DNA of 64,000 nt from Lepidodermella squamata (taxonomy: Eukaryota; Animalia; Gastrotricha): assembly GCA_047495785.1 (NCBI GenBank), contig JBLDXI010000031.1, positions 930,001-994,000 of the forward strand, in the 5' to 3' direction. The notes under the pieces were generated by a model that was given only the letters and a program-made list of their open reading frames with translations, was not told where the DNA came from and did not search any database. Below, piece by piece: positions 1 to 64,000 of the stretch. Positions within the stretch are counted from its first letter, which is position 1, and every line of letters begins with the position of its first letter. The translations under genes and the position numbers were made by a program.

Positions 1-2218
1 AAGTCAACAAGGCTTTCGACATTCCGAGCACTAATATAAGTGGCATTCATGAAAATAGAGCCGCCTGTAGTTATATTTATCCCAGAGACCGATCTGGGTG
101 TTGAAATCGAGGAAATTCCGTTTGTAGATAGGCCTTCGGCCGTGATCGAATCCGATGCAGAACGTAATAAAAGGCGGTTAATACCATAGAGGTTGAACGC
201 TGAAATGTTCATGTTGGCTTCAATTTCCAGAGAAAAGTTTCCAAGGGCATTCGGATTCCTCCACTCCTGCGAAATCTCAAACTTTGATTTGATGGTTTTC
301 AAGTGTTCATTCATTTTGAGGTCGCAAAAGAAGCCGCAATTTGATACTGTCACAACGCTTGTCCAGCTCTGTAGCGACAAATCGTTAGCTAACCGTAATT
401 GCCCGATTTTGATTTCACCAAAAGATTTTATGACAGTAGTATGATTCTGCTCGGAGAATGCGGTAGCATTTGCAATCAGAATTCCTCCAGCTTCAACAGA
501 TGCGCATTTAAGCACGCTGCCTATTGTCAAGTTCCCTTGAACCGTTACAGAAATGTTTTCGGCGAGCAAAATATCACTCCGTAAATGGCTGCCCGCCGAA
601 ATCCGCAGAGAATTATTTCCATATAAGCGCTGTTGAGCCGTGATGACTAATTTCGACGAACACTCAACTGTTGTAAAAGCTGACTCGCCTTGATCAAAAT
701 CAATGCCGTTGCCTGTTTCAAAGAAACAGCTGTCACTGGTCAACATCGGCAGGGCGAGTTGAATAGAGCTCATGTTCGAAATGGCAAGTGTGTTAGTCTT
801 GAGTGAGGAAAACGATTTCCCATGTAGGTAAACGCCATAGCACTCGAACGGTGATTTGATGACAAGAGATTTAACAAGAATTTTGACTGAATTCAACTCG
901 ATGTGCATACCATATGTACTCGAGTTGTACACTGAGGGAAAGTCCGAACCGGAATCCGGCCCCTCTAAGATAACTTCGGATTCTGGAGCTATGAAATCCG
1001 AAATAAAGTTGAACTTCCAGCTCTGGAGAATAATTCTTTTAGGTTGTATGGAAAATGAAGCGTCAATGTTCAAAGTGGCGTTGTTCAGTGATCTTACAAC
1101 AACAGTATCCGTGACAGCGAAGTCTCCGGTGAAATTGACGTCCTTCTCCTTAGCAAGTTCCAGCTGAAGCCTGATTGCGGATATGGAACCATTGCCTGAG
1201 GCTAAATAGGTACCTGCAGCAATGAAGATATCATTCGCTCGAAGTAATCCTCGATTTCTCACTGCTTCGGAGGCTCCAATAACAAGTGCCGATTCATCCG
1301 CTGCTATTTCAGCGTCTATTCCATTGTCGAGCTCAATTCCAGCAGAAATGGTTACCAGATGCGGTTTAATCAAACGAGTTTTGGGTCTGAGGACGATAGC
1401 TTTATTGTAATTTTCTCGCTTAGTATTTAAATTTACCTGTTCACAACGGAACCCTTTGCAGTTTTGAGTATTAGTGAAGATGCGTTGGGATGATTCAGCT
1501 GAGAAGGGAGTTCAAACGATAAATTCTGGCCTGACATTACGATCCGGTTAATGCCTAGCTTGCTGTAGCCTTCAATTACCGCCTTGAAATCAACCATCGA
1601 AGTTTGCCGACGTTTACGAACACGCTGATTCACGACGCCGAAAGTTATGTTTCCATCTACCGTTTCAACGTATATTTCGAAGCCATTCGCTACAACATCA
1701 GCAACTGCTCCTTTAACTGACTTTTTGTTTGCATCAATTACCACGCCTATTGCGATGCTGGCGATTAACAATGCTGATATAATTACTCCAGCAGCGATGA
1801 GAATTTTCGTGGTGCGATTTTGGGTGCATCGCTTGCTATGGCCGTCGAGGGGTGGCGTAGTGGATGAACTATGAGGAACGTGATACATTGCCTCCCGCGA
1901 TGTTTTAGGTTTCCTAGTTCCAAGCTCTGCCACTTGCAGTTTCCTCATGTCGCTCCTAGGCGCTACATCGTTGCTCCGGTTGATGCGATCGTCGGGCCCA
2001 GACCTCTGCCTGTGACTCTGTTCCTTAATCCTCTGACTGTTTGAAGCACTAGAGGGACCTGTTGCGAATTCGGTGATGCGATGAAGTATTCGCTCCATGA
2101 GATTCAGTGCCCCCCTGGCTTCGATTATCGGAATTCGCATTTGAGCTATCTCCGTTTCATCCGTCGGCGCTTTTTTAGAAGGAGCCTCCTTCATTTCATG
2201 GGATGAAATACTATCCAT
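1..2218 (-). CDS. Type II membrane protein with furin site and long beta-helix-like ectodomain (3' end runs off the window; start codon tentative)
   Basis: ORF 1433-2320 has one TM (ILIAAGVIISALLIASIAIGVVI) followed by RVRKRR. A GT-AG intron at 1387-1436 joins it in frame to a stop-free minus-strand frame 1386->1, translated by hand (RPKTRLIKPHLVTISAGIELDNG...SARNVESLVD). That frame is rich in I/L/V/S/N/G and N-x-S/T sequons. Confidence 0.7.
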
Positions 2219-5056
2219 GTAGGTAAAAGCCCGCTGCCAAAAGTCTTTTCTTTCTTGCGAATCCACTTTCGATACAGCTAACGAGGCGTGAGCATTAAAC
2301 GGTCTTATGCGAGGCGACAAAGTTTGTAGTAAAACATACGAGCTATTTCCAACTGCTGGAAGGCCGTTAGAGCCTCTAGATGGAAAGTATTGTTTTCGTC
2401 GCTAGGCAAGCGCAAAGATTCGGTGGAAAAAATCGTTATATTTTATCGCATGACGCAAAACCCATTGTTAGGAAATTTTGGATATATAATTAATGAAATC
2501 TCGTCGTTCGTATTTGCTACGCAGTTCCTATTAGCCGAAATTTCGAAATGATAAAACCTTTTTTATTTCATTCCTTTCTCCTGTATGTTATTTTACGTGG
2601 GCGTACATCTACCTTTCAGTGTACCGAAGTGTTGAGGGAGGACCGCGCCCCCTCGACGCTATCCTTGACCGCGACACACCTTGATCCCTACGCCCTCTTC
2701 TAAAGCATACATCCCGTATCTCTAGCCCAAGAGAGCCCCGAGCACTCGAGTAGCAATTTTTTTTACTCACCATTGCATTGCTAAATCACCGTCGGGCGAC
2801 GTCCGCCATGCACATAGGCTAGCTTCCTTATCCGCTATAGGCTAGTGCCCCTCCCCAATATGTAATGCTCCTCAATCGATAAAAATGAGAATAAATTACC
2901 GTATTGAGTCCCAAAGTTGTAGTGAGATCATTTGGAGCTGTGACCCCAGACCATCCATTTGCTTCAAACAGTCGAACAAAATATCATCAAGATTCAAGTA
3001 ATTATTTCTTCAACTTTGCAGCGGGGCCAAAATTGGGGATAGTTTCATTTGCAATCAATTTTAAATATGATCGCCGAATCTCGATCGCTCACGCAGATGT
3101 TTTGGGACCCTGGGCATGGTTTTCATCTTCATATTTGAATAATTTGAGGGTGACAAGGACCAAGGACTATGAATGTACCTAATATCTTATTGCTAACTTT
3201 CCCATTTCATGTTCAATGATTTTCTTGAATTTTCCGGTAATTTTCAAGGAAATTTCAAGATACCGCATACCGCACATACCGAACTACAAGGTAAGGCTGA
3301 GAAAAAAGGGCAGGGCTCCAAAGCCTTCAAAGATTCTAGGAGAATTCTTGCAGTGATTTAAGCCAGGTTTCTTTATTTTACATCGTTTAAAAAGATCATT
3401 TTTGCAGACCTTGTGTTCCTTTTTCAGTGGCAGTTTTTCTAAATTGCTCCACAATTTCCTTCACATGGTCAAGCTTCAAGTCTAATCGCGCCATTAAATT
3501 CCACGATTCCACTCCTGTCTCAAAATACATTTTCTTATATTTTTCGAGCTTCAGTTTCAAAATTTTCAATGTTTTCTAGCTTGTTTGTCACAGAATAGTT
3601 CACGTGAGTCGGATTCCGTGACATGATATAATAACACGGTATTTTTCATAAATTCTCATTCTTTATTATCCATCCGCTTTTTTCAAGAGAAAAAACATAA
3701 ATTATAGTAAATATTAATACCTATAATAATAATATGCCATATTACAATTCAGTATTGAATTTATGGATAATTTCAAGCAGTGTCCAAATATAACGTAGGT
3801 GTATATCAATATCGCTATTTACAATATATTTCTTTCCACACGCGAAACGCAACAATTTTTCCGTTCAAAATGCATCTCTTTATAATATAATTGCGTCATG
3901 ACGATGCTTTTCCTTTCAATTCCAATTTGCTCTACCAGACACATCGAGAAATGAAGTGATAATGAATAAATTATACGAGTACCATGTAAAAGATTGTTAA
4001 CAACACACACCAGAGTGGTAATATTAGCAGAAAAAATAAGAGACGGAAATTATTCTTGAAATGTTATTATCATCATTATTACCATCCATTTTAGCAGCGA
4101 GAATCAATGCAATCAATTCGATGGCGCCGGCCAACGACCAGCAAATTATTTGAGCAGCAGTAAGAAATAGCAGCGAGACGCCACGCACGAGAGAGAGGAG
4201 AAACCGCAAACATCAAACAGACGGCATCACATCGATTTATCATTTTCTACTGTTTGCTAGGCAATTTCGGGCGGGGGCAAATTATCGAAGGAAAAAAAAT
4301 CCATCGCTACGAGGACGCGAGACAAATCGAGGGCATTTTAACAAAGCCATCCATTTGTAAATATTTAATCAAATTTTTAGGAATTTTCCGGGATTTTTCA
4401 AGTTCAAGCGAAAAACACTAAAATTTTGAAAATTGCCAAGTCTAACCCTAAAAATTCCAAATTGTTCTTCATTTTCAGGAATATTACAGAAATTTTCTAT
4501 AATACGTAAAAAATTTAATAATTACGGAAAATTATTTTCTAATATCCCACGTGCCGTCGATTCGATTTTAAACAATTTCCATTACAATTCAGGAAACAAT
4601 GAGATTGCTACATTCAGAAGGAAGACAGCTACTTTCCTAGAGATAACACGAAAGATTATGCAGTTCAAGATATCACACTCAAACATAGGAGAAAAAGTGG
4701 TTGCAATGTGAGATTTTTCAAAAAATTTGCTTTTGGTTTCACAAACACATGACTTCAAGACTAGAAAAGTGCTACGAGGAGAAGGAGAAAATTTCAGATT
4801 GTTATCGAATTTTATACACATTTTTGCTTTCAAAACAGCCATAGATATATATCAATTCTTCAATAGGTAATAATAATCAATCACAGGCAGCAACAAGATA
4901 GAGCGCGCGCGCGGAAAAGGCGGAGATTCTTCTCAGTTTTCATCAGATTCAAGGCAAGGCAACGAGATTAGACAGTTAATTTCGTTCATCTCCGAATAAT
5001 TAGGCACAGATCGAGGCGGAATAAAATTATTCAAAAAAATCAGAATTTTTTGTTAA

Positions 5057-7745
5057 TCACACGACTAAACAACTATCGTTGGGCAGGTTGAACACAGCTT
5101 TATAAGAGATTTCTTGATAAGTTGGCATTTTCGCCGTAAAAACAACGTCGCGAACTTTGTAGGCCGGGAATAGACCGTGCCGACTTGTTCTCTTGTTCGT
5201 GCCTTTCGAAAAACCGTTCCAGTGATTGCCGGCTATGTGAACGTTGTCGCCGACTTCTAAATCAATTTCGTCCTTATCGCCGGCTTTGTGCGGCAAAACG
5301 GCTTGGAATAGGTGATCCCGCTGGCCGCCGTAGTAATAAATGTCATCGAGACTCCGGAAACGATCACCAGCATCACCGTGCAGCGTTTGCATGAGTGCAA
5401 AGGCCAACCGACACACCTAATAAAAATTCAAATTAAAAGAATTGCGTTAAAATCACATAAAAATACATTTAAATATTTTTAAATTTTTGTAAAAATTTTT
5501 GCCAAAATTTCCCAAAATTATTTTGAAATTATTTTTCAAGATGAATTTATAGGATTTTGGCGTGACCTGAATTATTGAATATAACTAATCATTTTTCGTC
5601 AATTTCTTTAGTCAACATGATTCATGGAAAAACTGAATTTATATTTTTTGGCATTTTTGGCAATTTCTATAAACAATTTAAAAATGTCCCTTAAAATTTT
5701 GAAATTGTTTGAAATTATTTTTAAATAATTTAAATTTAATTAATAGGATTTTAACATGGTCCAAATTGTTGAAAATATATGATCAATTTTTGTCAATTTT
5801 ATTAATCTGACCTGTGACGAAAAAGTGCAGACAACGAAATCGGAACGCGACAGCCAAAACAAGTCAATCATGATGCCATTGAGCGACGTATCAGTGTATC
5901 TCGAGTTTAACGACGCGCTCTTCGCAATATTCGGGTCGCAGTAGAACGTGTAGTCCGGAAATCTGTGACGCAAATTAGCGATGCAAATCTTGGCGCAATG
6001 AAATTGATAAACTGATAAACTCACTCTTTCTTAGCGTCATCGTACACGCTCGGCTCGTCCGTTGCTATGTAAACACTTCGCGTGACTTTTCGGCCGAGTT
6101 TATACTCGAGTTGGTCGTAGTACTCGGCTACCCATTTCATATACTCGCCAACACCATGAAATTGAGCCTCTGATAACAATTTATCCGTTCTTCTCACTTG
6201 AATTCTAAGGAAGAAAGAAAATTCAACCACAATTTAAAAAACTAAAAGAAATCTAACCCGACCAAAGGTCGAATTTCTTCAAATTTCTTCAAGTTGACCT
6301 TAAATCTCGACTCGATATCTTTCCGGAGGTTAGAACACGTCGCAGGTAGTGGGCGTAGAATGTAGCGAAGAAAATGACCGACCCACCAAACGAAAGGCTG
6401 GGTATGGAATGACTTCAATTGCGGGGCTAAATCTTCAGGAATTGCCATAGGCATAAATTCAGGCTTCGAATGCAACGAATCGACAATAGGAATTTTCAGC
6501 ACTGGAACGTCTGTTTGAGTATTGCCACCTGAAAAAAAAAGAAAAACCAATTGAATACGAATCAAACCCAATGTTTACCCATAAAATAATAACCCCATTT
6601 ACGCCAAAGCGACAAAAACTTACCAAAATATGAAATCTTATATCGTGAAAGTAAATAGATAAAATATAGGTAATTTGACAATTTTACTCACCAGTCCAAT
6701 CTACGGGTGGATTGTCGGCAAGGTACGCTGAGCATTTCTCAGTATCGCCAATCGCGTGGTAAATACTGTTGAAGCCATTTTGAGTATAGCTCCAAGGTTT
6801 GCCGTTCAGATGAAGAGTTCTTTGCAACGCATAGGCGACCATCATACAGTAAGCCACGTGATGAATTTGGCAGCCAAAGCCGCATCCTTTGCCAATATCA
6901 CACAACGCAAACTTGACCGATTTGCAATCCTTAGGATTCTAAAGAAAAACATTAACAGATAAAAATGGCACATTCTTATTATTTAAGATCAAACCTGTAG
7001 GTGATGTATTCTTTGAAAGACAATCTGTGACAGATTCTGTGCGTATTGCTTTTTCATCGGCTCCAATTCGTCACGAAAGCGCTCGGCGTAAGCAATCAGA
7101 TGTCGGTACCGGTCGTAAACAGGGTCGTTCAGCTTCTGATTATCCTTAAGATTGGTGCGCAGGAAAAACCATGACTCGAGAACTTGATTGTACAAATCTT
7201 TGTATTGACCGCTCAGCCGCAGCAGCAGGTCACTCGGCGGTAGTTTTGCGTTTATTGCATCAAATTTAGGGAGATTCGAGGCGACGGTGCCTTTCGAGGG
7301 CCTGTCAGGTTCAACGTCAACATTGTTGTCTTCAAAGTCAACTTCTTTGGAATGAGTTATTTTTGACAGAGCAGCAGTATTCAAATCATTGGAAAGCGAA
7401 CTCAAGTTAGGATTAGTTTTTCTGAAAACAAAAAAGACAACTCAAACAAACATAAATAAGTAGATGAAACAAAAGTCATATAGCAAGTGGACAAAATTGT
7501 TAAAATCTGAAAACGAGAACTCACAATATACTGGAGAGCATTCTTTGCAGCTCTAGGTTGCGAGCCTTTAGTTCAGAAACAGTTTTCTCTGCGAGCTCGA
7601 TTCGATCCAGACTAGCTTTGTCTTTGTCATCCTTGGCAGTGAAGTTTGATGAAAGCTCCATAGTTACGAACAGGATAACAATCATCCAAAAACCAAACAC
7701 CAAGAACAATAGTCGCCAAAGCGACATCCCGCCGAATCTCATCAT
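5057..7745 (-). CDS. FUT8: Alpha-(1,6)-fucosyltransferase, 7 exons (7745-7525, 7421-6995, 6938-6692, 6528-6258, 6204-6025, 5962-5812, 5416-5057)
   Basis: N-terminal TM and coiled coil. Motifs KGCGFGCQIHH, VRRTDK, VYIATDEP, VCTFSSQVCR and SLDDIYYYGGQ. C-terminal SH3 (AGNHWNGFSKG...GLFPAYKV). Canonical splice sites. Confidence 0.95.
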
Positions 7746-9154
7746 GATATAACGAAGGAAACCCAGTTTCAATTTTTAATTTGAGTAATTTCCTACAAAC
7801 ACAACATTTTCGCAAATAGAATGCAAGTAGCGGGAATCACTCCAAGTGAACTAAACTGATCACATGAAAAGGGCATGATTGAAGTTGAGATTTGGTCCAA
7901 TCTCAAAACTCTAATCCTCTCGGAATATAAGAAGTAAATAAACATGGATTGGATGGATTTGATTCTGTTGGCATTGTTGGGCTGAAGGTTGAATTGTTAG
8001 AGCAGCTGATCATAGAATTTTCTCGCGTACTTTCGAAGCTTTCGAGAGACACATCATATTCTCATGTGAATGAAACATAATATCAGTGGCTAGTCACTGC
8101 CGACTATTTCAAGCGAGAACTCAGTTTCGATCCGATATCTCGTGATAAATGTCGGATTTAAGTGCGGAAAGATAAAGAATATTGATAGGGATCAGTCGGA
8201 ATCGGAATCTGGAATCCGGAAGCTACTGAAAACAGAAAACAGCAAACAACGACTAGGATCTTTTGCCGGGTCGCCGCGAGCCGCGCCAAAAAGCCTCCAA
8301 CTTCCAACTCCCCGCGCCGACTCCGACGCGTTGACCTAAAGATGCCTCTAACCCGCCATAACGAAAAAAATACATTTAATAAATGTAATTTCTGTGAGTT
8401 ACGATCAAAAATAAAAATGGATTTTTGTCAATTGGTAACATTTATTAATAATACGGTTCAATAATTATTGATGTTTGGGCGCGCTCTTATAAAGCAAGCA
8501 GGTTTTGTTTCTCAGTCGCCCGGTTACCCGCGCGGGATCGAGGGTTAGAAAGGTGTGTAAATAGGGTTTACCCGTAGGATCGAGGATCGAGATGGACGTA
8601 TTCCGCGTAATCGCTGTTTTATTGGAGATGAGCGATGATTGCGCATCATTATCGCTCTAATGCTCTTCGGCACGCAAAACTGTTCCCTCCCCATCATCTT
8701 GCGTTGATTTGCTACCTGAAAGTAGAATACTGAGGATTCAATAGCCTGATATGAAGCGCAATTGCGCTAAAAAGTTTTGTTTGCCAACCGCTTCCGTTCT
8801 GCGATTATGTTCCGTCACCTTAACGGCGGAATACCTGGGTTGAATAAAGTTTAATGTCAAAAGCATTGAGGTTTCTTCAAGTTGTCGAGCTTCGTTCGGC
8901 GACTCACTAACAACGTTAAACACTCAACATTCACGTAGTGATTATTTTTAGAGCATTTTTTATTGCGCTTGCATGTTCTTGGATATTGCTCATTCATTTG
9001 CGCAAGAATTTCTTCACAACAACATGCTATCTTACCGCACAACGTAAAGGTCGAAATTGAAGCCTGAAGCTCGAATTGCTGTCATCTAAATCTCTGCATT
9101 CACGACACTTATGCCAATGACTATTTTTTATTTATAGATTTGAACTATCAATAC

Positions 9155-11725
9155 ATGGATTATAAAAGTTCCACGCCGCAATGGCTTCTGGAGGCCATCG
9201 CTACTTCAGTTTCGACAAAAGTTGGTCATTTCTATGCTTCACTACTCTAATTAGCCATTTTATGCTCTAGGAATATAACGAGTTTTCGAAAGCGTTTGCA
9301 GATCTCGTTCATGATCAATTGCTACAAAATCACATTTCTTCGTTCGCCGATCTGACAGATGCCGAGAAAGAGCCTTTTGTCGACGCGACGATGTCTAAAA
9401 TTGCCAACAGTTAGTATTGTTGATTCAAACAGCATATATTTTCAATTACATGTGTGTGTGTTTTAGCTCCGCCGTCGGAGGCTCTATCTGCCGTTCTTTC
9501 GTCGAAAATTGACGAAAGCCTGCATTCATGGGTTGGTAAACAAATGCTCCTTGACGGGGTTTACTCCGAGGCTCAGCCCACACGAACCGATCTGCAACTA
9601 GACGGCCTATATGACGCTATCGTCGCAATCGTACGTCAATTTCCGGCATTACGCTTCCGTCTCCGAGTTCTCTTCAACTGCGACATTCCAAAGAAGTTGC
9701 GACCACCTGTCTGGCATGCGTTTCTCCAAAATGCAAAAAGTAAGCTTCCCTACCTAAATTTTCTTTACGACACACAGATATATTTTTAGTTCGACGGCAA
9801 TACATGAACCGAGTGGCGACAGATCCTAGGCGAGGCTTGTCAGTGATGGATGGCGAAATTGCAAAGAAATGCGACTCGTTACTTGCTGAGCATATCGCCT
9901 TTGCTAAATTCAAAGGATCGACTGGCGCGTTGTATGTCATGAGAATGGCGATATCTTACTACCACAATTTGGTCGATGCTGGAAACACCTTACTCGCTCA
10001 GTCTGAATTTCTATTGTTCTGCCCGTTTCTCTACCATGTTGCTTCATCGATCCCTCGGAGGCAAACGCCCCATCCTGCGTTGATAACTTTACTAGTCGAG
10101 GAATACATTTCATTTCTCGAAAGCCGACCTGCTTTTGTTTGCAAACCGAGCCTGGAAGACGAGCAGTGTAAACAATTTTTCATGAGCGTTGCATCTTCCC
10201 TGCAAAAGTTGAACCCTGAGCTGACTAAACTAGTCGCGAATTGGCCCGCAAAAGATCTGCCCGAGGGATACCCGTCGTCGAGCGGTTTATCTCCCGCTTT
10301 AGCAGCAATTACTCAACCGCTTGTCCGAAACATGTTCGTCGGATTCGTCAACCACAAAGTACTGCTCTACATATGGGACCAATACGTTCTAGGAGTTGAC
10401 GTTGCTGGCTACGCGTGTGAACTGCTATCGATTTTTGTAGCGTTACTGCTTCATTTAGCCTCATCAGCAATTATCGTTGCCAAATGTGAATCAGTTACAG
10501 ACGCGGTTGAATGCATTCGAGAGTATGGATTGTCGATTCAGGTTCAGCAGTTTCGCTATACTTTACATCAATATTTCGGCAGTCAGTTAATTAAAATGCT
10601 ACCTGGTGGCAGCTCGAAATCTGGCAAGGAATTCGCCGGCCAGCCGCCAATTTTATTGATGTCACCTGGTTATGACGGCCGGCCGACTGATCGATTGAGG
10701 GAACGTCAGTTGTTAGAAGCTGCTCGACAACGGCAAACTGACGATGATGTGAAGAGAAACGGCGAGATGAAGTCTAGAATGGCTGATATGGAGTCAACGC
10801 TACATCGTCGATTGAATGAAGGCGAGCAGCGTTTCGCCTCAGTTCGACAGCAATTTGATGAGCAGCTGCGGGTTGAACGGGAAAAACGCGCGCAGATCGA
10901 GGAAAAAGCGCTGAGAGAAGCAGCTGTTTTGCGAACTGAGCTCGAGCAACTGCGCCGTGATCGTGATTTGCTTGTCGGCCGAGCGAGTGGAAACATCCCG
11001 GCTCCGTTTACAGCTCCAGTTACGACAACAACTACTACTACCGTGATTCCACCATTTGTAAGTTGGTTTTGAGACTTCGAATTTCACACCGGCGCTTAAT
11101 GGAGACTTGAAATTTGAGAAGACGCATAAAAGTTTGCAAAATTCAAATGTTCTTTGAAATACTTCGTAATAATTTTGTAATAATTTTCTGAATTTTCTTT
11201 TAGCATCCAACGACTTCATTTTTGCCCGATCCTGTCCAGCAAGCCGCTCCTGAAGTCCAGCAGTTAATCAACCATTATCTGGGCCGTGTTTTGGACGGTT
11301 ACGATCCTTCGATGCCGCCTGCCCAACCGGCTGGCCCTGCAGCCCCAGCCCCGCCTACAGGGCCTCCTAAACCAATCCCACCAGCGAACGACCCGCGTTA
11401 TGAAGACCCAATCAAGTATAAAGACCCGACTACCAAAGCTATTCTCGGCGGAATTTTAGGCTCAGCCGGGCCGAGCGCGGCACGGTTGGCGCATGGAGGA
11501 GCCGGGTCGGCCTTAACTACACCGGGCTTTACAGTTATCAATCCAAACTTGAACGCGGATGGGCAGCGTTTTGTCGATAGGCTTCGAGCTGCGATTGAAC
11601 GAGCTGAGACGCAGCTGTTCGGCAAAGTTCTGGACGCAACCGCTCTGGCTGATATGAGCGAGGCTGATCGCCAAATGACAGTTTCTCGAATTTTAGCGAA
11701 TGTCGCTTCGACCCAGGGTCTTTAG
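9155..11725 (+). CDS. TBC (Rab-GAP)-like domain protein with coiled coil and Pro-rich tail; ~5 exons (approx. 9155-9222, 9271-9409, 9467-9739, 9790-11057, 11204-11725)
   Basis: IPKKLRPPVWHAFL and LLYIWDQYVLG resemble the N- and C-terminal TBC motifs. An E/R/Q-rich coiled coil follows. Short GT-AG introns link the ORFs. Confidence 0.6.
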
Positions 11726-11941
11726 ACCGAACACCTTCTGATTGCTGTGATGTTTGATACGAAATTTATTTTAGCGCTCTTCCATTTGTATACCTATGCA
11801 TTGTTTTTCGGCTTTGAGCCTTCCAGCACTGTGATACTTTTTTTTCGATTTATTGCACAATTTTTTCGAGTAAATGACATTTTTAATGAAGATTTTCTGC
11901 CGAAATTAGATATTGATAGAAATAAAGTAAAAACGGCTTGA

Positions 11942-14900
11942 ATGGAGGATTGTGTTCCGGTGGGATCGACGTTGTTCAGGAAGCTGAATTTGTACGCGTT
12001 GGATGAATGGCAGACCACGCCGCACCCTGAGACCAAAGACCTGGTCAATTTGAGCTATTTCAAGCTGTTTCCAGCGCCATTTGGCGGTCCTTTCGGTATT
12101 TTCCGCTTAAATACGTAAAATACAGGAAAATTTGAGATTAAATATTTACAGCTTTGGTTCGCGATGAGTCGAAATTCTCGCAGTTTGTCCGCGATGGCAG
12201 GCCTATGCCGATCAGAATTTACACTACAACATGCTCTGCAAAACCTATTGGAACATTTTTGGTAAATTACCTGTTAGGTTATGATAAAAAGTGGAAGTGA
12301 CTTATTTTGGATTTTTCTCGCATTTTACTGGCTATGTTTAAATTTTTTTACAACGAAAATATCATTTTGATCAAAAAGGTGGTTATTGATTTTACAGATA
12401 AAAACAAAAAATACAGTTTTTCAGTTTCTCAATTTTTGAAAATTGGCCAGTTGTTTTCCTACCAATTTTTTCGAATATTTATATCTCCAATTCGCGAAAA
12501 GTTTCGGAACATTTTTTCGTGAGGCGATTCATGGTACTCAAGTATGAATATAGGATCCTAATTTTGATCTACCTTATTATCAACCCTTTTTTCTTCGAAA
12601 TTGGTAAGATTTTTCAAAATTATGTCCTAAATTCGAGAAAATTGCCCAAATTGCCCAAATACATATTAAGAAAAATAATTCCCGTTATAAAATATACACG
12701 AATTTTTATGGCAATTCTGGCAATTCTTGAGATTTTTCGCATCGCCTCAATTCTAGATATATAAATTCATTTGTTATATTTTCAGTGGGAAGGCGAAAAA
12801 CTGCTGAAAGTCGCGTGGACTCATGACGAAAATCTGCTATGCGTTCAAGTCGACGGCACCATCCGCATCATGTCAATGTTCGGCGAAAAGCTGCGCGAGT
12901 TCAAAATGGACGCAGACGGGCGCGTGGTCGACGCCATGCCAGTCTACCCAAGCGACTTCACCAACACCGGCCTAGTCGCGCTAAACGCCATCGGCCGCTT
13001 CATCTACATCCCGGATATCTCCGCTGAATCTGGGCAGTTGAAGCGATTCGAAGATATACCTCAGTTATCGCTGGACGCTATCAAATGGACCGTAGCTCTA
13101 ACGCCGAACTACACGCGGCTTTTCGTGATAAGCAACGAAAGAGACCTATATCAGACCGATTTAGACGGGACCCTGGTTAAATTGACGTATCCAACGTTGA
13201 GTTTTTCGAAGTTTATCAACGTAGCAGTCAGCGTTGGGTCGATTTACCTCGCGTTATTGACTGATAGATCGGTGATTATCACAACAACAGGCGACCCGGT
13301 TCGAATAACTATCGAGCATGTGCTATCGCAGCCGGCCGACTCGACGTGTTCGTTGTACTGGGTCGGCACAGATGCCGTTGCGTTGTTTCGCCCATCGTTC
13401 GGGTTGACAATCTTCCAAATGGCGTCGAGTGATAACCACTCGGAAATGGTCGACCAACCCGCGTATTTTGTGCCTGAGGTCGATGGGCTGAGGATTGTAA
13501 CGAGTTCAGCTCATGATTTCATGCACGCCGTGCCGCAGGAGGTTTCTGAGGTGTTGGCCCTCGGCTCGCAAAGCCCGGCTATGTACCTGTACGAGGCGAA
13601 TAAGTTGTTCCGCGAGGGCAAGGCCAGCGGGGCGACTGAGTACCTAGACAGCGGGGTGCGTTTGAGGCTTGAAGAGGCCGTTTCGCGGTGTATCTCCGCT
13701 GCGTTGTACGAGTACAAGCCTGGCCTGCAGAAGCAACTGCTTGAGGCTGCGAATTTGGGGCGGTGTTTCCTGCTGGCGACGAGTGCTGGTCGGCTGTCGT
13801 GGCGGGCGGAGACCGCGGAGATGGTGCGCGTCATCAGGATTTTGCGTGTGCTCAACCAGTGTCGTGAATACATGCCTGGAATGCCGCTCACGTACAAGCA
13901 ATTCTGCGTGTAAGTTGCATTTTTTATGGCTTGAATGGGTCTAAGGTTCCAGCTCTAAATTTGAGCTTTTTCTTTTCTCGATCAATAAGGAGTTTTTACT
14001 TTGGCTCTCTGGTATCAACAGCTAGGTAGAAATTTTGTAATGTAAGCCACGATTAAGTGCCTGGATGTAAAACATTTTTAGTACGTAAAAGGTCGGTTAG
14101 GTTTATGACAGAGGTTGGAGAAAAAGGGCATTGTGATTTGGTGCAGTTTTGATCGAGGTAGTGCTCGCCGATGGTACAAAGTTTCTCTTGGTTAGTCGCG
14201 TCACAATGTTGTGTAATTCTTTTCGAAGCCGGTACTACGCTGCTAGGGCAACCGATGTATTGCTATTCGCTTTCGTTACAACTGAGAAGATAACGTTTCG
14301 CAAAGTGTATTTGGGTGCACCATTTGTCGTTGATAGTTGATAGCCCAGTGTTACAGCACCAACAAGTGTATTTATTATGAGAGTGATTTCCAAAGCGAGT
14401 TGGCATTATTTGTTTCAAGGTGTTGGATTTCCAAGTGATTTGCATATTTTCTCCAAAAAATAGAGCAAGCGGTTTGATTGCATCTTTAGCTTTTTCTGCT
14501 ATCCTGTCACCAAGCAACGGCAAAGATAATCTGAAAACGTCAGTGATGGCGTTTTTGTAGGCTCGGCAGAGTGTGTACAGCGTATCATTCGTTTTACGGT
14601 GTTGAACAATAAATTTCTTTTGATGGACACCGAGTGAAAAGAATTAGCTAGGAGTATGTGGTCGGGAACCATTGGCTTTTTGTAAAATTTGTAAATCAGT
14701 TTGGCGGTAAAATTGGTGTAAATCGGATGGTCTTCCATTTTGAAAGTTCTCGAGCAGTGAGCCAACAAAATTCATCATTTCTCGATCGCCTCGTGTTCTA
14801 ACTGACGATTAGGCGCTGTTAGCAAGTTGATAACCGATCCCATTGATTCCACAACCGATTCAATCAGAGAAATCGCATCTCATAAGAATTTGCTCCATGA

Positions 14901-17028
14901 CTTCCTCTTTAAGCTTACTCGATTGCGGTCTAAGTTCTTCGCATTGCTACTTCGTCGCGTCAACAATCGAGTAGAGAGAGAGTCGGACTCTCTGCGAACG
15001 TTATCACGAGTGTTGTGAACGATATCGGCAGCTAGAGCGGAGAGGTTTTTCGGATATTGCGCGAAAGTTCACTGCGAGGTTGTAGGGACTCGCAAAAGAA
15101 ATGAAATAAAATTTGAAACGACAGTTTCCGACGTTTCCGACTGTTATGCCACGTCTCACTGGTCGACAATACTGATTCAGAGCTGGGAAACCAGCCGCTT
15201 TACAGATAAAACGAGCGTCGATGACGGTTTGGAGCGGGTCTTTAACCTGACGGAGCTTATGCAACAAAGTCTCGTGTTGCTGAGAATGCTGTCAATCACT
15301 CGAACTTGATGTGGCGCAAATTTAGTCACGCTGCTTGAACTTGAGACCAAGATCGAGTGACGTTTGCGAATCGCGTAGTTGTTGGTAGGCTAAGCCGAAG
15401 TTGAAAATAGAAGCGAGTTGTTTGAAACCTTTTTCGACTGATGGAAACCGTTTTCGAACAGCCGTTCTCAGCCAGATTTCCGAGATGAAGGGATTTACGA
15501 AAATTGAGATGTTGTAAAATTAAGCATTATGAAAAGACAAAACACTATTGGCCATATTATTTTTATTGTTCGTAGAATTTAATGAATGGATTTTTATGAC
15601 TGTAAATTCTGCTTCGGCAATAATTCGTGCAATTTCTTAGTACTTTCTTCATATTTTCTTAGGTTCTATCAACGGAACTATCCTCTTGCCGGATTTCAGT
15701 GGCTGCTCTTACGACTGACAAAGCGCAGGCAACCCGCGTTGGCCTTCCAAATGTGCGACTATCTGGCCTCAGCCGAAGACTGCGTGCCAATCGACAGCCA
15801 ATCAGGCGTCTCATCGCAATTTCAAGCCAACCAATCACATGCAGTCATCACCCCAGGAGCCGTGCCAACATCCTCGCCACTCCACGAAACAGTCCTGCGA
15901 ACCTGGGCAACATACAAACTTAACCAAACTCGAGAAAGCGAGGAAGCCGTTGCAGCTGCTTTGTTGTCGAAACTTGCGAAAAGTAACCTCCTACCCGAAA
16001 TCGCGAGAATGGCTATCGATAGTGGCCGAAGGGTTATTGCGAGAAAGTTGATCGAAGCTGAACCGAGGGCGACGAAGCAGGTCCCGTTGTTACTTCAAAT
16101 CGGCGAATTTCAACTCGCCTTGGCTCGAGCGGTTGCGTCGCATAACCCGGATTTGATTTCCGGAGTTATGGACGACCTGCGGAAGGCGATGGACAATAAC
16201 CAAGCCTTCCTTGTCCTACTCCACCGCCACGAATCCGCAATCAAATTTTACCTGCAGCAATTGGAGGAACGGCATGATTTTGACTCGTATTTGAAAATCG
16301 CAGATCAGGAGAGTGATTATCTAGGCCAGGCAGTGTTTTATTTACAGGCCAGCATCAGACCGGGTAATGAAGACCCGAGAGATTCACTACGCAGATCGGC
16401 GGAACAGTTCAGCCGTAAAAAGGGCCTCGAATGGGCGAAAGAAAGCGTTGATTCGTGCCGGTTGCTGTTAGAACGGCAGACTAAACTTGACAATGAGTTA
16501 CAGACCACCACAAAACGCACGTCTTTGAGTGAAACAATACGCCAGTTGGGCAAGTCCCAGCGCATCACCACAGCACTTGCGATGAAAAAAGAATTTAACG
16601 TTTCTGATAAGGTGTTCTGGTGGGCCTATGCCAACGGCCTGGCAGATGGCTCGAATTGGGAGGCGTTGGAGGAATTCACGCGGGGCAAGGCGAAAACGCC
16701 TTTTGGCCTGATAGGGGTGCTTGAAATATGCGCGGCTCATAACCACACGAATACGCAAGATGTGACAAGCTACATTGACCGCCTCGACCCGGCAGATCGG
16801 GTCAAGGGGCTGGTTATGGTCGGGCGCTTCGACAAGGCGTTTGAGGTTGCGAGTAAGTCATCACCAAAGACGATAGAAGCCGACCTTGCGCTGATTTCGA
16901 AACGGCTGCCGAACACTCAGACCGAATTGAAAGGCCGAGTTAAGGAGTTGCTAAGAACTCTTCACGAATCGCAACCCGCCGGTGTGTCTATTGGCGGTTT
17001 TCGAATAGGAGCTAGTTCCAGGCGGTGA
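11942..17028 (+). CDS. VPS16: Vacuolar protein sorting 16 (HOPS/CORVET subunit); exons approx. 11942-12095, 12152-12261, 12786-13909, 15663-17028
   Basis: N-terminus MEDCVPVGSTLFRKLNLYALDEW, then APFGGP, EVDGLRIVT, LRVLNQ..GMPLTYKQ, EPRATKQVPLLL and KKEFNVSDKVFWW, all characteristic of Vps16. Confidence 0.93.
14040..15450 (-). mobile_element. Degenerate Penelope-like retroelement fragment in the VPS16 intron
   Basis: FYKKP...NSFHSVSIKRNLLFNTVKRMIRC resembles the PLE RT thumb/linker. Downstream C..C and RYLLSC..*QYIG..RITQH resemble GIY-YIG. Many stops and frameshifts; boundaries approximate. Confidence 0.6.
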
Positions 17029-17697
17029 AAAGCTCAACAACTTCTCGAACCAATTATTACGTAATTTTTATCAATCAAATTCGACTGCTAATTGTGATGA
17101 TGCGTGTGAACAATAATAATATTGTGGCCTTGATTTTCGATATTAATGTTATTTTCAACGAATTATTACTTATGTTGTATGTCTGTAATATTTATAAATT
17201 TCACCGAGCAATATTCGATATGCTTTGTTTTATTTATCCCGCTGCTATCGCTGCTATTTTCGTGTAATGCTGAGGAACAAGGTGCTTTCTCATGGAGCTG
17301 GGAAATAAAATAATTGATGATCATGTCCTTTGTCTTGCTTTTTTGTTGGTGTTTGGGAACCTGCAGATCTTCATAGAGCCACATTGTTCAAAATTCAGAG
17401 GAATAACAAGAGAAGACAAATGAGAACAAAATATTCTTTCGAGGGTGGCTTTGGTGGCCTTCTTGTAAAATATTGGAAAACCCGATCATACATAATTTTG
17501 GAGACGCCTCTTTGAAAAAATGTGACTGAATCCAACGACTTCGGAATCGATGGATCTTCATTATTTGTTTGAGACGTGGATACTTCGATCAAAGTTAGGC
17601 AGTCAAAAGTGGATTCATCGTCATAGCATTATCCTTTATGTAACACGAAAGCCACTAGCAGCGAACTTTTTTTTGACAGAAAATAGCGCAAAAACAT

Positions 17698-17797
17698 TGC
17701 TCCAGGCGAGGCTCGAACTCGCGACCTTCGCATAACTCAGCGTACATTCAAGTACTGCTTATAAGTACGACGCACTAACCAACTATGCAACTGGAGC
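17698..17797 (-). tRNA. tRNA-Ile(UAU) with 26-nt intron
   Basis: GCTCCAG...CTGGAGC-A acceptor stem, TCGTA/TGCGA anticodon stem, CT-TAT-A followed by the intron, GCGAG-TTCGAGC-CTCGC T arm, and a downstream T5 terminator. Confidence 0.93.
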
Positions 17798-18116
17798 GGA
17801 TGAAAATTATGAATCGTATATGGCTTATAAGCCGACTCAACGACCCTTATATTTTTCGAACGAATCACTTTTATGACGCAACAGGTGAGAGCATGAAGAG
17901 CCTCAATAGTCAAGCGCACGAAATGTTCAGAAATTTCCGCTAAATATCTTGAATTAGCAAGACATAACATATCATAAGTCTTTAGGGGTAATCGGGACTG
18001 ACTTGCTCAGCTCGTTTTGTTCCAGGACTTCCAAGAGCTCTGCAAAGGTAGGACGGTGAGCCTCAGGACACTTCCAGCATGAATTCAACATGATTTCATA
18101 TCTAGAATAGGAATAT

Positions 18117-19065
18117 GAGTATGTTATCATACAAGCTCTCGGCGATAGCCGCTCGTGCTGAATTTTATCTGACGAGGCGTAGCCGAGTCGGGGCACGAGC
18201 GGCTATTGCAGAGAGCGAGGATGCATAACAATTCGTATACCACACCAGATGTTGATCGCTTGACGATTTAAAAATGTTTGCTGAGTATCAGGTGAAGCTA
18301 CAATTTTTCCCAACAATTGTCGCCAAAATTCTGTTTGCAGGGTAACATCAGGTTGAAAAACAACACCTGATGCTGCTCGCGAATTCGAAGCCCATTTTAT
18401 TCTTCATTTCATTTTGCAAAATTTGTTGGTCGATGCAACATCAATTTCCAGGACTAAACACTATGCCAAATGCGTTCCCGGAATAAGACAAATAGGCAAG
18501 AAGCTGATGCGCTTAGAGAGCTCAAAAAAAATAAAAAATAATCCTCAATTTGAAAATTCACAGGAAAATTCCAGATGAATACTAAAAAATAATTAACCTC
18601 GGCTGCGCCTCGGTCGTGATTTCGAAATTGTCCTCGGCTGAGCCTCGGAAAATGGCTCGGTTTCACCTCGCTGAATTCACTGGGCCTTGCGGCCCATGTT
18701 GGTACAACATCATTTTCTTGTTTCAACCTAATTCCCGCTAAAGTTGATAAATTTCAAAATCCTAAATTTTACAACTTATCAGGTTTACGATCCTACCTAA
18801 ATTACTTATCAGTTTTACGACACCAGCGTCTAAATTACTTATCGGTTTTATGGCCCCATCTAAATTACTTATTTATCTGCATCGAGCTCGAAATTTCAGT
18901 AACGATAAATTTTATCCACTTTAACGATCTCTATTTTTAGTAAAAATCTGGCGCCTCAGCAAACACAGGTGTCACCAGCCTGTGAAATAACAAAATCCTA
19001 GCATTTTATCATTTTTGGGACGCTAATGCAAAGAGTCAGGCGATCAACAGGTGGTGTAGTATACG
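18117..19065. mobile_element. Non-autonomous ~950-bp element (copy 1) with terminal hairpin and asymmetric inverted repeats, in the last RTK intron
   Basis: Near-identical to 36470-37450. The 31-bp IR 18234-18264/19035-19065 matches 27/31. Internal ~31-bp tandem repeats at 18774-18872. No TSD. Confidence 0.85.
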
Positions 19066-20261
19066 GTCATCAAAGCCTTTTGGGATAAGTTGTTACATTT
19101 TATCAGGGCAAGAACTCGGTTGCTCGAGGCGAAGACCGTTTGAAACTTGAACAATCACCTCGAAGTTATTGTAACCGACATACCGGCATACCGGCTCCGA
19201 GCGGCATACTGAAATAGCAGCGATCTTTGAATATAATTCCTATTACAACGTGCTGAAACTTACGAGAGAATATTTCCCACATAACAACACCAAAGGACCA
19301 AACGTCACTCTTTGGCAAGAACAAATGGTTGCACAGTGATTCAGGAGGGTACCATCTTGTCGGTATTAGACAATTACTCGTTTCGCTTGATCTATAGTAA
19401 GGCTGGCCGGAGGAGACTAAGCGGGACAAACCAAAGTCAGATATCTTCAACATTTCTTCGTTCGACACCAGAACGTTGCGACACGCCAGGTCCCTATGAA
19501 GGCAGTTGCGGGAGGACAGGTATGCCATACCTCGACAGATGTGCTTTGCATATTCGATGAGTTTCTCCAGCTTCCAGAGCCCAATTTCCTTCGAATTCAG
19601 ATGGCGATGTAGGTTTCCTTTTTTCATAAATGGCACTATAATATTGGCTTGGCCGTCAAGAGAGGCAATCCCAATCAAAGACAGAACGTTTTCATGGTTG
19701 AACTCTTTCATTAGCAAAGCTTCTCGTACAATGAAACAACGTCCGTGCAGGTCCTAGGAAATATATTTTTGACGGTAATCTCGACATCTCGTGAACCTGG
19801 CCTTCTTAGGGTCCCTCTGTAAACAGCACCAAAGAAGCCTTGCCCGATTAGATCAGCAATTTCGATGCAAGAGCTGTGAATGTTGATGTCCTTGATCAGA
19901 GGTATCAGATCGCGGCCTTCTGGAGAAGACTCGAGCATTTGCTGAAAATCGCTGAATGCTGTTATGTGCATGGATTGCCGGCGAGTATCAATGATGCCAG
20001 GCTTTGTTTTTCCAGAGTTTCGGCGAGTATAGATCACGTACCAGATAGAAATGCCCAGAAGAATTAGGGCTACTGCGCCTGTTCCTGAAGTGATTATCAT
20101 TGCCGTCCAGCCTTTTCATACAAAAATGCAACAGAGCTAAAGTAGGCCAACTTATGACAGTTACCATCGGAAGCAGTTAGACTGCCTAGGTCTGTGATTG
20201 GACTGCTTTCAGTTTCCGTTATAAGTTTCCGTTTCCGTTCAGTTTCCGTTCAGTTTCCGTT

Positions 20262-21045
20262 CAGTGGTTCTCAAACTATTTTCGCTCCCGGTCAAAAATG
20301 GCGGCCGGTTGGCGACCTTTACGGCCGCATTGCCTCTTGAACCCTCAATCGGCCGCTTGTAATGATAAAATAGGACCTTTCAGGCCGCACGCCTCTACAT
20401 TCGAGAATTTCGAGTTTTCGAGTGCGCTTCTAAGCGGATTGGTTATTAAATTAGGGTTTTGAGCAGCGGGTCTTGACTGAATTTTTACGCGACCCTTGAT
20501 TGGTCAACTCAAGTCGATTCAACTCAAGTCGCCACCCACCACTCTCAAAAAGTTAACAATTAAAAAGTGAAAGAAAGTTTGTGTAATAATTTCCAAATTC
20601 CAAAATTCCTAACCCGTGCATTGATTAACCTTTGCGAGCGAAGCGAGCTTTAGCTGACAATATTTTTCCATAATTCTTTGTGAAAATATGCTAAAAATGC
20701 GTTAAAAGTGGCTTTGAGTCTTTCTCGATGCGATGGTTACCATTTTATTGCTTAAAAGTCAAATATCTTATAAATTGTCGAATTCGAATCAAAATAGGTA
20801 TTGAAAGATTTGAAAGTGAATCAGCGAGCGAAGCGAGAAACTTTCAAGAAAATTGTGGCTATTTATCATTCGGATACGTCGAAGTTTGCTGGATTATTGC
20901 CCAAGTTATGCGAAACCCTGGACTATTCCCCTCGAAAGAGCCGTCCGGCCGCACGCAATGCATGAGATAGGCCGACCTCTGCCGGCCGCCAAAGTGGGCC
21001 TCGCCGGCCGCATGCGGCCGGAAAAACGGGGTTTGAGAACCACTG
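20262..21045. mobile_element. Non-autonomous hAT-type DNA transposon
   Basis: Perfect 15-bp TIR CAGTGGTTCTCAAAC/GTTTGAGAACCACTG and GC-rich CGGCCG subterminal motifs. Probable 8-bp TSD CGTTATAT (21046-53) / CGTTATAA (20217-24), displaced by filler DNA. Confidence 0.88.
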
Positions 21046-22693
21046 CGTTATATCAACAATTCCGGGCGTACCAATAGTTGAAATTTGAGGCCCGCCGGTT
21101 AATGTCAAGGCCGTTGGTCGAGGGTACGAAGGATTGTCAAGAAACTGTGGACACTTTGTCCCGGTTACATTCAGCAAGCTGCAAGCTATCGTTTCTTGAA
21201 TCCATCCGTTTAGAGGAATGAGGTTCAAAAAACGCACGATTCGGGAGCTGTTATCACACGAGTCTTCCTTCAAGTAGATGCCGCCCTGGAAATAAAAATT
21301 GAGTGGGATGCAGGATGCAGTGAATTATTGCTTATAATCACCAGAAGTAGCTGAGTTCCAGTGCTGGTTACGAAATCGAAATAGGTTGCAAAAGAGAGTG
21401 TCGAACCTTCCGTTAAGTCACATGGCAAGAAGTCATGATTTGCACCCGGTGTAAAGCACAAGTAAGTGTCTGAATCGCAACCAGGGCCATAAGGGGTAAG
21501 CTGGCCAAATAAATATTCATAATTTCCGTCATTAGGACACTTGGGACAAGGTTCAGAATAGCTCTCAACGGTCAGCCCGTTACGTGGGGATCGATGCCCT
21601 ACGACAAAGACGAAATTCCACCAATATATTTCGTGACCGGCTAAAGGAGTGAACAATGTTGTATGTTGTTAAAACTTGTCTCAGAGAGGCTGATATCTAT
21701 TGGTTTCCCGAGTCTCGCAATAGCAAGGCCTTTCTTTTCTCCTAGGATCTTGATCGGGACTAGCATTGAGGATATAGATGCGAGCAAACAGTCGTACGGC
21801 ATGATGAAGTGATGCTCATCGAGCATAGCCGAGACACAATTCGTCGTTTTAGTAATGACCCGTCGGAAGAAAGGAAACTGCCCGGCATCTGCGTAGATTG
21901 GCCAATCCGTTGTAGGATATGGAATTGTTGGGAATCCCCTGTAAGACATGGCTTGCCCTGGCATGAGCTGTGGGATCGACTTCTTTCTACAGGTGTTGTG
22001 CGCCAGCATTATCTCATCGAAGCTGAGGCTTAAACGATGCATGGATAAGCATGAAATGGCATCTAATCCATTCCCACTCAGACTGAAGCTAAAAGTGTCG
22101 ACACGTGTGAAGTAAGTAAGATTCGATTGGTACCATAGAGAACGGAGTGAGGGACAAGCATTGTTCGAAGTTTCAGGCTGCTCGAGCAGTCTGAAACTTT
22201 CCCTGATTACTCACGTGCGTCATGATTAGTCACAATGGTTCGATATGAATATTATTTTTATCAATTTTTTGACGGCAAAGCGTTTATACGTCTGCAAAGT
22301 AGGGAAATTATTCGGAAACCTTGCGGAACACCTTGGAACGCCTCTACGGCACATTTCTACTTCACAGCTGTTAAAAATTTATCAATTTTCAAGTTTGAAT
22401 AAATGAATTTTATTAATTAATCAATGCAAAAATAGCACTGGGTTGACTTTCACTGGGGGATCTTGGATAAAAGCATCTGGTGCAATCGCGGATTGAATGC
22501 AAAGCGAGCGCAGGCTGCGTGCTCGCCGGAGAAAATGGTAAAGCACCTTACCTGGATTTCTCGCTCCACAGCTGTCCAGCTGACGCTGATTATAAAAGCA
22601 CCATCATAATCAGCGTTATTAGTTACGCTCACTTTTTTGGCCACTCTGTATAATATCGATGAATCGATCGATGCTCATATAACGTGTAGATGC

Positions 22694-22948
22694 AGACCCA
22701 AGAATTGGACCTAATTACTTATTAGACCCAGATTATGGCGCAACAATCGAAATTTCACTGCATGTCAAGTTGAGTTCTGTGCGTTCCTTGATGTCTTTGG
22801 TCCCAAATTTGATGCCAACAATTTGCCGTCAGACGATTTGCCTTCCGACTCTTCGTTGAACCGGAATAAAAGGTAATAGAAATTTCGACAGACCCGGGAT
22901 TCGGATCTAAATATCGGATCTCGCTGTTTATGTTTGGCAGTTGAAGTG
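22694..22948. mobile_element. Diverged partial copy of the TTAA (piggyBac-like) MITE at 26760-27256
   Basis: Reverse-complement similarity to 26760-27025; ends ...GGCAGTTGAAGTG followed by TTAA. Confidence 0.7.
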
Positions 22949-23722
22949 TTAAACAACTTATCGACAACTGAACCTACAACGGCCTTGGACGGAGTCCCTG
23001 AATGCGTTCTTAAATCGCTGGGAGATTTCTTAGCACTTCTAATATTCCACAAAATCCTCACGTAGGGTACCGAACACTTGGATACTGATACACAAAAATT
23101 TAACCAGCAACTACAGACCTATGCATTTCCATTCTATCATTCTAGCCGTCGTTTAAGAAAACAAGCTAATTTTCAATGACCATTTCGAAAAGGCATGGGC
23201 TAAGGCGAGAAAATGGCTTTTCGCACTGAAATTGGAAGCGCAAAATGGCTTCAATCGAAATTGCCTCAAAGCCAACAGTCTTATCTTTTCGCACAAAAGA
23301 TCTTTTGCTACAAAGAAATTTACTTGGAGCTTATTTTTGCGGCCGATCTAAAAATAGCAACGTTGTCGGTCGGAGAATAAGTGTCGCATTGTACCTGTGG
23401 CCGGAGCTAAGGCTGTTCGGCCGCCGAAAATGCCGCCGGTGAAAAAGTTTTCGGAGAATTGGTCTACAGTCTTATTAAACCTGAAAAGGGTCAACTCTGA
23501 CCATGCTCTGAAATTTGGTTTAGCATAATAGCGCTGCCGTTGGCCACATGCTTTTTTGCTGCCGGAGGCCTGCTTTATTTAGCTTCAGCTTATGATGGCA
23601 GGCATGCGCGTGATAATCACTTGCCTAACACAATACATATGATGCCATGGATGCATGATATCGCTTAAAGATATAATCAAGCTGCATACCTTATTTATAA
23701 ACAGTCTGTTTCAGTTAAAATC

Positions 23723-26700
23723 ATGGCTAAGGTGTCAATTCTTAATACCCTGTCAGCTTTTCTCCTTATTTTTAACAAATATTCGATTCCCTTTGAGCTG
23801 CCCTACAATATGGATTTGCAAGATATCAACTTCATTTCAATTATTCCCAGATCAGGCTCGATTTACAGCGACATAAGTGCTTCACCCGAGAGGTTTTTTT
23901 TATACAAAATGTTACTATGTCTAGTAATTTAACAGCAAGTATTCCAGTATGTTCATATATCCTCTAGAATTCTTCAACGACACTTTCAGCTTTTGCTCGG
24001 AGGACAAATTTTTCCCCGCCTGGAATTTACTACAAGCGCAGCTTTTCCGAGCGATAGCGGATGTAAACAGCAATCGCTCAATTTTGGGCGGCTTGAATCT
24101 TGGCTTTTGCTCGATTAACAGCTTTCAGCTTGCAGCTTTCCAATTTATGCCAGCCGATGGCTCGCTCGACTTGCGGCAAACCGAATAGCCTTAGCTAAAG
24201 AAATTGATTCCATTTTCAAATTGGGCGATCCCGTTCCATTGATAATAGGGGCATTAGAGAGCGACGTCACAGCGGCTGTTCTAGATCGAGCCCAAACTCT
24301 AGATATGCCTGTGATTGATTTCGGCTCCACTGCAGTGGAGTTTGACAACCGAGATAAATATTCGCTATATTCAAGAACAGTTCCTTCGGATGCAGATCAA
24401 ATTTCGGCTATTTTGGATTTGCTGGAAAGTCTGAATAGATCGTCCTGCGGGGTTATACTATACAGTCAAGGCGCATATGGAGAGTCCGCTCACGGTGTTA
24501 TCCGAAATCACTTGAGCTCTTGGCAAGCGGTCAAAATAACCTTTTCGAATGCTGACCAAATAATGAAGCTGTTAAACGCATCACAAGTCGAGACAATTGT
24601 GTGCCTCTGTGAGCGATGGGCATTTTCAAAAGTTGATTTAGTGCTGCGGCAGGTTGATTTCCGAGCAAAGCCTTTAGTTATCGCTGGCCACCTTTGGAAC
24701 GGCGATATGAACGATAAAGATTTCACAAAACCGGGATCCAATTACGACTTCATAGCTTCAGCATTAGCCATGGAGCCAGACTACACTTTCCCAGCTTATT
24801 TAAGCAGCACGGCGTTGGATTACGACCAATCAGGCGAGGGTAATACTATTTAGCTTCGAATTGATAGAAAATTATACACATCTGAACAATAATTTTTCAG
24901 CTTCACTAATTGAGTTTTGGAAATGGGCGATAGCGAAAAATACTCTGCAGTTCAACATTTTACCCTCAGGTATGGATGCTGTATGGATTTTTAAGGAATA
25001 TTGACCAGAATTTAATAGGCATAACGGTTGATGAATCATCATTTCCTGTGAGCAAATACACTTCGAGCATTCAAAAAGCTGTCCTTGCTGCTGTGTATGG
25101 CTTACGTGATTTTCTCAACGCAAGATGTCCCCCAGGAAGTGCAGCGTTGAAGGATAGATGTCCGAGGGCAACGCTGAATCGCTTATTGCTGGATGGCCGA
25201 GAGCTCCAGCGGTACATCGAAAAAGCTAAATTCAATGTACCCGGCATCAGAGAAACTTTCTCGTTCAACGAAAACAATTCTGTCGCGGGGCGATATAATT
25301 TTTCATATTACAACAGCGAGAAATCGCAATGGATAGAATTCCTTATATTGGGCGAAAGACAGTGGGCTTAAGTACTTCGGAAACAGCTCAATGTTCCTTA
25401 TTCAGGCCGCGAACTACACATGTGGCAATGACACAGTTGTGCACAAGTCAAATCAACTCTGGTTCGGATATGGATTGTTTAATACTCCTTGTCATGCAGT
25501 TCGTAAGAAAACCTATAAGATGAGCACTCAACCGAATTGCTCGGATCAGCTCGACGTATGTAAAGTTGTGACTCCATCTAGACAGGAAGCAATTAAAGGT
25601 TGGGATCTGGCAGTCCTGATTACTATCGCCATCTCTCTGGGGGTGATTTTTCTCTGTCTCACCGTTGCAACAACGACTTTCTTCATGCTAAACCGCAGGC
25701 TCACGACAGCCCCAAGCCGCAAACATGGACGATTAGACGAACGAGCCCTGGATGAAATATGGAATAGTGCGAATTTGATCGAGATCCCGCTGAAAAACTG
25801 CGATCAAATCGAAGTTGCTCTTGAGCAATACGAAGCTGGCGAAGAGCTGACAAAGAAATTCGTTGGCTTTGTTACAACCAGCGGTTTGAAATTATCAAAA
25901 AAAAGCATAGCTACAGGACATTATGGGGTTGTTTATGCCGGAGAATTGCAGGACGAGAGAGTCGCCGTAAAAATCCTCAAGTCTAGGAAGCCGGCGGATG
26001 TCGTCGAATTCATCCAAGAGGGTCTGTTAATGGCTTCGTTTGAACACGAAAATGTGCTGCGATTTCGAGGCATGGCTATGATGTCGAACTGGCCCGTTAT
26101 CGTTGTTCCTTTCATGCAAAACGGCAGCTTGCTGAAATTTCTCTTGAAGCATTCAAAATTGAATGGCATCTCTCAAAGCAAACTGTGGACATTCTCTTGC
26201 CAAATATGCAAGGCTATGGTCTATCTCTCATCTGAAAAGTTCATCCATCCATGACATCCATCGGGATCTGGCCTGTAGGAATATCTTAAATTGGCGATGA
26301 AAACCAAGCTATTATTGCTGACTTCGGTCTATCTCGCCAGCTTTACGAAAGCGAGTATTATAAGCCTGCAAACGCAAGCCGACCATTGCCGATTCGCTGG
26401 CACCCACCAGAGTCGCTTCGAAGCGAGAAATTTGGCGAAAAGAGTGATGTATGGTCGTTTGGCATTGTTTTGTGGGAGATTTACAGCCATGGCGAGCGGC
26501 CATATGCCCATATCAAGGAAGAAGCCGACGTTTTTACAGCTGTTTTGGATCGTAACGAGATGCTCCAACTACCCGAGAACTGCCCTAACGAAATGTAAGC
26601 TGTTTGTGTTGACTTTTCAAATAATCTAAACTGCAAAATAGTTACGCGATCATGCAAAGTTGTTGGAAACTCGCAATAGACGAACGACCTTCGTTTTCGC

Positions 26701-26759
26701 AGCTATTAGAACAGTTGGAGATGAACAGAGATACCGCACACTCTTCTGAGTCGATTTAA
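23723..26759 (+). pseudogene. Venus-flytrap (ANF-receptor/class C GPCR-type) receptor tyrosine kinase, VKR-like architecture; frameshifted
   Basis: Signal-like N-terminus. VFT motifs RAIADVNSNRSILGGLNLG, IIGALES, PVIDFGSTAVEFDNRDKYSLYSRTVPSD and AVLAAVYGL. TM LAVLITIAISLGVIFLCL. Kinase motifs GHYG, VAVK, HRDLACRN, DFG, YESEYY and SDVWSFG. Introns ~23893-23968, 24840-24900, 24970-25018, 26595-26641. Four frame-breaking lesions. Confidence 0.85.
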
Positions 26760-27256
26760 CACTTTAACTGCCAAAAATAGACTGCTAGATCCGATATTTG
26801 GATCCAAATCCTGGGTCTGTAAGTCTTTTTTTCGGGTCAACGATGCGTTGTAGAGCTAAAAGCCTGACGGCAAAGTGTAGGCCACGACTCGGCGGTTCTT
26901 TTGACACCAAATTCGGGGCCATAGACTTCAAGGAACGCAGAGATATCAACTTGTAAACACATTGAAATTTCGATTTTTGCGCCATAATCTGGATCTAATA
27001 ATTAAGTCCAATTCTTGGGTCTGATTTTTGGCTATAATCCAAACTTTCGACGCTATTTCACAGTCATTTCTAAAGACATGCTCACACCTTGAGGACCCGA
27101 GTTTGGTGTCGAAAGAACCGCCGGACCATGGTCTACACTTTGCCGTCAGGCATTTTGCCTTGCGACGCATTGTTGACCCGAAAAAGGACATTTTGGCAGA
27201 CCCAGGATTTGGATCCAAATGTCGGATCTCGCAGTCAATTTTTGGCAGTTAACGTG
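26760..27256. mobile_element. MITE with ~160-bp imperfect TIRs, TTAA-type (piggyBac-like)
   Basis: CACTTTAACTGCCAAAAA...TTTTTGGCAGTTAACGTG with long inverted arms. Left flank TTAA, right flank TCGA. A related copy at 22694-22948 ends at TTAA. Confidence 0.8.
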
Positions 27257-27329
27257 TCGATAATATGCATATGGAATGTTGTTTATTTGGCTTGTAGAGA
27301 GTATTTAGGAGAAATATTATTTACTTGGC

Positions 27330-29359
27330 ATGCATTTTGTAGTATTATTGTTACTGCCGTACCTTGCAAGTAATGCCTTGGTGCAACAGACTGAGCTCGG
27401 GGCAAGTACACCATTGCGGTTGGGCTTCGTGTTGCCGATCCACTATCAGGATAATAAATCAAGGTAAACACGGCTGGCAATCAAGCATAAAACCTAAAGT
27501 TTTAAATTTCAGCGGAAAATGTGGAAAGTTAAACCACGACATGGCAGTTTTGTCGGCATTTGCTCGCTGGTACCTTGAAAAATTCAATTTTAATTACGGA
27601 TTTTTGGGCCTCTCGGACCAAAAAGTCGGTTTTTACATGATCGACTCTTGCTCAAATTCTGCTATAGCGCTGGAACATTTTTTTAATCAACGCGCGCTAG
27701 CCGCAACAAATCCTCGCATGACCATCCCGATTTACATCGGACCTGCAAATTCTGAGCTCGCTTTCACCCTTGCACCAGCTTTTGAATCTGCCAAAGTGAC
27801 CTTGGTTAGTTGGGAAATGCCGGTATTGACGTGGTTAAGTTGTTCATTTACAGGTTGATTTCAGCGGCTCGTTCAGCGAGCTAGGCGACAAAACGAAGTA
27901 TCCTCGATACGCAAGGACCAGCCCAGACGATAAGAGCTTAGCAATTGCTATCGCAGATTTATTAGTCGATGCTTTTAATCAAACGTGCACGCTCGTAATC
28001 TATGACGACACGAATTTTATTGACCGATCCGCAGTCGAAGATCTAAGGACCGCCTTCAGAAACACTGGGCTGTGTGTTGCCGGTGAAATAGATTCTAAAA
28101 CTCCCTTCCAGGCACTCAACACCTCTGCTACTCACGTCGTTTGCCTTTGTCGAACAAATACATTATCGAAACTTATGAAAGCACTCAGAGGACGAAAAAC
28201 AAGCATCAAAATTGTTTTGGCGAGGTGCGTTTGAAAAAAGTTCAATCCTCACCTAGGGTTTATCTAGCCTTTTGAAATTGAGGGTGGGTAGTCGTAAAAT
28301 GGGATCGTAAAAAATGGACATAAAAAGCTCAAAAATAGCAAAAAGCTCGAAAGTTTGGGGTTGGGTAGCCAAATTTTGTGGGTGGGTTGAGGGTGACTAG
28401 ATAAACCCTTGCTCCTCACCAAGTTAATACAAGCGCTCTTGTAGTGATCCTGACGGAGGATTTGAAAACTTCAGGGAGAAAGTGGATGTAGGTCTAGTCA
28501 AGATTTCGCCTTTCCTTGGATCGATTCCGGGTGAGAGTGATTTTCGAAGTTGGCTAGCCAAAAGGCCTGTGTTGGACTCAACAATTGAACCTTGGCTCTC
28601 TGAGTGGATCGATGGTAGGATAATTAGCCTGTGCAATTCCTAGCAATGATTGCTATTGTTTTAGAGGGCGGAAATGTGGCGGAAATGAAATTAACCAGCT
28701 TTGCTTATCATTTGGGTGCGGCGATTTACTCAGCCATTCTAACTATGGAGAAAGTGGGGAAAGAATACTGTGCTGCTAAAAAAGAAAACTTATTCAACTG
28801 CTTGGTCAACGGAGATGATGCTTTCGCAAATTCTTCGAGGTTAGAAAGCCATGTTTACGAAATGGACCCTACCTCACTGGGACTGCCGTTTTCTTGGGAG
28901 AAAGATGGAAGTCCACCAGCAAGCTATGCATTTTACTCAATGGGTAGTGATTCAATGTGGACAAGAATTGCTACCTGGAACCTTCGGGAACGCGCTATTC
29001 GTGTCATCGATAGCAATGAAGCTAGAACAGCCTTCGACAGCCTTACAGGCCTTACCTCTTCCACCTGCCCCGCTGATATTTGCGACCGGAAAATGAATGC
29101 TATGAATATATCGATCAAGCAGTGTCCAGTAATTCGACCGATCGCAACATCGGTGACTACGCCAATTAACGAAACAAACGCAACGACCGCAGCATGTCAA
29201 ATTACGTCGAAAGCTGACAATGCGGCAGCTATCGTAGGGGCGATCCTCGGCTTTTTGCTGCTGGTCATTTCGATTGTTTTCATAATTTTCTGTTTGAGAA
29301 GTCGGCAAAAAGTCAAAAGGACTCAACAGCGGCTAGCAGAGCATAATGCGCCGCTATAA
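27330..29359 (+). CDS. Single-pass Venus-flytrap receptor with ~20-aa cytoplasmic tail and no kinase; exons 27330-27463, 27513-27804, 27853-28224, 28445-28614, 28664-29359
   Basis: Signal peptide MHFVVLLLLPYLASNA. VFT motifs LGFVLPIH, GFYMIDSCS, YIGPANS and VDFSGSFSELGDKTKYPRYARTSPDD. TM AAIVGAILGFLLLVISIVFIIFCL. The spliced frame is open; AATAAA at ~29407. Confidence 0.82.
28253..28411. mobile_element. G-rich MITE with 8-bp TSD (P- or hAT-type), copy in an intron
   Basis: TIR CTAGGGTTTATCTAG/CTAGATAAACCCTTG; flanks ATCCTCAC/CTCCTCAC; homologous to 32816-32981. Confidence 0.85.
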
Positions 29360-32160
29360 ATTCGACCTTGCTTTTTTGGTTTATTTTTTAAATTATATTT
29401 ATATGAAATAAATTATGCTGATTAAAACTACATTATTTTGCAAATTAGTTATTGCGTCTTCGTTTTGTAAATTAAGGAAACGTGAAACGCGGTTTTAGCG
29501 CAGCTGAGTCGTTGATCCAAGTTGAACCTGAACTTACTACAATGAACGCAATGTCATATCTCTGCTTGCTATCTATCTACTACTTGGCATTCTGAGGCGA
29601 ATAGATCTACGTTGTCTACTACTATCTTGAATCCGTCGAATGCAGCTTCTTGTCGTGTATTTTGTTAGAATGATAGGAAAACATTTAACCCAAAGTCTTC
29701 AGGATCTTGGTTGTTTTGGAGGCGCTATCTGTTCAGGAATAGCCTAGTCCGTTGTGGTAGAATTGGGAAAGATAATTCCATTATACTCCATTATAGTTGC
29801 TAACGAACGGGGTCTTTGACTTTCACGAAAGTTAGCATTTGCAATAGAGAACTTGGTTACTTGCTTTGAGCTTTGACTCTGTCTGTTACTCTGTCTGCGA
29901 TGATTTCTATCTCTGCCAGAGGAGAATAAGCTGAGGGCTGAGGCGTCCAAATTTCTTCGTGATAAACATAGTACATAGTTAAACGTAGCCATGGACTCTC
30001 GTTAATGAGCTAATCTGGAAATAGTGCCGTCTGCTGTCATAGCAAATGCTTATCTACCTATGCCTTGCCAATTATGTTGGCAGTGTGCCAATCTACGGAA
30101 CAAATTGCTATTCGTTTGTTGATGCTCGTTCTTCTATTTTTTTATTGACAGGCCTATGAACTCAATACATTCATTTCCCATCGAATGTCATGTCATCATA
30201 TTTGAATTATGATTTTAATTGTCGGAGCGATCTTTTGCGCTTACAGATGATACGCAATACCTTAATCCTTAATCTCATTTGTGGCTAGAAGGCATGGAAT
30301 CAGATTGACACTATCATTCGGAAGCTGGCAAGCTTGACTTCTGCAGCTGACAAGTTTATACTGTCAATCGAAGCCCTTTTGGATAACCAGAAATGGTGGC
30401 GGAGACAATCTTTCGGGATGCTGACGAGCCAGAGAGAATACCTAACCATGCTTGATTCTATATTCTATATTTTAATTTCATTCGCTTTTTATGTTTCATA
30501 GGCGTTAATATCGAATTTTGTCGGAGGATGATCTAAAATGAATGCTGGAAGTTGTTACCAATTCGGCTGTGTGGATAAAATGATATTCTACTCGGAGCCG
30601 AATCGATAGTTGGCAGGGCGAAAATTATTCTACTGATACGGATACGAGTATGACAAGTTGGAAATCGGAAATCAGTCAATGGGAAAATCAGTGCAAATCA
30701 TTGACGATATGATCGTATCGTTTACGAGTCACGAGTCGACAAGCAAAATGGCTCATCAGCTATCTTCAGCTATTTTAAATTCGCAATCTTTTAGCGATTA
30801 TCGTCGATAAAATAGCGGCTAATATCAACTCACTTGGACGATCCCTGATTTAATTTGTTCTTCCGTTGTTTTTTCTTGTTGATATAAATAAATGTTGAGC
30901 TTGGAAAACTCCGAAAAGTGTGTTTTGTCGACGCCCCAATTATCATGCATGGTCAAAGTTTAATTAGCAAGTTTGATTAGTAGCACAGCAGCAGCAGCAT
31001 CAGCAGGTAGCATCAGGCCGAAGATTGAGCTGAAATCGAGCGTTTTATCGTTTGAAGTTTAATTTCAGTGCAAGATGCAATATTTCCGCGATTTTCACTC
31101 TCACGCACGACCCACGATTTTCGATGACCAGTTGAGGGAGCCTCGGATTTGAGTCTAATTTTCAATCAGTGATGCGCAAACTTTTCAATACCCGGCGATT
31201 ATGACAGCCGGAAATGTCCATAATTTTCCATGGACCGATTGCACACATAATTGCACGTATTAAGCCCGAAGGCCAACCGGCCGCAAAAAAGGCTGAGACC
31301 AGCGGCCTGAGGCCTTAAAATCCAAGTTCGCGAACTAAAAATAGCCGAAATTGTGTTCGAACACAACCTGTCCATCTCGATTCATTTAATTCAACCGGCT
31401 ATTGGTTGATTACAGAAAAAGCTTTCAACGAAAAAAATAGTCGTATACAAGCATTTGGCGCAATATTTTCAAAGGTCTAGTTGCTCATTTATTGACGGTT
31501 TTTATGCCTGGAAAATACAAAGACCAACGACCAACCAGGTTCAAACTGAATATGGAGTTATCGCGTGAAAAATGGTCCAAGAAAATAAAGCAAAGGTTGC
31601 AATTTCAAAATTTTCGACCATCTCTTTTGGGCAACTTTAATAACAAATTATATATCCATCGGAACGAAAAACCGGTGGCATCAGCCGATTCCTTGTGAAA
31701 AACTGCAATAGAATTGCCAGACAGCCGATGGCGTTGTCAATTCAGGGCATCTTAAAATTCTGCACTACAAAAAATAATTCGGTGAAAACCGAGTGAAATT
31801 TCGCTGTTTAGTAATAACTGACTAAGAGTACTGAGTTTAGTAATCACCAAGGTAAAAACCGAATGTGGACTTCGTTAAAACCGAGATTTTGGTAATTACT
31901 ACAGCGTGAAAATTAACCGAGTAGGATAAAAGTCGGTTAAAACTCGGTTAAAACCAGATTCGTGAATACTTCAGTAGTTACTTTTCAATAAGTTTTTCTC
32001 GGTTTTCACCGATTGTCATTAACAGGTGTCATCAAAAAGCTAATTACTAATTACTCAGCCTCCTGAGGTCTCAGAGGCCGGGCACCATCCCAGATCCACT
32101 CCTTACATCGTTTGAAAGAATCGAAAGACAAATTACTTGACTTTTGTCGAAGTTGACTTG

Positions 32161-32232
32161 TGACGTCGGTAGGAGTCGAACCCGGGTCGCCTTGCCGAAG
32201 ATGTGGACGCGCTACCACTAGACCACGTTGCC
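32161..32232 (-). pseudogene. tRNA-derived sequence (pseudo-tRNA or SINE head)
   Basis: A box TGGTCTAGTGG and B box GGTTCGACTCC at tRNA spacing, but the acceptor, D and T stems pair poorly. Confidence 0.65.
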
Positions 32233-32815
32233 GCTCATATTAAGTGACGGTTAATAGGGGTATATAAGTTTCAAATCGGGTTTCTTCGCTTTTCTAACGC
32301 ACGCGTAAGGACTTAAGGCGGATGGTAAGAGGCCATATCCCACGTGGTCACCCTGGCGTTTCGTTCCCATATTGTTCATTTTGAATATTTGGTCTATTTT
32401 TTTTTTATTTTTTTATTTTTTTATATTTTGAAAATGTTTTCTAAAGCAGTTTTTCATGAGGAATCTCCTGGTGTAATTGGTTTTCCTCTAAGATGCATGG
32501 CTATAATCAGGTACCAGAGTGAGCACGTCAAAATTTGTTTATATTTACTCCATTTCTATTTTTCCTAATTATTATTATCCTAGTAATAATTATCGACTTC
32601 TATTATATGCTTATAGATTTCAATCCATCTAAATCTAAGCATATAAAAAGGCTATCTTGAAATCTAAGCCGATTAGTCTGCGAATTTTGTTTGATAGAGT
32701 TTGGAAACTACAAAGTAGAGTGGACAATTGATCCAAACAATTGACCCATGCGATTCTCAGAAGACTTTTAAATAATTTGACATGTCTATAGCGTAGAACT
32801 CAACGCTCAACGACC

Positions 32816-32981
32816 CAAGGGTTTATCTAGCCTTTTCGAATTGGGGGTGGGTAGTCGTAAAATGGGGTAAAAATGGACCTCAAAAGCTCAAAAATAGCCA
32901 AAAAAGCTCGAAATTTGGGGGTGGGTAGCCAAAGTTTGGGGTGGGTTGGGGGTGGGTTGAGGGTGGCTAGATAAACCCTTG
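32816..32981. mobile_element. G-rich MITE with perfect 8-bp TSD, nested in the CACTA element
   Basis: 17-bp TIR CAAGGGTTTATCTAGCC/GGCTAGATAAACCCTTG; TSD CAACGACC at 32808-15 and 32982-89. Confidence 0.92.
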
Positions 32982-33761
32982 CAACGACCTATAAGGCAGT
33001 TTTACCTCTGAGCGTTTTATTCCACAATTTAGCTTTCCTCCATGTCATCCACGTCAAAGCTAAAAAGTCGGTAAATAATCGGTTTATACAAATTATTAAC
33101 AGAGATATTTACCTAGAACTCGGTTATTACCCTAACTTTGCTGAGGTGATTACCAAGAACTCGGTTATTAAGAATAGTTTACTTAGGTGATTACCGAGTG
33201 CTTAGTTTTCACCAAGTTTCCGAAAAAGTGAATACCAGGCGTCAGATAATCACCGAGTTTTTTACCAACATTTTGTAATAACGGACTTTCGTGCTCGGTG
33301 AAAACAGACTTATTTTTTGTAGTGTGGCTCTGGCTAAAATTTTGCGGCAATGCGATGTTCACGATTTTAACTTTCGAGGCTCATTTATTGTGTGTAGAAA
33401 GTTTGAAGCACGAGGCCGGCGCCTCGCGACTAAACAACAAAATGCGCTCTAGTTTATCCACCTTGACGAATAATCAAACAAACGGCGCATTTTCAAATTT
33501 TTCCTACATGAAAATGTGCTCCCGGCCGCGAATCATTTCTCCGAATTCATGCTCGTTACTCATTAATTTAATATGAGCAGTGAATTACGTGGTGTTTTTC
33601 TGAGTGTTCCTCGCCGCGTGCCAGAAAAACAGTTGAGCAGTCGATGCCGAGTCTCTCTCGCAAATCTCGCACACATCGCACACATATATACATGTTGGTC
33701 CCGTTGAAACGATGAAACGATGAAAACAAACAAAGAAGTCAAAATGCTCAAAATGCTGGAA

Positions 33762-36083
33762 TCAATATTTTTTATTCGGAATTAACAGCAGAATGAGATT
33801 CAAAGTCTCAATTGTTTTGTCAATTACATCAGCGGCTTCTTTTTGCGCGGAGCGATTGTCGTTGGCTTCTGAAGCTGGTCGATGCGACGTTCCAGGTCTG
33901 AAAACAATAGAATTTCAGACAGAAGGTGCGATATAAGTATAAATTTTAGCGTGTTGAAGGCGGTCACGTTCAGCATTCAGCTGACGGCCAGCCTCCTCCT
34001 CGGCTTTCAGCTGCGCTCGGAGTGTTTGAGTTTTTTTGCAGTAGGCTGTAAAAATTATAAATAACAAAGAAATGCTTCAAACAGATTAAAGCAGGTAAAA
34101 ACTAACCGTTTTCGCGGTCAGTCGCATAATGAACCGGAACTGGGGTGCGACGTTTTCGACCCCGGTGGAACGGGTCTTCACCCTCAAATCGCAGTCGAGT
34201 TCCCCACACCGGGTCGATCAGCGGATCATACACCTTTTCCGCCCTTGGGCAAGCTTTGCAAACGTCATCATTCGCCTCGCCACCATCCGCTTTGGCGACC
34301 ATCGCCAATTTAAATTCGCATGGCTCCGCCTTGGCCATGAAAACCATAGAGAACGGAGTGATCACTCCGTTCTCTATGATTGGTACAGCAATCCAAAGTT
34401 GTTAAAAACAAAAATTCCGCTGGAATTATGTATGATACTTATAAAGACCCATTCTTCCGGCGGCAAAACTCCATATAGCTTGTAATTATTGTGGCCAAGC
34501 ATGAGCATGAGAATGCCTCTTTCATTTATCCATAACTTCATGGACCAATGATATAGATCAAGAATTCCCCTCGCACTTTTCGTCGAATTTTTGAAGTAAA
34601 AAAATGATACGGTGAAACCTTCCTCTACGTAGAACGGAAGCTTATCTGGTCCAATCTCAATCAGCGCTTCTGTAACGCTGACAGCGGAATCTTTGGCTCC
34701 AAATGGTCCCGTAACGAAGACTGGAATTTTTTCAGGCTCAGTCTGGCGTAGCCGCAAGGGACCCAAATCAAGAAGACCGTTTGATTTGTCAAAATGCCAA
34801 GCAGCGATAAGAGATAATGGCTTAGCAAATGGGAAATCTTCGTAAGAAGGAAAATTAACTTTTGGAAGTTGAGTTTGAAAGAAGTATTACTTAACGATAT
34901 AGAAAGTATTTGAACATCTGGCCCAAGTTGTTTTTCTAACTCGAGGCAGGCATCTTTCTCAGACAGATATGGCGAGAACTTCACGGCGAGATTCACTGGC
35001 ACGGTGAAAGTCGAAAGCACACGCTGGCAAGGTTGTCCATTGCACGTGCTGTTGTAGCTCGTAACGTCCAGCAAGCCAATTGTGTAGTAGTAGAAAATAT
35101 CTGCAAACTTTAGCATCAAACCGACCTGAAGGGAGAATTTTGTTAAACACCAAATGAAAGATTTACAGCCTTTTACTTCGACATGGGTTCTATCGAGAAT
35201 TCTCTTCCTTTCGTAGGTAAAATGTTTGTTCACAGCTGGGCTCCAATCTTCTTTCGAGAAATAAAGTCCCAAAATATCAGCTATAAGAGAAAAGTTGTTA
35301 AAATATTTGTTATTATGGCAAATATTACCAACCTCTTTGATTTAAAGAGGAAGAATCGATGTGTTGATTTCTACACAGAGAAATCACGCCCTGAAGTTCA
35401 TTTTCGCCAAGGAAAGCTTCATAAGCTGTGATGCAGGAAAACAGTTCAAACTCGCTTGCATCTTTCGATCCCACATAAACCGTTGACTTTTGCTTCACAT
35501 CTCCAGTGAACTGTACAGCGAAAGGACCAAACGTCGTCAAATTATACTCAGGTTCCTCTGCGATAGTGACGCTGAGGCCTCCTGCATCGTTCAGCACCAC
35601 AGAAATGAAGTAAAACTTGGCTCGAGAAAAACCGTATTTTTTCCAATGGTGGGTCACAGCATATCCATCCTTTTCTGATATCAGAGAATAGCTCATCTCA
35701 GATGCATTATAAGTTACAGAATGAGAAACGTCTTGAATCCTGCAAGTCACAACAACGATATTTCCAGACACAGAATCAGAGTAGAAGAACAAAGCTGCTG
35801 TCAGACTTTCTGCCTTGGCTGACGGCAAGCTGTAAATTGCAAGTGCTGATATATGAGCTTCAGTTGATGCGATAGAAGTTTGTAAATAGCCAAAAGGGCC
35901 TGCAATGTAATTCTTGACTGTCCAACTTCTAACTCCAGCTATTTTCAGCGGCTTTCCGGTCAACTCATTCACCCCTGATTGCCGGTCGTATGGCAGGAGC
36001 AGAACAGGGTCTGGTAATGAACATTGACCGGGTGCTGAAATTAGCGCAATCCAGGTGTAGATGGCCAGCATCATATTGTACAT
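33762..36083 (-). pseudogene. Secreted protein with two concanavalin-A/LamG-like domains; 3' half disrupted; 3' end tentative
   Basis: Signal peptide MYNMMLAIYTWIALISAPGQC. Two similar modules: PVLLLPYD..GPFG..LTAALFFY..FYFISVV..VYVG and IAAWHFD..GPFG..FTVSFFY..WVFISII..IGDG. Stops and frameshifts around 34260-34380. Confidence 0.6.
34345..34378. repeat. Perfect 34-bp palindrome
   Basis: CATAGAGAACGGAGTGA|TCACTCCGTTCTCTATG. Confidence 0.97.
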
Positions 36084-36328
36084 TTTAGAAACGAAATTTC
36101 ACAAGGAAAGACTTTGGAAGCGGTTCCACAGTTTTTTTTTACGAAGATAATACATTTGACAGATGTTGATATTAAATTTGTAACCCAATAAAATTGGAGC
36201 CATATGGGTTAAACTCGATTATGAAATACCGGTGGCCTTATCGACTTGATGACGTGATTTCGATTATTGATATTATAAAGCTGCTTATTTCTTCATTGAT
36301 TCACAGGTAAATAATATCTTTGGGATGT

Positions 36329-37772
36329 TTATGGACTCTCATACGCACTTTCGTAAGTCGCTTCAACCTTGCCCTTGTCTAAAATGGCTATAACCCTCTT
36401 ACAGTTCGGGCAAGAATGACGCCACTCTGCAAAAATAGAAGATAGTTCAGGCTATGAATAAAAGGATAAGAGTATGTTATCATACAAGCTCTCGGCGATA
36501 GCCGCTCGTGCTGAATTTTATCTGACGAGGCGTCAGCCGAGTCAATAAAATTCCGACGAGGCGTAGCCGAGTCGGGGCACGAGCGGCTATTGCAGAGAGC
36601 GAGGATGCATAACAATTCGTATACCACACCAGATGTTGATCGCTTGACGATTTAAAAATGTTTGCTGAGTATCAGGTGAAGCTACAATTTTTCCCAACAA
36701 TTGTCGCCAAAATTCTGTTTGCAGGGTAACATCAGGTTGAAAAACAACACCTGATGCTGCTCGCGAATTCGAAGCCCATTTTATTCTTCATTTCATTTTG
36801 CAAAATTTGTTGGTCGATGCAACATCAATTTCCAGGACTAAACACTATGCCAAATGCGTTCCCGGAATAAGACAAATAGGCAAGAAGCTGATGCGCTTAG
36901 AGAGCTCAAAAAAAAATAAAAAATAATCCTCAATTTGAAAATTCACAGGAAAATTCCAGATGAATACTAAAAAATAATTAACCTCGGCTGCGCCTCGGTC
37001 GTGATTTCGAAATTGTCCTCGGCTGAGCCTCGGAAAATGGCTCGGTTTCACCTCGCTGAATTCACTGGGCCTTGCGGCCCATGTTGGTACAACATCATTT
37101 TCTTGTTTCAACCTAATTCCCGCTAAAGTTGATAAATTTCAAAATCCTAAATTTTACAACTTATCAGGTTTACGATCCTACCTAAATTACTTATCAGTTT
37201 TACGACACCAGCGTCTAAATTACTTATCGGTTTTATGGCCCCATCTAAATTACTTATTTATCTGCATCGAGCTCGAAATTTCAGTAACGATAAATTTTAT
37301 CCACTTTAACGATCTCTATTTTTAGTAAAAATCTGGCGCCTCAGCAAACACAGGTGTCACCAGCCTGTGAAATAACAAAATCCTAGCATTTTATCATTTT
37401 TGGGACGCTAATGCAAAGAGTCAGGCGATCAACAGGTGGTGTAGTATACGAAAGCTTACCTCTCAAGTTATGACTCCACATAGACGCCACTGCAAAACTG
37501 GAAAGCAAACATCTTGCAATCGTGCAGTTACAAATTTACAAGCAATTGTCATACCAAACTGGAGCCAATAATGACGCGGAGATGAAAAGCAAAATCAAAG
37601 CGATGTTTTTCTTCTTGAATTTACGTTCGACAAGGGTGTTTACATGAGCGTCACAGTGTGGGCACTTCACACTCATCATGGGCTGGTCAAAAGACCTGAA
37701 ATCCGGCAGAACAACAATTGATTCGCTCTTCTTTTTCGGTCGACATTCTTTCGGCTCTTGGGCATCTTTCAT
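36329..37772 (-). CDS. LITAF-domain protein (copy A), 3 exons, last intron expanded by a TE
   Basis: PMMSVKCPHCDAHVNTLV, then a hydrophobic segment, then last exon EWRHSCPNCKRVI (36426->36329). Confidence 0.82.
36470..37450. mobile_element. Non-autonomous ~980-bp hairpin element (copy 2), in the LITAF A intron
   Basis: Near-identical to 18117-19065 plus a 31-bp extra hairpin arm; absent from the matching intron of LITAF B. Confidence 0.88.
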
Positions 37773-38005
37773 GGTCGAATAGAAGAATGGTATTGCAAAT
37801 GTTTTTGATTGATACTTCCGCTATGCCGCAGTTAATTTATTCTGTATTCGCAGTCTTTTTTTTTGGCCAATATAATTCATTTGACAGATGTTGATATTAA
37901 ATTTGTGACCCAATAAAATAACAGCCATATGTTCAACTCGATTAAGAAATACCTGTGGCCTTATCGAATTGATGACGTAAATTTTTAATTAAAATAATAA
38001 AAATT

Positions 38006-38105
38006 TGCTCCAGGCGAGGCTCGAACTCGCGACCTTCGCATAACTCAGCATACATTCGAGTACTGCTTATAAGTACGACGCACTAACCAACTATGCAACT
38101 GGAGC
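38006..38105 (-). tRNA. tRNA-Ile(UAU) with 26-nt intron
   Basis: Exons identical to 17698-17797; 2 substitutions, both in the intron; T-run downstream. Confidence 0.93.
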
Positions 38106-38302
38106 AGCTGAAAAATATGCATCGCTAAAGCTTCATGGCTTAATATTTAATATAATAAAGCATGCTTCAATAATGCTTGCTGCCTCTAAAATGCATTTGA
38201 AAATTGTCCAGCTATTATAAGGCTAAACAAGTTAAGAATACATCAGCCTTTATTTCTTTATAGATTACAGATAAAAAACTTGTTTGGCCTACATATGGAG
38301 TC

Positions 38303-38760
38303 TCATGCACTTTCGTAAATCACTTTAACCTTGTCCAAGTCTAAAATAGCTATCATCCTGTTGCAGTTCGGGCAAGAATGATGCCACTCTACAAAAATAA
38401 AAGAGAACGTTTAGGGTTTGACTAAAGTGATAACAAGCTCACCTCTTAAGTTATGACTCCACATGTAAGCTATTGCGAAACTGAAAAAGAATAAGAAACA
38501 GAATTCATGCAGCGACAAATTTAAAAGTAGCAATCATCATACCAAACTGGAGCCACAAAGGACACGGTTATGAAGAGCGAAAGCAAAGCGATGTGTTTTT
38601 TCTTGAATTTACGTTCGACATGCGTGTTGACTTTAGTTTCGCAGTGGGGGCACTTCATATTCATCATCGGTTGGTCACCAGACCTGAAAACCGGCAGTAC
38701 AACCGTTGATTCACGCTTCTCCTTCGGTCGCCATTTCTTCGGCTCATGGGCATCTTTCAT
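38303..38760 (-). CDS. LITAF-domain protein (copy B)
   Basis: PMMNMKCPHCETKVNTHV...EWHHSCPNCNRMI; close paralog of copy A with the same intron positions. Confidence 0.82.
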
Positions 38761-39584
38761 GGTTGAAAAGAAGAATGGTATCGCAATTTTTGTGGTTGAT
38801 TTTGCAGCAATGTCTGCACTTAATTTATTCAGTGGCGTGCGTGCCTTGGTTATTCTATCTTTGTATCGGACCAATGTGTGAAGTGCGCCAAAAATAGCGA
38901 ACAAACTCAGTGATCACGCAAGTTCCGAAAAAAACATTGCGTGAATCTTAATCTGATTGATCATAGATTATCATAGATTTTATTCTATAAAATGCTGAAA
39001 CCAGTAGCAGATCATCGGTGAGAGGGGGTTAGGTTTGATGTTGTTTAGAAGCGTTTTCTTGTGACGCCCGTTGTATTCAGGCTGGTGCTATTCATGCTGT
39101 TAGCGATTGAGATTCCAGCCTGGACAATATCGTTAACGCTTTGAACAACCGTCGCAACTGGCCCCGTAAAACATGCTTCTCCGATAACCAGAATCGCTAT
39201 TTTCATATGCAAGGTTAGATTTAATCAAAAATTTCTAAAACCATACCTAGTAGGAACAGGATCTTGGTCAAAAGCCAGTTGAGTTCCTTTGATATCGCCA
39301 TGACTTGAAAATATTGGTGTGCAACTATCTTATAACCCACGCATGCGATGATATCAAGAGCCGACTCATTGGGTGCAAAATCCCTGAGGGGGTCAGTTAA
39401 AAACTAACCTCAGACACACTTGGAAGCCGCATCGTAAGCCTTTTAGTGCGATTCCTATAGGTGCTTTCATATGAATAATGCACCCATGTGTTCAAAACAG
39501 CTTTGCCATTTATTCAAAAAATTCAAAATCTTGCCCAGCATAATTTTTAAAACTTGTTTGCAAGCAAACTTGACTAAATCAAGG

Positions 39585-40054
39585 TCAGATTCCTCGCATT
39601 TCAAATTCGCAGTTCGGACAGAAGTGGCAGTATTCTGAAAAAAAATTTAAAATTGAGCGGCCGATGTTGAGGAATAAAGAGTATACTGAACAAAGGTCCG
39701 AAATTGATTGCGCAAAATCCATCACTGAAAATTTCATTAGAAGGTAAGTTAGCTCGAAGGAAAAAATGTATGGCCTTACACGAAGAGTGCAATCATGGCG
39801 ACTGGGAAACATATCACAACGAAGAAAATGCCGCTTGTCTTCATGCGTCGCTCAACTCTAGTTGTCACCTCGCTTTCACATCGAGGGCATATGATGTCAA
39901 TTGGCTCAGGTGCAAGCATTTCTGTCCCCTTGCCATTTGGGTCTCTCACAACTGTGTTCAAAGCAGGGTCTGGGCTTGTGGCGTCGAAAGATCGCCGTTT
40001 CTCCATGTTTCGCAGCACATTGGATCTTTCTTCCGTGGGCGAATCCATTAGCAT
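39585..40054 (-). CDS. LITAF-domain protein (copy C)
   Basis: PIDIICPRCESEVTTRV, a hydrophobic stretch, and EYCHFCPNCEFEM. Confidence 0.78.
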
Positions 40055-41150
40055 GTTTTTTTAAAGGAATGTGACACAATGACACAGAAACATGGACGAT
40101 ATTAGAAGTCACCGAGCTAAAGATACCGAAGTGGTTATCAAGCCGTGAAACTGATATGATATAAGAGCTGTAGTTTAAATAACCCGCTCAAAGGCTACTG
40201 TCTGCCGCTATCTCGCCAAACCAAATAGGTATACGTCATATCACGTCGCAATTGAAATCACTGAGAAGCGTGAGTATGAAGCCAATCGTCGGCTCGAAAA
40301 TTCAATATCCTGATGCTCATCCGCGAAAAAGAGCACGGGATATTCAATTAAATTATGCTTCGCGCATTGCACAGTTTGCATTTCTGATTCACAGAACAGA
40401 AAAGTCGTGTCCTTCACCACTTCGCTATGCATCGTCAACCTAAACGATCGGCCACAATTCTACCTGAACATAAGCACCAGAACCCTCCATTATCGGTAGG
40501 CTTGAACTCTCCGGCACAGCTGTGGTAGCTTTGACAACAAAGCATGGCCGTTGGAAGGGCGCTAGTAGACTTCGACTTGCTCAGTTACTGGTTACTGTCT
40601 GACTGCAATATTTACCACCACGCGTTGCAAAGCAGGCCGATATTGAGCAGCGTTGGAGGCAAAATATCTCGTACGGCTGGCAGCTGGGGTGAAAGCGACC
40701 GTTTAGTCCTTTGCCAAGGGCCAAGGGTACCATCTTGCTTTTGGCCTCAGGCCATCGAGATAGCCAGGTGGGCGCGGTGATGAATTCATTTAATATATTG
40801 CCCATTCAATTTTTTTAGTATAAAACTTGTTATCAGTTGATTGAATCAAGCACTTCACCGTCATTTTCCCGACCAATTTGCGTTGCCCAGCGACAAGGAA
40901 AAACCATGATTACCACCGTATATGTGGAATGATGTCGATTCGTTTAAAAATCCTAGCGTGTGCCTAGATAAGGCTAAAGGGGATTCATTTGTCACACACG
41001 CAACACCTGAAATTTTACTTTATAATCGGCGGCTATCGCGAGCTCACTTTCACAATAAAGCGGGAAAATTCAAGTCGTTTCAAGTCACCATAGACTTCAA
41101 AGAATGTGCACAAAGCCATTATATAATATTACTCGCAAAGTGTTCGCTAA

Positions 41151-41620
41151 TTAATCATCTCCAATGACAGAACCGATCTTTTTGTGACAGCTAGGGCAGT
41201 GGTGAATGTACTCTGAAAGAGGAACCGTAGATTTAGACTATCACAGAATCATTCATCTTTTGCCTTACTTGTCAATCCTCCGCCGATACAAAGGCAAGAT
41301 CCCGTGCTGAAATAAAGCTCATGATCGCTCACCTCGGCTAACATCAAATAAACTTACAATAGAAGGGAGACGATACCCAGGGCACAGCAAAAAACACCGA
41401 GAATTACAGCAGGTGTATTGCATTTCGCCTCAACAACCGTCACCACCAACTCTTTGCAATGAGGGCATAAAAATGGCTGTGGCTCGTAGGTTGTCAATCT
41501 AGACGGGATGACGATAACATTCCGCTGCCTTGTTCGTGGTCTCGAGCGCATCAAGTCCGGATTCTCGAGAACGCTTTTCACATAACTAGGAGGCTCATAT
41601 GGCGGTGGTTCGGTGGCCAT
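41151..41620 (-). CDS. LITAF-domain protein (copy D) with PPxY motifs
   Basis: PPPY and PPSY; PQPFLCPHCKELVVTVV; last exon EYIHHCPSCHKKIG. Confidence 0.85.
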
Positions 41621-41765
41621 TTAAGACGTTAAGTGTAGCTAAAAACTAAATATTATTTCTTTTCAGCTACAAATCGCTCAGTTGATCTTGAAATCGAGCG
41701 ATTTGTCGTCATTTTCGCAGAAACTTAATCTAGGCATTTATCGGCGCCGGGTTTTTCAACGAAAC

Positions 41766-41990
41766 TGCATGTTTGCCGCTATGCCGAAACAATACCTCTA
41801 TGGCATATGGCACTAAGCAACCAAGTGTTGTTCTGATGGTCGAAATGATAGCGTCACTGGCGCTTAACAGCGCGCGATTCTTTTAATTGATTAAAATATT
41901 GTTTGAAAAATCGCACCCACCAAGCGATGTATTTCAAAGAAAATGCATGTTTGCCGCTATGCCGAAGCAATACATATGGCATATGGCACT
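41766..41990. repeat. Two ~48-bp direct repeats (41766-41814, 41944-41990)
   Basis: TGCATGTTTGCCGCTATGCCGAA(A/G)CAATAC...TATGGCATATGGCACT occurs twice. Confidence 0.85.
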
Positions 41991-42761
41991 TATATTAATT
42001 AAAGGCAGTAACTAATAAAACCGCATGAATCACCTGCAAGCGTGACTTTGGCCATGTGACGTAGATGTTGACGGACGCAGGACCATGCCGATTTTTTGCC
42101 TGAGCCTGAGCCTAATTCATGTCACAAGACTTTGGTCAGTCAGACGATCTGATTAGCACCATTCAATGGCGAGCAAAAAAACAATTTCAGTAGGCCCCTG
42201 CGATCACACTGGCTCCGCCTAAATTCTATCTAAAAAAGAAACTCTTGTCCAACTGTTTGCCATTTATTCAATGCATTGTAAGAGCTGCTATGCAATAATG
42301 TGATCGCCTAGCTCTTCAGTATGGTTAACCGAGGTGGTGTGAAAAACACAGCAGGCAAAGTATCTTTCATCTTTCGTTTTATTATCCTTCCAACGATGTA
42401 GAATCTCATTCGCAACCCGCTTACATAACGGTTATTAATGATTCCCAGCGAACAATTACAGCGACACAAACAATATTATAACAGTCCGGCAACAATAACT
42501 AGACAGCACTACTCGCTGCTTCGAAAAAAACACAAAAATAATTCAAATGGCCCACTCAAATTCAGAGCAGTGAAGAAATTAGACAAGTATTAGTCGCAGT
42601 CAACATGACTAAAATTAAGTAGAAAAAACCAACAAATTCACAGGGACATTTCATAATTTACAGCTCAATATATATAAGTATCCCTCAAATCGATGGAAGC
42701 AACATTTTGGACCTTTGCAATACATTTTTTTGAGTAGAAAAGCTGGGTTAAATATCGACAT

Positions 42762-45700
42762 TCACGCCTTAATCTGGCGAGGCGTCCGAGGCTGCACGGG
42801 TATATCATCAGGCGGCGTGCCAACCATGTAAACAATACAGCCAATCAACAAACAAACGCAAGTCGCAATGACCAAATAGCCGTACTGGTTCGGATACGGC
42901 AGGCAAATTACAGCGATTAGCCGTATCAAATCAACGAGCTGGTTCAGCGAACCCTGCACCCCGTTCACCACGCCCCGTTCCGAGGCGGCTACTCGCTCGA
43001 CCAAGGCCTGATTTATCGACAAATCAGTGCCCCACAGCGTCATTCGAGACATGATCACAGCTGCCATTAGCACCCATAAATGCGGAAATTTGAATCCCCC
43101 GATTTCTTCCCCCTCCAAACAGTTGATACCCGGTATGGATGTCGCGTTGGCAGTTGAGTTATCCGATAAATTAAAATTCAACGCAACCGTAGTTGTTTCT
43201 AGTAAAATTGGTTCGAGACTAGTAAAATTAGCTGTTTCATTCTGATTTTGCTGCGACGGAAGACTTGTCAATTTGTTGATATGCAGCGGCTGGAACGGAG
43301 ATCCGGGCAGTGCGACGGAAATCGCGGCTATGCCGATGAAGAACACGTGGCCAATGTAGAAGGAAGCGCCGCCGGCGCGCAGGCCGAAGCGTTTGCGAAC
43401 GTGCGGGAAGACGATGGTGCCGACGAGGCCGAGCACGAAGCTGCCGATACGGATCGCCGCGACAACCAATTCGGATATGCATAACGAGCGAACGTAGGCA
43501 GTTGTCACGCCGTCGAATGACACAACTAAAAATACAGAAAAAAATAGCATATGATCAGTGTCATCGATTTGGTGATATTGAGAAAGTTTATGAATATTGC
43601 CCAACTACGGAAAAGTTCTGCCGAGGTCCTACCAGCGATCTTTTAGCTTCACTAAGAGACACCAAGTCGCCAGAATCGCTCAGGTTGCAAGGTTAACATT
43701 CATGACTACGAAATTTCCCCATGAGGGCGCGGAATCCAAGCGCCTGTCTCTCGATCTCAAGACATTATACCTGCTGTAAACTGTATCTTCCATGTAACCC
43801 ACACTCATCCTCCCACTACAACATCGCATAACTATTCAACAACTGCTACGACATCGACAGCCAAAATCTGTCTCGGTTAGGGAGTTTGATGGATGATAAC
43901 TGATAGCCAATGAGTCAATGGCGAAGGGACAACGAGGGTGGTAGGCGGTAATTTGGGAGGATTCGGTCAGAATCGACCTCTTCGTCGAACGCAGCGGCCT
44001 CGTCGGCGTGGAAATAGTATGTGAGAAGATTCGGTTTCTTGTAGGCAGACGTTGACTTATCCAGTTTTTCAACCACATTGTTGAGGCAAGGTCCAAGTTC
44101 AGATTCACGGACAGCTTCGATGTAATCAGGGTACTTACCCAGAGGGCCGTTAGAGCGAATCAATCGCCTTAAATTCGGCCAAATGTTTAACCAGGCGAGC
44201 AATGCTGGGCCATGGATTCAAATTTATCAACGTATGAAGACCATATCCGCTACCCGAGCCAAGGTGGAAATACGTGGAAATGTTATCATCTTTCTGTAAA
44301 ATCAGCCATGAGCATGCGCTTTTCGGGTCATTTGATTCTCCTATTCTCCCTTGATTTTGAAGAGATGCTCATCACAAAAACATGGGGTGAGGTTTTTCCC
44401 ACTTTTAACCGGCTTTGAATTCATTAGGCCTTGTTGTCTCCATTATTTAGAATTTTAATGAAAAATCCAATTATTTATCGATTTTTACTTCGTAGGCCTT
44501 CGTCGGAGTTCATTGAAAAGAACGATGCGCTGATGAAATGCCTTATTGCGAAAATAGTTCAGGGCCAATTCGATACTTCGATGGCTATACTTGCGGTTCG
44601 ACTAGAATTATACAAATATAGCGGAGCTATACAAATCACGATTCTGTCTCCATGGGTACAAATTTGCGTCGGAATTTGACTGGAAGAAAAACGTCACTAC
44701 GGGCAATAACGTCATTGATTTGATCAACAGTAACGAGGAGTATTTTCTGTCCACTGAAGTTCCGGTTATTATTTACGGCGCGGAGCACTCGAGCCACGCT
44801 GGGTGGCACTATCATGGCTATGAAAAGCTGATTGCTACAAATTATGACACCGCCAGCGGGCAATCGCCCATTTCTACGGATTACTCATCGGCTGGTCAGA
44901 CCACGCATTCAGACAGATCGTGGCTACTGAAGCCGATCCGATCAGGCTTCCTGCGGAAGAAGGATGTCTTACCGTTTGATGATGACATCGATCTTATGGC
45001 GTCACGCTATTACTACCAGAAATCGGGAAAAATCTTCGAAAGCGGGAAACCAATGAAGAATAACGAAAATCTGAGGATCATGACTATTAAGCCAGGATGC
45101 AGCTGGGTAATTGGTCAACACGAGATCGTGGCTACTCAAGCCGATCCGATCAGGCTTCCTGCGGGAGAAGGATGTCTTGCCGTTTGATGATGACATCGAT
45201 CTTATGGCGTCACGCTATTACTACCAGAAATCGGGAAAAATCTTCGAAAGCGGGAAACCAATGAAGAATAACGAAAATCTGAGGATCATGACTATTAAGC
45301 CAGGATGCAGCTGGGTAATTGGTCAACACGAGATCGTGGCTACTCAAGCCGATCCGATCGATTGGAACAAGAGTGATCAGCGTGACTTAGCTATCCATTC
45401 CAGTAATGCGTTATCTCTGATAGACGATTGACTCACATCTCGCCTAGTCGGGTTGATCTTTCAATACCTAACCATTTCCTCGATTGTTCTCTGGAAAACC
45501 ATAACTAACGTGCTGTGTTTCTCCTCCTAGATTTGTTATACATACTGAGGGACAAATGGCTGCTGCTGAATCTTCACACGCTGACATTTGTTGATGTCAA
45601 TGTAGCAAAATGTTGCATTAAAATGGTTTTCTTGCCAAATATGAAAACCAAATGATGCCATCCAACCTCTAATTTGCGTCGGAATTTGGCTGGAACGTTA

Positions 45701-47815
45701 CCGTGGCAGTTTCGGCAACAAAAGCTGTACAGACCTAATTTCGCAATGGTGGATAAAGACCTTCTCAGCTTGAAATTATCGAGCGAGAATGGGAATGTAG
45801 GGCGTTGTTGTGTCATTTTTACGTTTCACGAAACTGTTTGACTGAAAATCAACTGCAAGTCTGATGGTCAAATTCAACAAATGAACAAAATGAATTTTGA
45901 ACGTGTTTCATTAGATTCAATGTTCAATGCCGGATTTTTTCCCCAATTTTGCACACACACTAGCGTTTTATCAGTGCAGGTCGTAAAATTGAACGTGACC
46001 AAAAATAATTGAAAAGTGGGGGTTTTGGCGAACATTTTGATTTTGATGCCGCTTTCAAGACCGACTAACGAGGAGTCGACTGATATAAAAAATAGGTTGA
46101 TATTCATCGGGGTTGGCGAGAAAATGAGCTTAAAAGTTTAGGGGCGAAAATTTCTAATTTCGTAAAATGCAATCTTAAAACATTTAGTTTTCAGTACTTA
46201 AGTATTATTAAAAATCCGTCGCGCAATAAATTCAGATTTTATTTAATTTTTGCGCTATCGACCTTTTTATAGGTAATCTGAGGTGAGGAATCTCGCTGTA
46301 TATCCGAAAATTTTGTTGGGATCAAGCTAGTGTCTGTAGGACAACCTGAATCAATGACACTTTCCAGGGCATCTCTGGGGTTTTCCGTGTTTTAAGGAGG
46401 ATGGGAGCATCCAAGAGGTCAGAAATTCGAAAATTCAAAATCCTAAAGAAAAACTGAGTTAAGATAACTAGGAATCCAAGAATCGTCCCTCTTCAAGTTG
46501 ATACACGTTTTACCATTTGCTGGAAAATACAGAAAATATGCCAAACCCCACTTTTCACTTATTTTCGGTCACGTATCAAAATTTGGTGGACCCACTAAAT
46601 GTGTTCAAAATGTTCAAAAAATTCGAAAAAATTTCAAATTTTGTTGAAAACAACCGTCTTACCTGTGAAATACAGTGCCGACAGACTAGCGCCAGTCCAG
46701 CGAACCGGCTGGCTCCAGTAGGTCTTCCAGCCGCGGAACAGCGTCACCAACGGCCGGAGCAGCGGCACCCGGCCGAAGCACCCAGGCGGCTCCAAATGCT
46801 TCAAGGCATTCGACCCGTTCGACACCAACGACGCCGAAGACAACGGCCGGTTGCTCGGCGCCTTCGGCAGCTGTAACGCCGCATTCCTCCGGTAAACTTG
46901 ATACAGCAATAAAATCTCACACGGCGCCGAGACAAGGTTCCAGGCGACGACAACCACCGCCCCGGCCCACGCACCAGCCGCCTCCATCGCCAGGCCGACG
47001 AGGACCGGCGATAGAATGGCGGTTGTCAAGTCGATACGCTTCAAAATCGCATTAGTCGACGCTAATTTTGCGCGATTTTCATTGCACAACGTCGGAACCC
47101 AGTCTTTGACGACCGTCAACTGGCAGGCGACCGCCGCCATGTAGGCAAGGGTGGAAAACGCGATCGAAACAGCGATTGCGAAGTGATGCGACCACTCGGC
47201 CGGCAGTGACTTATCCCTGCCATGCGTTAGTCTAAGCAACACCAGCAAAACCAACGCGGATAGGCAGACGAAAATATTTTGCAGGACAATTGAAGTTATC
47301 GTTGACTTCAACCGTTTCGTCTTATCAACCCACGCGCCGATCAGGGCTCCGAATACGAAAACTGCAACCGACTGGCATAGCTGTTGGATGGCGACTGTGC
47401 GCAGGGATTGCAGATTCTCCCAGTCGATGAGCAACATGCCGACTGTGAAGCCCCACATGCGATCGCTCCATGAGCTCAGCCCGTGAGATAGGTAGACCAG
47501 TAGGAATGGGCTTCGGTAGCAAGATGCGCACCAATTCGAAAGAGTCGGCGTGCTGTCGTCGACTCGAATGCCGTCTGGGAGGGGCGACATCGGGCCTGAG
47601 GCTTCTCTTTTGTGTTTACTGTTAGGGCTTTGATCACTTGGTTGCTGATTTAGTGTGAGCATTGGAATGTCAACGGTTTTGCGTTGGGGTTTTTCGAGTA
47701 GTGGCAGGTCGGTTTCTTCGGTGTTTTCTTCGTCGTCGATTTTCTGAGGGTTGCTCGGCTGTACGATCTCCGGCTCGGCTGGCCGCTCCTCGTCTTTGCC
47801 ATCCGACGAATCCAT
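42762..47815 (-). CDS. SLC40A1: Ferroportin (SLC40A1-like) copy 1; exons 47815-46663 and 43525-42762
   Basis: LSSWSDRMWGF, GALIGAWVDKTKRL, VVKDWV, NAILKRIDL, YFT|VVSFDGVTTAY, LWGTDLSINQ and ERGVVNGVQGSLN. Confidence 0.92.
44915..45359 (+). repeat. 208-bp tandem duplication (~2.1 copies) carrying a LicD/fukutin-like motif fragment
   Basis: AGATCGTGGCTACT recurs at 44915, 45123 and 45331; the unit translates to LLKPIRSGFL..KDVLPFDDDIDL. Confidence 0.85.
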
Positions 47816-49134
47816 GGCACAAAATTTGAATAAATAATGGCCCTAAAAATTGCAAAATTATGAAAAATTAATAGCGCTGAGGGAAAATCATAGCTATTTA
47901 CAGGAATTCACAAATAATAGCAAATCATTGCGAAAAATTTGCGCGCAAAAAAACCGAAATGAAATTCGGAAAAATTATGAAAAATGTTATCATTTTCTGA
48001 ATTTTTAGACATTTTTCATTCGTTTCTAGAATTTTCACAATATTTGAAGTGGGAATCTTTTAGTGGAAGGTTTCATAACTTGCCAAAACTCAGCAAACTG
48101 TAGAAAAGGGTCAATTTTGAATAAAAAAAGCATGGGGGAATTTTTTGAATTTTTAAAATTAAGCAGACAAATCCCCAGAAATATTGAAGGCGAAAAATCA
48201 CGTCCACAGTCAGACGTGGGAACAGTTTAAAAATATAAAATTTACAAAGAGGTATCTAAACCGCTCAGTTGAGATTATAAGGTTACAAGGATAAATTTAT
48301 CTGGAAATTTAGACAAAGGTTCCATGGAAGTCATTTTGCAGCCATGCTCCAGCAAAAAACCATTTGTATGCGGTGCGAGGCTGTGTTTATCGCGATAAAT
48401 CTTTTATCAGAGAAAATAGTGCATAATAGCCATTTTCAGGACGGAATAATTCAGTTAGAATGCAAGGCAGCTTTCTATCTTGAAATTAGAAAAAATTGAA
48501 GTGATGCTTCATAAAATCTGCAAAAATACTTGAGATTAGGGTGCCTTCAGCTGCGAGTGTTCAACATCACAGTTTGTTCAATCTTAAAAGTAAATCAGGT
48601 AAAAAAGTGTTCAGAAGTGGCTTTTATCCAAATAAATGCCCCAGTTTTTCTCTAAAAAACATGAGTCACTGATATTACATCAGCCAGGATTTTTTGTTCA
48701 GATTGGCAATCACGCGATTTCTCCTCATTTTTAATTGAAAAGATTTTCCCGACGCTGGAAAAAAAAACTAGATCAAGCCTTATGCGCGCCGAAAACAATC
48801 AATAGACTTCCGCTGCAGAGAAAAAAAATAGCGCCAGACTACTACGCAGGACACTCAGAGCGCAGGTTCGATTTTGCACTGAAAAACGACAAATATAAAT
48901 AATTTCAAGCCAAAACAAACTGATTTAATTTGATAGATTCTGTCCATTTCAAATATAATAATAATAATCACTATCTCAGACCCACAACTCGACCGGATCA
49001 GCAGGTTTCATATAACACTCATCACAAAAATACATTGGAAGACTAAATTTATATCAGAACCTTCACCGAAAATAATAATGGCAAGAAAGCACAAAAAATC
49101 CCATCACCTACACTCAGCAGAAATACTAATTCTT

Positions 49135-51311
49135 TCACTTGCGATTCTTCTTAACCGGCGAGAATTTTTTCGCCAGATTAGTCGCCATATCCTCGGGAAG
49201 GCCGAGCCACAAAATCGCCCAACCGCAGGCCATAGTAGTCATAGCGGCTAGGACGATCATTCCGAAAGACGACGGCATCGGCATGAGCATAACAACCGCG
49301 AGGCGGGCGATATCGACCAGCGAATTCATCGGTTCCATCACATTGTTGTAGACATTCTGCTCACCGGGCGATAGGTTATCGGCGAAAATCGCGTTCAACG
49401 CGCAGTCAGTCATCCACAGCGTGAAGCGGGAGGCAACAGCCGCGGCGATGAACAGCATCAGGTGCGACGAGTGGTTGATGACAGAGTCGTTGAAGCGGAC
49501 TTTGGTCGCGCAGAAGTCTTCCTCGTCCAGCGCCGGTGAGTTGAGGCCGGGCAGGGCGAACGAGGCGAAGCAGAGCATGACGCAGATCACGTGCGCGGCG
49601 TAGCTGACCAGCGTGGTTTTCTTGAGGCCCAGCAGGCTGCGGACGTATGGGAAAGACACAACACCGCCCAGACCAACAGCCCAGCCGGCTAAAAATTACG
49701 CAGACAATAAATAATTTGAAATTAAATTAATTAATTTGCGGAGTTTTTTTCTGAAATTTTGGAAAAATGTCTTGAACTTTCAAGACCAATAAAAATCGGA
49801 AAATTTTATTTTGAAACAATACTTCGGAATACTATTCTACGGCGTGGTTCACGGTTTTTGCTGCGGTTTTTACCGGTTTTACCGGTCTGGTAGATTTGAG
49901 TCTTTTTTCCACCGCTTTTCCACCGCATTTTATCGAATTTGAAGCGTCATTTATCAATAATCAGTTGTGACTGGACACGTGGTATTGCTTTCTGTCAACA
50001 TGTGTCACACGTTACGCACCTCTATTTTTCGCATTGCTATTATTAAAATCTGCATGTCCCAAAATACCTTGGGGGCATATTGTGGACGCACTATATGCTA
50101 ACTTATTGTCCTAATAAACGAGTGAAGAATACGGCCGGACCGGCCGAGTAGTGTAGACGGTGTGAGTAAAACGCATGTGGAACCGGAAGGTTAAGTATCT
50201 TCGGTGATTTTGCGGTGAAAAATATTGAAGAATAGAAAACGTGAATATATTCACTCACCAGAACGAGCCGAAGCAGCGATGACTTCATCAACGCAGTAGA
50301 TGCGAAGGTAACCAGTTGTAATCGGATCGAAACACATAACTGAAAAATCCAAAAGAAATTGTATAAAAATCAAAATATAATCCGAATATGATTCATACCA
50401 GTGAAATAGAGCGAGGCCATGCTGAAACCAAGCCAAGACAGCTCCTTCTGGCCGAAACGGCGCCAGTTATTCGACATGACACTCAACGGCTCGAAAAGCA
50501 GCTTCGGATTCCAGAAATTTTCATGCTGAACCGGCTTGGTCTCAGGCTCAGCCTCGGCCGGCCGCGAGCCAGGCTCCGGGAACACGTCCTTATTCAAATT
50601 GTAAGTATGGAACAAAATGAACGTCTCAACCGCGCCGGAAACAAATTGCCAGATGATGATGAAAAGGGCGGTGGCCGGGGCGCCGTAGAACTTCATCAAC
50701 ACACCGATAGCAAGGGGCGAAACCATGGCAACAACCCAGTCAATGTACTTCAAAACGCGAGAATTGAACTCAGGCACGTCGCCCTTGCAGTAATTCGGCA
50801 GCCATTTCTTGTTGATCGCGGTTTGATGCGTATGGCTCGATAGATGGGCGATAACCGAAAAGAGAATCGCCATCAAAATTACCGACAACGAATTTGTTTG
50901 CATCAGCAGAAAGGCAGAGGCGACGCAAATCGAGGCCTTTTGAACAATGAGCGGGACCAGCGCGGATTCGCAGTGTTTTGTCGATTTTTTCGACGCCCAT
51001 TTGCCTAGCATTGAGCCCAACGCCAGCTGGGCGAATGAGCAGGCGAGTAGTTGCAGGGCCACCCAGCGTAGGGTGCGGAATTCTGGCAGGGTGACCAGGA
51101 TCATGCCCATCGCGAATGGCCAGAAGCGGTCGCCCCACGATGCGATGAGGCGCCATGCGTAGAAGGGTGCCATGTTGCGGACTGGGGTGGGAGGGATGAC
51201 TTCGATGCCGTCGGCCGACTTTTTGGTTTTCGGCTCGCGGCTGATCAGCGGTTCGGCGGCGGCCGGTTCGGGTGACGAGTCATTGTTTTGCTGGGTCCGC
51301 GATCGCAGCAT
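49135..51311 (-). CDS. Ferroportin-like copy 2 (divergent); exons 51311-50399, 50339-50259, 49688-49135
   Basis: IASWGDRFWPF, INKKWL, LKYIDW, YFT|VMCFDPITTGYL and SRFTLWMTD; shares the YFT|V intron position with copy 1. Confidence 0.88.
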
Positions 51312-52352
51312 TTCTCACTCGATTTCTTTGGTGGAAAAATGGATAATTACAAAATAATAAATTAACACCTAGATCGAAATTAAAGAATTTTCATTAGATA
51401 AGGTGGTTGAGCTAGGTTATCAGAAACGGCTAAAACAGAGCTTCTAGAATCTAAAATTATTTGCGGCCGGAAAACTTGAGTGAAACCAAAGGTTTTATGT
51501 TCACTCATCCATAAAATTCTACAAAAATAGAGTCGCCCCCGTTACGCTAAAATAAACCAACAAAAACGGTTTTAGGAAACTATGAGAATTTTCTTACAAA
51601 TTATCAGAAATCTCGAACCTTGTGGTAACATGGCATTGGTCGCAGCTGAATACCCAGTTTTGAAGTTGAGAAGCCCTGGTCTATCACGTTTCCCAGCAAT
51701 AATTTTTTATAGAAATTTATCAAATTATTTGTTTCAATCATGGAAATAATACGGAAATTCTAATAAGGACGAAGGCATGAACAAGAGGAAACTAAAATTA
51801 GCAAGCATAAAAATGAATTACTTGGGGCAATTACAAAATATCTCAAAGAAGATTTAAGATTTTTGAAAAAGGAATCTTAAATTTTTGATGGATTTTTACC
51901 TAAAATTTACCTAAAAATTATCGAGAAAAGCAATCATATTAAACATAGAATTGTGTAAGCAATAAATGAAATGAATAATATTAGGATTATGTCTTTGAAT
52001 TAAATATGGGAAACTTTATACATTATACTCTAACTACTAATGGTTCGGCCGAAAAAAATTCCGAGTCCGGCAAGACCAATTAAATTGGTAAATCGTTACA
52101 AAAATGACGAAAATTCTCGAAATTGAAAAAACAAGATGACTAGCTTCATTGATGAGATAATAAAAAAGAAGTCTCGCGCGTGCCCATTTCAACAATGTTC
52201 CCAATGACACGCGATCGGAAATGAGAAAAAAATGTAACGAGGTTATCTGGAAAATTCCCAGAATTTTCCATTATTTTTATTATCATTCCGTGATTTATTC
52301 AAACAAATATAATTTGAAAGCCTAAAAATTGCCTACAAATAATTTTTTTCCA

Positions 52353-55300
52353 TCACTTTTCACCCGGTTGTACCAATGATGACAACGTAGCCATTTCGCG
52401 TTCTCGCTTCAAATTGCGCTTCTGCTTCTGCTCATCCAACGCCTCCAGCTTCTCGGCAAACATCGGCCGCAAAACAGGCGGCATATGCGGCAACAACGCC
52501 AGATCTCGCCGCGAAATCAGCATGTTGTCAAACGCAATTCCAACATTCAGCGACGGTGGGACAGCTAACAATTCCTCGGTTAAATTCGGTAGGGTTTCAT
52601 AGCGCTGACTGAAATGAGTCAATAGCGTCATTTTCGCGCCCATTTTTCTGCCGATTTCAATGGCTTGGCTCGTTGTTGAGTGCCGTTTCGACACAGCTTC
52701 ATCGGCTAAATCGTCGTCAAAAGTCGCTTCGTGGATTAAAACATCACAACCATGGCCGAGTCTGGCTAAATTATCACTTGGCATCGTATCGCCGGAATAA
52801 ACCAGTCTAAACCCGTTTGACGCTGTGATTTGATAGCCCAGCGCGTTTTTGCAATGCCGAACTGAGCAAGATTCGATTTTCGTAATTCCGACCTGGTCGA
52901 GTAGTTTCTGGTAAGATTCATTCGAGTAGTGGTCTTCGCCGATTTGATCAGCATCGACCAGTCTGACTAGGCTGGACATGACAATCGGGTCGAGAGTTGT
53001 CGCGTAGGCTTTCATCCACCGGTCCAAAAAGCGAGGAATCGCGACGATGAGTGGTTGGTAGTCGAGGCCGAGGCGTTCAAAAGCTCTCCTTCGTTCATAG
53101 ACCAAACCAAGTAGACCCTAAACATGTTGAAAAACTTTCTTTAGGTCGATCGTAAATTTTGTTGGAGATGAAAAAATCGAATAAAAAAATGGAAAAAATA
53201 CCGAAAATGCTGAAAATTAACCGAAAAATAACTTGCGAGAAGCATATAATTTTTTCCAATTTTCGGTATTGAAATCATCAAAAATGGCGAAAATTCTCCG
53301 ACCAAAAATATTTTAATAAAAAATTACCATGTGATGGTCAGCGTGGCGATGCGTGATCAGTACCAAATCGAGCGCCGTTAAAGCTCGATCGCCCGCCTCG
53401 CCGAGGCCAAAATACCGCAAAAACTGGCCAGTTGTACCCTCAGCACAGTCCATCAACACGTACCGAACAGAATCGGCCGCTTTCAAATACAACAAAATCG
53501 CCGAAGAATTGCGCCGTTTACCCGGAACCGCACTCGCGGTTCCGAGAAATAGAATCTTCGGAAAATCACCATCATTTTCGCTATCAGTCGATTTTATCGA
53601 TTGAACTCGAGTTTTATAAGCAGATAACGCATCGATGAATTCGGGGTTTTGAATTTCAGTGACGAATTCTGTATGGTCCAGGGTGATTGGGAAGCCTTTA
53701 ACGGCCGCCTGAAATTGACCCTGGCGACACGCGTACGTCAACCCAGTTCCACCCTGAATTTTCCGTGATTTTTCGAGATTTTTCACTGCTTCATCATCCA
53801 GCGGCGATTTATTAGATTTTTCCGCATTTTCCGGCAGTTGATCGTCGAGTAATTTGAAAATACCCGCATCCAACTGATTCAACTGCGCCTGCATTCGGTA
53901 GATTCGCTCATGCGCAACGTGGCTGCAATTTTCGTTCAAAATCAAATGATCGGTGATTGAAGACGAAAATTTCGCTAGCCATTCTTGGTAGGCCTTTGAC
54001 TCGAAAACTTCAATTGGGGACATGTGGACAATTAACTGAGCAGTTTTCTCCGATTCGCCGTCCATCATCGAGTTTATAACCGGGTTGTCGCGAAGAGATT
54101 TCACGTAGCTCGAATTCGGGCATTCGACAAAGAGAACTGGGCGAGCTGGCAGCGGGTCGTCCAACACGTCGTCTGGTTTGATAGTCCGGCCGTCGGGTAG
54201 GGTGACTGGTTCGCCGCGGACCAGCTGGCCGATAGCCGGGCCGCGTGGCAGCCCCAATTTCACGCATTTTTCCATGTCAACCTTTCGATTTTTCGCTTTT
54301 GGCTTCATGATGAATGCGAGCACGGTGTCGCCGCCGAATGTTGGCGACTGCCTCGATCGCTTCGACTGGTCGTGGTCACTTTCGAGATTCTAAAAATGAA
54401 ATGATAAGAAATCATCAAGATCGTCAAGAAAAAAGTTTCAATTTTGTCTAGTTCCGTGTTTCCTTAAGAAAACGCCTTTACGTTTCAGTTAAGTTTGAAT
54501 CGCAACTAGATGCGAAATACTTCACATAAAATTCCCGGTCACTAATCCTTCCAGCATGCATTTCGCCTGCATTCGTAGCATTTTTGTTCTAAAACATTCT
54601 ATGAAATCATGTTCCTGTTTAGCTCCTCTTTCCGTTGTTTAAATATCGGGCACTAATTCGTATACAGTAACTTGCGAAAATGTAAAAGATTGTCTCATTT
54701 GCGAGTCGATATCTCTTCTATATCGTCGGTAGTCGACGCCCAAAGAGAAGCCTTTTGCTTTATTCTCTTCGCCACGCATCTATGCACGAAGAATTTTTCG
54801 CTACACTGTCGTATTTTAGCATGCCGGTTGACCCAAGTATCTGCTGCTGCTGTTGCCGCTCGGTTCGAGATGTTGAAGGCGAAGCTGAAAGCTTCTAAGA
54901 AGGCTGGGATGGGTGGTAATCACGGGGCCAACGCTCTGTTAGCTCGCCACGCTAGAATGGCCGTTCAGCCGGGTGCGTTCGGTGTGAGCAACCCGAAACA
55001 GCTGTTCAACACGATGTGCTACTGGTCGCAGCAGGTGGGCTGAGGACGACCGAGGAGATGATGGCGATTCAGACTACCGACATCAGCTTCCCTGAGCTGT
55101 TGAACGGGAGATGTCGAGTCGATGTCAAGCTGCGGCATCGGAAAAAGGACACTGGGGCTGAAAACGGCCCCAGGAAGAATCATAATTTTTTCGTGATTCA
55201 CATATACGACCGGGATCTGGGGCCAGATCCGTCATCGGCTGATCCTTCGACGCGTATGACTATTGTGGCGGCTCGAGATGGTTCGCAAATATCCTGGCAA

Positions 55301-56772
55301 CGCCCCGCATGTTTTTCGAACCCGGAATATGGAGCAAGGCCGTTTTCAGCCGTGCTGGAAGTGGTTTCGCGCGACGGTGATCTCGAAGAAAACGCTGGGT
55401 CATCTGACTCGAGATATCTTCGAGCCGCTCGGACTGGTGAAGATGTACTCGAATTATAGCTGGCGGAAGCTGGAAGATATTCTGCGATAAAATAGCGGAC
55501 AGTTTCCATTTGACGAGTGATTTTGCCTCGGGACATCCTCAGACTCATTGATTCTGTGCACTTGGATAACTCAATAACTTGATGTCTTATTCAAAATTAG
55601 GAACAAGATTTGTGGCAGAACCGTTGTCCTGATCAACTTTCGAAAAAAACTACCCCTACTTGGTACAAAAGTTGGAAACTGACGAAGACAAGTCACTTCT
55701 AAGAAAAATAACGCGAGTCAAGTTCACGATGCAATTGGAAGCTTTGATTGACGTCTACGAAGTCGCACCGAAGCTGTCTCTGACGCTTCAGAAATTTGAA
55801 ACACTTCCATGGGAAATTGCCGGGTCAGTTAAGCGAACAAATTTGCGTCTGCGCCAATTGGTGATGCCGAAGAAATTGATGAGTCTGTTTTTTCGAAATT
55901 CGAAATGGGAAGAATCGGGGATGCGAGCTTGCGAACGAGAATGGGGCGGATTTTGGCCTTGACTCATAGGAACATTGATAACCTCTCTAATACTGTTCTA
56001 ATATATCGGGATTTCACTCTATTTTTATCATAAAACTCAAAGGCCGACTTCGTGATGAAATTGCACAAGAATTGAGCTCGAAAATGCCTGCATTAGAGCT
56101 TTGGAAGTAAAATGTGGCGAGAGGCTCACTGATAATGATTAACCATTTAACCAATTAACGAAAAATTAAACTAAACAAATGTAAACGTACCGGTATAAGA
56201 GGCACGCAGCCAACTGTGATCGAGTCGTCCGAGAACAAATCATGATAGTCTTTCGTCTCATTCGTAACACACGGCTCAATGTCCAGTTTCAACTCGTCAT
56301 TTTCCGTCGTAAAACTGCGCGCAAGAGTCAGAATTTTCTCACTATTCGGCGGGCCGTGAATCGCCAGCCGCTTCGAAAACGCGGTTTGAAGCGTCAGCGC
56401 CATTCCCAGCAACCCGCCGCCATTTCGCCACCGATTTGTTGTCATGAAAATGTGTTCAAGTCGCGAAAATTTCGACCCGCCAATATCGGTTAGAATGCGC
56501 TGGGCGCCTTCAGGGCAGTTGATCAAATAGGTCGAATAGTCGGTTAGAACCAGGACGCAACTCGAGGTATCACGCCGGCCGCCGGCTACGACTACGACGT
56601 CGACAGCTGCAGGCGGGGGCCGGGCGGTTTGGTTCGATTTTTGGTCACCGGATTTGTTGGCGGAGTGTTTCATTTTTGGGAATACAACGGACGAGTGTTT
56701 TGGTGATTTCGATTTGAAAGCGATGTGGCGAATTGAGAACCGTTGGAGAACCAGAATTTGCCGCAGAAACAT
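52353..56772 (-). CDS. ELAC2: Long-form tRNase Z; exons 56772-56191, 54389-53328, 53117-52353
   Basis: YLINCPEGAQR, exosite GLPRGPAIGQL, FLGTASAVPGKRRNSS, DCAEGT, THRHADHH, YSGDTMP, HEATF, HST and THFSQRY. Confidence 0.95.
55660..55870 (+). mobile_element. Probable hAT-like transposase fragment in the ELAC2 intron
   Basis: KFTMQLEALIDVYE..KLSLTLQK..TLPWE resembles the F..L..L.D.....LS..LQ helix of hAT transposases; short and degenerate. Confidence 0.4.
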
Positions 56773-57231
56773 CAACAATATACGGTAAAAATTCGAGATT
56801 AAAATACCATTTTTCCTATAAAAAAAATTAGAAAATTTAGTTTAAAAGGTGAAATCGAGAATTTTCCCTGGAATTTCGAGTTGGATGAAAAAACTCAAAA
56901 TTCAAAAAAATTTGGGAAAAATACAAGAAATTATTTTGATTTTCGAGAATAAAATAGGTATTGCGCACAACGCAAAAATATGATATAAAATGACGCAATC
57001 ATGACGCTTTCCTGGAAAAATTTCATTAGCGGTTTAAAATCATGCGATCACAAGATATAATAACAATACCTATTCAGCAAAATCAGAGTGATCAAATCAC
57101 AAATTATTTTTCGTTTTTATAAAATCAATCATGTCACATTAGGCTCGGGTTACCGAAAAAAGCGAAAGAACGAGAAAAATCGTCATGAATAATCGAATTT
57201 TGGCTAATTTTTTCGATGAAAAATAACAGCA

Positions 57232-60200
57232 TTATGCGTGGCTAGAAGCGTCGCGGGATGGCGTCTCCTTGATCCACCTCAAAATCCACGCCGTTTCAAC
57301 CTCACGAGCCGCTTTGCAGGCCGGCGTGTCGTCCTTGTTCGCTGCCCTCAGTTCCAAATGATGCGCCCCATCGGGAATGATAACCACCGGCTGGTAGGGT
57401 GACAGCGATTTCAGGACACCGCCCGCACTCCACGGGTCTAGGAGGCCGTTGGAGAACACGATATTCGACGCGGCCTGAATGTTCTTGCCCCAGTACGACA
57501 CTTCGGTCCAGTTCAGATTCGGCCGAACGCCGTAGTACTTGGTCGCGCATTGGTTCGCGAATTCGTCGTCAGACCACGGTTCAGGCTCGAACATATCGTT
57601 AACGCCTGTGTTGCAGAATGGAATCGTCATTTCGGTGCATGTCTGGAATTCCCAGCCATGCGTATCAAGGTCAGCTGTCTAAAAAAAGAAGGAACAAATG
57701 AAATATAAATGTCGAACAATTTTGGCAAATTTAAATTGTCAAGCTTTGAAATTGAAAAAACCCAGGTTCCAAATCGAAAATCCAGTCGAAAAATATGAAA
57801 TTTGTTCCACTTTTTAAACACTAGAAGACGAAAACTGTCATTGAGACGATAAATTTTCCGTTTTAACGCGATTTAATAAATTCTGATGCCACAAAAATCA
57901 TTCTCTTCAAAAAATTATGAATAAATTTCTACAATAAGTAAAATTTACCTCACTGCCTGGTGGCGCAATGTCGAAGCATTTGCCAGCTTGCCCAGTGTAG
58001 TTGTAGTAGATGTTGATGGATTCACGAATGCCGAGCAAGAGTGCGTCCTGGTCGGCCGTCAAATCGCTGTTCATATTGCCGGCCTTGCACATCTCGCGAA
58101 TCGGCCATGGCGGCAGCGGGGCAAGAAAATCGGTCCCGTACGGGTAGTTGACCTAAAAAGGTATAGCAAAGGCGATAAATATCTATCCATTCACTTGAAA
58201 AATAAAGGTGGATATTATAGGAGGATAATATAAATTATGCTCGCCAGGCTATCGATTTCGTTATACGTTCACGTCACGAAACACGAAACAGATGTAGAAA
58301 TGACGCGATGAAGGTAACTAATAATGATTCATTTTGATGAATCACGAAAGATGAATCATCAATTGGATGAATTGAATCAGAAAATAAGTCCGAAATTGTA
58401 ACAACTTATATGGGCTATATGGGCAAAACTACCAAGATTGAGCCTAATTACTGGAAAATGAAAATTTTCCTTCTGTCCTATTAGAAAAATTCTACTAATT
58501 TGCTCTCTGATCTCTCGAGTATTCCTTCTTGCGAAATCACTCTTACTTCAAGTGAAAAGTGGGGTTTGGCGGAGAACCAACAAATACGGTCTTCTCAGAC
58601 ATGACGAGGCATACTATATCGCTAACATGGTAACTACAAGTAAGATGAGCAATCATAAAAAGATAAATTCCTGCAAGCATCAAGCCGAGCACTCCCGCTT
58701 GACATCAATACACTACCACAACTTCCTAACAACCCAAATACCAGAATGCTTATGTTCTTTACCCTTTGGTTTTTGTGCGATTGGTAATTGTCAGTCGGAA
58801 CCCTTCATCGGAGTGCTGCGGTTTCTCGGCCCGATGAATCCCCTCGGATATGACATGAAGCATGAATTTGCCAAAAACTTCACGTTTTGTGACAACGGAA
58901 AGCCTCAGCTCGGAGAGCTTTTTTCAACTCGAAAGAAATTTATGAAAACTTGCATCTCGGGGACGTTTATCAAGTCTAAATTCACAAGCCCAGGAAAGGT
59001 CACAAACTGAAACATTTTAAGAAGGAGGCGGACAAGCGAGCCATTTCGCAAATAATGAAGTGAGCAATGATATGACGAAGTAGTGTTTTTCTAATATGTG
59101 TTATATAGGCGGAACTGGACTGAATTTGTGAATCGCAGGGCTGTTCACGTTTGTTTTGACCACTACCTACACTTCGATGAAAGTGGTTACCTTTCAATTT
59201 GATCAAGCATCCAAACCTCACATTTATTTCCCCAGGTGAGCCCGCTGGCCTTTCATGGCCGTGCTGACAAGTTTATTTAACTGCCGGATCCTGAGCCGAG
59301 AGGCAGAAGAGCGTCTAGTTTAGGCGACGCCTCTAATGGCATGATGTCAGATGATTATTTCATTGCGCGACTAAACTTTTAGTGATGAGATATCTACCTG
59401 ATGATCGGTCGGCTACCTATCATTGGCGCTGGTGTCATTCGACCAGTCAGGTTTAGATGTTCCGAAAGCCATTCCTCCTAAAATCGAAACTCCCAAGTCT
59501 AGATGTGTTCTCATTCAAACTCAAAGAGCAATCAAATCTTCCTTAAAAATGACTATTCCTTTATATTTTGTATCTGTAATGTCTGAACAGCAGCAATTGT
59601 TATTCGAGACCGGTCTTCAAAGTTTACATGTTCTAATATTTCCCACGTAGCTCTTATTCTTGACTGTACAGATGTTCCGGGCGATCAGCCTCGCCGCGAC
59701 CGTATACTCCGGCGTGAAATTTATTCTTCTTATCGTGGAACTACTACTCTTATAGTCTCAAGTCTCAAGTCTTAAATGCACAATCTAGAGCGGATTGTTT
59801 GAGTATGTCGCTTTAACCTTTGGTTTCTGCAATGCCCCAGCAAACCTGGTCTGATTTGGACTGATTTTTCTTTTGGTTCTTCTCAATGATACCACTCTGT
59901 CGGTGATCACTTGTTCCCTTTCGTTCCTATGCCAGTAACACATGGGCAAGACTGTCTTTCCGGCTTATTTTCGAAAGGGCTGTTTGCATGAATGTTGCCG
60001 ATGATCGCGAGAGAGTGCCGAGGGAAACTTTCTTCACTGCCACCAACAGACCGCTTCCAGAGTACCTCGTGACGTGATTGACGAGACTACTACGACAAAA
60101 AACGTCAAGAAGCGCGAGTGAAAGGGCGAGTGAAATGATTAAAAACAATGATTTTGCGCATGAATTTCTTGTGCAGCTGTTACTCACGCAACAATACGCG

Positions 60201-63200
60201 CACGCCACGCCGTGCTCGCTATTAAAACGCACACAAACACGCACTCATAACAACTTTCGATGGTTTTCAAATGCGAGTTTTTGCGATCATTTTTTATTTT
60301 GAAAATGGGGAAATCTGCTCCCGTGGTCCCAACAGTGCCGAAGGTAGATTATTCTCTTTTAAAATTAAAAAAGCTTATCTTTATTTATTTCCCAGCATGG
60401 CACAAGGCGTTTCAGCGGTGCTTGGATCGGGTTCACCCTGACCTGTACTCGCTGCTCGAGGCACTGCGTGAAGAACAAGACGAAATCCAGACATGCTTCT
60501 CATCTTTTAGCGTCTCTTCCGCAACCGATGCAGATCGGGCTACTATTTTTGCTAAAGCCCTCTATATTATGAAGTTTGCTCGGGAGGCAAAACCCACACC
60601 TGAACAAGATTCCGCTTAATTTCCATCACTTATATCTTTCTGGGGCCCTTTTTCATTTGGTAAATTAAACAGGTTCGGATAGGAGGGCCACGGCCAACAC
60701 AACTTGTTTACGGCATAATTTTCAACTTTGCAAACCAACCAAAATGAATTACGAGTCCTCGCTCACTTCAGATTCTGAACTTTAAAATTAAAGAATTTGC
60801 AACAATTCTTACCATAGCTACAGTTGCGAAGGCGTTCGAAATGTAGTCTTTCAGGCTCTTGACATCCGTAATAGTTTCGTTGCAAGTTCCGAGCAGTTGC
60901 GCGAGTTTTTTCGCGCCATCGTCAGTTTTCGCGAGATTGTTGATGATGTCCCAGCTGGATCGGATGTTCTTACGGCAATTATCACTGCCGTATTTGACGA
61001 AATCTTGCGTGACAACGCGAGCGTACGAATCACAAGGCCATGTGAACGACCAAATCGGAGCCGAACTAGCAATTGCTCCTAAAATAGAAGCAAATAATTG
61101 ATGATGAAATTCGAATAAATTAGTAATAAAACTAGATTCAGGTCGATTTCTGCCACAAAATACCAATAATTTCTAAATTACAAATTTTTCGAATTCTTGA
61201 AATTATGACACCCTTACTGAGGAAAAGCGAAGAGAAAACATGGACGAACAGGCCGATGAAAATGAGACCTCTGTTCCAGATTTTGTGTTAATTGCTTATC
61301 GTTCTCTATGACTCAGATTCATTTACGTTCGGCAGATAATTTAACTTCATTTTGTGATTATTTCTCCTTCGGCTGCTCAGGGAAATTAATACGACCGGTA
61401 CATTATCTATGAAACATCGGTAAGTTCATGCTAGATTGGACGCAACTCAAGTCTTTCGTGTCAAATAAAGCATTTTCTGGAAAGTAAAGATGCAATAAAA
61501 GCGAGCGCAGTTGAGGAATGCTAGCTGCTTGTTGGCGCGTCGTCGCGCTCATACGCTAGCCTGGAGGGCTTGCATTACGCAATTCAAGCAACTCTCGGAG
61601 TCCATCCACAATTCTTCCTGTTCGTAGAACGGCTTCGCAAAGAAGGCAGCAGGGCTGCTCACACAATGGCTCTATTCAGATCTGGCTCTCAGGTTCAGCA
61701 GCAATAACAGCTCAAGTTGATAAGGAGTCTCATTTCGATCTGGCCGCTAAGGCACAAATCGCGGAAGGACAAGTTTTCGACCGGACACGGAGCTTATGCG
61801 GATTTTTCTCGGCGGGCTATGTAACAGGGTATGCAATTACTGCCCAGATGAAGCAACCTAGGTTACCTCCGACTATCGGGGCGATCGATGGAGCTCATAA
61901 ATCAATCAAGGCTCCTGCAAACAACCCAGTCGCATGCAAATGCTTCCAAAGCATAATTTTTCTGGCGACCTGCGATGACAAAAAAAAGTTCATTGATATA
62001 TTGTGCGAGCACCCATGTAGTGTTCCTGGCAGCCGAGTGTTTCGTGAATTGCCTTTTTTCGATGCCATGCAATCAAATGGATATGATCTGTATTATTTCG
62101 GCGATTATTTCGGCTGAGGCGCCCGAAGATGAATGACACGCCTGCTGGCAATCATTCTTTATGCTCTATGGTTGTTACATGCCCAACGATGCCCGCCATG
62201 GTAGTACTTCCTGAAATAATCCCTATTCTCACGCTTGAAGGTGATTTCGTCTATTGGCAGGGTGCAGGGTGCTTTTGTTGATTGCTTAATGCAAACCATT
62301 ATGGCCAAACATTTGACTCAGGACTCGTTTACTACAGGTGGCAATGACACGAAGAATGCCTGGGACAATCGTGATTCATCGGTAAAGTTACTGTTGCTTC
62401 ATCAACTGGAGCCCGAGCTCCATCATCTCATTACACCCAATAATACGGCTAAGGGTAGGTGGGAGGCGTTGAAAGCATATTTCGACACCCAATCCATTGC
62501 CCGGAAGTACCGTGCAATAGAGTCTCTATAGACGATACAGATGGGACATCTTACTCCGGAGGGACAAGTCTGAGCTTTCACTAAGTCCGTTGAGGCTTCA
62601 ACGAAGGCCGGATGCACCACGGACGATTTTACCATGTCTTGTATTTTCTTGCGAGGCTTGCCCGGTATCTACACCCAATTCAGAAACGGTCAGCTTAAGC
62701 AAACGTCTTTGACGCTAACAACCGTCCGGACGGAGACGAGTCATCGTCCCCCGCTCTGGCGAACGTGACGCTTTTACAAGGTACTGCCTCCGCCCCAAGG
62801 CGCGATAAGAACAGGCAGGTACCGAGGAGAATTGCTCACAGCGCGCGCAAGGACTCAAGACCACCTTGTAGTAAGTGCGCAGAGAGTGGAGAGACCACCT
62901 ACAACTGCTACAAGCACCGCCGCGAGGCAGTTACCTGCATTTGTTTTAAGAGGCAAGGCATACTCAAACGGATTAGCGCCCTACGCATGGGTCCGGTTAA
63001 AATGTTCCGCCCAATTAAATTTTCTGATTAAAATCGATAAAAGCAAGAATAAGTTTGGTTCTTATCTGATCGATGGGACTTCAAAGAATTCAACTTGAAT
63101 CATTAGGCAACTCGAGCACAAATTATCCTTATAATATTATTAACTAGTTCAACTAGAACTACACCCTGGAATATGTTTCGAAAACAAAAAACTAATCGGC

Positions 63201-64000
63201 TATACGGCTGATCTGGTCAATGACTAGCACGCATGAATCGCATTGCAAATACGTTCGCCCTCAATGGAACGGTTGTACAAGTTCAGGCATTGACTGACTC
63301 GATGATAGCAGGCACACGCGTACCTGCCCATCGGCGAGTATTCGCACGGGTCAGCTTCGGGCGAATTAAGAAATATTAAGAAAAAATTTCAGATTATATG
63401 CCAAATAGGCAGTTGAACAACATTGTTCCTCATTTATACCAGTTAATTTTCATGCTGATTCACGGTTAACTTATAATGAAGTTTTTTGCCACTTTTCCTT
63501 AATTAAATCATTAATTAGTTAAATCTGCCGATTTAGATTATTTAAAATTAATTAAAACAGAAAATTAATTAATTTCTCAATTTCACATTAGAAATTCAGA
63601 ATCTTACCATCGACAACATCCGGGTATTTCATACGCATCCAAGACGCCAACATGCCGCCATAGCTGCCCCCGAAAACGATGACCTTCGAATTTTCCGCCC
63701 CGTCCCAGTTCGCCTTGATGTACCGAATCAGCATAGCGTAGTCGGCCATGGCCTGGTCCGCCGAAAAATACGCCAAATTAGCCCGGCTCGCATACGCATC
63801 CTTGCCGAACGGCTTCGAATCGCCGTAGTAGCGATGCTCAGCAAAGACAACCAGACCGCCGAGAACAGGCGCCAAGTCCCACAATTGACCGGAATTTTCG
63901 ACAAACAACTCGATAGCACCTTCATTTCCGGCGTAGAACAGGATTGGTCCGCCCTTTTTCCAGTCTTTCATCGAATACAACACCTTCTGCGAGTAGGTTG
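57232..64000 (-). CDS. PRCP: Lysosomal Pro-X carboxypeptidase (peptidase S28), 5' end beyond the window; exons >64000-63608, 61078-60813, 58152-57950, 57678-57232
   Basis: PILFYAGNEG, FAEHRYYG, GGSYGG (Ser), AIASSAPI, AMVNYPY, FSNGLLDPW (Asp) and GAHHLELR (His). Confidence 0.92.
60390..60490 (+). mobile_element. MULE transposase C-terminal fragment
   Basis: AWHKAFQ....VHPDLYSLLEALREEQ matches the E.WH..F......HP....I..L..EQ pattern. Confidence 0.5.
61555..61680 (+). mobile_element. Second MULE transposase-like fragment
   Basis: SLEGLHYAIQATLGVHPQFFLFVERLRKE. Confidence 0.45.
61848..62117 (+). mobile_element. PIF/Harbinger (HARBI1-like) transposase fragment
   Basis: PTIGAIDGAHKSIKAP...FQSIIFLATCDDKKKFIDI...PCSVPGSRVF. 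Confidence 0.8.
62330..62980 (+). mobile_element. Degenerate Ty1/copia gag fragment
   Basis: LHHLITPNNTAKGRWEALKAYFD (UBN2/gag-like), CIFLRGLP.IY..F and decayed CCHC knuckles. Confidence 0.65.

What the first reader, a model, noticed from the sequence alone, without database searches (positions are those of the whole stretch)
17972..29359. Modular receptor cluster: one MET/AXL-like kinase module on two unrelated sensors, plus a kinase-less partner
Seen: two RTK genes lie head-to-head (17972-22645 minus, 23723-26759 plus). Their kinases share the less common HRDLACRN and P.RW.PPESL motifs and the same phase-2 last intron (CP.(K/E)I|Y.IM..CW). One ectodomain is trypsin-like and the other is a Venus flytrap. 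An intact flytrap+TM gene without a kinase follows directly. Inference: a lineage-specific family in which a kinase cassette was shuffled onto different sensors, with paired signalling and non-signalling receptors and rapid birth-and-death. This is the best candidate for an undescribed system in the window.
Basis: partly seen in the sequence, partly recalled or inferred. Interest (0 to 1): 0.85.

Follow-up and report, generated by a model that had tools for sequence, protein, structure and literature searches.

The report
Receptor kinase cluster with swapped sensors
Three neighbouring single-pass receptor genes of an unidentified invertebrate show one private branch of MET/AXL-like tyrosine kinases joined to different outer sensors, next to a kinase-less flytrap receptor; this is a new variant of known receptor shuffling, and both kinase genes are broken in this assembly.

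Summary
The observation mostly holds. Two receptor tyrosine kinase genes lie head-to-head. An intact, transcribed flytrap+TM gene (553 aa, 20-aa tail) follows.

- **Kinases:** they are only 42% identical. They sit with metagenome-derived relatives in a clade with 100/98 support, marked by P(I/T)RWxPPES, sister to MET/RON+TAM. Ectodomains in that clade are flytrap, CUB, or gene 1's Cys-rich domain.
- **Gene 2:** it is a flytrap (mGluR-like)–TM–kinase receptor. It is not a canonical Venus kinase receptor: its kinase is not insulin-receptor-like and the VKR flytrap motif is absent.
- **Gene 1:** the "trypsin-like" ectodomain got no support from Pfam, PDB, the atlas or AlphaFold. Only a cysteine framework fits. 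No signal-peptide exon was found.
- **Frame breaks:** the window's gene 2 has 8-, 13- and 1-nt insertions that a DNA run lacks, so an allele without them exists. The flytrap-to-kinase join still needs a 40-nt GC-AG or 25-nt GT-AG intron, otherwise translation stops at 25369. Gene 1 has one or two frameshifts that I could not check against reads.
- **Not tested:** pairing of gene 3 with gene 2.

First-stage notes, all unchecked, describe similar kinase receptors with other ectodomains elsewhere in this genome.

Verdict: new variant of a known kind, moderate interest.

The parts
17972..22190 (-). Gene 1: partial receptor tyrosine kinase. Exons 22190-21676, 21640-21372, 21285-21072, 20111-19264, 19208-19097, 18101-17972. 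Made of a Cys-rich ectodomain (333 aa, 13 Cys), TM and kinase. No start or signal-peptide exon found.
   Evidence: Pfam kinase 1.7e-50. Splice model in frame at every junction except as noted. No signal-peptide exon.
19727..19728 (-). Gene 1 frame break in the kinase N-lobe: codon 'TA' lacks one base between ...DVVSL and REALLMKEF. Not checked against reads.
   Evidence: Sequence reading, and comparison with gene 2's DVVEFIQEGLLMASF.
21641..21675 (-). Gene 1: 35-nt GT..AG candidate intron. Relatives' introns are about 60 nt, so it may instead be a second frameshift inside a continuous exon.
18113..19065 (.). 953-nt repeat that fills gene 1's last (phase-2) intron (19096-18102). A 96.7% identical copy lies at 36466-37450.
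   Evidence: blastn of the window against itself.
20029..20103 (-). Gene 1 transmembrane segment
   Evidence: Hydrophobic stretch followed by RRNSGK.
19334..19498 (-). Gene 1 catalytic loop HRDLACRN, DFG, activation loop with YY, PTRWYPPESL
23723..26759 (+). Gene 2: signal peptide, mGluR-like Venus flytrap, Cys stalk, TM, tyrosine kinase. Exons 23723-23876, 23968-24839, 24901-24969, 25019-25365, 25406-26594, 26642-26759. The read-supported form is 908 aa.
   Evidence: ANF_receptor 9e-14 and kinase 5.4e-24. Model built. RNA joint at 24970-25018.
24123..24130 (+). 8-nt frame-breaking insertion present in the window. Left out in the DNA run X1 contigs laid there (2 contigs, depth 277 of 328).
   Evidence: table 4. 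Frame restored on removal.
26249..26261 (+). 13-nt frame-breaking insertion just before HRD. The aligner places it at 26242. Absent from X1 (depth 192 of 192).
26289..26289 (+). 1-nt insertion after HRDLACRNIL. Absent from X1 (192 of 192).
25362..25405 (+). Unresolved join between flytrap and stalk/TM/kinase exons. The frame needs a 40-nt GC..AG intron (25366-25405) or a 25-nt GT..AG intron (25362-25386). Otherwise there is a stop at TAA 25369-25371 and an ATG at 25391 opens the TM-kinase ORF. X1 agrees with the window here.
   Evidence: (contig 25288-25666, 0 differences).
25607..25690 (+). Gene 2 transmembrane segment
26595..26641 (+). Gene 2 last intron, 47 nt, phase 2. Same codon position as gene 1's last intron.
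27330..29359 (+). Gene 3: signal peptide, Venus flytrap, Cys stalk, TM (29222-29296), 20-aa tail. No kinase. Exons 27330-27463, 27513-27804, 27854-28224, 28445-28614, 28665-29359. 553 aa, intact.
   Evidence: ANF_receptor 7.5e-13. Model. RNA depth 7-24 and a spliced joint at 27805-27853. Flytrap matches relatives' flytrap-kinases at 9e-22.
26755..27257 (.). Two inverted copies of a high-copy MITE-like repeat between genes 2 and 3. A further copy at 22693-22953 lies upstream of gene 2.
   Evidence: X1 word depth 6,500-12,000 against about 190 for single-copy sequence.

Best explanation
The locus holds three single-pass receptor genes from a lineage-restricted expansion in an unidentified, intron-poor invertebrate.

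Genes 1 and 2 carry tyrosine kinases of one private clade. The clade's hallmark is P(I/T)RWxPPES, often with HRDLACRN, and it is sister to MET/RON and AXL/MER/TYRO3. During its history the clade has been joined to different ectodomains:
- an mGluR-like Venus flytrap (gene 2 and several relatives);
- CUB (one relative);
- a Cys-rich domain of unproven fold (gene 1).

Likely working, inferred from class C flytraps and from Venus kinase receptors: the flytrap dimer closes on a small ligand, probably an amino acid. The Ser and Thr that hold the alpha-amino-acid group in mGluRs are aligned and kept. The closure brings the kinases together for trans-phosphorylation of the activation-loop YY. Neither tail has a MET-type docking site.

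Gene 3 is a flytrap of the same broad family with a 20-residue tail. It cannot signal by kinase. It most likely acts as a ligand sink or as a kinase-less dimer partner, in the manner of NPR-C beside NPR-A/B. This is inferred, not shown.

In the assembled haplotype both kinase genes are interrupted. For gene 2 an allele without three of the breaks exists at full depth in a DNA run. Its function then hinges on how the 25362-25405 join is processed.
For: - Domains.
- Kinase clade: 97 in the quick tree of 139 rows. 100/98 in the careful tree of 51 rows, sister to a MET/TAM group at 99/84.
- Motif PIRWxPPES is confined to the clade.
- Ectodomains of clade members are ANF_receptor (P0148, P0036/P0165, P0158; P0133 by alignment) and CUB (P0166).
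- Relatives encode flytrap-TM-kinase in one about 890-aa ORF on metagenome contigs that also carry animal genes.
- Nearest named kinases are HGFR-like, UFO, TYRO3 and MER. No ANF_receptor+kinase protein other than the query itself, and no insulin-receptor architecture, appears among the top 120.
- Best PDB hits for gene 2's N-lobe are MET and RON.
- mGluR alignment keeps Ser (gaLeSdv against gpGsSsv) and Thr (gSTa against sATs).
- Genes 2 and 3 are transcribed and spliced in an RNA run of the same species.
- The three window-only insertions are absent from X1, which otherwise shows 0 mismatches over 863 nt.
- A second copy at 91% identity has both its indels in introns.
Against: - No insulin-receptor or canonical VKR sequence could be put in the tree, so 'not a VKR' rests on rankings and motifs.
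- The clade's inner branches are unresolved, so the number and order of ectodomain swaps is unknown.
- Gene 2's flytrap-to-kinase join has no good canonical intron, and X1 agrees with the window there. The protein may stop at 25369.
- Gene 1 lacks a start and has one or two frame breaks not checked in reads.
- Ligand, dimerisation and any gene 2-gene 3 interaction are untested.
- Gene 3's flytrap is only about 25% identical to gene 2's.
Confidence: 0.6

Rival explanations
1. Decaying locus: genes 1 and 2 are pseudogenes, fixed or segregating, left over from the family's turnover. Only gene 3 is functional. Transcription of gene 2 is residual.
For: - Four certain and two probable frame breaks fall in about 4.8 kb of kinase-receptor coding sequence. 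None fall in about 9 kb of other coding sequence in the window (gene 3, ELAC2, ferroportins, Vps16). By my count the chance that all fall in the two kinase-receptor genes is about 0.015 for the four certain breaks and about 0.002 for all six.
- The 8- and 13-nt insertions partly copy neighbouring sequence, as real slippage events do.
- Gene 1 has no signal-peptide exon.
- The 25362-25405 break is shared by window and reads.
- Relatives' introns are about 60 nt, so the 25-40-nt rescue introns are doubtful.
Against: - X1 carries gene 2 without three of the breaks at 192/192 depth and with 0 substitutions over 863 nt. This is odd for neutral decay.
- The kinase ORFs keep every catalytic motif.
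- All other splice junctions of both genes stay in phase.
- A divergent second copy keeps its indels in introns.
Confidence: 0.3
2. Gene 2 is naturally split. A secreted flytrap protein ends at TAA 25369-25371. A separate stalk-TM-kinase protein starts at ATG 25391. The two work as a two-part receptor.
For: - The stop and the in-frame ATG lie 20 nt apart, and X1 agrees with the window there.
- A first-stage note (s1-368566, unchecked) describes a similar flytrap/7TM split elsewhere in this genome.
- Another unchecked note (s1-379852) suspects a polycistronic operon in this genome.
Against: - The second ORF has no signal peptide.
- Relatives encode the receptor as one ORF.
- No RNA evidence for two messages.
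- A simple 1-nt insertion in a G run explains the break.
Confidence: 0.07
3. Gene 2 is an ordinary orthologue of the Venus kinase receptor (VKR) family of invertebrates.
For: - Same architecture: flytrap, one TM, tyrosine kinase with activation-loop YY.
- VKRs occur widely in protostomes, and some carry M-P-P-E in place of M(A/S)PE (PMC3703292).
Against: - VKR kinases are insulin-receptor-like and monophyletic (PMC3703292). This kinase's nearest named relatives are MET and TAM, and InsR is not in the top 60 PDB hits of any exon.
- The VKR flytrap motif GY(V/I)WFLPxWL is absent.
- The family has several paralogues in relatives. VKR is usually a single gene.
Confidence: 0.05
4. Gene 1's ectodomain is not a trypsin fold but another Cys-rich beta domain, for example MAM or jelly-roll-like, or new.
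For: - No S1 protease signal in Pfam, PDB or the atlas.
- 62 of the 100 best atlas hits for exon 2 are MAM clusters, at a weak score of 0.60.
- The stretch between the 'His-loop' cysteines and the 'Asp102' site is about 20 residues shorter than in trypsins (my reading).
Against: - The cysteine framework and spacing fit chymotrypsin-fold landmarks in order: C-x15-C, C-x11-C-x3-E-G, G-I-x6-C, and W-I 18 residues later (landmarks from memory).
- Other first-stage notes report similar domains on MET-like kinases in this genome (unchecked).
Confidence: 0.4

Closest known systems
Venus kinase receptors (VKR; Schistosoma, insects, annelids, molluscs, echinoderms, Nematostella)
   Same: Flytrap of class C GPCR type, single TM, tyrosine kinase with activation-loop YY. 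The Ser of the amino-acid site is kept. VKRs are activated by amino acids such as L-arginine (PMC3703292, PMC2680970).
   Different: VKR kinases are insulin-receptor-like and form one clade, usually with one gene per species. This kinase is sister to MET/TAM, the VKR flytrap motif is absent, and relatives hold several paralogues. Gene 2 works like a VKR but is most likely a separate invention.
MET/RON and TAM (AXL, MER, TYRO3) receptor kinases
   Same: Nearest kinase relatives (38-46% identity). They share the ES ending of the W..(L/I/P)ES motif where most tyrosine kinases have APE.
   Different: No Sema/PSI/IPT or Ig/FN3 ectodomain. PPES in place of ALES or AIES. No C-terminal docking tyrosines. 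The clade stands outside the MET/TAM group in the tree.
Choanoflagellate flytrap kinases (Monosiga UTK12, Salpingoeca RTKS)
   Same: They show that flytrap-plus-kinase architecture can arise outside the VKR family (PMC3703292).
NPR-C beside NPR-A/B (natriuretic peptide clearance receptor)
   Same: For gene 3: an ANF_receptor-type flytrap, one TM and a short tail, existing beside full-length signalling receptors with a related ectodomain.
   Different: Gene 3's flytrap is mGluR-like, not NPR-like. The partner enzymes are tyrosine kinases, not guanylate cyclases. A clearance or decoy role is only an analogy.
Lineage-specific receptor kinase expansions by domain shuffling (choanoflagellates, sponges, other holozoans)
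   Same: One kinase subgroup combined with many ectodomains (PMC8662651).
   Different: This is a particular, apparently undescribed clade in an unidentified invertebrate lineage known otherwise only from metagenome contigs.

Membership tests
Venus kinase receptor (VKR) | Extracellular Venus flytrap of class C GPCR type | tested here: met
   ANF_receptor 9e-14. mGluR1/5/8 at 1e-8.
Venus kinase receptor (VKR) | Single TM followed by a tyrosine kinase with activation-loop YY | tested here: met
   This holds for the read-supported allele and only if the 25362-25405 join is in frame.
Venus kinase receptor (VKR) | Kinase of insulin-receptor type, grouping with other VKRs | tested here: not met
   Nearest named kinases are MET and TAM. 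InsR is absent from the top 60 PDB hits. No other ANF_receptor+kinase protein is in the top 120. The test is indirect: no VKR or InsR sequence was in the tree.
Venus kinase receptor (VKR) | Flytrap motif GY(V/I)WFLPxWL, present in most VKRs | tested here: not met
   Regex search of genes 2 and 3 found none. Motif taken from PMC3703292.
MET/RON family | Sema-PSI-IPT ectodomain | tested here: not met
   No such Pfam hit in either gene.
MET/RON family | Kinase inside the MET clade, with C-terminal bidentate docking tyrosines | tested here: not met
   The clade is sister to, not inside, the MET/TAM group. The tails have no tyrosine.
TAM (AXL/MER/TYRO3) | Ig plus FN3 ectodomain and KWIAIES motif | tested here: not met
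Private 'PIRWxPPES' receptor kinase clade (window + ENA metagenome relatives) | Monophyly of the kinase and the shared motif P(I/T)RW[HYW]PPES | tested here: met
   Support 100/98. Motif found in all members and in no other fetched kinase.
Trypsin-like (S1/chymotrypsin fold) domain, catalytically dead (gene 1 ectodomain) | Profile or fold match to S1 peptidases | tested here: not met
   No Pfam, PDB or atlas match. The AlphaFold fragment model was unusable. The spliced domain could not be submitted because no reference exists for it.
Trypsin-like (S1/chymotrypsin fold) domain, catalytically dead (gene 1 ectodomain) | Conserved disulfide framework (42-58, 191-220 and so on) and C-terminal W-I helix | tested here: inconclusive
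   Spacings fit. The landmarks come from memory and were fitted after the fact.
Kinase-less decoy or clearance receptor of NPR-C type (gene 3) | Flytrap + TM + short tail beside full-length relatives | tested here: met
   This covers architecture only.
Kinase-less decoy or clearance receptor of NPR-C type (gene 3) | Binds the same ligand as, or dimerises with, the signalling receptor | not testable with these tools
   Needs binding or co-expression assays.

The most novel reading that the evidence does not exclude
The animals of this lineage built a second, independent 'Venus kinase receptor' system on a MET/TAM-like kinase. It has dedicated kinase-less flytrap partners (gene 3) that form heterodimers and tune amino-acid sensing. 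The kinase-bearing members also segregate as working and null alleles in natural populations. This would be a receptor repertoire under birth-and-death or balancing selection, like chemoreceptors or immune receptors.
Probability: 0.15. Interest if true: 0.55.

Novelty: new variant of a known kind. Interest (0 to 1): 0.35.

Why it matters
If it holds, flytrap-plus-tyrosine-kinase receptors arose at least twice in animals, once on an insulin-receptor-like kinase (VKR) and once on a MET/TAM-like kinase. That would be a clean case of convergent receptor design. It would also give a natural test of whether flytrap closure can drive any dimer-activated kinase.

The clade gives a handle on a poorly sampled invertebrate lineage, which is otherwise seen only in metagenomes. 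Here one kinase type has been wired to several sensors.

The contrast between broken reference alleles and intact read-supported alleles is a practical warning for annotating such families.

Tried and rejected
- **Trypsin test.** I ran Pfam at E up to 10, PDB phmmer at E up to 10 and two atlas searches, with no S1 signal. AlphaFold on the 171-aa first ectodomain exon gave pLDDT 39.8 and was unusable, so no fold search was run.
- **Representative search.** A search of 1.84 billion proteins with gene 2's 287-aa exon found no hit above 50% identity and no self hit. This genome is therefore not in the protein libraries, and paralogues could not be counted.
- **The search for homologous proteins with P0165.** It returned only its own cluster, because the words came from the divergent flytrap. 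That search was wasted.
- **Organism identity.** The ferroportin search gave a 63% metagenome relative and Mytilus at 31%. Rfam found only two tRNA genes. I could not name the phylum. My guesses of rotifer, flatworm or tardigrade are unsupported.
- **Exon 4/5 join of gene 2.** I enumerated all GT/GC/AT..AG/AC introns, aligned three variants to four relatives, and inspected relatives' introns. None of this discriminated between variants.
- **Gene 1's ectodomain against CUB relatives and all fetched loci.** No similarity.
- **Kinase remnant after gene 3.** None found.
- **Gene 1 against reads.** Not tested. Reads were laid on 23450-29400.

Full report
**What is in the sequence.**
The window is eukaryotic: 43% G+C, with short GT..AG introns near 50 nt. 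It also carries Vps16, two ferroportins and ELAC2.

In 17972-29359 there are three single-pass receptor genes.
- Gene 1 (minus strand) has a 333-aa Cys-rich ectodomain, a TM segment (20029-20103) and a tyrosine kinase (Pfam 1.7e-50).
- Gene 2 (plus strand, 23723-26759) has a signal peptide, an ANF_receptor-type Venus flytrap (9e-14), a Cys stalk, a TM segment (25607-25690) and a tyrosine kinase (5.4e-24).
- Gene 3 (27330-29359) has a signal peptide, a flytrap (7.5e-13), a stalk, a TM segment and a 20-residue tail.

I built exon models by hand from the sequence. The coordinates are in the parts list.

**The shared kinase features are real.**
- Both kinases read HRDLACRN and P(T/I)RW(Y/H)PPESL.
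- Both have a phase-2 intron inside the codon before Y.IM..CW.
- Among about 300 fetched kinases, HRDLACRN is a minority form (8 against 195 HRDLAARN).
- PIRW[HYW]PPES occurs only in the window genes' own clade.
- The kinases are not close copies: 42% identity over 262 residues (41-47% per exon).

**Where the kinases belong.**
An exhaustive search of 1.84 billion representatives with gene 2's TM-to-HRD exon gave no hit above 50% identity and no self hit. This genome and its near kin are therefore absent from the protein libraries.

The best named relatives are HGFR-like and UFO/TYRO3/MER kinases at about 40%. The best PDB hits for gene 2's N-lobe are MET and RON. The other exons are less decisive, and the insulin receptor never enters the top 60.

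Trees:
- The quick tree had 139 rows. The careful tree had 51 rows.
- Both put genes 1 and 2 in a seven-row clade (97, then 100/98) with proteins known only from ENA metagenome contigs.
- That clade is sister to a MET/RON+TAM group (99/84) and apart from Eph, JAK and EGFR-like outgroups.
- The clade's inner branches are unresolved.

Its members carry these ectodomains:
- flytrap: P0148, P0036/P0165, P0158, and P0133 by alignment;
- CUB: P0166;
- an ORF fragment holding only the kinase: P0026.

The relatives' contigs hold animal genes such as LIM-homeobox, nuclear receptor, NACHT and neprilysin. They encode flytrap-TM-kinase as one ORF of about 890 aa. One such contig shares the window's ELAC2-ferroportin order.

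So [quoted passage not shown] is supported. A recent cassette swap is not.

**Gene 2 is not a canonical VKR.**
VKRs are defined by a class C-type flytrap, one TM and an insulin-receptor-like kinase. They form one clade and are usually single-copy. Most carry GY(V/I)WFLPxWL in the flytrap (PMC3703292).

Gene 2 compares as follows:
- It shares the architecture, and its flytrap is mGluR-like (1e-8).
- The Ser and Thr aligned to the amino-acid-binding pair of mGluR1/5 are kept.
- Its kinase is MET/TAM-like.
- The VKR flytrap motif is absent.
- No canonical VKR appears among the nearest kinases.

The same paper notes VKR-like architectures in choanoflagellates, so independent origins are not unprecedented. 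I could not put VKR or InsR sequences in the tree, and that remains the main gap.

**State of the genes.**
As written in the window, gene 2 is broken three times:
- an 8-nt insertion at 24123-24130;
- a 13-nt insertion just before HRD (26249-26261);
- one extra A after HRDLACRNIL (26289).

Laying the contigs of three public runs on 23450-29400 showed the following:
- Run X1 has even depth of about 190 over exons, introns and spacers, so it is DNA.
- X1 lacks all three insertions (277 of 328; 192 of 192; 192 of 192).
- X1 is otherwise identical over 863 nt.
- With the insertions removed the gene reads as a 908-aa receptor with all catalytic motifs.

One problem remains in both window and reads. 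Exon 4 (frame 0) and exon 5 (frame 1) can only be joined by a 40-nt GC..AG or a 25-nt GT..AG intron. The best canonical intron (25362-25405) shifts frame, and otherwise TAA at 25369 ends the protein 20 nt before an ATG that opens the TM-kinase ORF. Alignment to relatives could not choose between these readings. Relatives' introns are about 60 nt.

Gene 1 has these defects:
- a 1-nt gap at 19727/19728 in the N-lobe;
- a doubtful 35-nt intron at 21641-21675, which may be a second frameshift;
- no detectable start or signal-peptide exon.

I had no reads call left for gene 1.

Frame breaks are confined to the two kinase genes. About 9 kb of other coding sequence in the window has none: gene 3, and ELAC2 and the ferroportins checked against a relative. 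By my count the chance that all breaks fall in the two kinase genes is about 0.002-0.015. The breaks therefore look biological (null alleles), or they are tied to local assembly trouble in a polymorphic region. They do not look like random error.

X1 also holds a second copy of the flytrap region at 91% identity and about a quarter of the depth. Both of its indels fall in introns, which hints at constraint.

**Expression.**
Run X2 is an RNA library of the same species, with most laid contigs at 99% identity or more. It covers genes 2 and 3 at low depth and shows spliced joints at 24970-25018 and 27805-27853, both 49 nt GT..AG. No joint across 25362-25405 was listed. The table shows only the best-supported joints and the contigs are short, so this says nothing either way.

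**Gene 1's ectodomain.**
Every profile or embedding test for a trypsin fold was negative. One atlas search gave a weak MAM lead (0.60). AlphaFold on the largest exon failed (pLDDT 39.8).

What remains is a cysteine framework whose spacings match chymotrypsin-fold landmarks in order, with Asp, Ala and Glu at the triad positions. That is my reading, and the landmarks come from memory. I rate a dead trypsin fold at roughly even odds.

**Gene 3.**
It is intact, spliced and transcribed. Its flytrap matches the relatives' flytrap-kinase ectodomains (9e-22 and 1e-19) better than gene 2's (2.5e-9, about 25% identity). It belongs to the same flytrap family but is not a recent copy of its neighbour. No kinase remnant follows it. 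A role as ligand sink or kinase-less dimer partner is inferred by analogy with NPR-C and with obligate flytrap dimers.

**Verdict.**
This is a new variant of known kinds (VKR-like architecture, receptor kinase domain shuffling) in a poorly sampled lineage. Both kinase genes are damaged in the reference haplotype. First-stage notes, all unchecked, report further MET-like kinases with other ectodomains elsewhere in this genome.

Noticed in passing
window 17698-17797 and 38006-38105 (minus strand): Two tRNA genes found by Rfam (51.9 bits each). They span 100 nt against a 71-nt model, so they probably hold an intron. ARAGORN missed both. Their surroundings are 93.7% identical (17691-17816 against 37999-38124).
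   Followed up: partly
window 18113-19065 and 36466-37450: A repeat of about 950-985 nt at 96.7% identity. One copy fills gene 1's last intron, which would otherwise be about 45 nt, like gene 2's.
   Followed up: partly
window 22693-22953, 26755-27023, 27023-27257: MITE-like high-copy repeat on both sides of gene 2, with two inverted copies between genes 2 and 3. Word depth in the DNA run is 6,500-12,000 against about 190 for unique sequence.
   Followed up: partly
window 24375-25068 (run X1): A second version of gene 2's flytrap region at about 91% identity and about a quarter of the depth. It is a divergent allele or a paralogue. Its two indels lie in introns, and 10 of 19 listed substitutions fall at third codon positions.
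   Followed up: partly
window 42762-56778 and L001: ELAC2 followed by tandem ferroportin genes. The same order occurs on an ENA metagenome contig (ERZ23486764), whose ferroportin is 63% identical. The nearest named ferroportin is Mytilus at 31%, so the organism's lineage is barely represented in the protein libraries searched here.
   Followed up: partly
window 28252-28412 and 32815-32982: A short repeat (84% identity) inside gene 3's 220-nt third intron. Raised depth (about 1,000) in the DNA run.
   Followed up: no
window 29365 (run X2): An RNA contig ends 6 nt after gene 3's stop codon and runs into a SMART-type cDNA adaptor sequence. This is a library artefact, not a mapped transcript end.
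   Followed up: no
P0248, P0233 (fetched proteins): Other odd receptor kinases in the MET/TAM neighbourhood: a GH16-glycosidase-like ectodomain on a kinase from a metagenome contig, and a tardigrade protein with PGRP/amidase domains and two kinase domains.
   Followed up: no

Follow-up and report, generated by a model that had tools for sequence, protein, structure and literature searches.

The question raised by this locus is whether a receptor tyrosine kinase (RTK) gene on its minus strand carries a catalytically dead, trypsin-like protease domain as its ectodomain, and whether a receptor could be made from it. We analysed it within a 64,000-nucleotide stretch of a Lepidodermella squamata contig (the window), whose positions are used throughout. 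Our best explanation, to which we give an even chance, is that the locus holds a lineage-specific single-pass RTK gene, that its ectodomain most likely derives from an S1A-type chymotrypsin-fold protease domain, and that the copy in the window is null.

Gene layout and the receptor kinase

As listed in Table 1, the sequence can be read as three ectodomain exons (A, B and C) with an in-phase join to an exon that carries the transmembrane (TM) helix and most of the kinase. The kinase domain is recognised by Pfam as PK_Tyr_Ser-Thr (PF07714, 1.7e-50) and matches PDB sequences at up to 9e-45, and all of its motifs can be read, namely GxGxxG, the VxVK lysine, the helix-C Glu, HRDLACRN, DFG and the YY activation loop. 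The TM helix, at 20097-20029, consists of 23 hydrophobic residues, with a mean hydropathy of 3.1 over the best 9, and is followed by RR. The receptor-kinase part of the original prediction was borne out, and the junction at 21285 and acceptor at 20111 that it had named are the sites that we derived from the sequence. Among database kinases, the closest matches (42-50% identity) are fragments from invertebrates annotated as 'hepatocyte growth factor receptor-like'; the PDB ranking has EGFR, JAK and FGFR kinases on top, so that any assignment of the kinase to a family is tentative. The contigs of the best kinase matches hold other receptor types only (PSI/TIG, MOLO1), and the short C-terminal tail reads without a docking motif.

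Table 1. Predicted features of the receptor locus and its neighbour in the window
Feature	Position	Strand	Remarks
Exon A, putative N-terminal barrel of a dead trypsin-like domain	21676..21938	-	acceptor ...cttacag/G; carries FPF, a C-x16-C pair matching Cys42 and Cys58, Asp in place of His57, and GLAIARL where the Asp102 strand would be
A/B intron	21641..21675	-	35 nt, GT..AG, weak donor GTTTTA, frame 2 to frame 1
Exon B	21342..21640	-	99 codons, five cysteines, C-x12-C-x4-G-x2-L stretch
Exon C, putative end of the protease-like domain, then stalk	21072..21285	-	Cys, Trp-Ile 18 residues on, WIQETI; Pro/Thr-rich stalk
Intron between ectodomain and TM exon	20112..21071	-	GT..AG, phase 1, holds high-copy repeats
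TM exon (TM helix, juxtamembrane segment, bulk of the tyrosine kinase)	19264..20111	-	Pfam and PDB matches
Kinase exon K2 (C-lobe)	19097..19208	-	preceded by a 55-nt intron (19263-19209)
Intron ahead of the final kinase exon	19096-18102	-	948-bp repeat insertion in the window allele
Final kinase exon, stop codon and short tail	17972..18101	-	Pfam: end of the kinase profile
Venus kinase receptor-like gene	23723-26759	+	ANF_receptor (Venus flytrap) ectodomain

The predicted ectodomain comprises roughly 255 residues with ten cysteines, an even count, and exons A, B and C contribute 87, 99 and 71 codons; its two N-glycosylation sequons are confined to the stalk encoded by exon C. The last codon of exon C is split in phase 1 and completed by two bases from the TM exon, and the intron between them has canonical GT..AG ends; these splice phases and signals suggest that exons A-C and the TM/kinase exon belong to one transcript. 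Codon usage ranks the proposed frame first among the six in every exon, with a modest signal of 1-2 sd over intron windows, and the repeat insertions are confined to predicted introns. Exon A needs splicing to continue into exon B, as its frame runs into a stop at 21646-21644, and apart from the 35-nt intron of Table 1 a 77-nt alternative with its end at 21599 would likewise keep the frame, at a loss of 14 codons; the remaining short introns of the gene measure 47, 55 and 56 nt. We consider it very unlikely that exons A-C come from another transcript or are non-coding, with the kinase gene beginning at or near the TM exon. Such an arrangement would be in line with the modest codon-usage signal, with the doubtful 35-nt intron and with the finding that no RNA run contains the locus, but it would have to account for the matching phases at the exon C junction, for the mere 131 nt that separate exon C from the TM exon in a second allele and for the sequon-bearing stalk that runs straight into the TM helix; moreover, a TM exon with neither an upstream ectodomain nor a start codon would be no gene at all.

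At its 5' end, the frame of exon A is open upstream as far as 22210, and high-copy repeats start just upstream of the gene, at about 22152. Searching the minus strand between 21850 and 30000, about 8 kb upstream, we found no ATG-started hydrophobic segment that could serve as a signal peptide; a small or distant 5' exon could still encode one. Pfam gave no match in ten upstream minus-strand frames, and specifically none to Sema, PSI or IPT/TIG in exons A-C or the upstream frames, nor to LamG or SEA in those ten frames or in the open frame to 22210.

A null and a readable allele

The window copy is null. It has lost one base near 19729/19730, past the ATP-binding lysine, which shifts the frame; a stop follows 8 codons on, and the protein ends before helix C. 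A tiny intron as the cause of the frameshift was rejected, the sole GT..AG pair there enclosing a mere 20 nt and its removal taking away the catalytic lysine; the reads also contradict it, as they display a plain 1-base difference between alleles. The second allele, seen in public reads, reads through the kinase in one 282-codon open reading frame. It is without the two intronic repeat insertions of the window allele: it lacks 20219-21051 (joint 20218>21052, depth 57.5), giving the short ectodomain/TM intron mentioned above, and it lacks the 948-bp insertion, giving a 47-nt intron ahead of the final kinase exon. Its K2 exon is shorter by 9 nt, in frame. Read depth over the repeats is 1000-3600. 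Among the differences listed, eight fall in the cytoplasmic exons, six of them synonymous and two not, and two fall in the ectodomain, both non-synonymous; 31 more are spread across the stretch compared.

These observations bear on whether the locus is a decaying relic, that is, a 5'-truncated copy from a birth-and-death receptor cluster from which no allele makes a receptor and in which the protease-like exons are neutral and eroding. The frameshift in the window allele, the failure to find a signal peptide or an upstream domain exon, the repeats directly upstream and in two introns, and the non-synonymous nature of both ectodomain differences would all fit such a history, as would the frame of the neighbouring receptor gene, which is also broken, in its catalytic loop, and the low 'recognition' that the ectodomain exons score in the ESM Atlas, like shuffled proteins. 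However, the kinase can be read through in the second allele, most of the listed cytoplasmic changes are synonymous, the remaining kinase motifs and every splice phase are intact, and three open exons in succession, with their ten cysteines, would be unusual for old neutral DNA. On balance we hold a relic to be possible though not probable.

Trypsin-like motifs, profiles and folds

All the trypsin-like strings quoted in the original prediction were found in the minus-strand translation at the predicted place and in trypsin order: exon A holds ADAGQFPF, a C-x16-C stretch ending in ...PYDCL and GLAIARLGKPI, exon B holds LC...PCDLTEGSTL, the B/C splice falls within LLL/GGIY, and exon C supplies IVRFLNL..NGWIQETI. 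Three loosely written S1A motifs in order, as in exon A, occurred in 0 of 100,000 composition-preserving shuffles, and the S1A patterns of exons B and C gave 0.015 and 0.003 in the same test, figures that are optimistic because the patterns were written after the sequence was seen.

Profile and fold tests were run exon by exon; the profile test, less biased than the pattern test, used S1A profiles built from bacterial trypsin-family genes. Exon A aligned in the expected place (FP..C42..C58) to HMM positions 7-52 with p about 0.008-0.010. Exon C aligned through Cys220...Trp-Ile, with p about 0.019, to a 'W-type' S1A profile, a profile subset picked for the Trp motif, and had no match with the full S1A profile. 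No co-linear S1A match was found for exon B, and we treated as noise its off-register alignment (p 0.02) with the segment from GIVSWG to Cys220. Of the putative C-terminal barrel, only the Cys...WI end aligns to the S1A profile.

The AlphaFold model of exon A, which is of low confidence (pLDDT 53), has the strand-strand-strand-helix-hairpin order of PA-clan barrels, with one strand pair of the putative six-stranded N-terminal barrel apparently missing. When this model was searched, without bias, against 48,161 chains, chymotrypsin-fold proteases (PA clan) made up 27 of the best 50 rows, and in a second fold search they made up 49 of the best 50; the matches were weak (Z up to 5.4) and always ran via the N-terminal barrel of the proteases. 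The first Foldseek rows were HtrA, with a probability of 0.89-0.96 and E of 0.17 or more. The model of exon B (pLDDT 36.6) was unusable and had no fold match.

Sequence databases returned nothing for the ectodomain. Searched exon by exon, Pfam had no match for exons A, B or C even at E 10, Trypsin included, and no trypsin-fold match came from Pfam, from PDB sequences searched with each ectodomain exon or from the ESM Atlas searched by features and by shape, where the shape search returned unrelated folds; at this level the outcome was the one that the original prediction had named as counting against it. HMMER found 0 matches among 1.84 billion representative proteins for the 189-codon frame that includes exon A and its upstream part, a word-index query using the frame of exon B and two scans of metagenomes, for exons B and C, likewise gave 0, and no paralogue of exons A-C occurs elsewhere in the window. 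The proposal of a trypsin-fold ectodomain is partly supported, for its N-terminal half through the exon A profile alignment (p ~0.01) and fold matches, and lacks profile or fold support in exon B.

The ectodomain might instead be a genuine but unrelated, new cysteine-rich domain in which the trypsin-like order of motifs is coincidental, a tentative explanation that the absence of any significant sequence match to trypsin models or structures, the uniformly negative tests of exon B and the unrelated folds returned by the Atlas would favour. Spacing points in both directions. In chymotrypsin numbering Cys58 and Asp102 are ~44 residues apart and Cys191 and Cys220 about 24-29, whereas here Cys58 to 'Asp102' spans ~20 residues, so that the first barrel is ~24 residues short there, and the Cys191-Cys220 equivalent pair lies 36 residues apart. 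In contrast, the profile-aligned Cys-x16-Cys spacing (Cys42-Cys58) and the Cys-x17-Trp-Ile spacing are both exact, the two domain ends align independently at the right ends of the S1A profile, and the exon A model draws PA-clan proteases almost exclusively, all of which argue for protease descent.

If the domain is homologous, it is dead, because the places of His57, Asp102 and Ser195 are all substituted, as originally predicted. The replacements follow from the alignment and are conditional on its holding: the His57 place is Asp by S1A profile alignment, and the Asp102 place is Gly/Leu and the Ser195 place Glu by motif alignment only, the Glu lying in the exon B stretch C-x12-C-x4-G-x2-L that had been equated with Cys182...Cys191-GDSGGPL. 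In the preferred reading, a protease-derived ectodomain would have lost the whole catalytic triad and the N-terminus generated by activation, and its first barrel would have shrunk by ~24 residues; if made, it would bind and not cleave. Dimerisation driven by a ligand might then enable the kinase, which looks intact, to phosphorylate its own YY activation loop. A bait for protease inhibitors or a ligand/receptor fusion, the roles originally suggested, would be candidate functions. The stronger proposal is that the locus encodes a working short-form RTK in which a dead trypsin fold makes up the whole ectodomain of a MET-like kinase, so that the receptor itself would bear the equivalent of the HGF/MSP protease-homology module, and that this form and a null allele segregate in the population; we regard it as unlikely.

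Comparison with known receptors and proteases

RTKs diversify via ectodomain swapping, and joining a MET-like kinase to a pseudoprotease sensor would, if true, be a new route of receptor building. If real, the protease-fold ectodomain would also be novel on a receptor, as none has been described in the literature that we searched (full-text literature search and a survey of holozoan tyrosine kinases). The locus is a weak example, being an eroded orphan for which no signal peptide can be seen and whose assembled allele is broken; it is also a case in which an intact and a null allele occur together.

Within the window, a comparable gene is the Venus kinase receptor-like neighbour, whose kinase is 41-47% identical across exon K1 and which has the same TM-kinase arrangement, but whose ectodomain is ANF_receptor. 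A Vps16 gene lies nearby, with one database match (51%). The type II transmembrane serine proteases hepsin, matriptase and corin hold a trypsin-fold domain on the cell surface via one TM helix, as is putatively the case here; they differ in having the opposite membrane orientation, an activation cleavage site and an active enzyme, and in having no kinase.

MET and RON resemble the predicted protein in being single-pass receptors with a YY activation loop, and they are the nearest named database matches; however, the predicted protein is without Sema, PSI and IPT/TIG, its tail is short and lacks a docking motif, and the PDB order favours EGFR/JAK/FGFR. Their ligands, HGF and MSP, carry a serine-protease-homology (SPH) domain of chymotrypsin fold in which the catalytic residues are replaced and which has a binding role in tyrosine-kinase signalling. 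The likeness consists of a dead chymotrypsin-fold domain, putative here, and a kinase nearest to HGF-receptor-like entries. HGF and MSP, however, are secreted, contain kringles and retain a complete two-barrel fold that is recognised by Pfam Trypsin, whereas the domain described here would be part of the receptor, is far more eroded and is missed by Pfam. If true, the arrangement would thus mirror that of HGF and MSP, in which it is the ligand that is the dead protease.

Gene model and kinase domain

The window DNA reads as eukaryotic, with spliced genes, and open frames from 22210 to 17972 on the minus strand could be joined through canonical GT..AG sites into a receptor tyrosine kinase gene comprising the predicted ectodomain exons A, B and C, a large transmembrane (TM)/kinase exon, a second kinase exon (K2) and a last exon. 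The split codon at the end of exon C (phase 1) is completed by the first two bases of the TM exon; the junction coordinates of the original prediction, 21285 and 20111, are the same ones that we derived from splice sites. Without A/B splicing exon A runs into a stop, and an alternative A/B intron of 77 nt, ending at 21599, is in frame too and would cost 14 codons. In exons A, B and C alike, the proposed frame ranks first of the six in codon usage, but exceeds intron windows by only 1-2 standard deviations. Neither an ATG-started hydrophobic segment (minus strand, upstream to 30000) nor a Pfam domain (ten upstream frames) was found. High-copy repeats start at about 22152, so the gene may be a 5'-truncated copy. 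In public sequencing runs, the stretch was found in no RNA run.

Gene model, repeat insertions and neighbouring features (window coordinates)
Feature	Position or length	Strand	Remark
Exon A	21938-21676	-	open frame + splice sites
Intron A/B	35 nt	-	weak donor
Exon B	21640-21342	-	open frame + splice sites
Intron B/C	56 nt	-	GT..AG
Exon C	21285-21072	-	open frame + splice sites
Intron C/TM exon	960 nt	-	GT..AG
TM exon	20111-19264	-	TM helix, juxtamembrane region, most of kinase
Intron TM exon/K2	55 nt	-	GT..AG
Exon K2	19208-19097	-	kinase
Intron K2/last exon	995 nt	-	GT..AG
Last exon	18101-17972	-	with stop codon
948-bp insertion	18117-19064		high-copy repeat
833-bp insertion	20219-21051		high-copy repeat
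Vps16 gene	11942-17028	+	three exons
Venus-kinase-receptor-like gene	23723-26759	+	divergent neighbour
Repeated element	22758-22973	-	upstream of kinase gene
Repeated element, twice	near 26800-27250 (26789-27248)

The main kinase exon matched Pfam PK_Tyr_Ser-Thr at 1.7e-50, with weaker pieces in the flanking exons, and PDB tyrosine kinases at up to 9e-45. The motifs of the kinase are complete, from the glycine loop, VxVK lysine and helix-C glutamate through HRDLACRN, DFG and the YY activation loop to the C-lobe motifs. As for the neighbourhood, the last exon of the Vps16 gene is a 480-codon frame (Vps16_C, 1.1e-40) whose only close database relative is a metagenome protein, 51% identical, indicating a poorly sampled lineage; the repeated element has a conserved frame (...IRYLDPNPGS...).

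Protease-like features of the ectodomain

Trypsin-family proteases are marked by Cys42-Cys58, AAHC, DIALLKL..P, Cys182...Cys191-QGDSGGPL and LxGIVSWGxGC (chymotrypsin numbering). All the strings on which the original prediction based a dead trypsin-like domain were found in exons A-C, in the order that it gave. Exon A has G-x-FPF, then Cys-x16-Cys, the exact Cys42-Cys58 spacing, ...PYDC where trypsins have ...AAHC, and later GLAIARLGKPI where DIALLKL..P is expected; in exon B, Cys-x12-Cys-DLTEGSTL stands where Cys182...Cys191-QGDSGGPL would be, and across the B/C junction LLL|GGIY...DSC corresponds to LxGIVSWGxGC; exon C has the Trp-Ile of WIQETI exactly 18 residues past the Cys of ...DSC. Between Cys58 and the Asp102 strand the putative barrel would lack about 24 residues. 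Even loosely written, the patterns are rare in shuffles of each exon: all three exon A patterns occurred in order in none of 100,000, and the exon B and C patterns at frequencies of 0.015 and 0.003. All these values flatter the trypsin case, as the patterns were written after the sequence was seen.

Homology searches were run on each exon singly. The Pfam Trypsin match by which the original prediction was to be checked did not appear for any of exons A-C, even at E 10, and phmmer against all PDB sequences returned no protease for them. The ESM Atlas feature search gave nothing, its 'recognition' values of 1242 and 1883 lying in the range of shuffled proteins. Against 1.84 billion representative proteins, the 189-codon open frame containing exon A found no relative at E 0.001, and a word-indexed search found none for the exon B frame; exons B and C gave no match in metagenome scans, and the window holds no paralogue of exons A-C. 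The missing trypsin and PDB matches would fit a rival on identity, that the ectodomain is a new, unrelated cysteine-rich domain, against which stand the exact Cys-Cys and Cys...Trp-Ile spacings and the fold matches of exon A.

Since library-wide filters hide weak single-family signals, we built a targeted S1A (trypsin-type) profile from 74 trypsin-family domains, obtained from 120 bacterial loci fetched by a Cys-Gln-Gly-Asp-Ser-Gly-Gly-Pro DNA pattern, together with a 'W-type' subset profile of 10 sequences ending in Trp-Ile/Leu/Val, and scored each exon unfiltered against 5000 of its own shuffles. Exon A aligned at positions 7-38 of the full profile (38/5000 shuffles scoring better) and at 11-52 of the W-type profile (48/5000), that is FP...Cys42...Cys58 with Asp facing His57. 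Exon C did not match the full profile and aligned at Cys220...WI of the W-type profile (94/5000), a weak result because the subset was picked for the very motif under test. For exon B the full profile was not significant and the W-type profile gave an off-register match only (113/5000), with nothing against the expected middle part in either. By these scores the putative domain gives a weak, correctly placed signal at each of its two ends and none in its middle.

AlphaFold without an alignment modelled exon A at pLDDT 53 (57-74 for residues 33-79), as three strands, a helix from ...YDC and a hairpin, the same succession that surrounds His57 in barrels of the chymotrypsin fold. Foldseek gave no match at E 0.001; its first rows were HtrA proteases (probability 0.89-0.96), and on a second look at its candidates 49 of the 50 rows were PA-clan (chymotrypsin-fold) proteases. 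A Foldseek-independent search of 48,161 representative chains reached a best Z of only 5.2, with PA-clan proteases, including 3C and 3C-like, HtrA/Deg, V8, MamO, exfoliative toxin and FAM111A, in 27 of the 50 rows listed, in every case with the N-terminal barrel lying on residues 17-80 of the model. As such proteases are estimated at about one in a hundred PDB clusters, chance falls far short of explaining this enrichment. Taken singly, all matches are weak, and the same sequence cues may have shaped the model itself. The ESM Atlas shape search returned unrelated folds, and the exon B model (pLDDT 36.6) matched nothing. We read the gene as a receptor tyrosine kinase with an ectodomain that is probably a strongly eroded, dead chymotrypsin-fold domain; an N-terminal barrel of this fold is reasonably likely, and the fold across the whole ectodomain less so.

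Two alleles of the locus

Two alleles of the locus, at depths of about 45 and 59, occur in one public run that is available as contigs and is evidently DNA; the ectodomain stretch 21087-22152 is there one contig (depth 92) that shows one difference only. In the window allele (the assembled copy) the kinase frame is broken near 19729/19730, with a predicted stop 8 codons on, so that the protein would end between the ATP-binding lysine and helix C. The second allele has one base more there and stays open as a single frame of 282 codons that runs from the TM helix to within the C-lobe. It also lacks the 948-bp and 833-bp high-copy repeats (depth 500-3600 versus about 92 for unique sequence), both inside predicted introns, which are 47 and 131 nt without them. 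In K2 (19177-19192) the assembled allele is 9 bases longer, in frame, around the direct repeat CCGGTATG CCGGTATG, adding three residues in a C-lobe loop relative to the second allele. The locus is a null allele here, beside a readable one.

Among the allelic differences listed, besides which the whole stretch has 31 more, the TM, juxtamembrane and kinase exons hold 6 synonymous and 2 non-synonymous ones, an excess that points to recent purifying selection on the frame of these exons; the two in the ectodomain, both non-synonymous, are too few to judge selection. The rival on function, under which the locus as a whole would be a relic in decay, has the broken window allele on its side and the readable frame and synonymous excess against it, and carries similar weight.

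Part of the 948-bp insertion (about 18130-18200) recurs at 36460-36586 with 92% protein-level identity, and the insertion carries a 31-nt inverted repeat (18128-18158/18193-18223). The neighbouring Venus-kinase-receptor-like gene encodes ANF_receptor (3.7e-14), then a TM helix and, after it, a tyrosine kinase. In the assembly its frame is broken twice inside the catalytic loop (about 26249-26290), where the HRDLACRN codons directly follow what looks like a duplication of 13 nt (CATCCAT CCATGA CATCCAT) and the frame shifts by 1 nt once more, so it too is a broken allele or pseudogene.

Ectodomains of related kinases

A receptor kinase with a trypsin-type ectodomain was mentioned neither in full-text literature searches nor in a survey of holozoan tyrosine kinases, and the functions envisaged in the original prediction, a pseudo-protease sensor or a ligand-like/receptor-like fusion, are speculation. 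The nearest database proteins to the kinase are invertebrate fragments named 'hepatocyte growth factor receptor-like' (Saccoglossus, Ptychodera, Capitella, Bugula and molluscs; 42-50% identity), with none above 50% in protein collections. As the PDB list is topped by EGFR, JAK and FGFR kinases, 'MET-like' is a label and not a settled family assignment. Among metagenome eukaryotic contigs, L002:5411-7358 and L003:2682-4499 (ENA ERZ28597766, ERZ28596154) carry a 45% identical kinase downstream of a MOLO1-domain exon, and contig L001 places a related kinase behind PSI/TIG repeats. The MOLO1 and PSI/TIG ectodomains on related kinases are another sign of free ectodomain swapping for this kinase type.

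What the first reader, a model, noticed from the sequence alone, without database searches (positions are those of the whole stretch)
23723..26759. Venus-flytrap kinase receptor that may be convergent with, not orthologous to, known VKRs
Established: Venus kinase receptors of schistosomes, insects and other invertebrates join a flytrap domain to an insulin-receptor-like kinase. Seen: this kinase reads EFIQEGLLMASFEHENVL and PVIVVPFMQNGSL, closer to MET/AXL (EGIIMKDFSHPNVL; V.LP(Y/F)M) than to the ME(L/F)M hinge of InR/VKR. The flytrap has mGluR/CaSR-like motifs (YSRTVPSD). Inference: an independent origin of an amino-acid/ion-sensing RTK. The YxxxYY loop does not discriminate between the families.
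Basis: partly seen in the sequence, partly recalled or inferred. Interest (0 to 1): 0.75.

Follow-up and report, generated by a model that had tools for sequence, protein, structure and literature searches.

The report
Non-VKR flytrap receptor tyrosine kinase
An unidentified invertebrate gene joins a glutamate-receptor-type "Venus flytrap" ligand pocket to a tyrosine kinase through one membrane helix, the layout of the known Venus kinase receptors but apparently built from different parent domains; the copy in this assembly is broken by three small insertions that another data set of the same species lacks.

Summary
At 23723-26759 (+) lies a six-exon gene for signal peptide, flytrap (Pfam ANF_receptor), Cys-containing stalk, one membrane helix and a tyrosine kinase.

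The gap at 26254-26302 is not an intron. The window carries three frame-breaking insertions (8, 13 and 1 nt) that contigs of a same-species run lack. As assembled, this copy is a null allele or carries assembly errors.

The independent-origin reading is favoured but not proven.
- **Flytrap:** a profile of this family hits all mGluRs (129-160 bits), then CaSR (98). An Aedes VKR flytrap hits GABA-B (109) and mGluR at 43 or less. Profile-profile score is 402 against mGluR-like flytraps and 79.5 against VKR flytraps.
- **Kinase:** it is not insulin-receptor-like. It shares derived motifs (HRDLACRN, RW(H/Y)PPES) with the neighbouring receptor kinase, whose ectodomain is different.
- **Trees:** ML trees keep both domains outside a 100/100 insect-VKR clade. 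AU tests do not reject a sister position (p 0.15-0.22). No non-insect VKR, GABA-B or insulin receptor sequences were available.

The MET/AXL affinity is weak. Earlier notes of this scan describe the same family elsewhere in this genome.

The parts
23723..23892 (+). Exon 1: start codon and hydrophobic N-terminus (MAKVSILNTLSAFLLIFNKYSIP..., likely signal peptide)
   Evidence: Translation. A GT donor at 23893 keeps the phase. The signal-peptide call is my reading of the sequence and was not run through a predictor.
23893..23935 (+). Intron 1, 43 nt, GT..AG
   Evidence: Phase bookkeeping and the sequence. There is no RNA support.
23936..24839 (+). Exon 2: flytrap lobe 1 and part of lobe 2. It carries GALES (24248), FGST (24320), RTVPSD (24374) and AYGES (24473).
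   Evidence: Pfam ANF_receptor E 9e-14; PDB best hits mGluR5/1/8; motif coordinates.
24123..24130 (+). Extra 8 nt (TTTCAGCT) that shift the frame inside exon 2. A stop follows at 24186-24188.
   Evidence: The 8 nt are left out in X2 at depth 277 of 328. A loose end in X1 (GATTAACAGC before 24131) fits the same deletion. Without them the conserved ...LGF.I.(D/N)SC motif of relatives is restored.
24840..24900 (+). Intron 2, 61 nt, GT..AG
   Evidence: phase; sequence.
24901..24969 (+). Exon 3: SLIEFWKWAIAKN..., matching the mGluR-type '(NPW)F.EFW' stretch
   Evidence: The consensus of mGluR-like flytraps reads NPWFxEFWE.
24970..25018 (+). Intron 3, 49 nt, GT..AG
   Evidence: One X1 contig joins 24967 to 25017, with GT..AG ends when the cut is placed 2 nt further right. 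Depth is 7.8 and only 28 nt lie on the shorter side, so support is modest. A 1-nt deletion at 24988 in X2's divergent contig lies inside this intron.
25019..25365 (+). Exon 4: C-terminal part of the flytrap (...FNENNSVAGRYNFSYYNSEKSQWIEFLILGERQW)
   Evidence: It groups with the P0107 flytrap at 98/95*. Translation.
25366..25405 (+). Proposed intron 4, 40 nt, GC..AG (unverified)
   Evidence: It is the only intron of 40 nt or more that keeps the conserved flytrap end and enters the stalk/TM frame, and it makes the whole model a multiple of three. The alternatives are a 25-nt GT..AG intron or a real stop at 25369-25371.
25406..26594 (+). Exon 5: four-Cys stalk, membrane helix (25604-25690), juxtamembrane region and kinase. 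Kinase landmarks are ATGHYG at 25907, VAVK at 25961, HRDLACRN, DFG at 26320, YESEYY at 26344 and RWHPPES at 26395.
   Evidence: Pfam PK_Tyr_Ser-Thr; coordinates; alignment.
26249..26261 (+). Extra 13 nt (CCATGACATCCAT) between FIH and RDLACRN. In this frame the protein stops at 26252-26254.
   Evidence: X2 lacks 13 nt here at depth 192 of 192. X1 covers the site at depth 3 without the deletion. Indexing.
26289..26289 (+). Extra 1 nt (A run) between RNIL and IGDEN
   Evidence: X2 lacks 1 nt at 26288 at depth 192 of 192. Frames.
26595..26641 (+). Intron 5, 47 nt, GT..AG, phase 2, after CPNE
   Evidence: The neighbouring kinase gene has an intron at the same position and phase (CPDK+AT|GTAA).
26642..26759 (+). 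Exon 6: kinase end (YAIMQSCWKLAIDERPSF...), a tail of about 12 residues without tyrosine, and the stop
18060..22200 (-). Neighbouring receptor kinase gene of the same kinase family (HRDLACRN at 19498, RWYPPES). No flytrap was detected in its ectodomain ORFs.
   Evidence: Pfam PK_Tyr E 2e-50. No ANF_receptor hit in the ectodomain ORFs. It is sister to the window kinase at 65/85. Shared intron position.
27364..29359 (+). Downstream paralog: flytrap (RTSPDD at 27914), stalk, membrane helix and a tail of about 22 residues, with no kinase
   Evidence: Pfam ANF_receptor E 3e-12 for 27866-28228 and a TM-like hit. There is no further kinase motif on the + strand of the window. Its pieces fall in the family clade.

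Best explanation
The locus encodes a single-pass receptor tyrosine kinase of about 924 residues. Its ectodomain is an mGluR-type Venus flytrap without the class C cysteine-rich domain. It belongs to a small family: this gene, a kinase-less paralog next door, and two metagenome proteins, P0107 and P0160. The flytrap of this family descends from the mGluR/CaSR branch of class C receptor flytraps. Its kinase belongs to a lineage-specific receptor-kinase radiation that also supplies the neighbouring gene, which has a different ectodomain. The layout equals that of Venus kinase receptors but most likely arose by a separate domain fusion.

Inferred mechanism: a small ligand, probably an alpha-amino acid, binds between the lobes. 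The residues matching mGluR1 Ser165, Thr188, Asp208 and Tyr236 are kept; Asp318 is not. Lobe closure in a dimer then brings the kinases together for trans-phosphorylation of the YESEYY loop. The allele in this window cannot make the receptor, because three insertions break the frame. An intact allele exists in run X2.
For: **Architecture:** shown by Pfam. An in-phase model of 2775 nt results once the three insertions are left out.

**Flytrap parentage:**
- The exon hits mGluR5/1/8 in PDB.
- The family profile hits mGluR1-8 at 129-160 bits over 4-392 of 432 profile positions, then CaSR at 98 bits. No GABA-B chain is in the best 60.
- The Aedes VKR flytrap hits GABA-B at 109 bits and mGluR at 43 or less.
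- hhalign gives family against mGluR-like 402 (E 5e-55, 389 columns), family against VKR 79.5 (165 columns), and VKR against mGluR-like 210.
- Of the 150 best hits among 1.84 billion representatives, only P0107 carries a kinase. Nine of the eleven further hits of 796-1155 aa that I scanned are class C GPCRs with 7tm_3.
- blastp of the flytrap exon finds P0107 and an mGluR but no VKR.
- In the ML tree the family (82/84, or 92/92 without fragments) is nested among the mGluR-like and other flytraps returned by the flytrap-exon search, and VKRs form a 100/100 clade on a branch of 3.1.

**Kinase:**
- The family clade has support 69/98 and lies outside the 100/100 VKR clade.
- Shared derived motifs are HRDLACRN, RW(H/Y)PPES and a longer activation loop.
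- The intron position is shared with the neighbouring kinase gene.
- The VKR kinase hits SmVKR2, IGF1R and InsR; the P0107 kinase hits TYRO3, MER and AXL.
- hhalign scores run TAM 467, FGFR 455, Eph 434, ROR 407, VKR 391.

**Ligand residues:** read from the alignment. The mGluR1 residue numbers are from my own knowledge.

**Coding constraint:** 19 of 33 listed differences to a roughly 9% divergent X2 contig fall on third codon positions (p 0.004).

**Published definition of VKR:** a GABA-B-type flytrap plus an insulin-receptor-type kinase (PMC2680970).
Against: - AU tests do not reject VKR plus family as one clade for the kinase (p 0.148) or the flytrap (p 0.217 and 0.187).
- All VKRs sampled are from insects. 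No cnidarian, lophotrochozoan or echinoderm VKR could be obtained, and no GABA-B, NPR, iGluR, insulin receptor or vertebrate MET sequence either.
- The family rows have long branches (1-3 changes per site), so their placement is uncertain.
- Deep receptor-kinase relations are unresolved. The TAM/MET lead is only about 10-20 bits.
- The exon 4/5 junction needs a rare GC donor and has no RNA support.
- This copy is frame-broken.
- Ligand, dimerisation and kinase activity are all inferred.
Confidence: 0.7

Rival explanations
1. It is a fast-evolving true VKR ortholog. One ancient flytrap-kinase fusion gave both the insect-type VKRs and this family, and the differences reflect divergence.
For: The layout is the same: flytrap, no Cys-rich domain, one helix, a kinase with a YxxxYY loop. 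AU tests leave a sister position open for both domains. VKRs also have a Cys or Ser in HRD(L/I)A(C/S)RN. VKR flytraps are very divergent between phyla (PMC3703292).
Against: The family flytrap matches mGluR-type flytraps over its full length far better than VKR flytraps (402 against 79.5). The VKR flytrap profile is itself closer to mGluR-like flytraps (210) than to the family (79.5). The VKR hallmarks RTIGEN and GYVWFLPLWL are absent, as is the ME(F)M hinge. PDB best hits differ reciprocally for both domains.
Confidence: 0.15
2. This locus is a dead copy (pseudogene) in the sequenced genome. The three insertions are real, and the receptor is no longer made from this haplotype.
For: The three insertions (8, 13 and 1 nt) each break the frame. 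X1, an older run from another study, covers the 13-nt site without the deletion, so at least that insertion is seen in more than the assembly. The 8- and 13-nt insertions look like local duplications rather than homopolymer errors.
Against: X2's main contigs are otherwise identical (0 substitutions over 863, 387, 379 and 269 nt) and lack all three insertions. That pattern fits assembly errors or very young alleles. Downstream frames are still free of stops. X1 coverage is only about 3, and its contigs include paralog-like pieces.
Confidence: 0.4
3. There are two genes. A secreted flytrap-only protein ends at the TAA at 25369-25371, and a separate TM-kinase protein starts at the ATG at 25391.
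For: No canonical GT..AG intron of normal length bridges the two frames. An ATG opens the downstream frame 20 nt after the stop. Earlier notes of this scan report secreted flytrap-only genes elsewhere in this genome (unchecked).
Against: P0107 and P0160 carry flytrap, helix and kinase in one uninterrupted ORF. A 40-nt GC..AG intron with a good acceptor makes the whole model in phase. MFLIQAANYT is not a signal peptide. The stalk's Cys pattern resembles that of the paralog, which is contiguous there.
Confidence: 0.1
4. It is a receptor guanylyl-cyclase or natriuretic-peptide-receptor relative, in which an ANF_receptor domain sits before a kinase-like regulatory domain.
For: Pfam's ANF_receptor plus PK_Tyr_Ser-Thr pair also occurs in those receptors. 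Databases often name VKRs that way.
Against: No cyclase domain follows: the gene stops at 26759, about 12 residues after the kinase. The catalytic residues K, E, HRD and DFG and the YxxxYY loop are present. The flytrap hits mGluRs, not NPRs.
Confidence: 0.02

Closest known systems
Venus kinase receptors (VKR; Schistosoma, insects, cnidarians to echinoderms; PMC2680970, PMC3703292)
   Same: The layout is the same: Venus flytrap, no cysteine-rich domain, one membrane helix, and a tyrosine kinase with two adjacent activation-loop tyrosines. The expected logic is also the same: a small ligand closes the flytrap and switches on the kinase.
   Different: The VKR flytrap is GABA-B-like (92% bootstrap in PMC2680970) and carries RTIGEN and GYVWFLPLWL. 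This flytrap is mGluR-like and carries RTVPSD, YGES and EFW. The VKR kinase is insulin-receptor-like with a ME(F)M hinge and RWMAPE. This kinase has VVPFM and RWHPPES and no insulin-receptor affinity.
Metabotropic glutamate receptors and mGluR-like class C GPCRs
   Same: The flytrap aligns over its full length with mGluR1-8 (E 1e-45 to 1e-36). The positions matching the alpha-amino-acid contacts Ser165, Thr188, Asp208 and Tyr236 are kept.
   Different: There is no NCD3G cysteine-rich domain and no 7tm_3 domain. Output goes through a tyrosine kinase instead of a G protein. The Asp318 position is His.
TAM (AXL/MER/TYRO3) and MET/RON receptor kinases
   Same: The hinge and N-lobe are alike: (V/I)(L/V)PFM.(H/N)G.L, and GHYGVVY compared with MET GHFGCVY. 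They give the best PDB hits for the N-lobe (MET 58 bits) and for P0107 (TYRO3 222 bits), and the top hhalign score (TAM 467).
   Different: Margins over FGFR, Eph and ROS are small. The tree does not join them. There is no Sema/PSI/TIG or Ig/FN3 ectodomain and no docking tail.
Choanoflagellate kinases with VKR-like layout (Monosiga UTK12, Salpingoeca RTKS), as noted in PMC3703292 and PMC4026697
   Same: They are another reported case of a flytrap-like ectodomain on a tyrosine kinase outside the canonical VKR set.
   Different: No sequences were available to me, so the relation was not tested. The relatives found here sit on contigs with short spliceosomal introns and a nuclear-receptor-type zinc finger, which suggests an animal.
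Receptor guanylyl cyclases / natriuretic peptide receptors
   Same: ANF_receptor ectodomain, one membrane helix, and a kinase-fold domain.
   Different: No cyclase domain is present, the kinase motifs are intact, and the flytrap is of the mGluR type.

Membership tests
Venus kinase receptor (VKR) | Layout: flytrap, single membrane helix, tyrosine kinase | tested here: met
   Pfam domains and the helix at 25604-25690. The model is in phase.
Venus kinase receptor (VKR) | Flytrap of the GABA-B receptor branch (PMC2680970) | tested here: not met
   The family profile hits mGluR at 129-160 bits and CaSR at 98, with no GABA-B in the best 60. The Aedes VKR control hits GABA-B at 109 and mGluR at 43 or less.
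Venus kinase receptor (VKR) | Kinase of the insulin-receptor branch | tested here: not met
   The Aedes VKR control hits SmVKR2 at 269, IGF1R at 258 and InsR at 254. The window N-lobe hits MET/RON with no InsR in the best 60. P0107 hits TAM with no InsR, IGF1R or VKR2 in the best 60.
Venus kinase receptor (VKR) | Conserved VKR motifs: R-T-I in the pocket, GY(V/I)WFLPxWL, PVRWMxPE | tested here: not met
   The window reads RTVPSD against VKR RTIGEN. GYVWFLPLWL is nearly invariant in insect VKRs and is not seen in the window translation. The window reads PIRWHPPES.
Venus kinase receptor (VKR) | Both domains fall in the monophyletic VKR group | tested here: inconclusive
   Both lie outside the 100/100 insect VKR clade in the ML trees. 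AU does not reject a sister position (p 0.148, 0.217, 0.187). Non-insect VKRs were not available.
Venus kinase receptor (VKR) | At least one intron position shared with vkr genes (PMC3703292) | not tested
   No vkr gene structures were mapped. The window's intron positions are listed.
Class C GPCR (mGluR type) | mGluR-type flytrap | tested here: met
Class C GPCR (mGluR type) | Cysteine-rich NCD3G domain and 7tm_3 domain | tested here: not met
   Neither domain is found in any exon. One helix is followed by a kinase.
MET/RON or TAM receptor kinases | Kinase groups with MET/RON or TAM; Sema or Ig/FN3 ectodomain | tested here: not met
   The best hits have small margins. The best tree places the family next to a weakly supported (67/85) group of TAM, FGFR-like and VKR kinases, joined by a 27/9 branch, and not with TAM. 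The ectodomain is a flytrap. No vertebrate MET sequence was in the tree.
Receptor guanylyl cyclase | Guanylate cyclase domain after the kinase-like domain | tested here: not met
   The stop at 26757-26759 comes about 12 residues after the kinase. There is no such Pfam hit.

The most novel reading that the evidence does not exclude
The flytrap kinase and the kinase-less flytrap-plus-helix gene 600 nt downstream work as an obligate pair, as GABA-B R1/R2 do. One flytrap binds the ligand and the other partner carries the output. This would be an mGluR-style dimeric amino-acid sensor wired to tyrosine phosphorylation, invented independently of VKRs. The frame-breaking indels would segregate as presence/absence alleles, as in chemosensory gene families.
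Probability: 0.15. Interest if true: 0.75.

Novelty: new variant of a known kind. Interest (0 to 1): 0.55.

Why it matters
Venus kinase receptors are treated as one monophyletic invention: a GABA-B-type flytrap joined to an insulin-receptor-type kinase. A second family with the same layout, built from an mGluR-type flytrap and an unrelated kinase, would show that wiring a small-molecule clamp to a tyrosine kinase is a repeatable solution.

The neighbouring gene carries the same kinase module behind a different ectodomain. This gives a local example of how receptor kinases diversify by ectodomain exchange.

The family also offers a natural test of whether mGluR-type lobe closure can drive a single-helix kinase.

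Tried and rejected
- **Exon searches.** The word-index search with the TM plus N-lobe exon found only one short fragment. The length window excludes full-length relatives.
- **Joined protein.** Exons were searched by reference. In scripts, pieces were joined with X only across the three frame breaks inside single exons.
- **ESM Atlas.** Neither call gave anything useful: the kinase exon, and Vps16, which I tried as a way to place the organism.
- **JGI metagenomes.** The profile scan gave no relative. A degenerate PIRW(H/Y)PPE(S) DNA pattern gave 12 loci. Eleven were chance matches and one (L005) was a kinase without a flytrap.
- **Topology tests.** AU tests, meant to reject VKR plus family, did not reach significance in three runs.
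- **RTVPSD motif.** I do not use it as an mGluR/CaSR marker against GABA-B. From memory, GABA-B receptors also carry RTVPSD-like strings. It does separate this gene from insect VKRs, which read RTIGEN.
- **X1 loose end at 25338.** It looked like a possible splice but is a 95%-identical piece, most likely from a paralog.
- **Insect 'MET-like' protein.** The Sema-PSI-TIG protein P0196 grouped with FGFRs in the tree, so it is no proxy for MET.
- **Neighbouring gene's ectodomain.** I could not confirm this: Pfam finds nothing in the two ORFs tried.
- **Organism.** It could not be identified.
Full report
**What is there.** The window is intron-containing eukaryotic DNA of about 43% G+C. On the + strand between 23723 and 26759, Pfam finds a Receptor-family ligand-binding region (ANF_receptor, E 9e-14) in 24221-24853. 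It also finds the two halves of a tyrosine kinase in 25391-26254 (E 5e-24) and 26302-26598 (E 6e-29). Between them lies a 29-residue hydrophobic helix followed by NRRL (25604-25690).

**Gene model and state of this copy.** I laid the contigs of two public runs on 23600-26800. Run X2 holds 89% of the stretch's sampled words.
- Its main contigs show 0 substitutions over pieces of 863, 387, 379 and 269 nt.
- They lack 8 nt at 24123-24130, 13 nt at about 26249-26261 and 1 nt at about 26289.
- Without the 8 nt, exon 2 reads through ...LGFCSINS|CSFPIY..., which restores the (D/N)SC motif that relatives have at that place.
- Without the 13 and 1 nt, the kinase reads ...SEKFIH|RDLACRNIL|IGDENQAIIADFG....

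The window copy is frame-broken three times.

Run X1 is older, from another study, and only guessed to be RNA. It seems to lack the 8 nt but covers the 13-nt site without the deletion, at depth 3. At least that insertion may therefore be a real allele rather than an assembly error. I could not settle this, because read laying is capped at one call.

X1 also has one contig that skips 49 nt with GT..AG ends (intron 24970-25018). Only 28 nt lie on the shorter side, so this is modest support.

The remaining junctions were set by phase.
- Exons: 23723-23892, 23936-24839, 24901-24969, 25019-25365, 25406-26594 and 26642-26759.
- Introns: 43, 61, 49, 40 and 47 nt.
- With the three insertions left out, the exons sum to 2775 nt, that is 924 codons plus the stop.
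- The 40-nt intron needs a GC donor and has no RNA support. The alternatives are a 25-nt intron or a true stop at 25369.

A roughly 9% divergent X2 contig differs from the window mainly at third codon positions (19 of the 33 listed sites in exon 2; binomial p 0.004). That is what a coding frame under constraint looks like.

Exons were searched by reference. In scripts, pieces were joined with X only across the three frame breaks inside single exons.

**Relatives.** A full HMMER search of 1.84 billion representatives with the flytrap exon found nothing above 42% identity. Only one of the 150 best hits carries a kinase: P0107, 892 aa, from an ENA metagenome. Nine of the eleven further hits of 796-1155 aa that I scanned are class C GPCRs with 7tm_3, some named mGluR-like (Saccoglossus, Araneus, Stylophora); the best single-flytrap hit, named CaSR-like (Amphimedon), showed only flytrap domains.

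A second metagenome protein, P0160 (863 aa), has the same layout. Both sit on 5-8 kb contigs of 38-39% G+C. The P0107 contig (L003) has a short intron in the gene and a weak nuclear-receptor zinc-finger gene nearby, which points to a small animal.

These two proteins share unusual motifs with the window gene.
- All read PIRW(H/Y)PPES where other tyrosine kinases read WMAPE.
- HRDLACRNILI is identical in P0160.
- All have a slightly longer activation loop.
- In the flytrap, they read (F/Y)(A/S/T)R-T/V-.(P/A)SD and Y-G-(E/T)-(S/E).

The kinase gene on the opposite strand at about 18.1-22.2 kb also has HRDLACRN and RWYPPES. It has an intron at exactly the same position and phase (CP(N/D)(E/K)+AT|GT). 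Its ectodomain ORFs show no flytrap. One kinase module therefore sits behind at least two kinds of ectodomain within 8 kb.

About 600 nt downstream lies a paralog with flytrap, stalk, helix and a tail of about 22 residues but no kinase.

Two scans of JGI metagenomes found no further member.

**Is it a VKR?** The literature defines VKRs as a GABA-B-type flytrap joined to an insulin-receptor-type kinase, monophyletic for both domains (PMC2680970; PMC3703292). I fetched twelve insect VKRs, among them the Aedes, Anopheles, Tribolium, Nasonia and Pediculus proteins listed in that paper. I used the Aedes protein as a control.
- **Control flytrap:** it hits GABA-B R1/R2 in PDB at 86-109 bits, T1R3 at 53 and mGluRs at 43 or less.
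- **Control kinase:** it hits SmVKR2 at 269, IGF1R at 258 and InsR at 254 bits.
- **This family's flytrap profile:** it hits all eight mGluRs at 129-160 bits over nearly its full length, then CaSR at 98. No GABA-B chain is in the best 60.
- **Window N-lobe:** it hits MET/RON best, at 58 bits. The C-lobe does not discriminate: MuSK, SYK, Trk, ROR, MET and InsR score 78-90 bits.
- **P0107 kinase:** it hits TYRO3, MER and AXL at 210-222 bits, closely followed by ROS, FGFR4, Eph and FAK.

Profile-profile comparison of flytraps gives these scores:
- family against mGluR-like flytraps: 402 (E 5e-55, 389 columns);
- family against VKR flytraps: 79.5 (E 9e-10, 165 columns);
- VKR against mGluR-like flytraps: 210.

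For the kinase the scores are TAM 467, FGFR 455, Eph 434, ROR 407 and VKR 391.

**Trees.** The kinase tree (40 rows, LG+C20) recovers insect VKRs at 100/100. The window gene, its neighbour, P0107 and P0160 form one clade (69/98) outside it. Deep branches are unresolved.

The flytrap tree recovers VKRs at 100/100 on a branch of about 3.1 changes per site.
- All eight family pieces form one clade (82/84).
- This clade lies inside a starred (96/94) group, nested among the mGluR-like and other flytraps that the flytrap-exon search had returned.
- With fragments removed, the family is 92/92 and sits next to unnamed flytraps P0078 and P0046 and a Stylophora mGluR3-like group.

The AU test, however, does not reject holding VKRs and the family together.
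- Kinase: p 0.148.
- Flytrap: p 0.217 with all rows and p 0.187 with fragments removed.

These tests therefore have little power. The formal result is that both domains lie outside the insect VKR clade, and a sister position is not excluded.

**Verdict on the interpretation.** The flytrap evidence makes a common fusion event unlikely. The evidence is reciprocal best families, a five-fold profile score difference, full-length mGluR similarity including the EFW and YGES stretches, and the absence of the VKR hallmarks RTIGEN and GYVWFLPLWL. The kinase evidence points the same way, but weakly. I put about 0.7 on an independent fusion and about 0.15 on a very divergent VKR. It is not a supported clade.

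**Likely mechanism (inferred).** The positions that in mGluR1 contact the alpha-amino-acid moiety are kept: Ser in GALES, Thr in FGST, Asp in VPSD and Tyr in AYGES. The Asp318 position is His (residue numbering from my own knowledge). The kinase keeps the VAVK lysine, the helix-C Glu, HRD, DFG and YESEYY. The first Gly of the glycine loop is Ala (ATGHYG). The tail after the kinase is about 12 residues long and has no tyrosine. By analogy with VKRs, which L-arginine activates (PMC2680970), and with mGluR dimers, ligand-induced lobe closure would reorient a dimer and allow trans-phosphorylation. Nothing in this paragraph was tested.

**Novelty.** I found no paper describing an mGluR-type flytrap on a non-insulin-type tyrosine kinase. 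The VKR reviews mention only look-alikes in choanoflagellates. Earlier notes of this same scan (s1-393971, s1-422679, s1-407533) report the same family at other places of this genome with the same reading. My result is an independent re-test on a new locus. It adds the frame-breaking indels, the shared kinase module with the neighbouring gene, and the inconclusive AU tests.

Noticed in passing
window 26756-27252: A very high-copy repeat starts right after the stop codon. X2 depth jumps to about 10,600 in the last bin, and many contigs break at 26755-26798. Similar short ORFs (MDPNPGS...TAKCRP...) lie on both strands at 26785-27252 and again at 22755-22967. It is probably a small mobile element.
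   Followed up: no
window 18060-22200 (-): A receptor kinase gene with the same kinase family (HRDLACRN, RWYPPES) and the same last-intron position as the flytrap kinase, but no flytrap. Its last intron is about 1 kb long and holds repeat copies.
   Followed up: partly
window 27364-29359 (+): A kinase-less paralog with flytrap (RTSPDD), Cys-containing stalk, membrane helix and a tail of about 22 residues. It may be a decoy or co-receptor. Its 5' exons and the junction near 27830-27866 were not worked out.
   Followed up: partly
window 42762-47815 and 49135-51311 (-): Two ferroportin (FPN1) genes in tandem.
   Followed up: no
window 12771-17028 (+); 52353-56778 (-); 57232-63983 (-): Ordinary housekeeping genes: Vps16 (N- and C-terminal regions), a tRNase Z / metallo-beta-lactamase-fold gene, and a serine carboxypeptidase S28 gene that runs to the window's end.
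   Followed up: no
window 24375-25068 (run X2, record 11): A second X2 contig at about a quarter of the depth differs at 60 of 690 positions, with an in-frame 3-nt deletion at 24844. It is either a divergent haplotype or a close paralog. Its differences favour third codon positions.
   Followed up: partly
P0159 (Culex pipiens pipiens record, 801 aa): A protein with two tandem tyrosine kinase domains and no other Pfam domain was the second-best relative of P0107. It sits on a 56-kb contig and could be contamination or an odd dual kinase.
   Followed up: no
L001/L002 3934-7082; L003 4888-5703: The metagenome contigs that carry the family members also encode Glyco_transf_92 proteins and a weak nuclear-receptor zinc finger. 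L003 has a short intron in the family gene, and all three contigs have 38-39% G+C. This hints at a small metazoan source.
   Followed up: no
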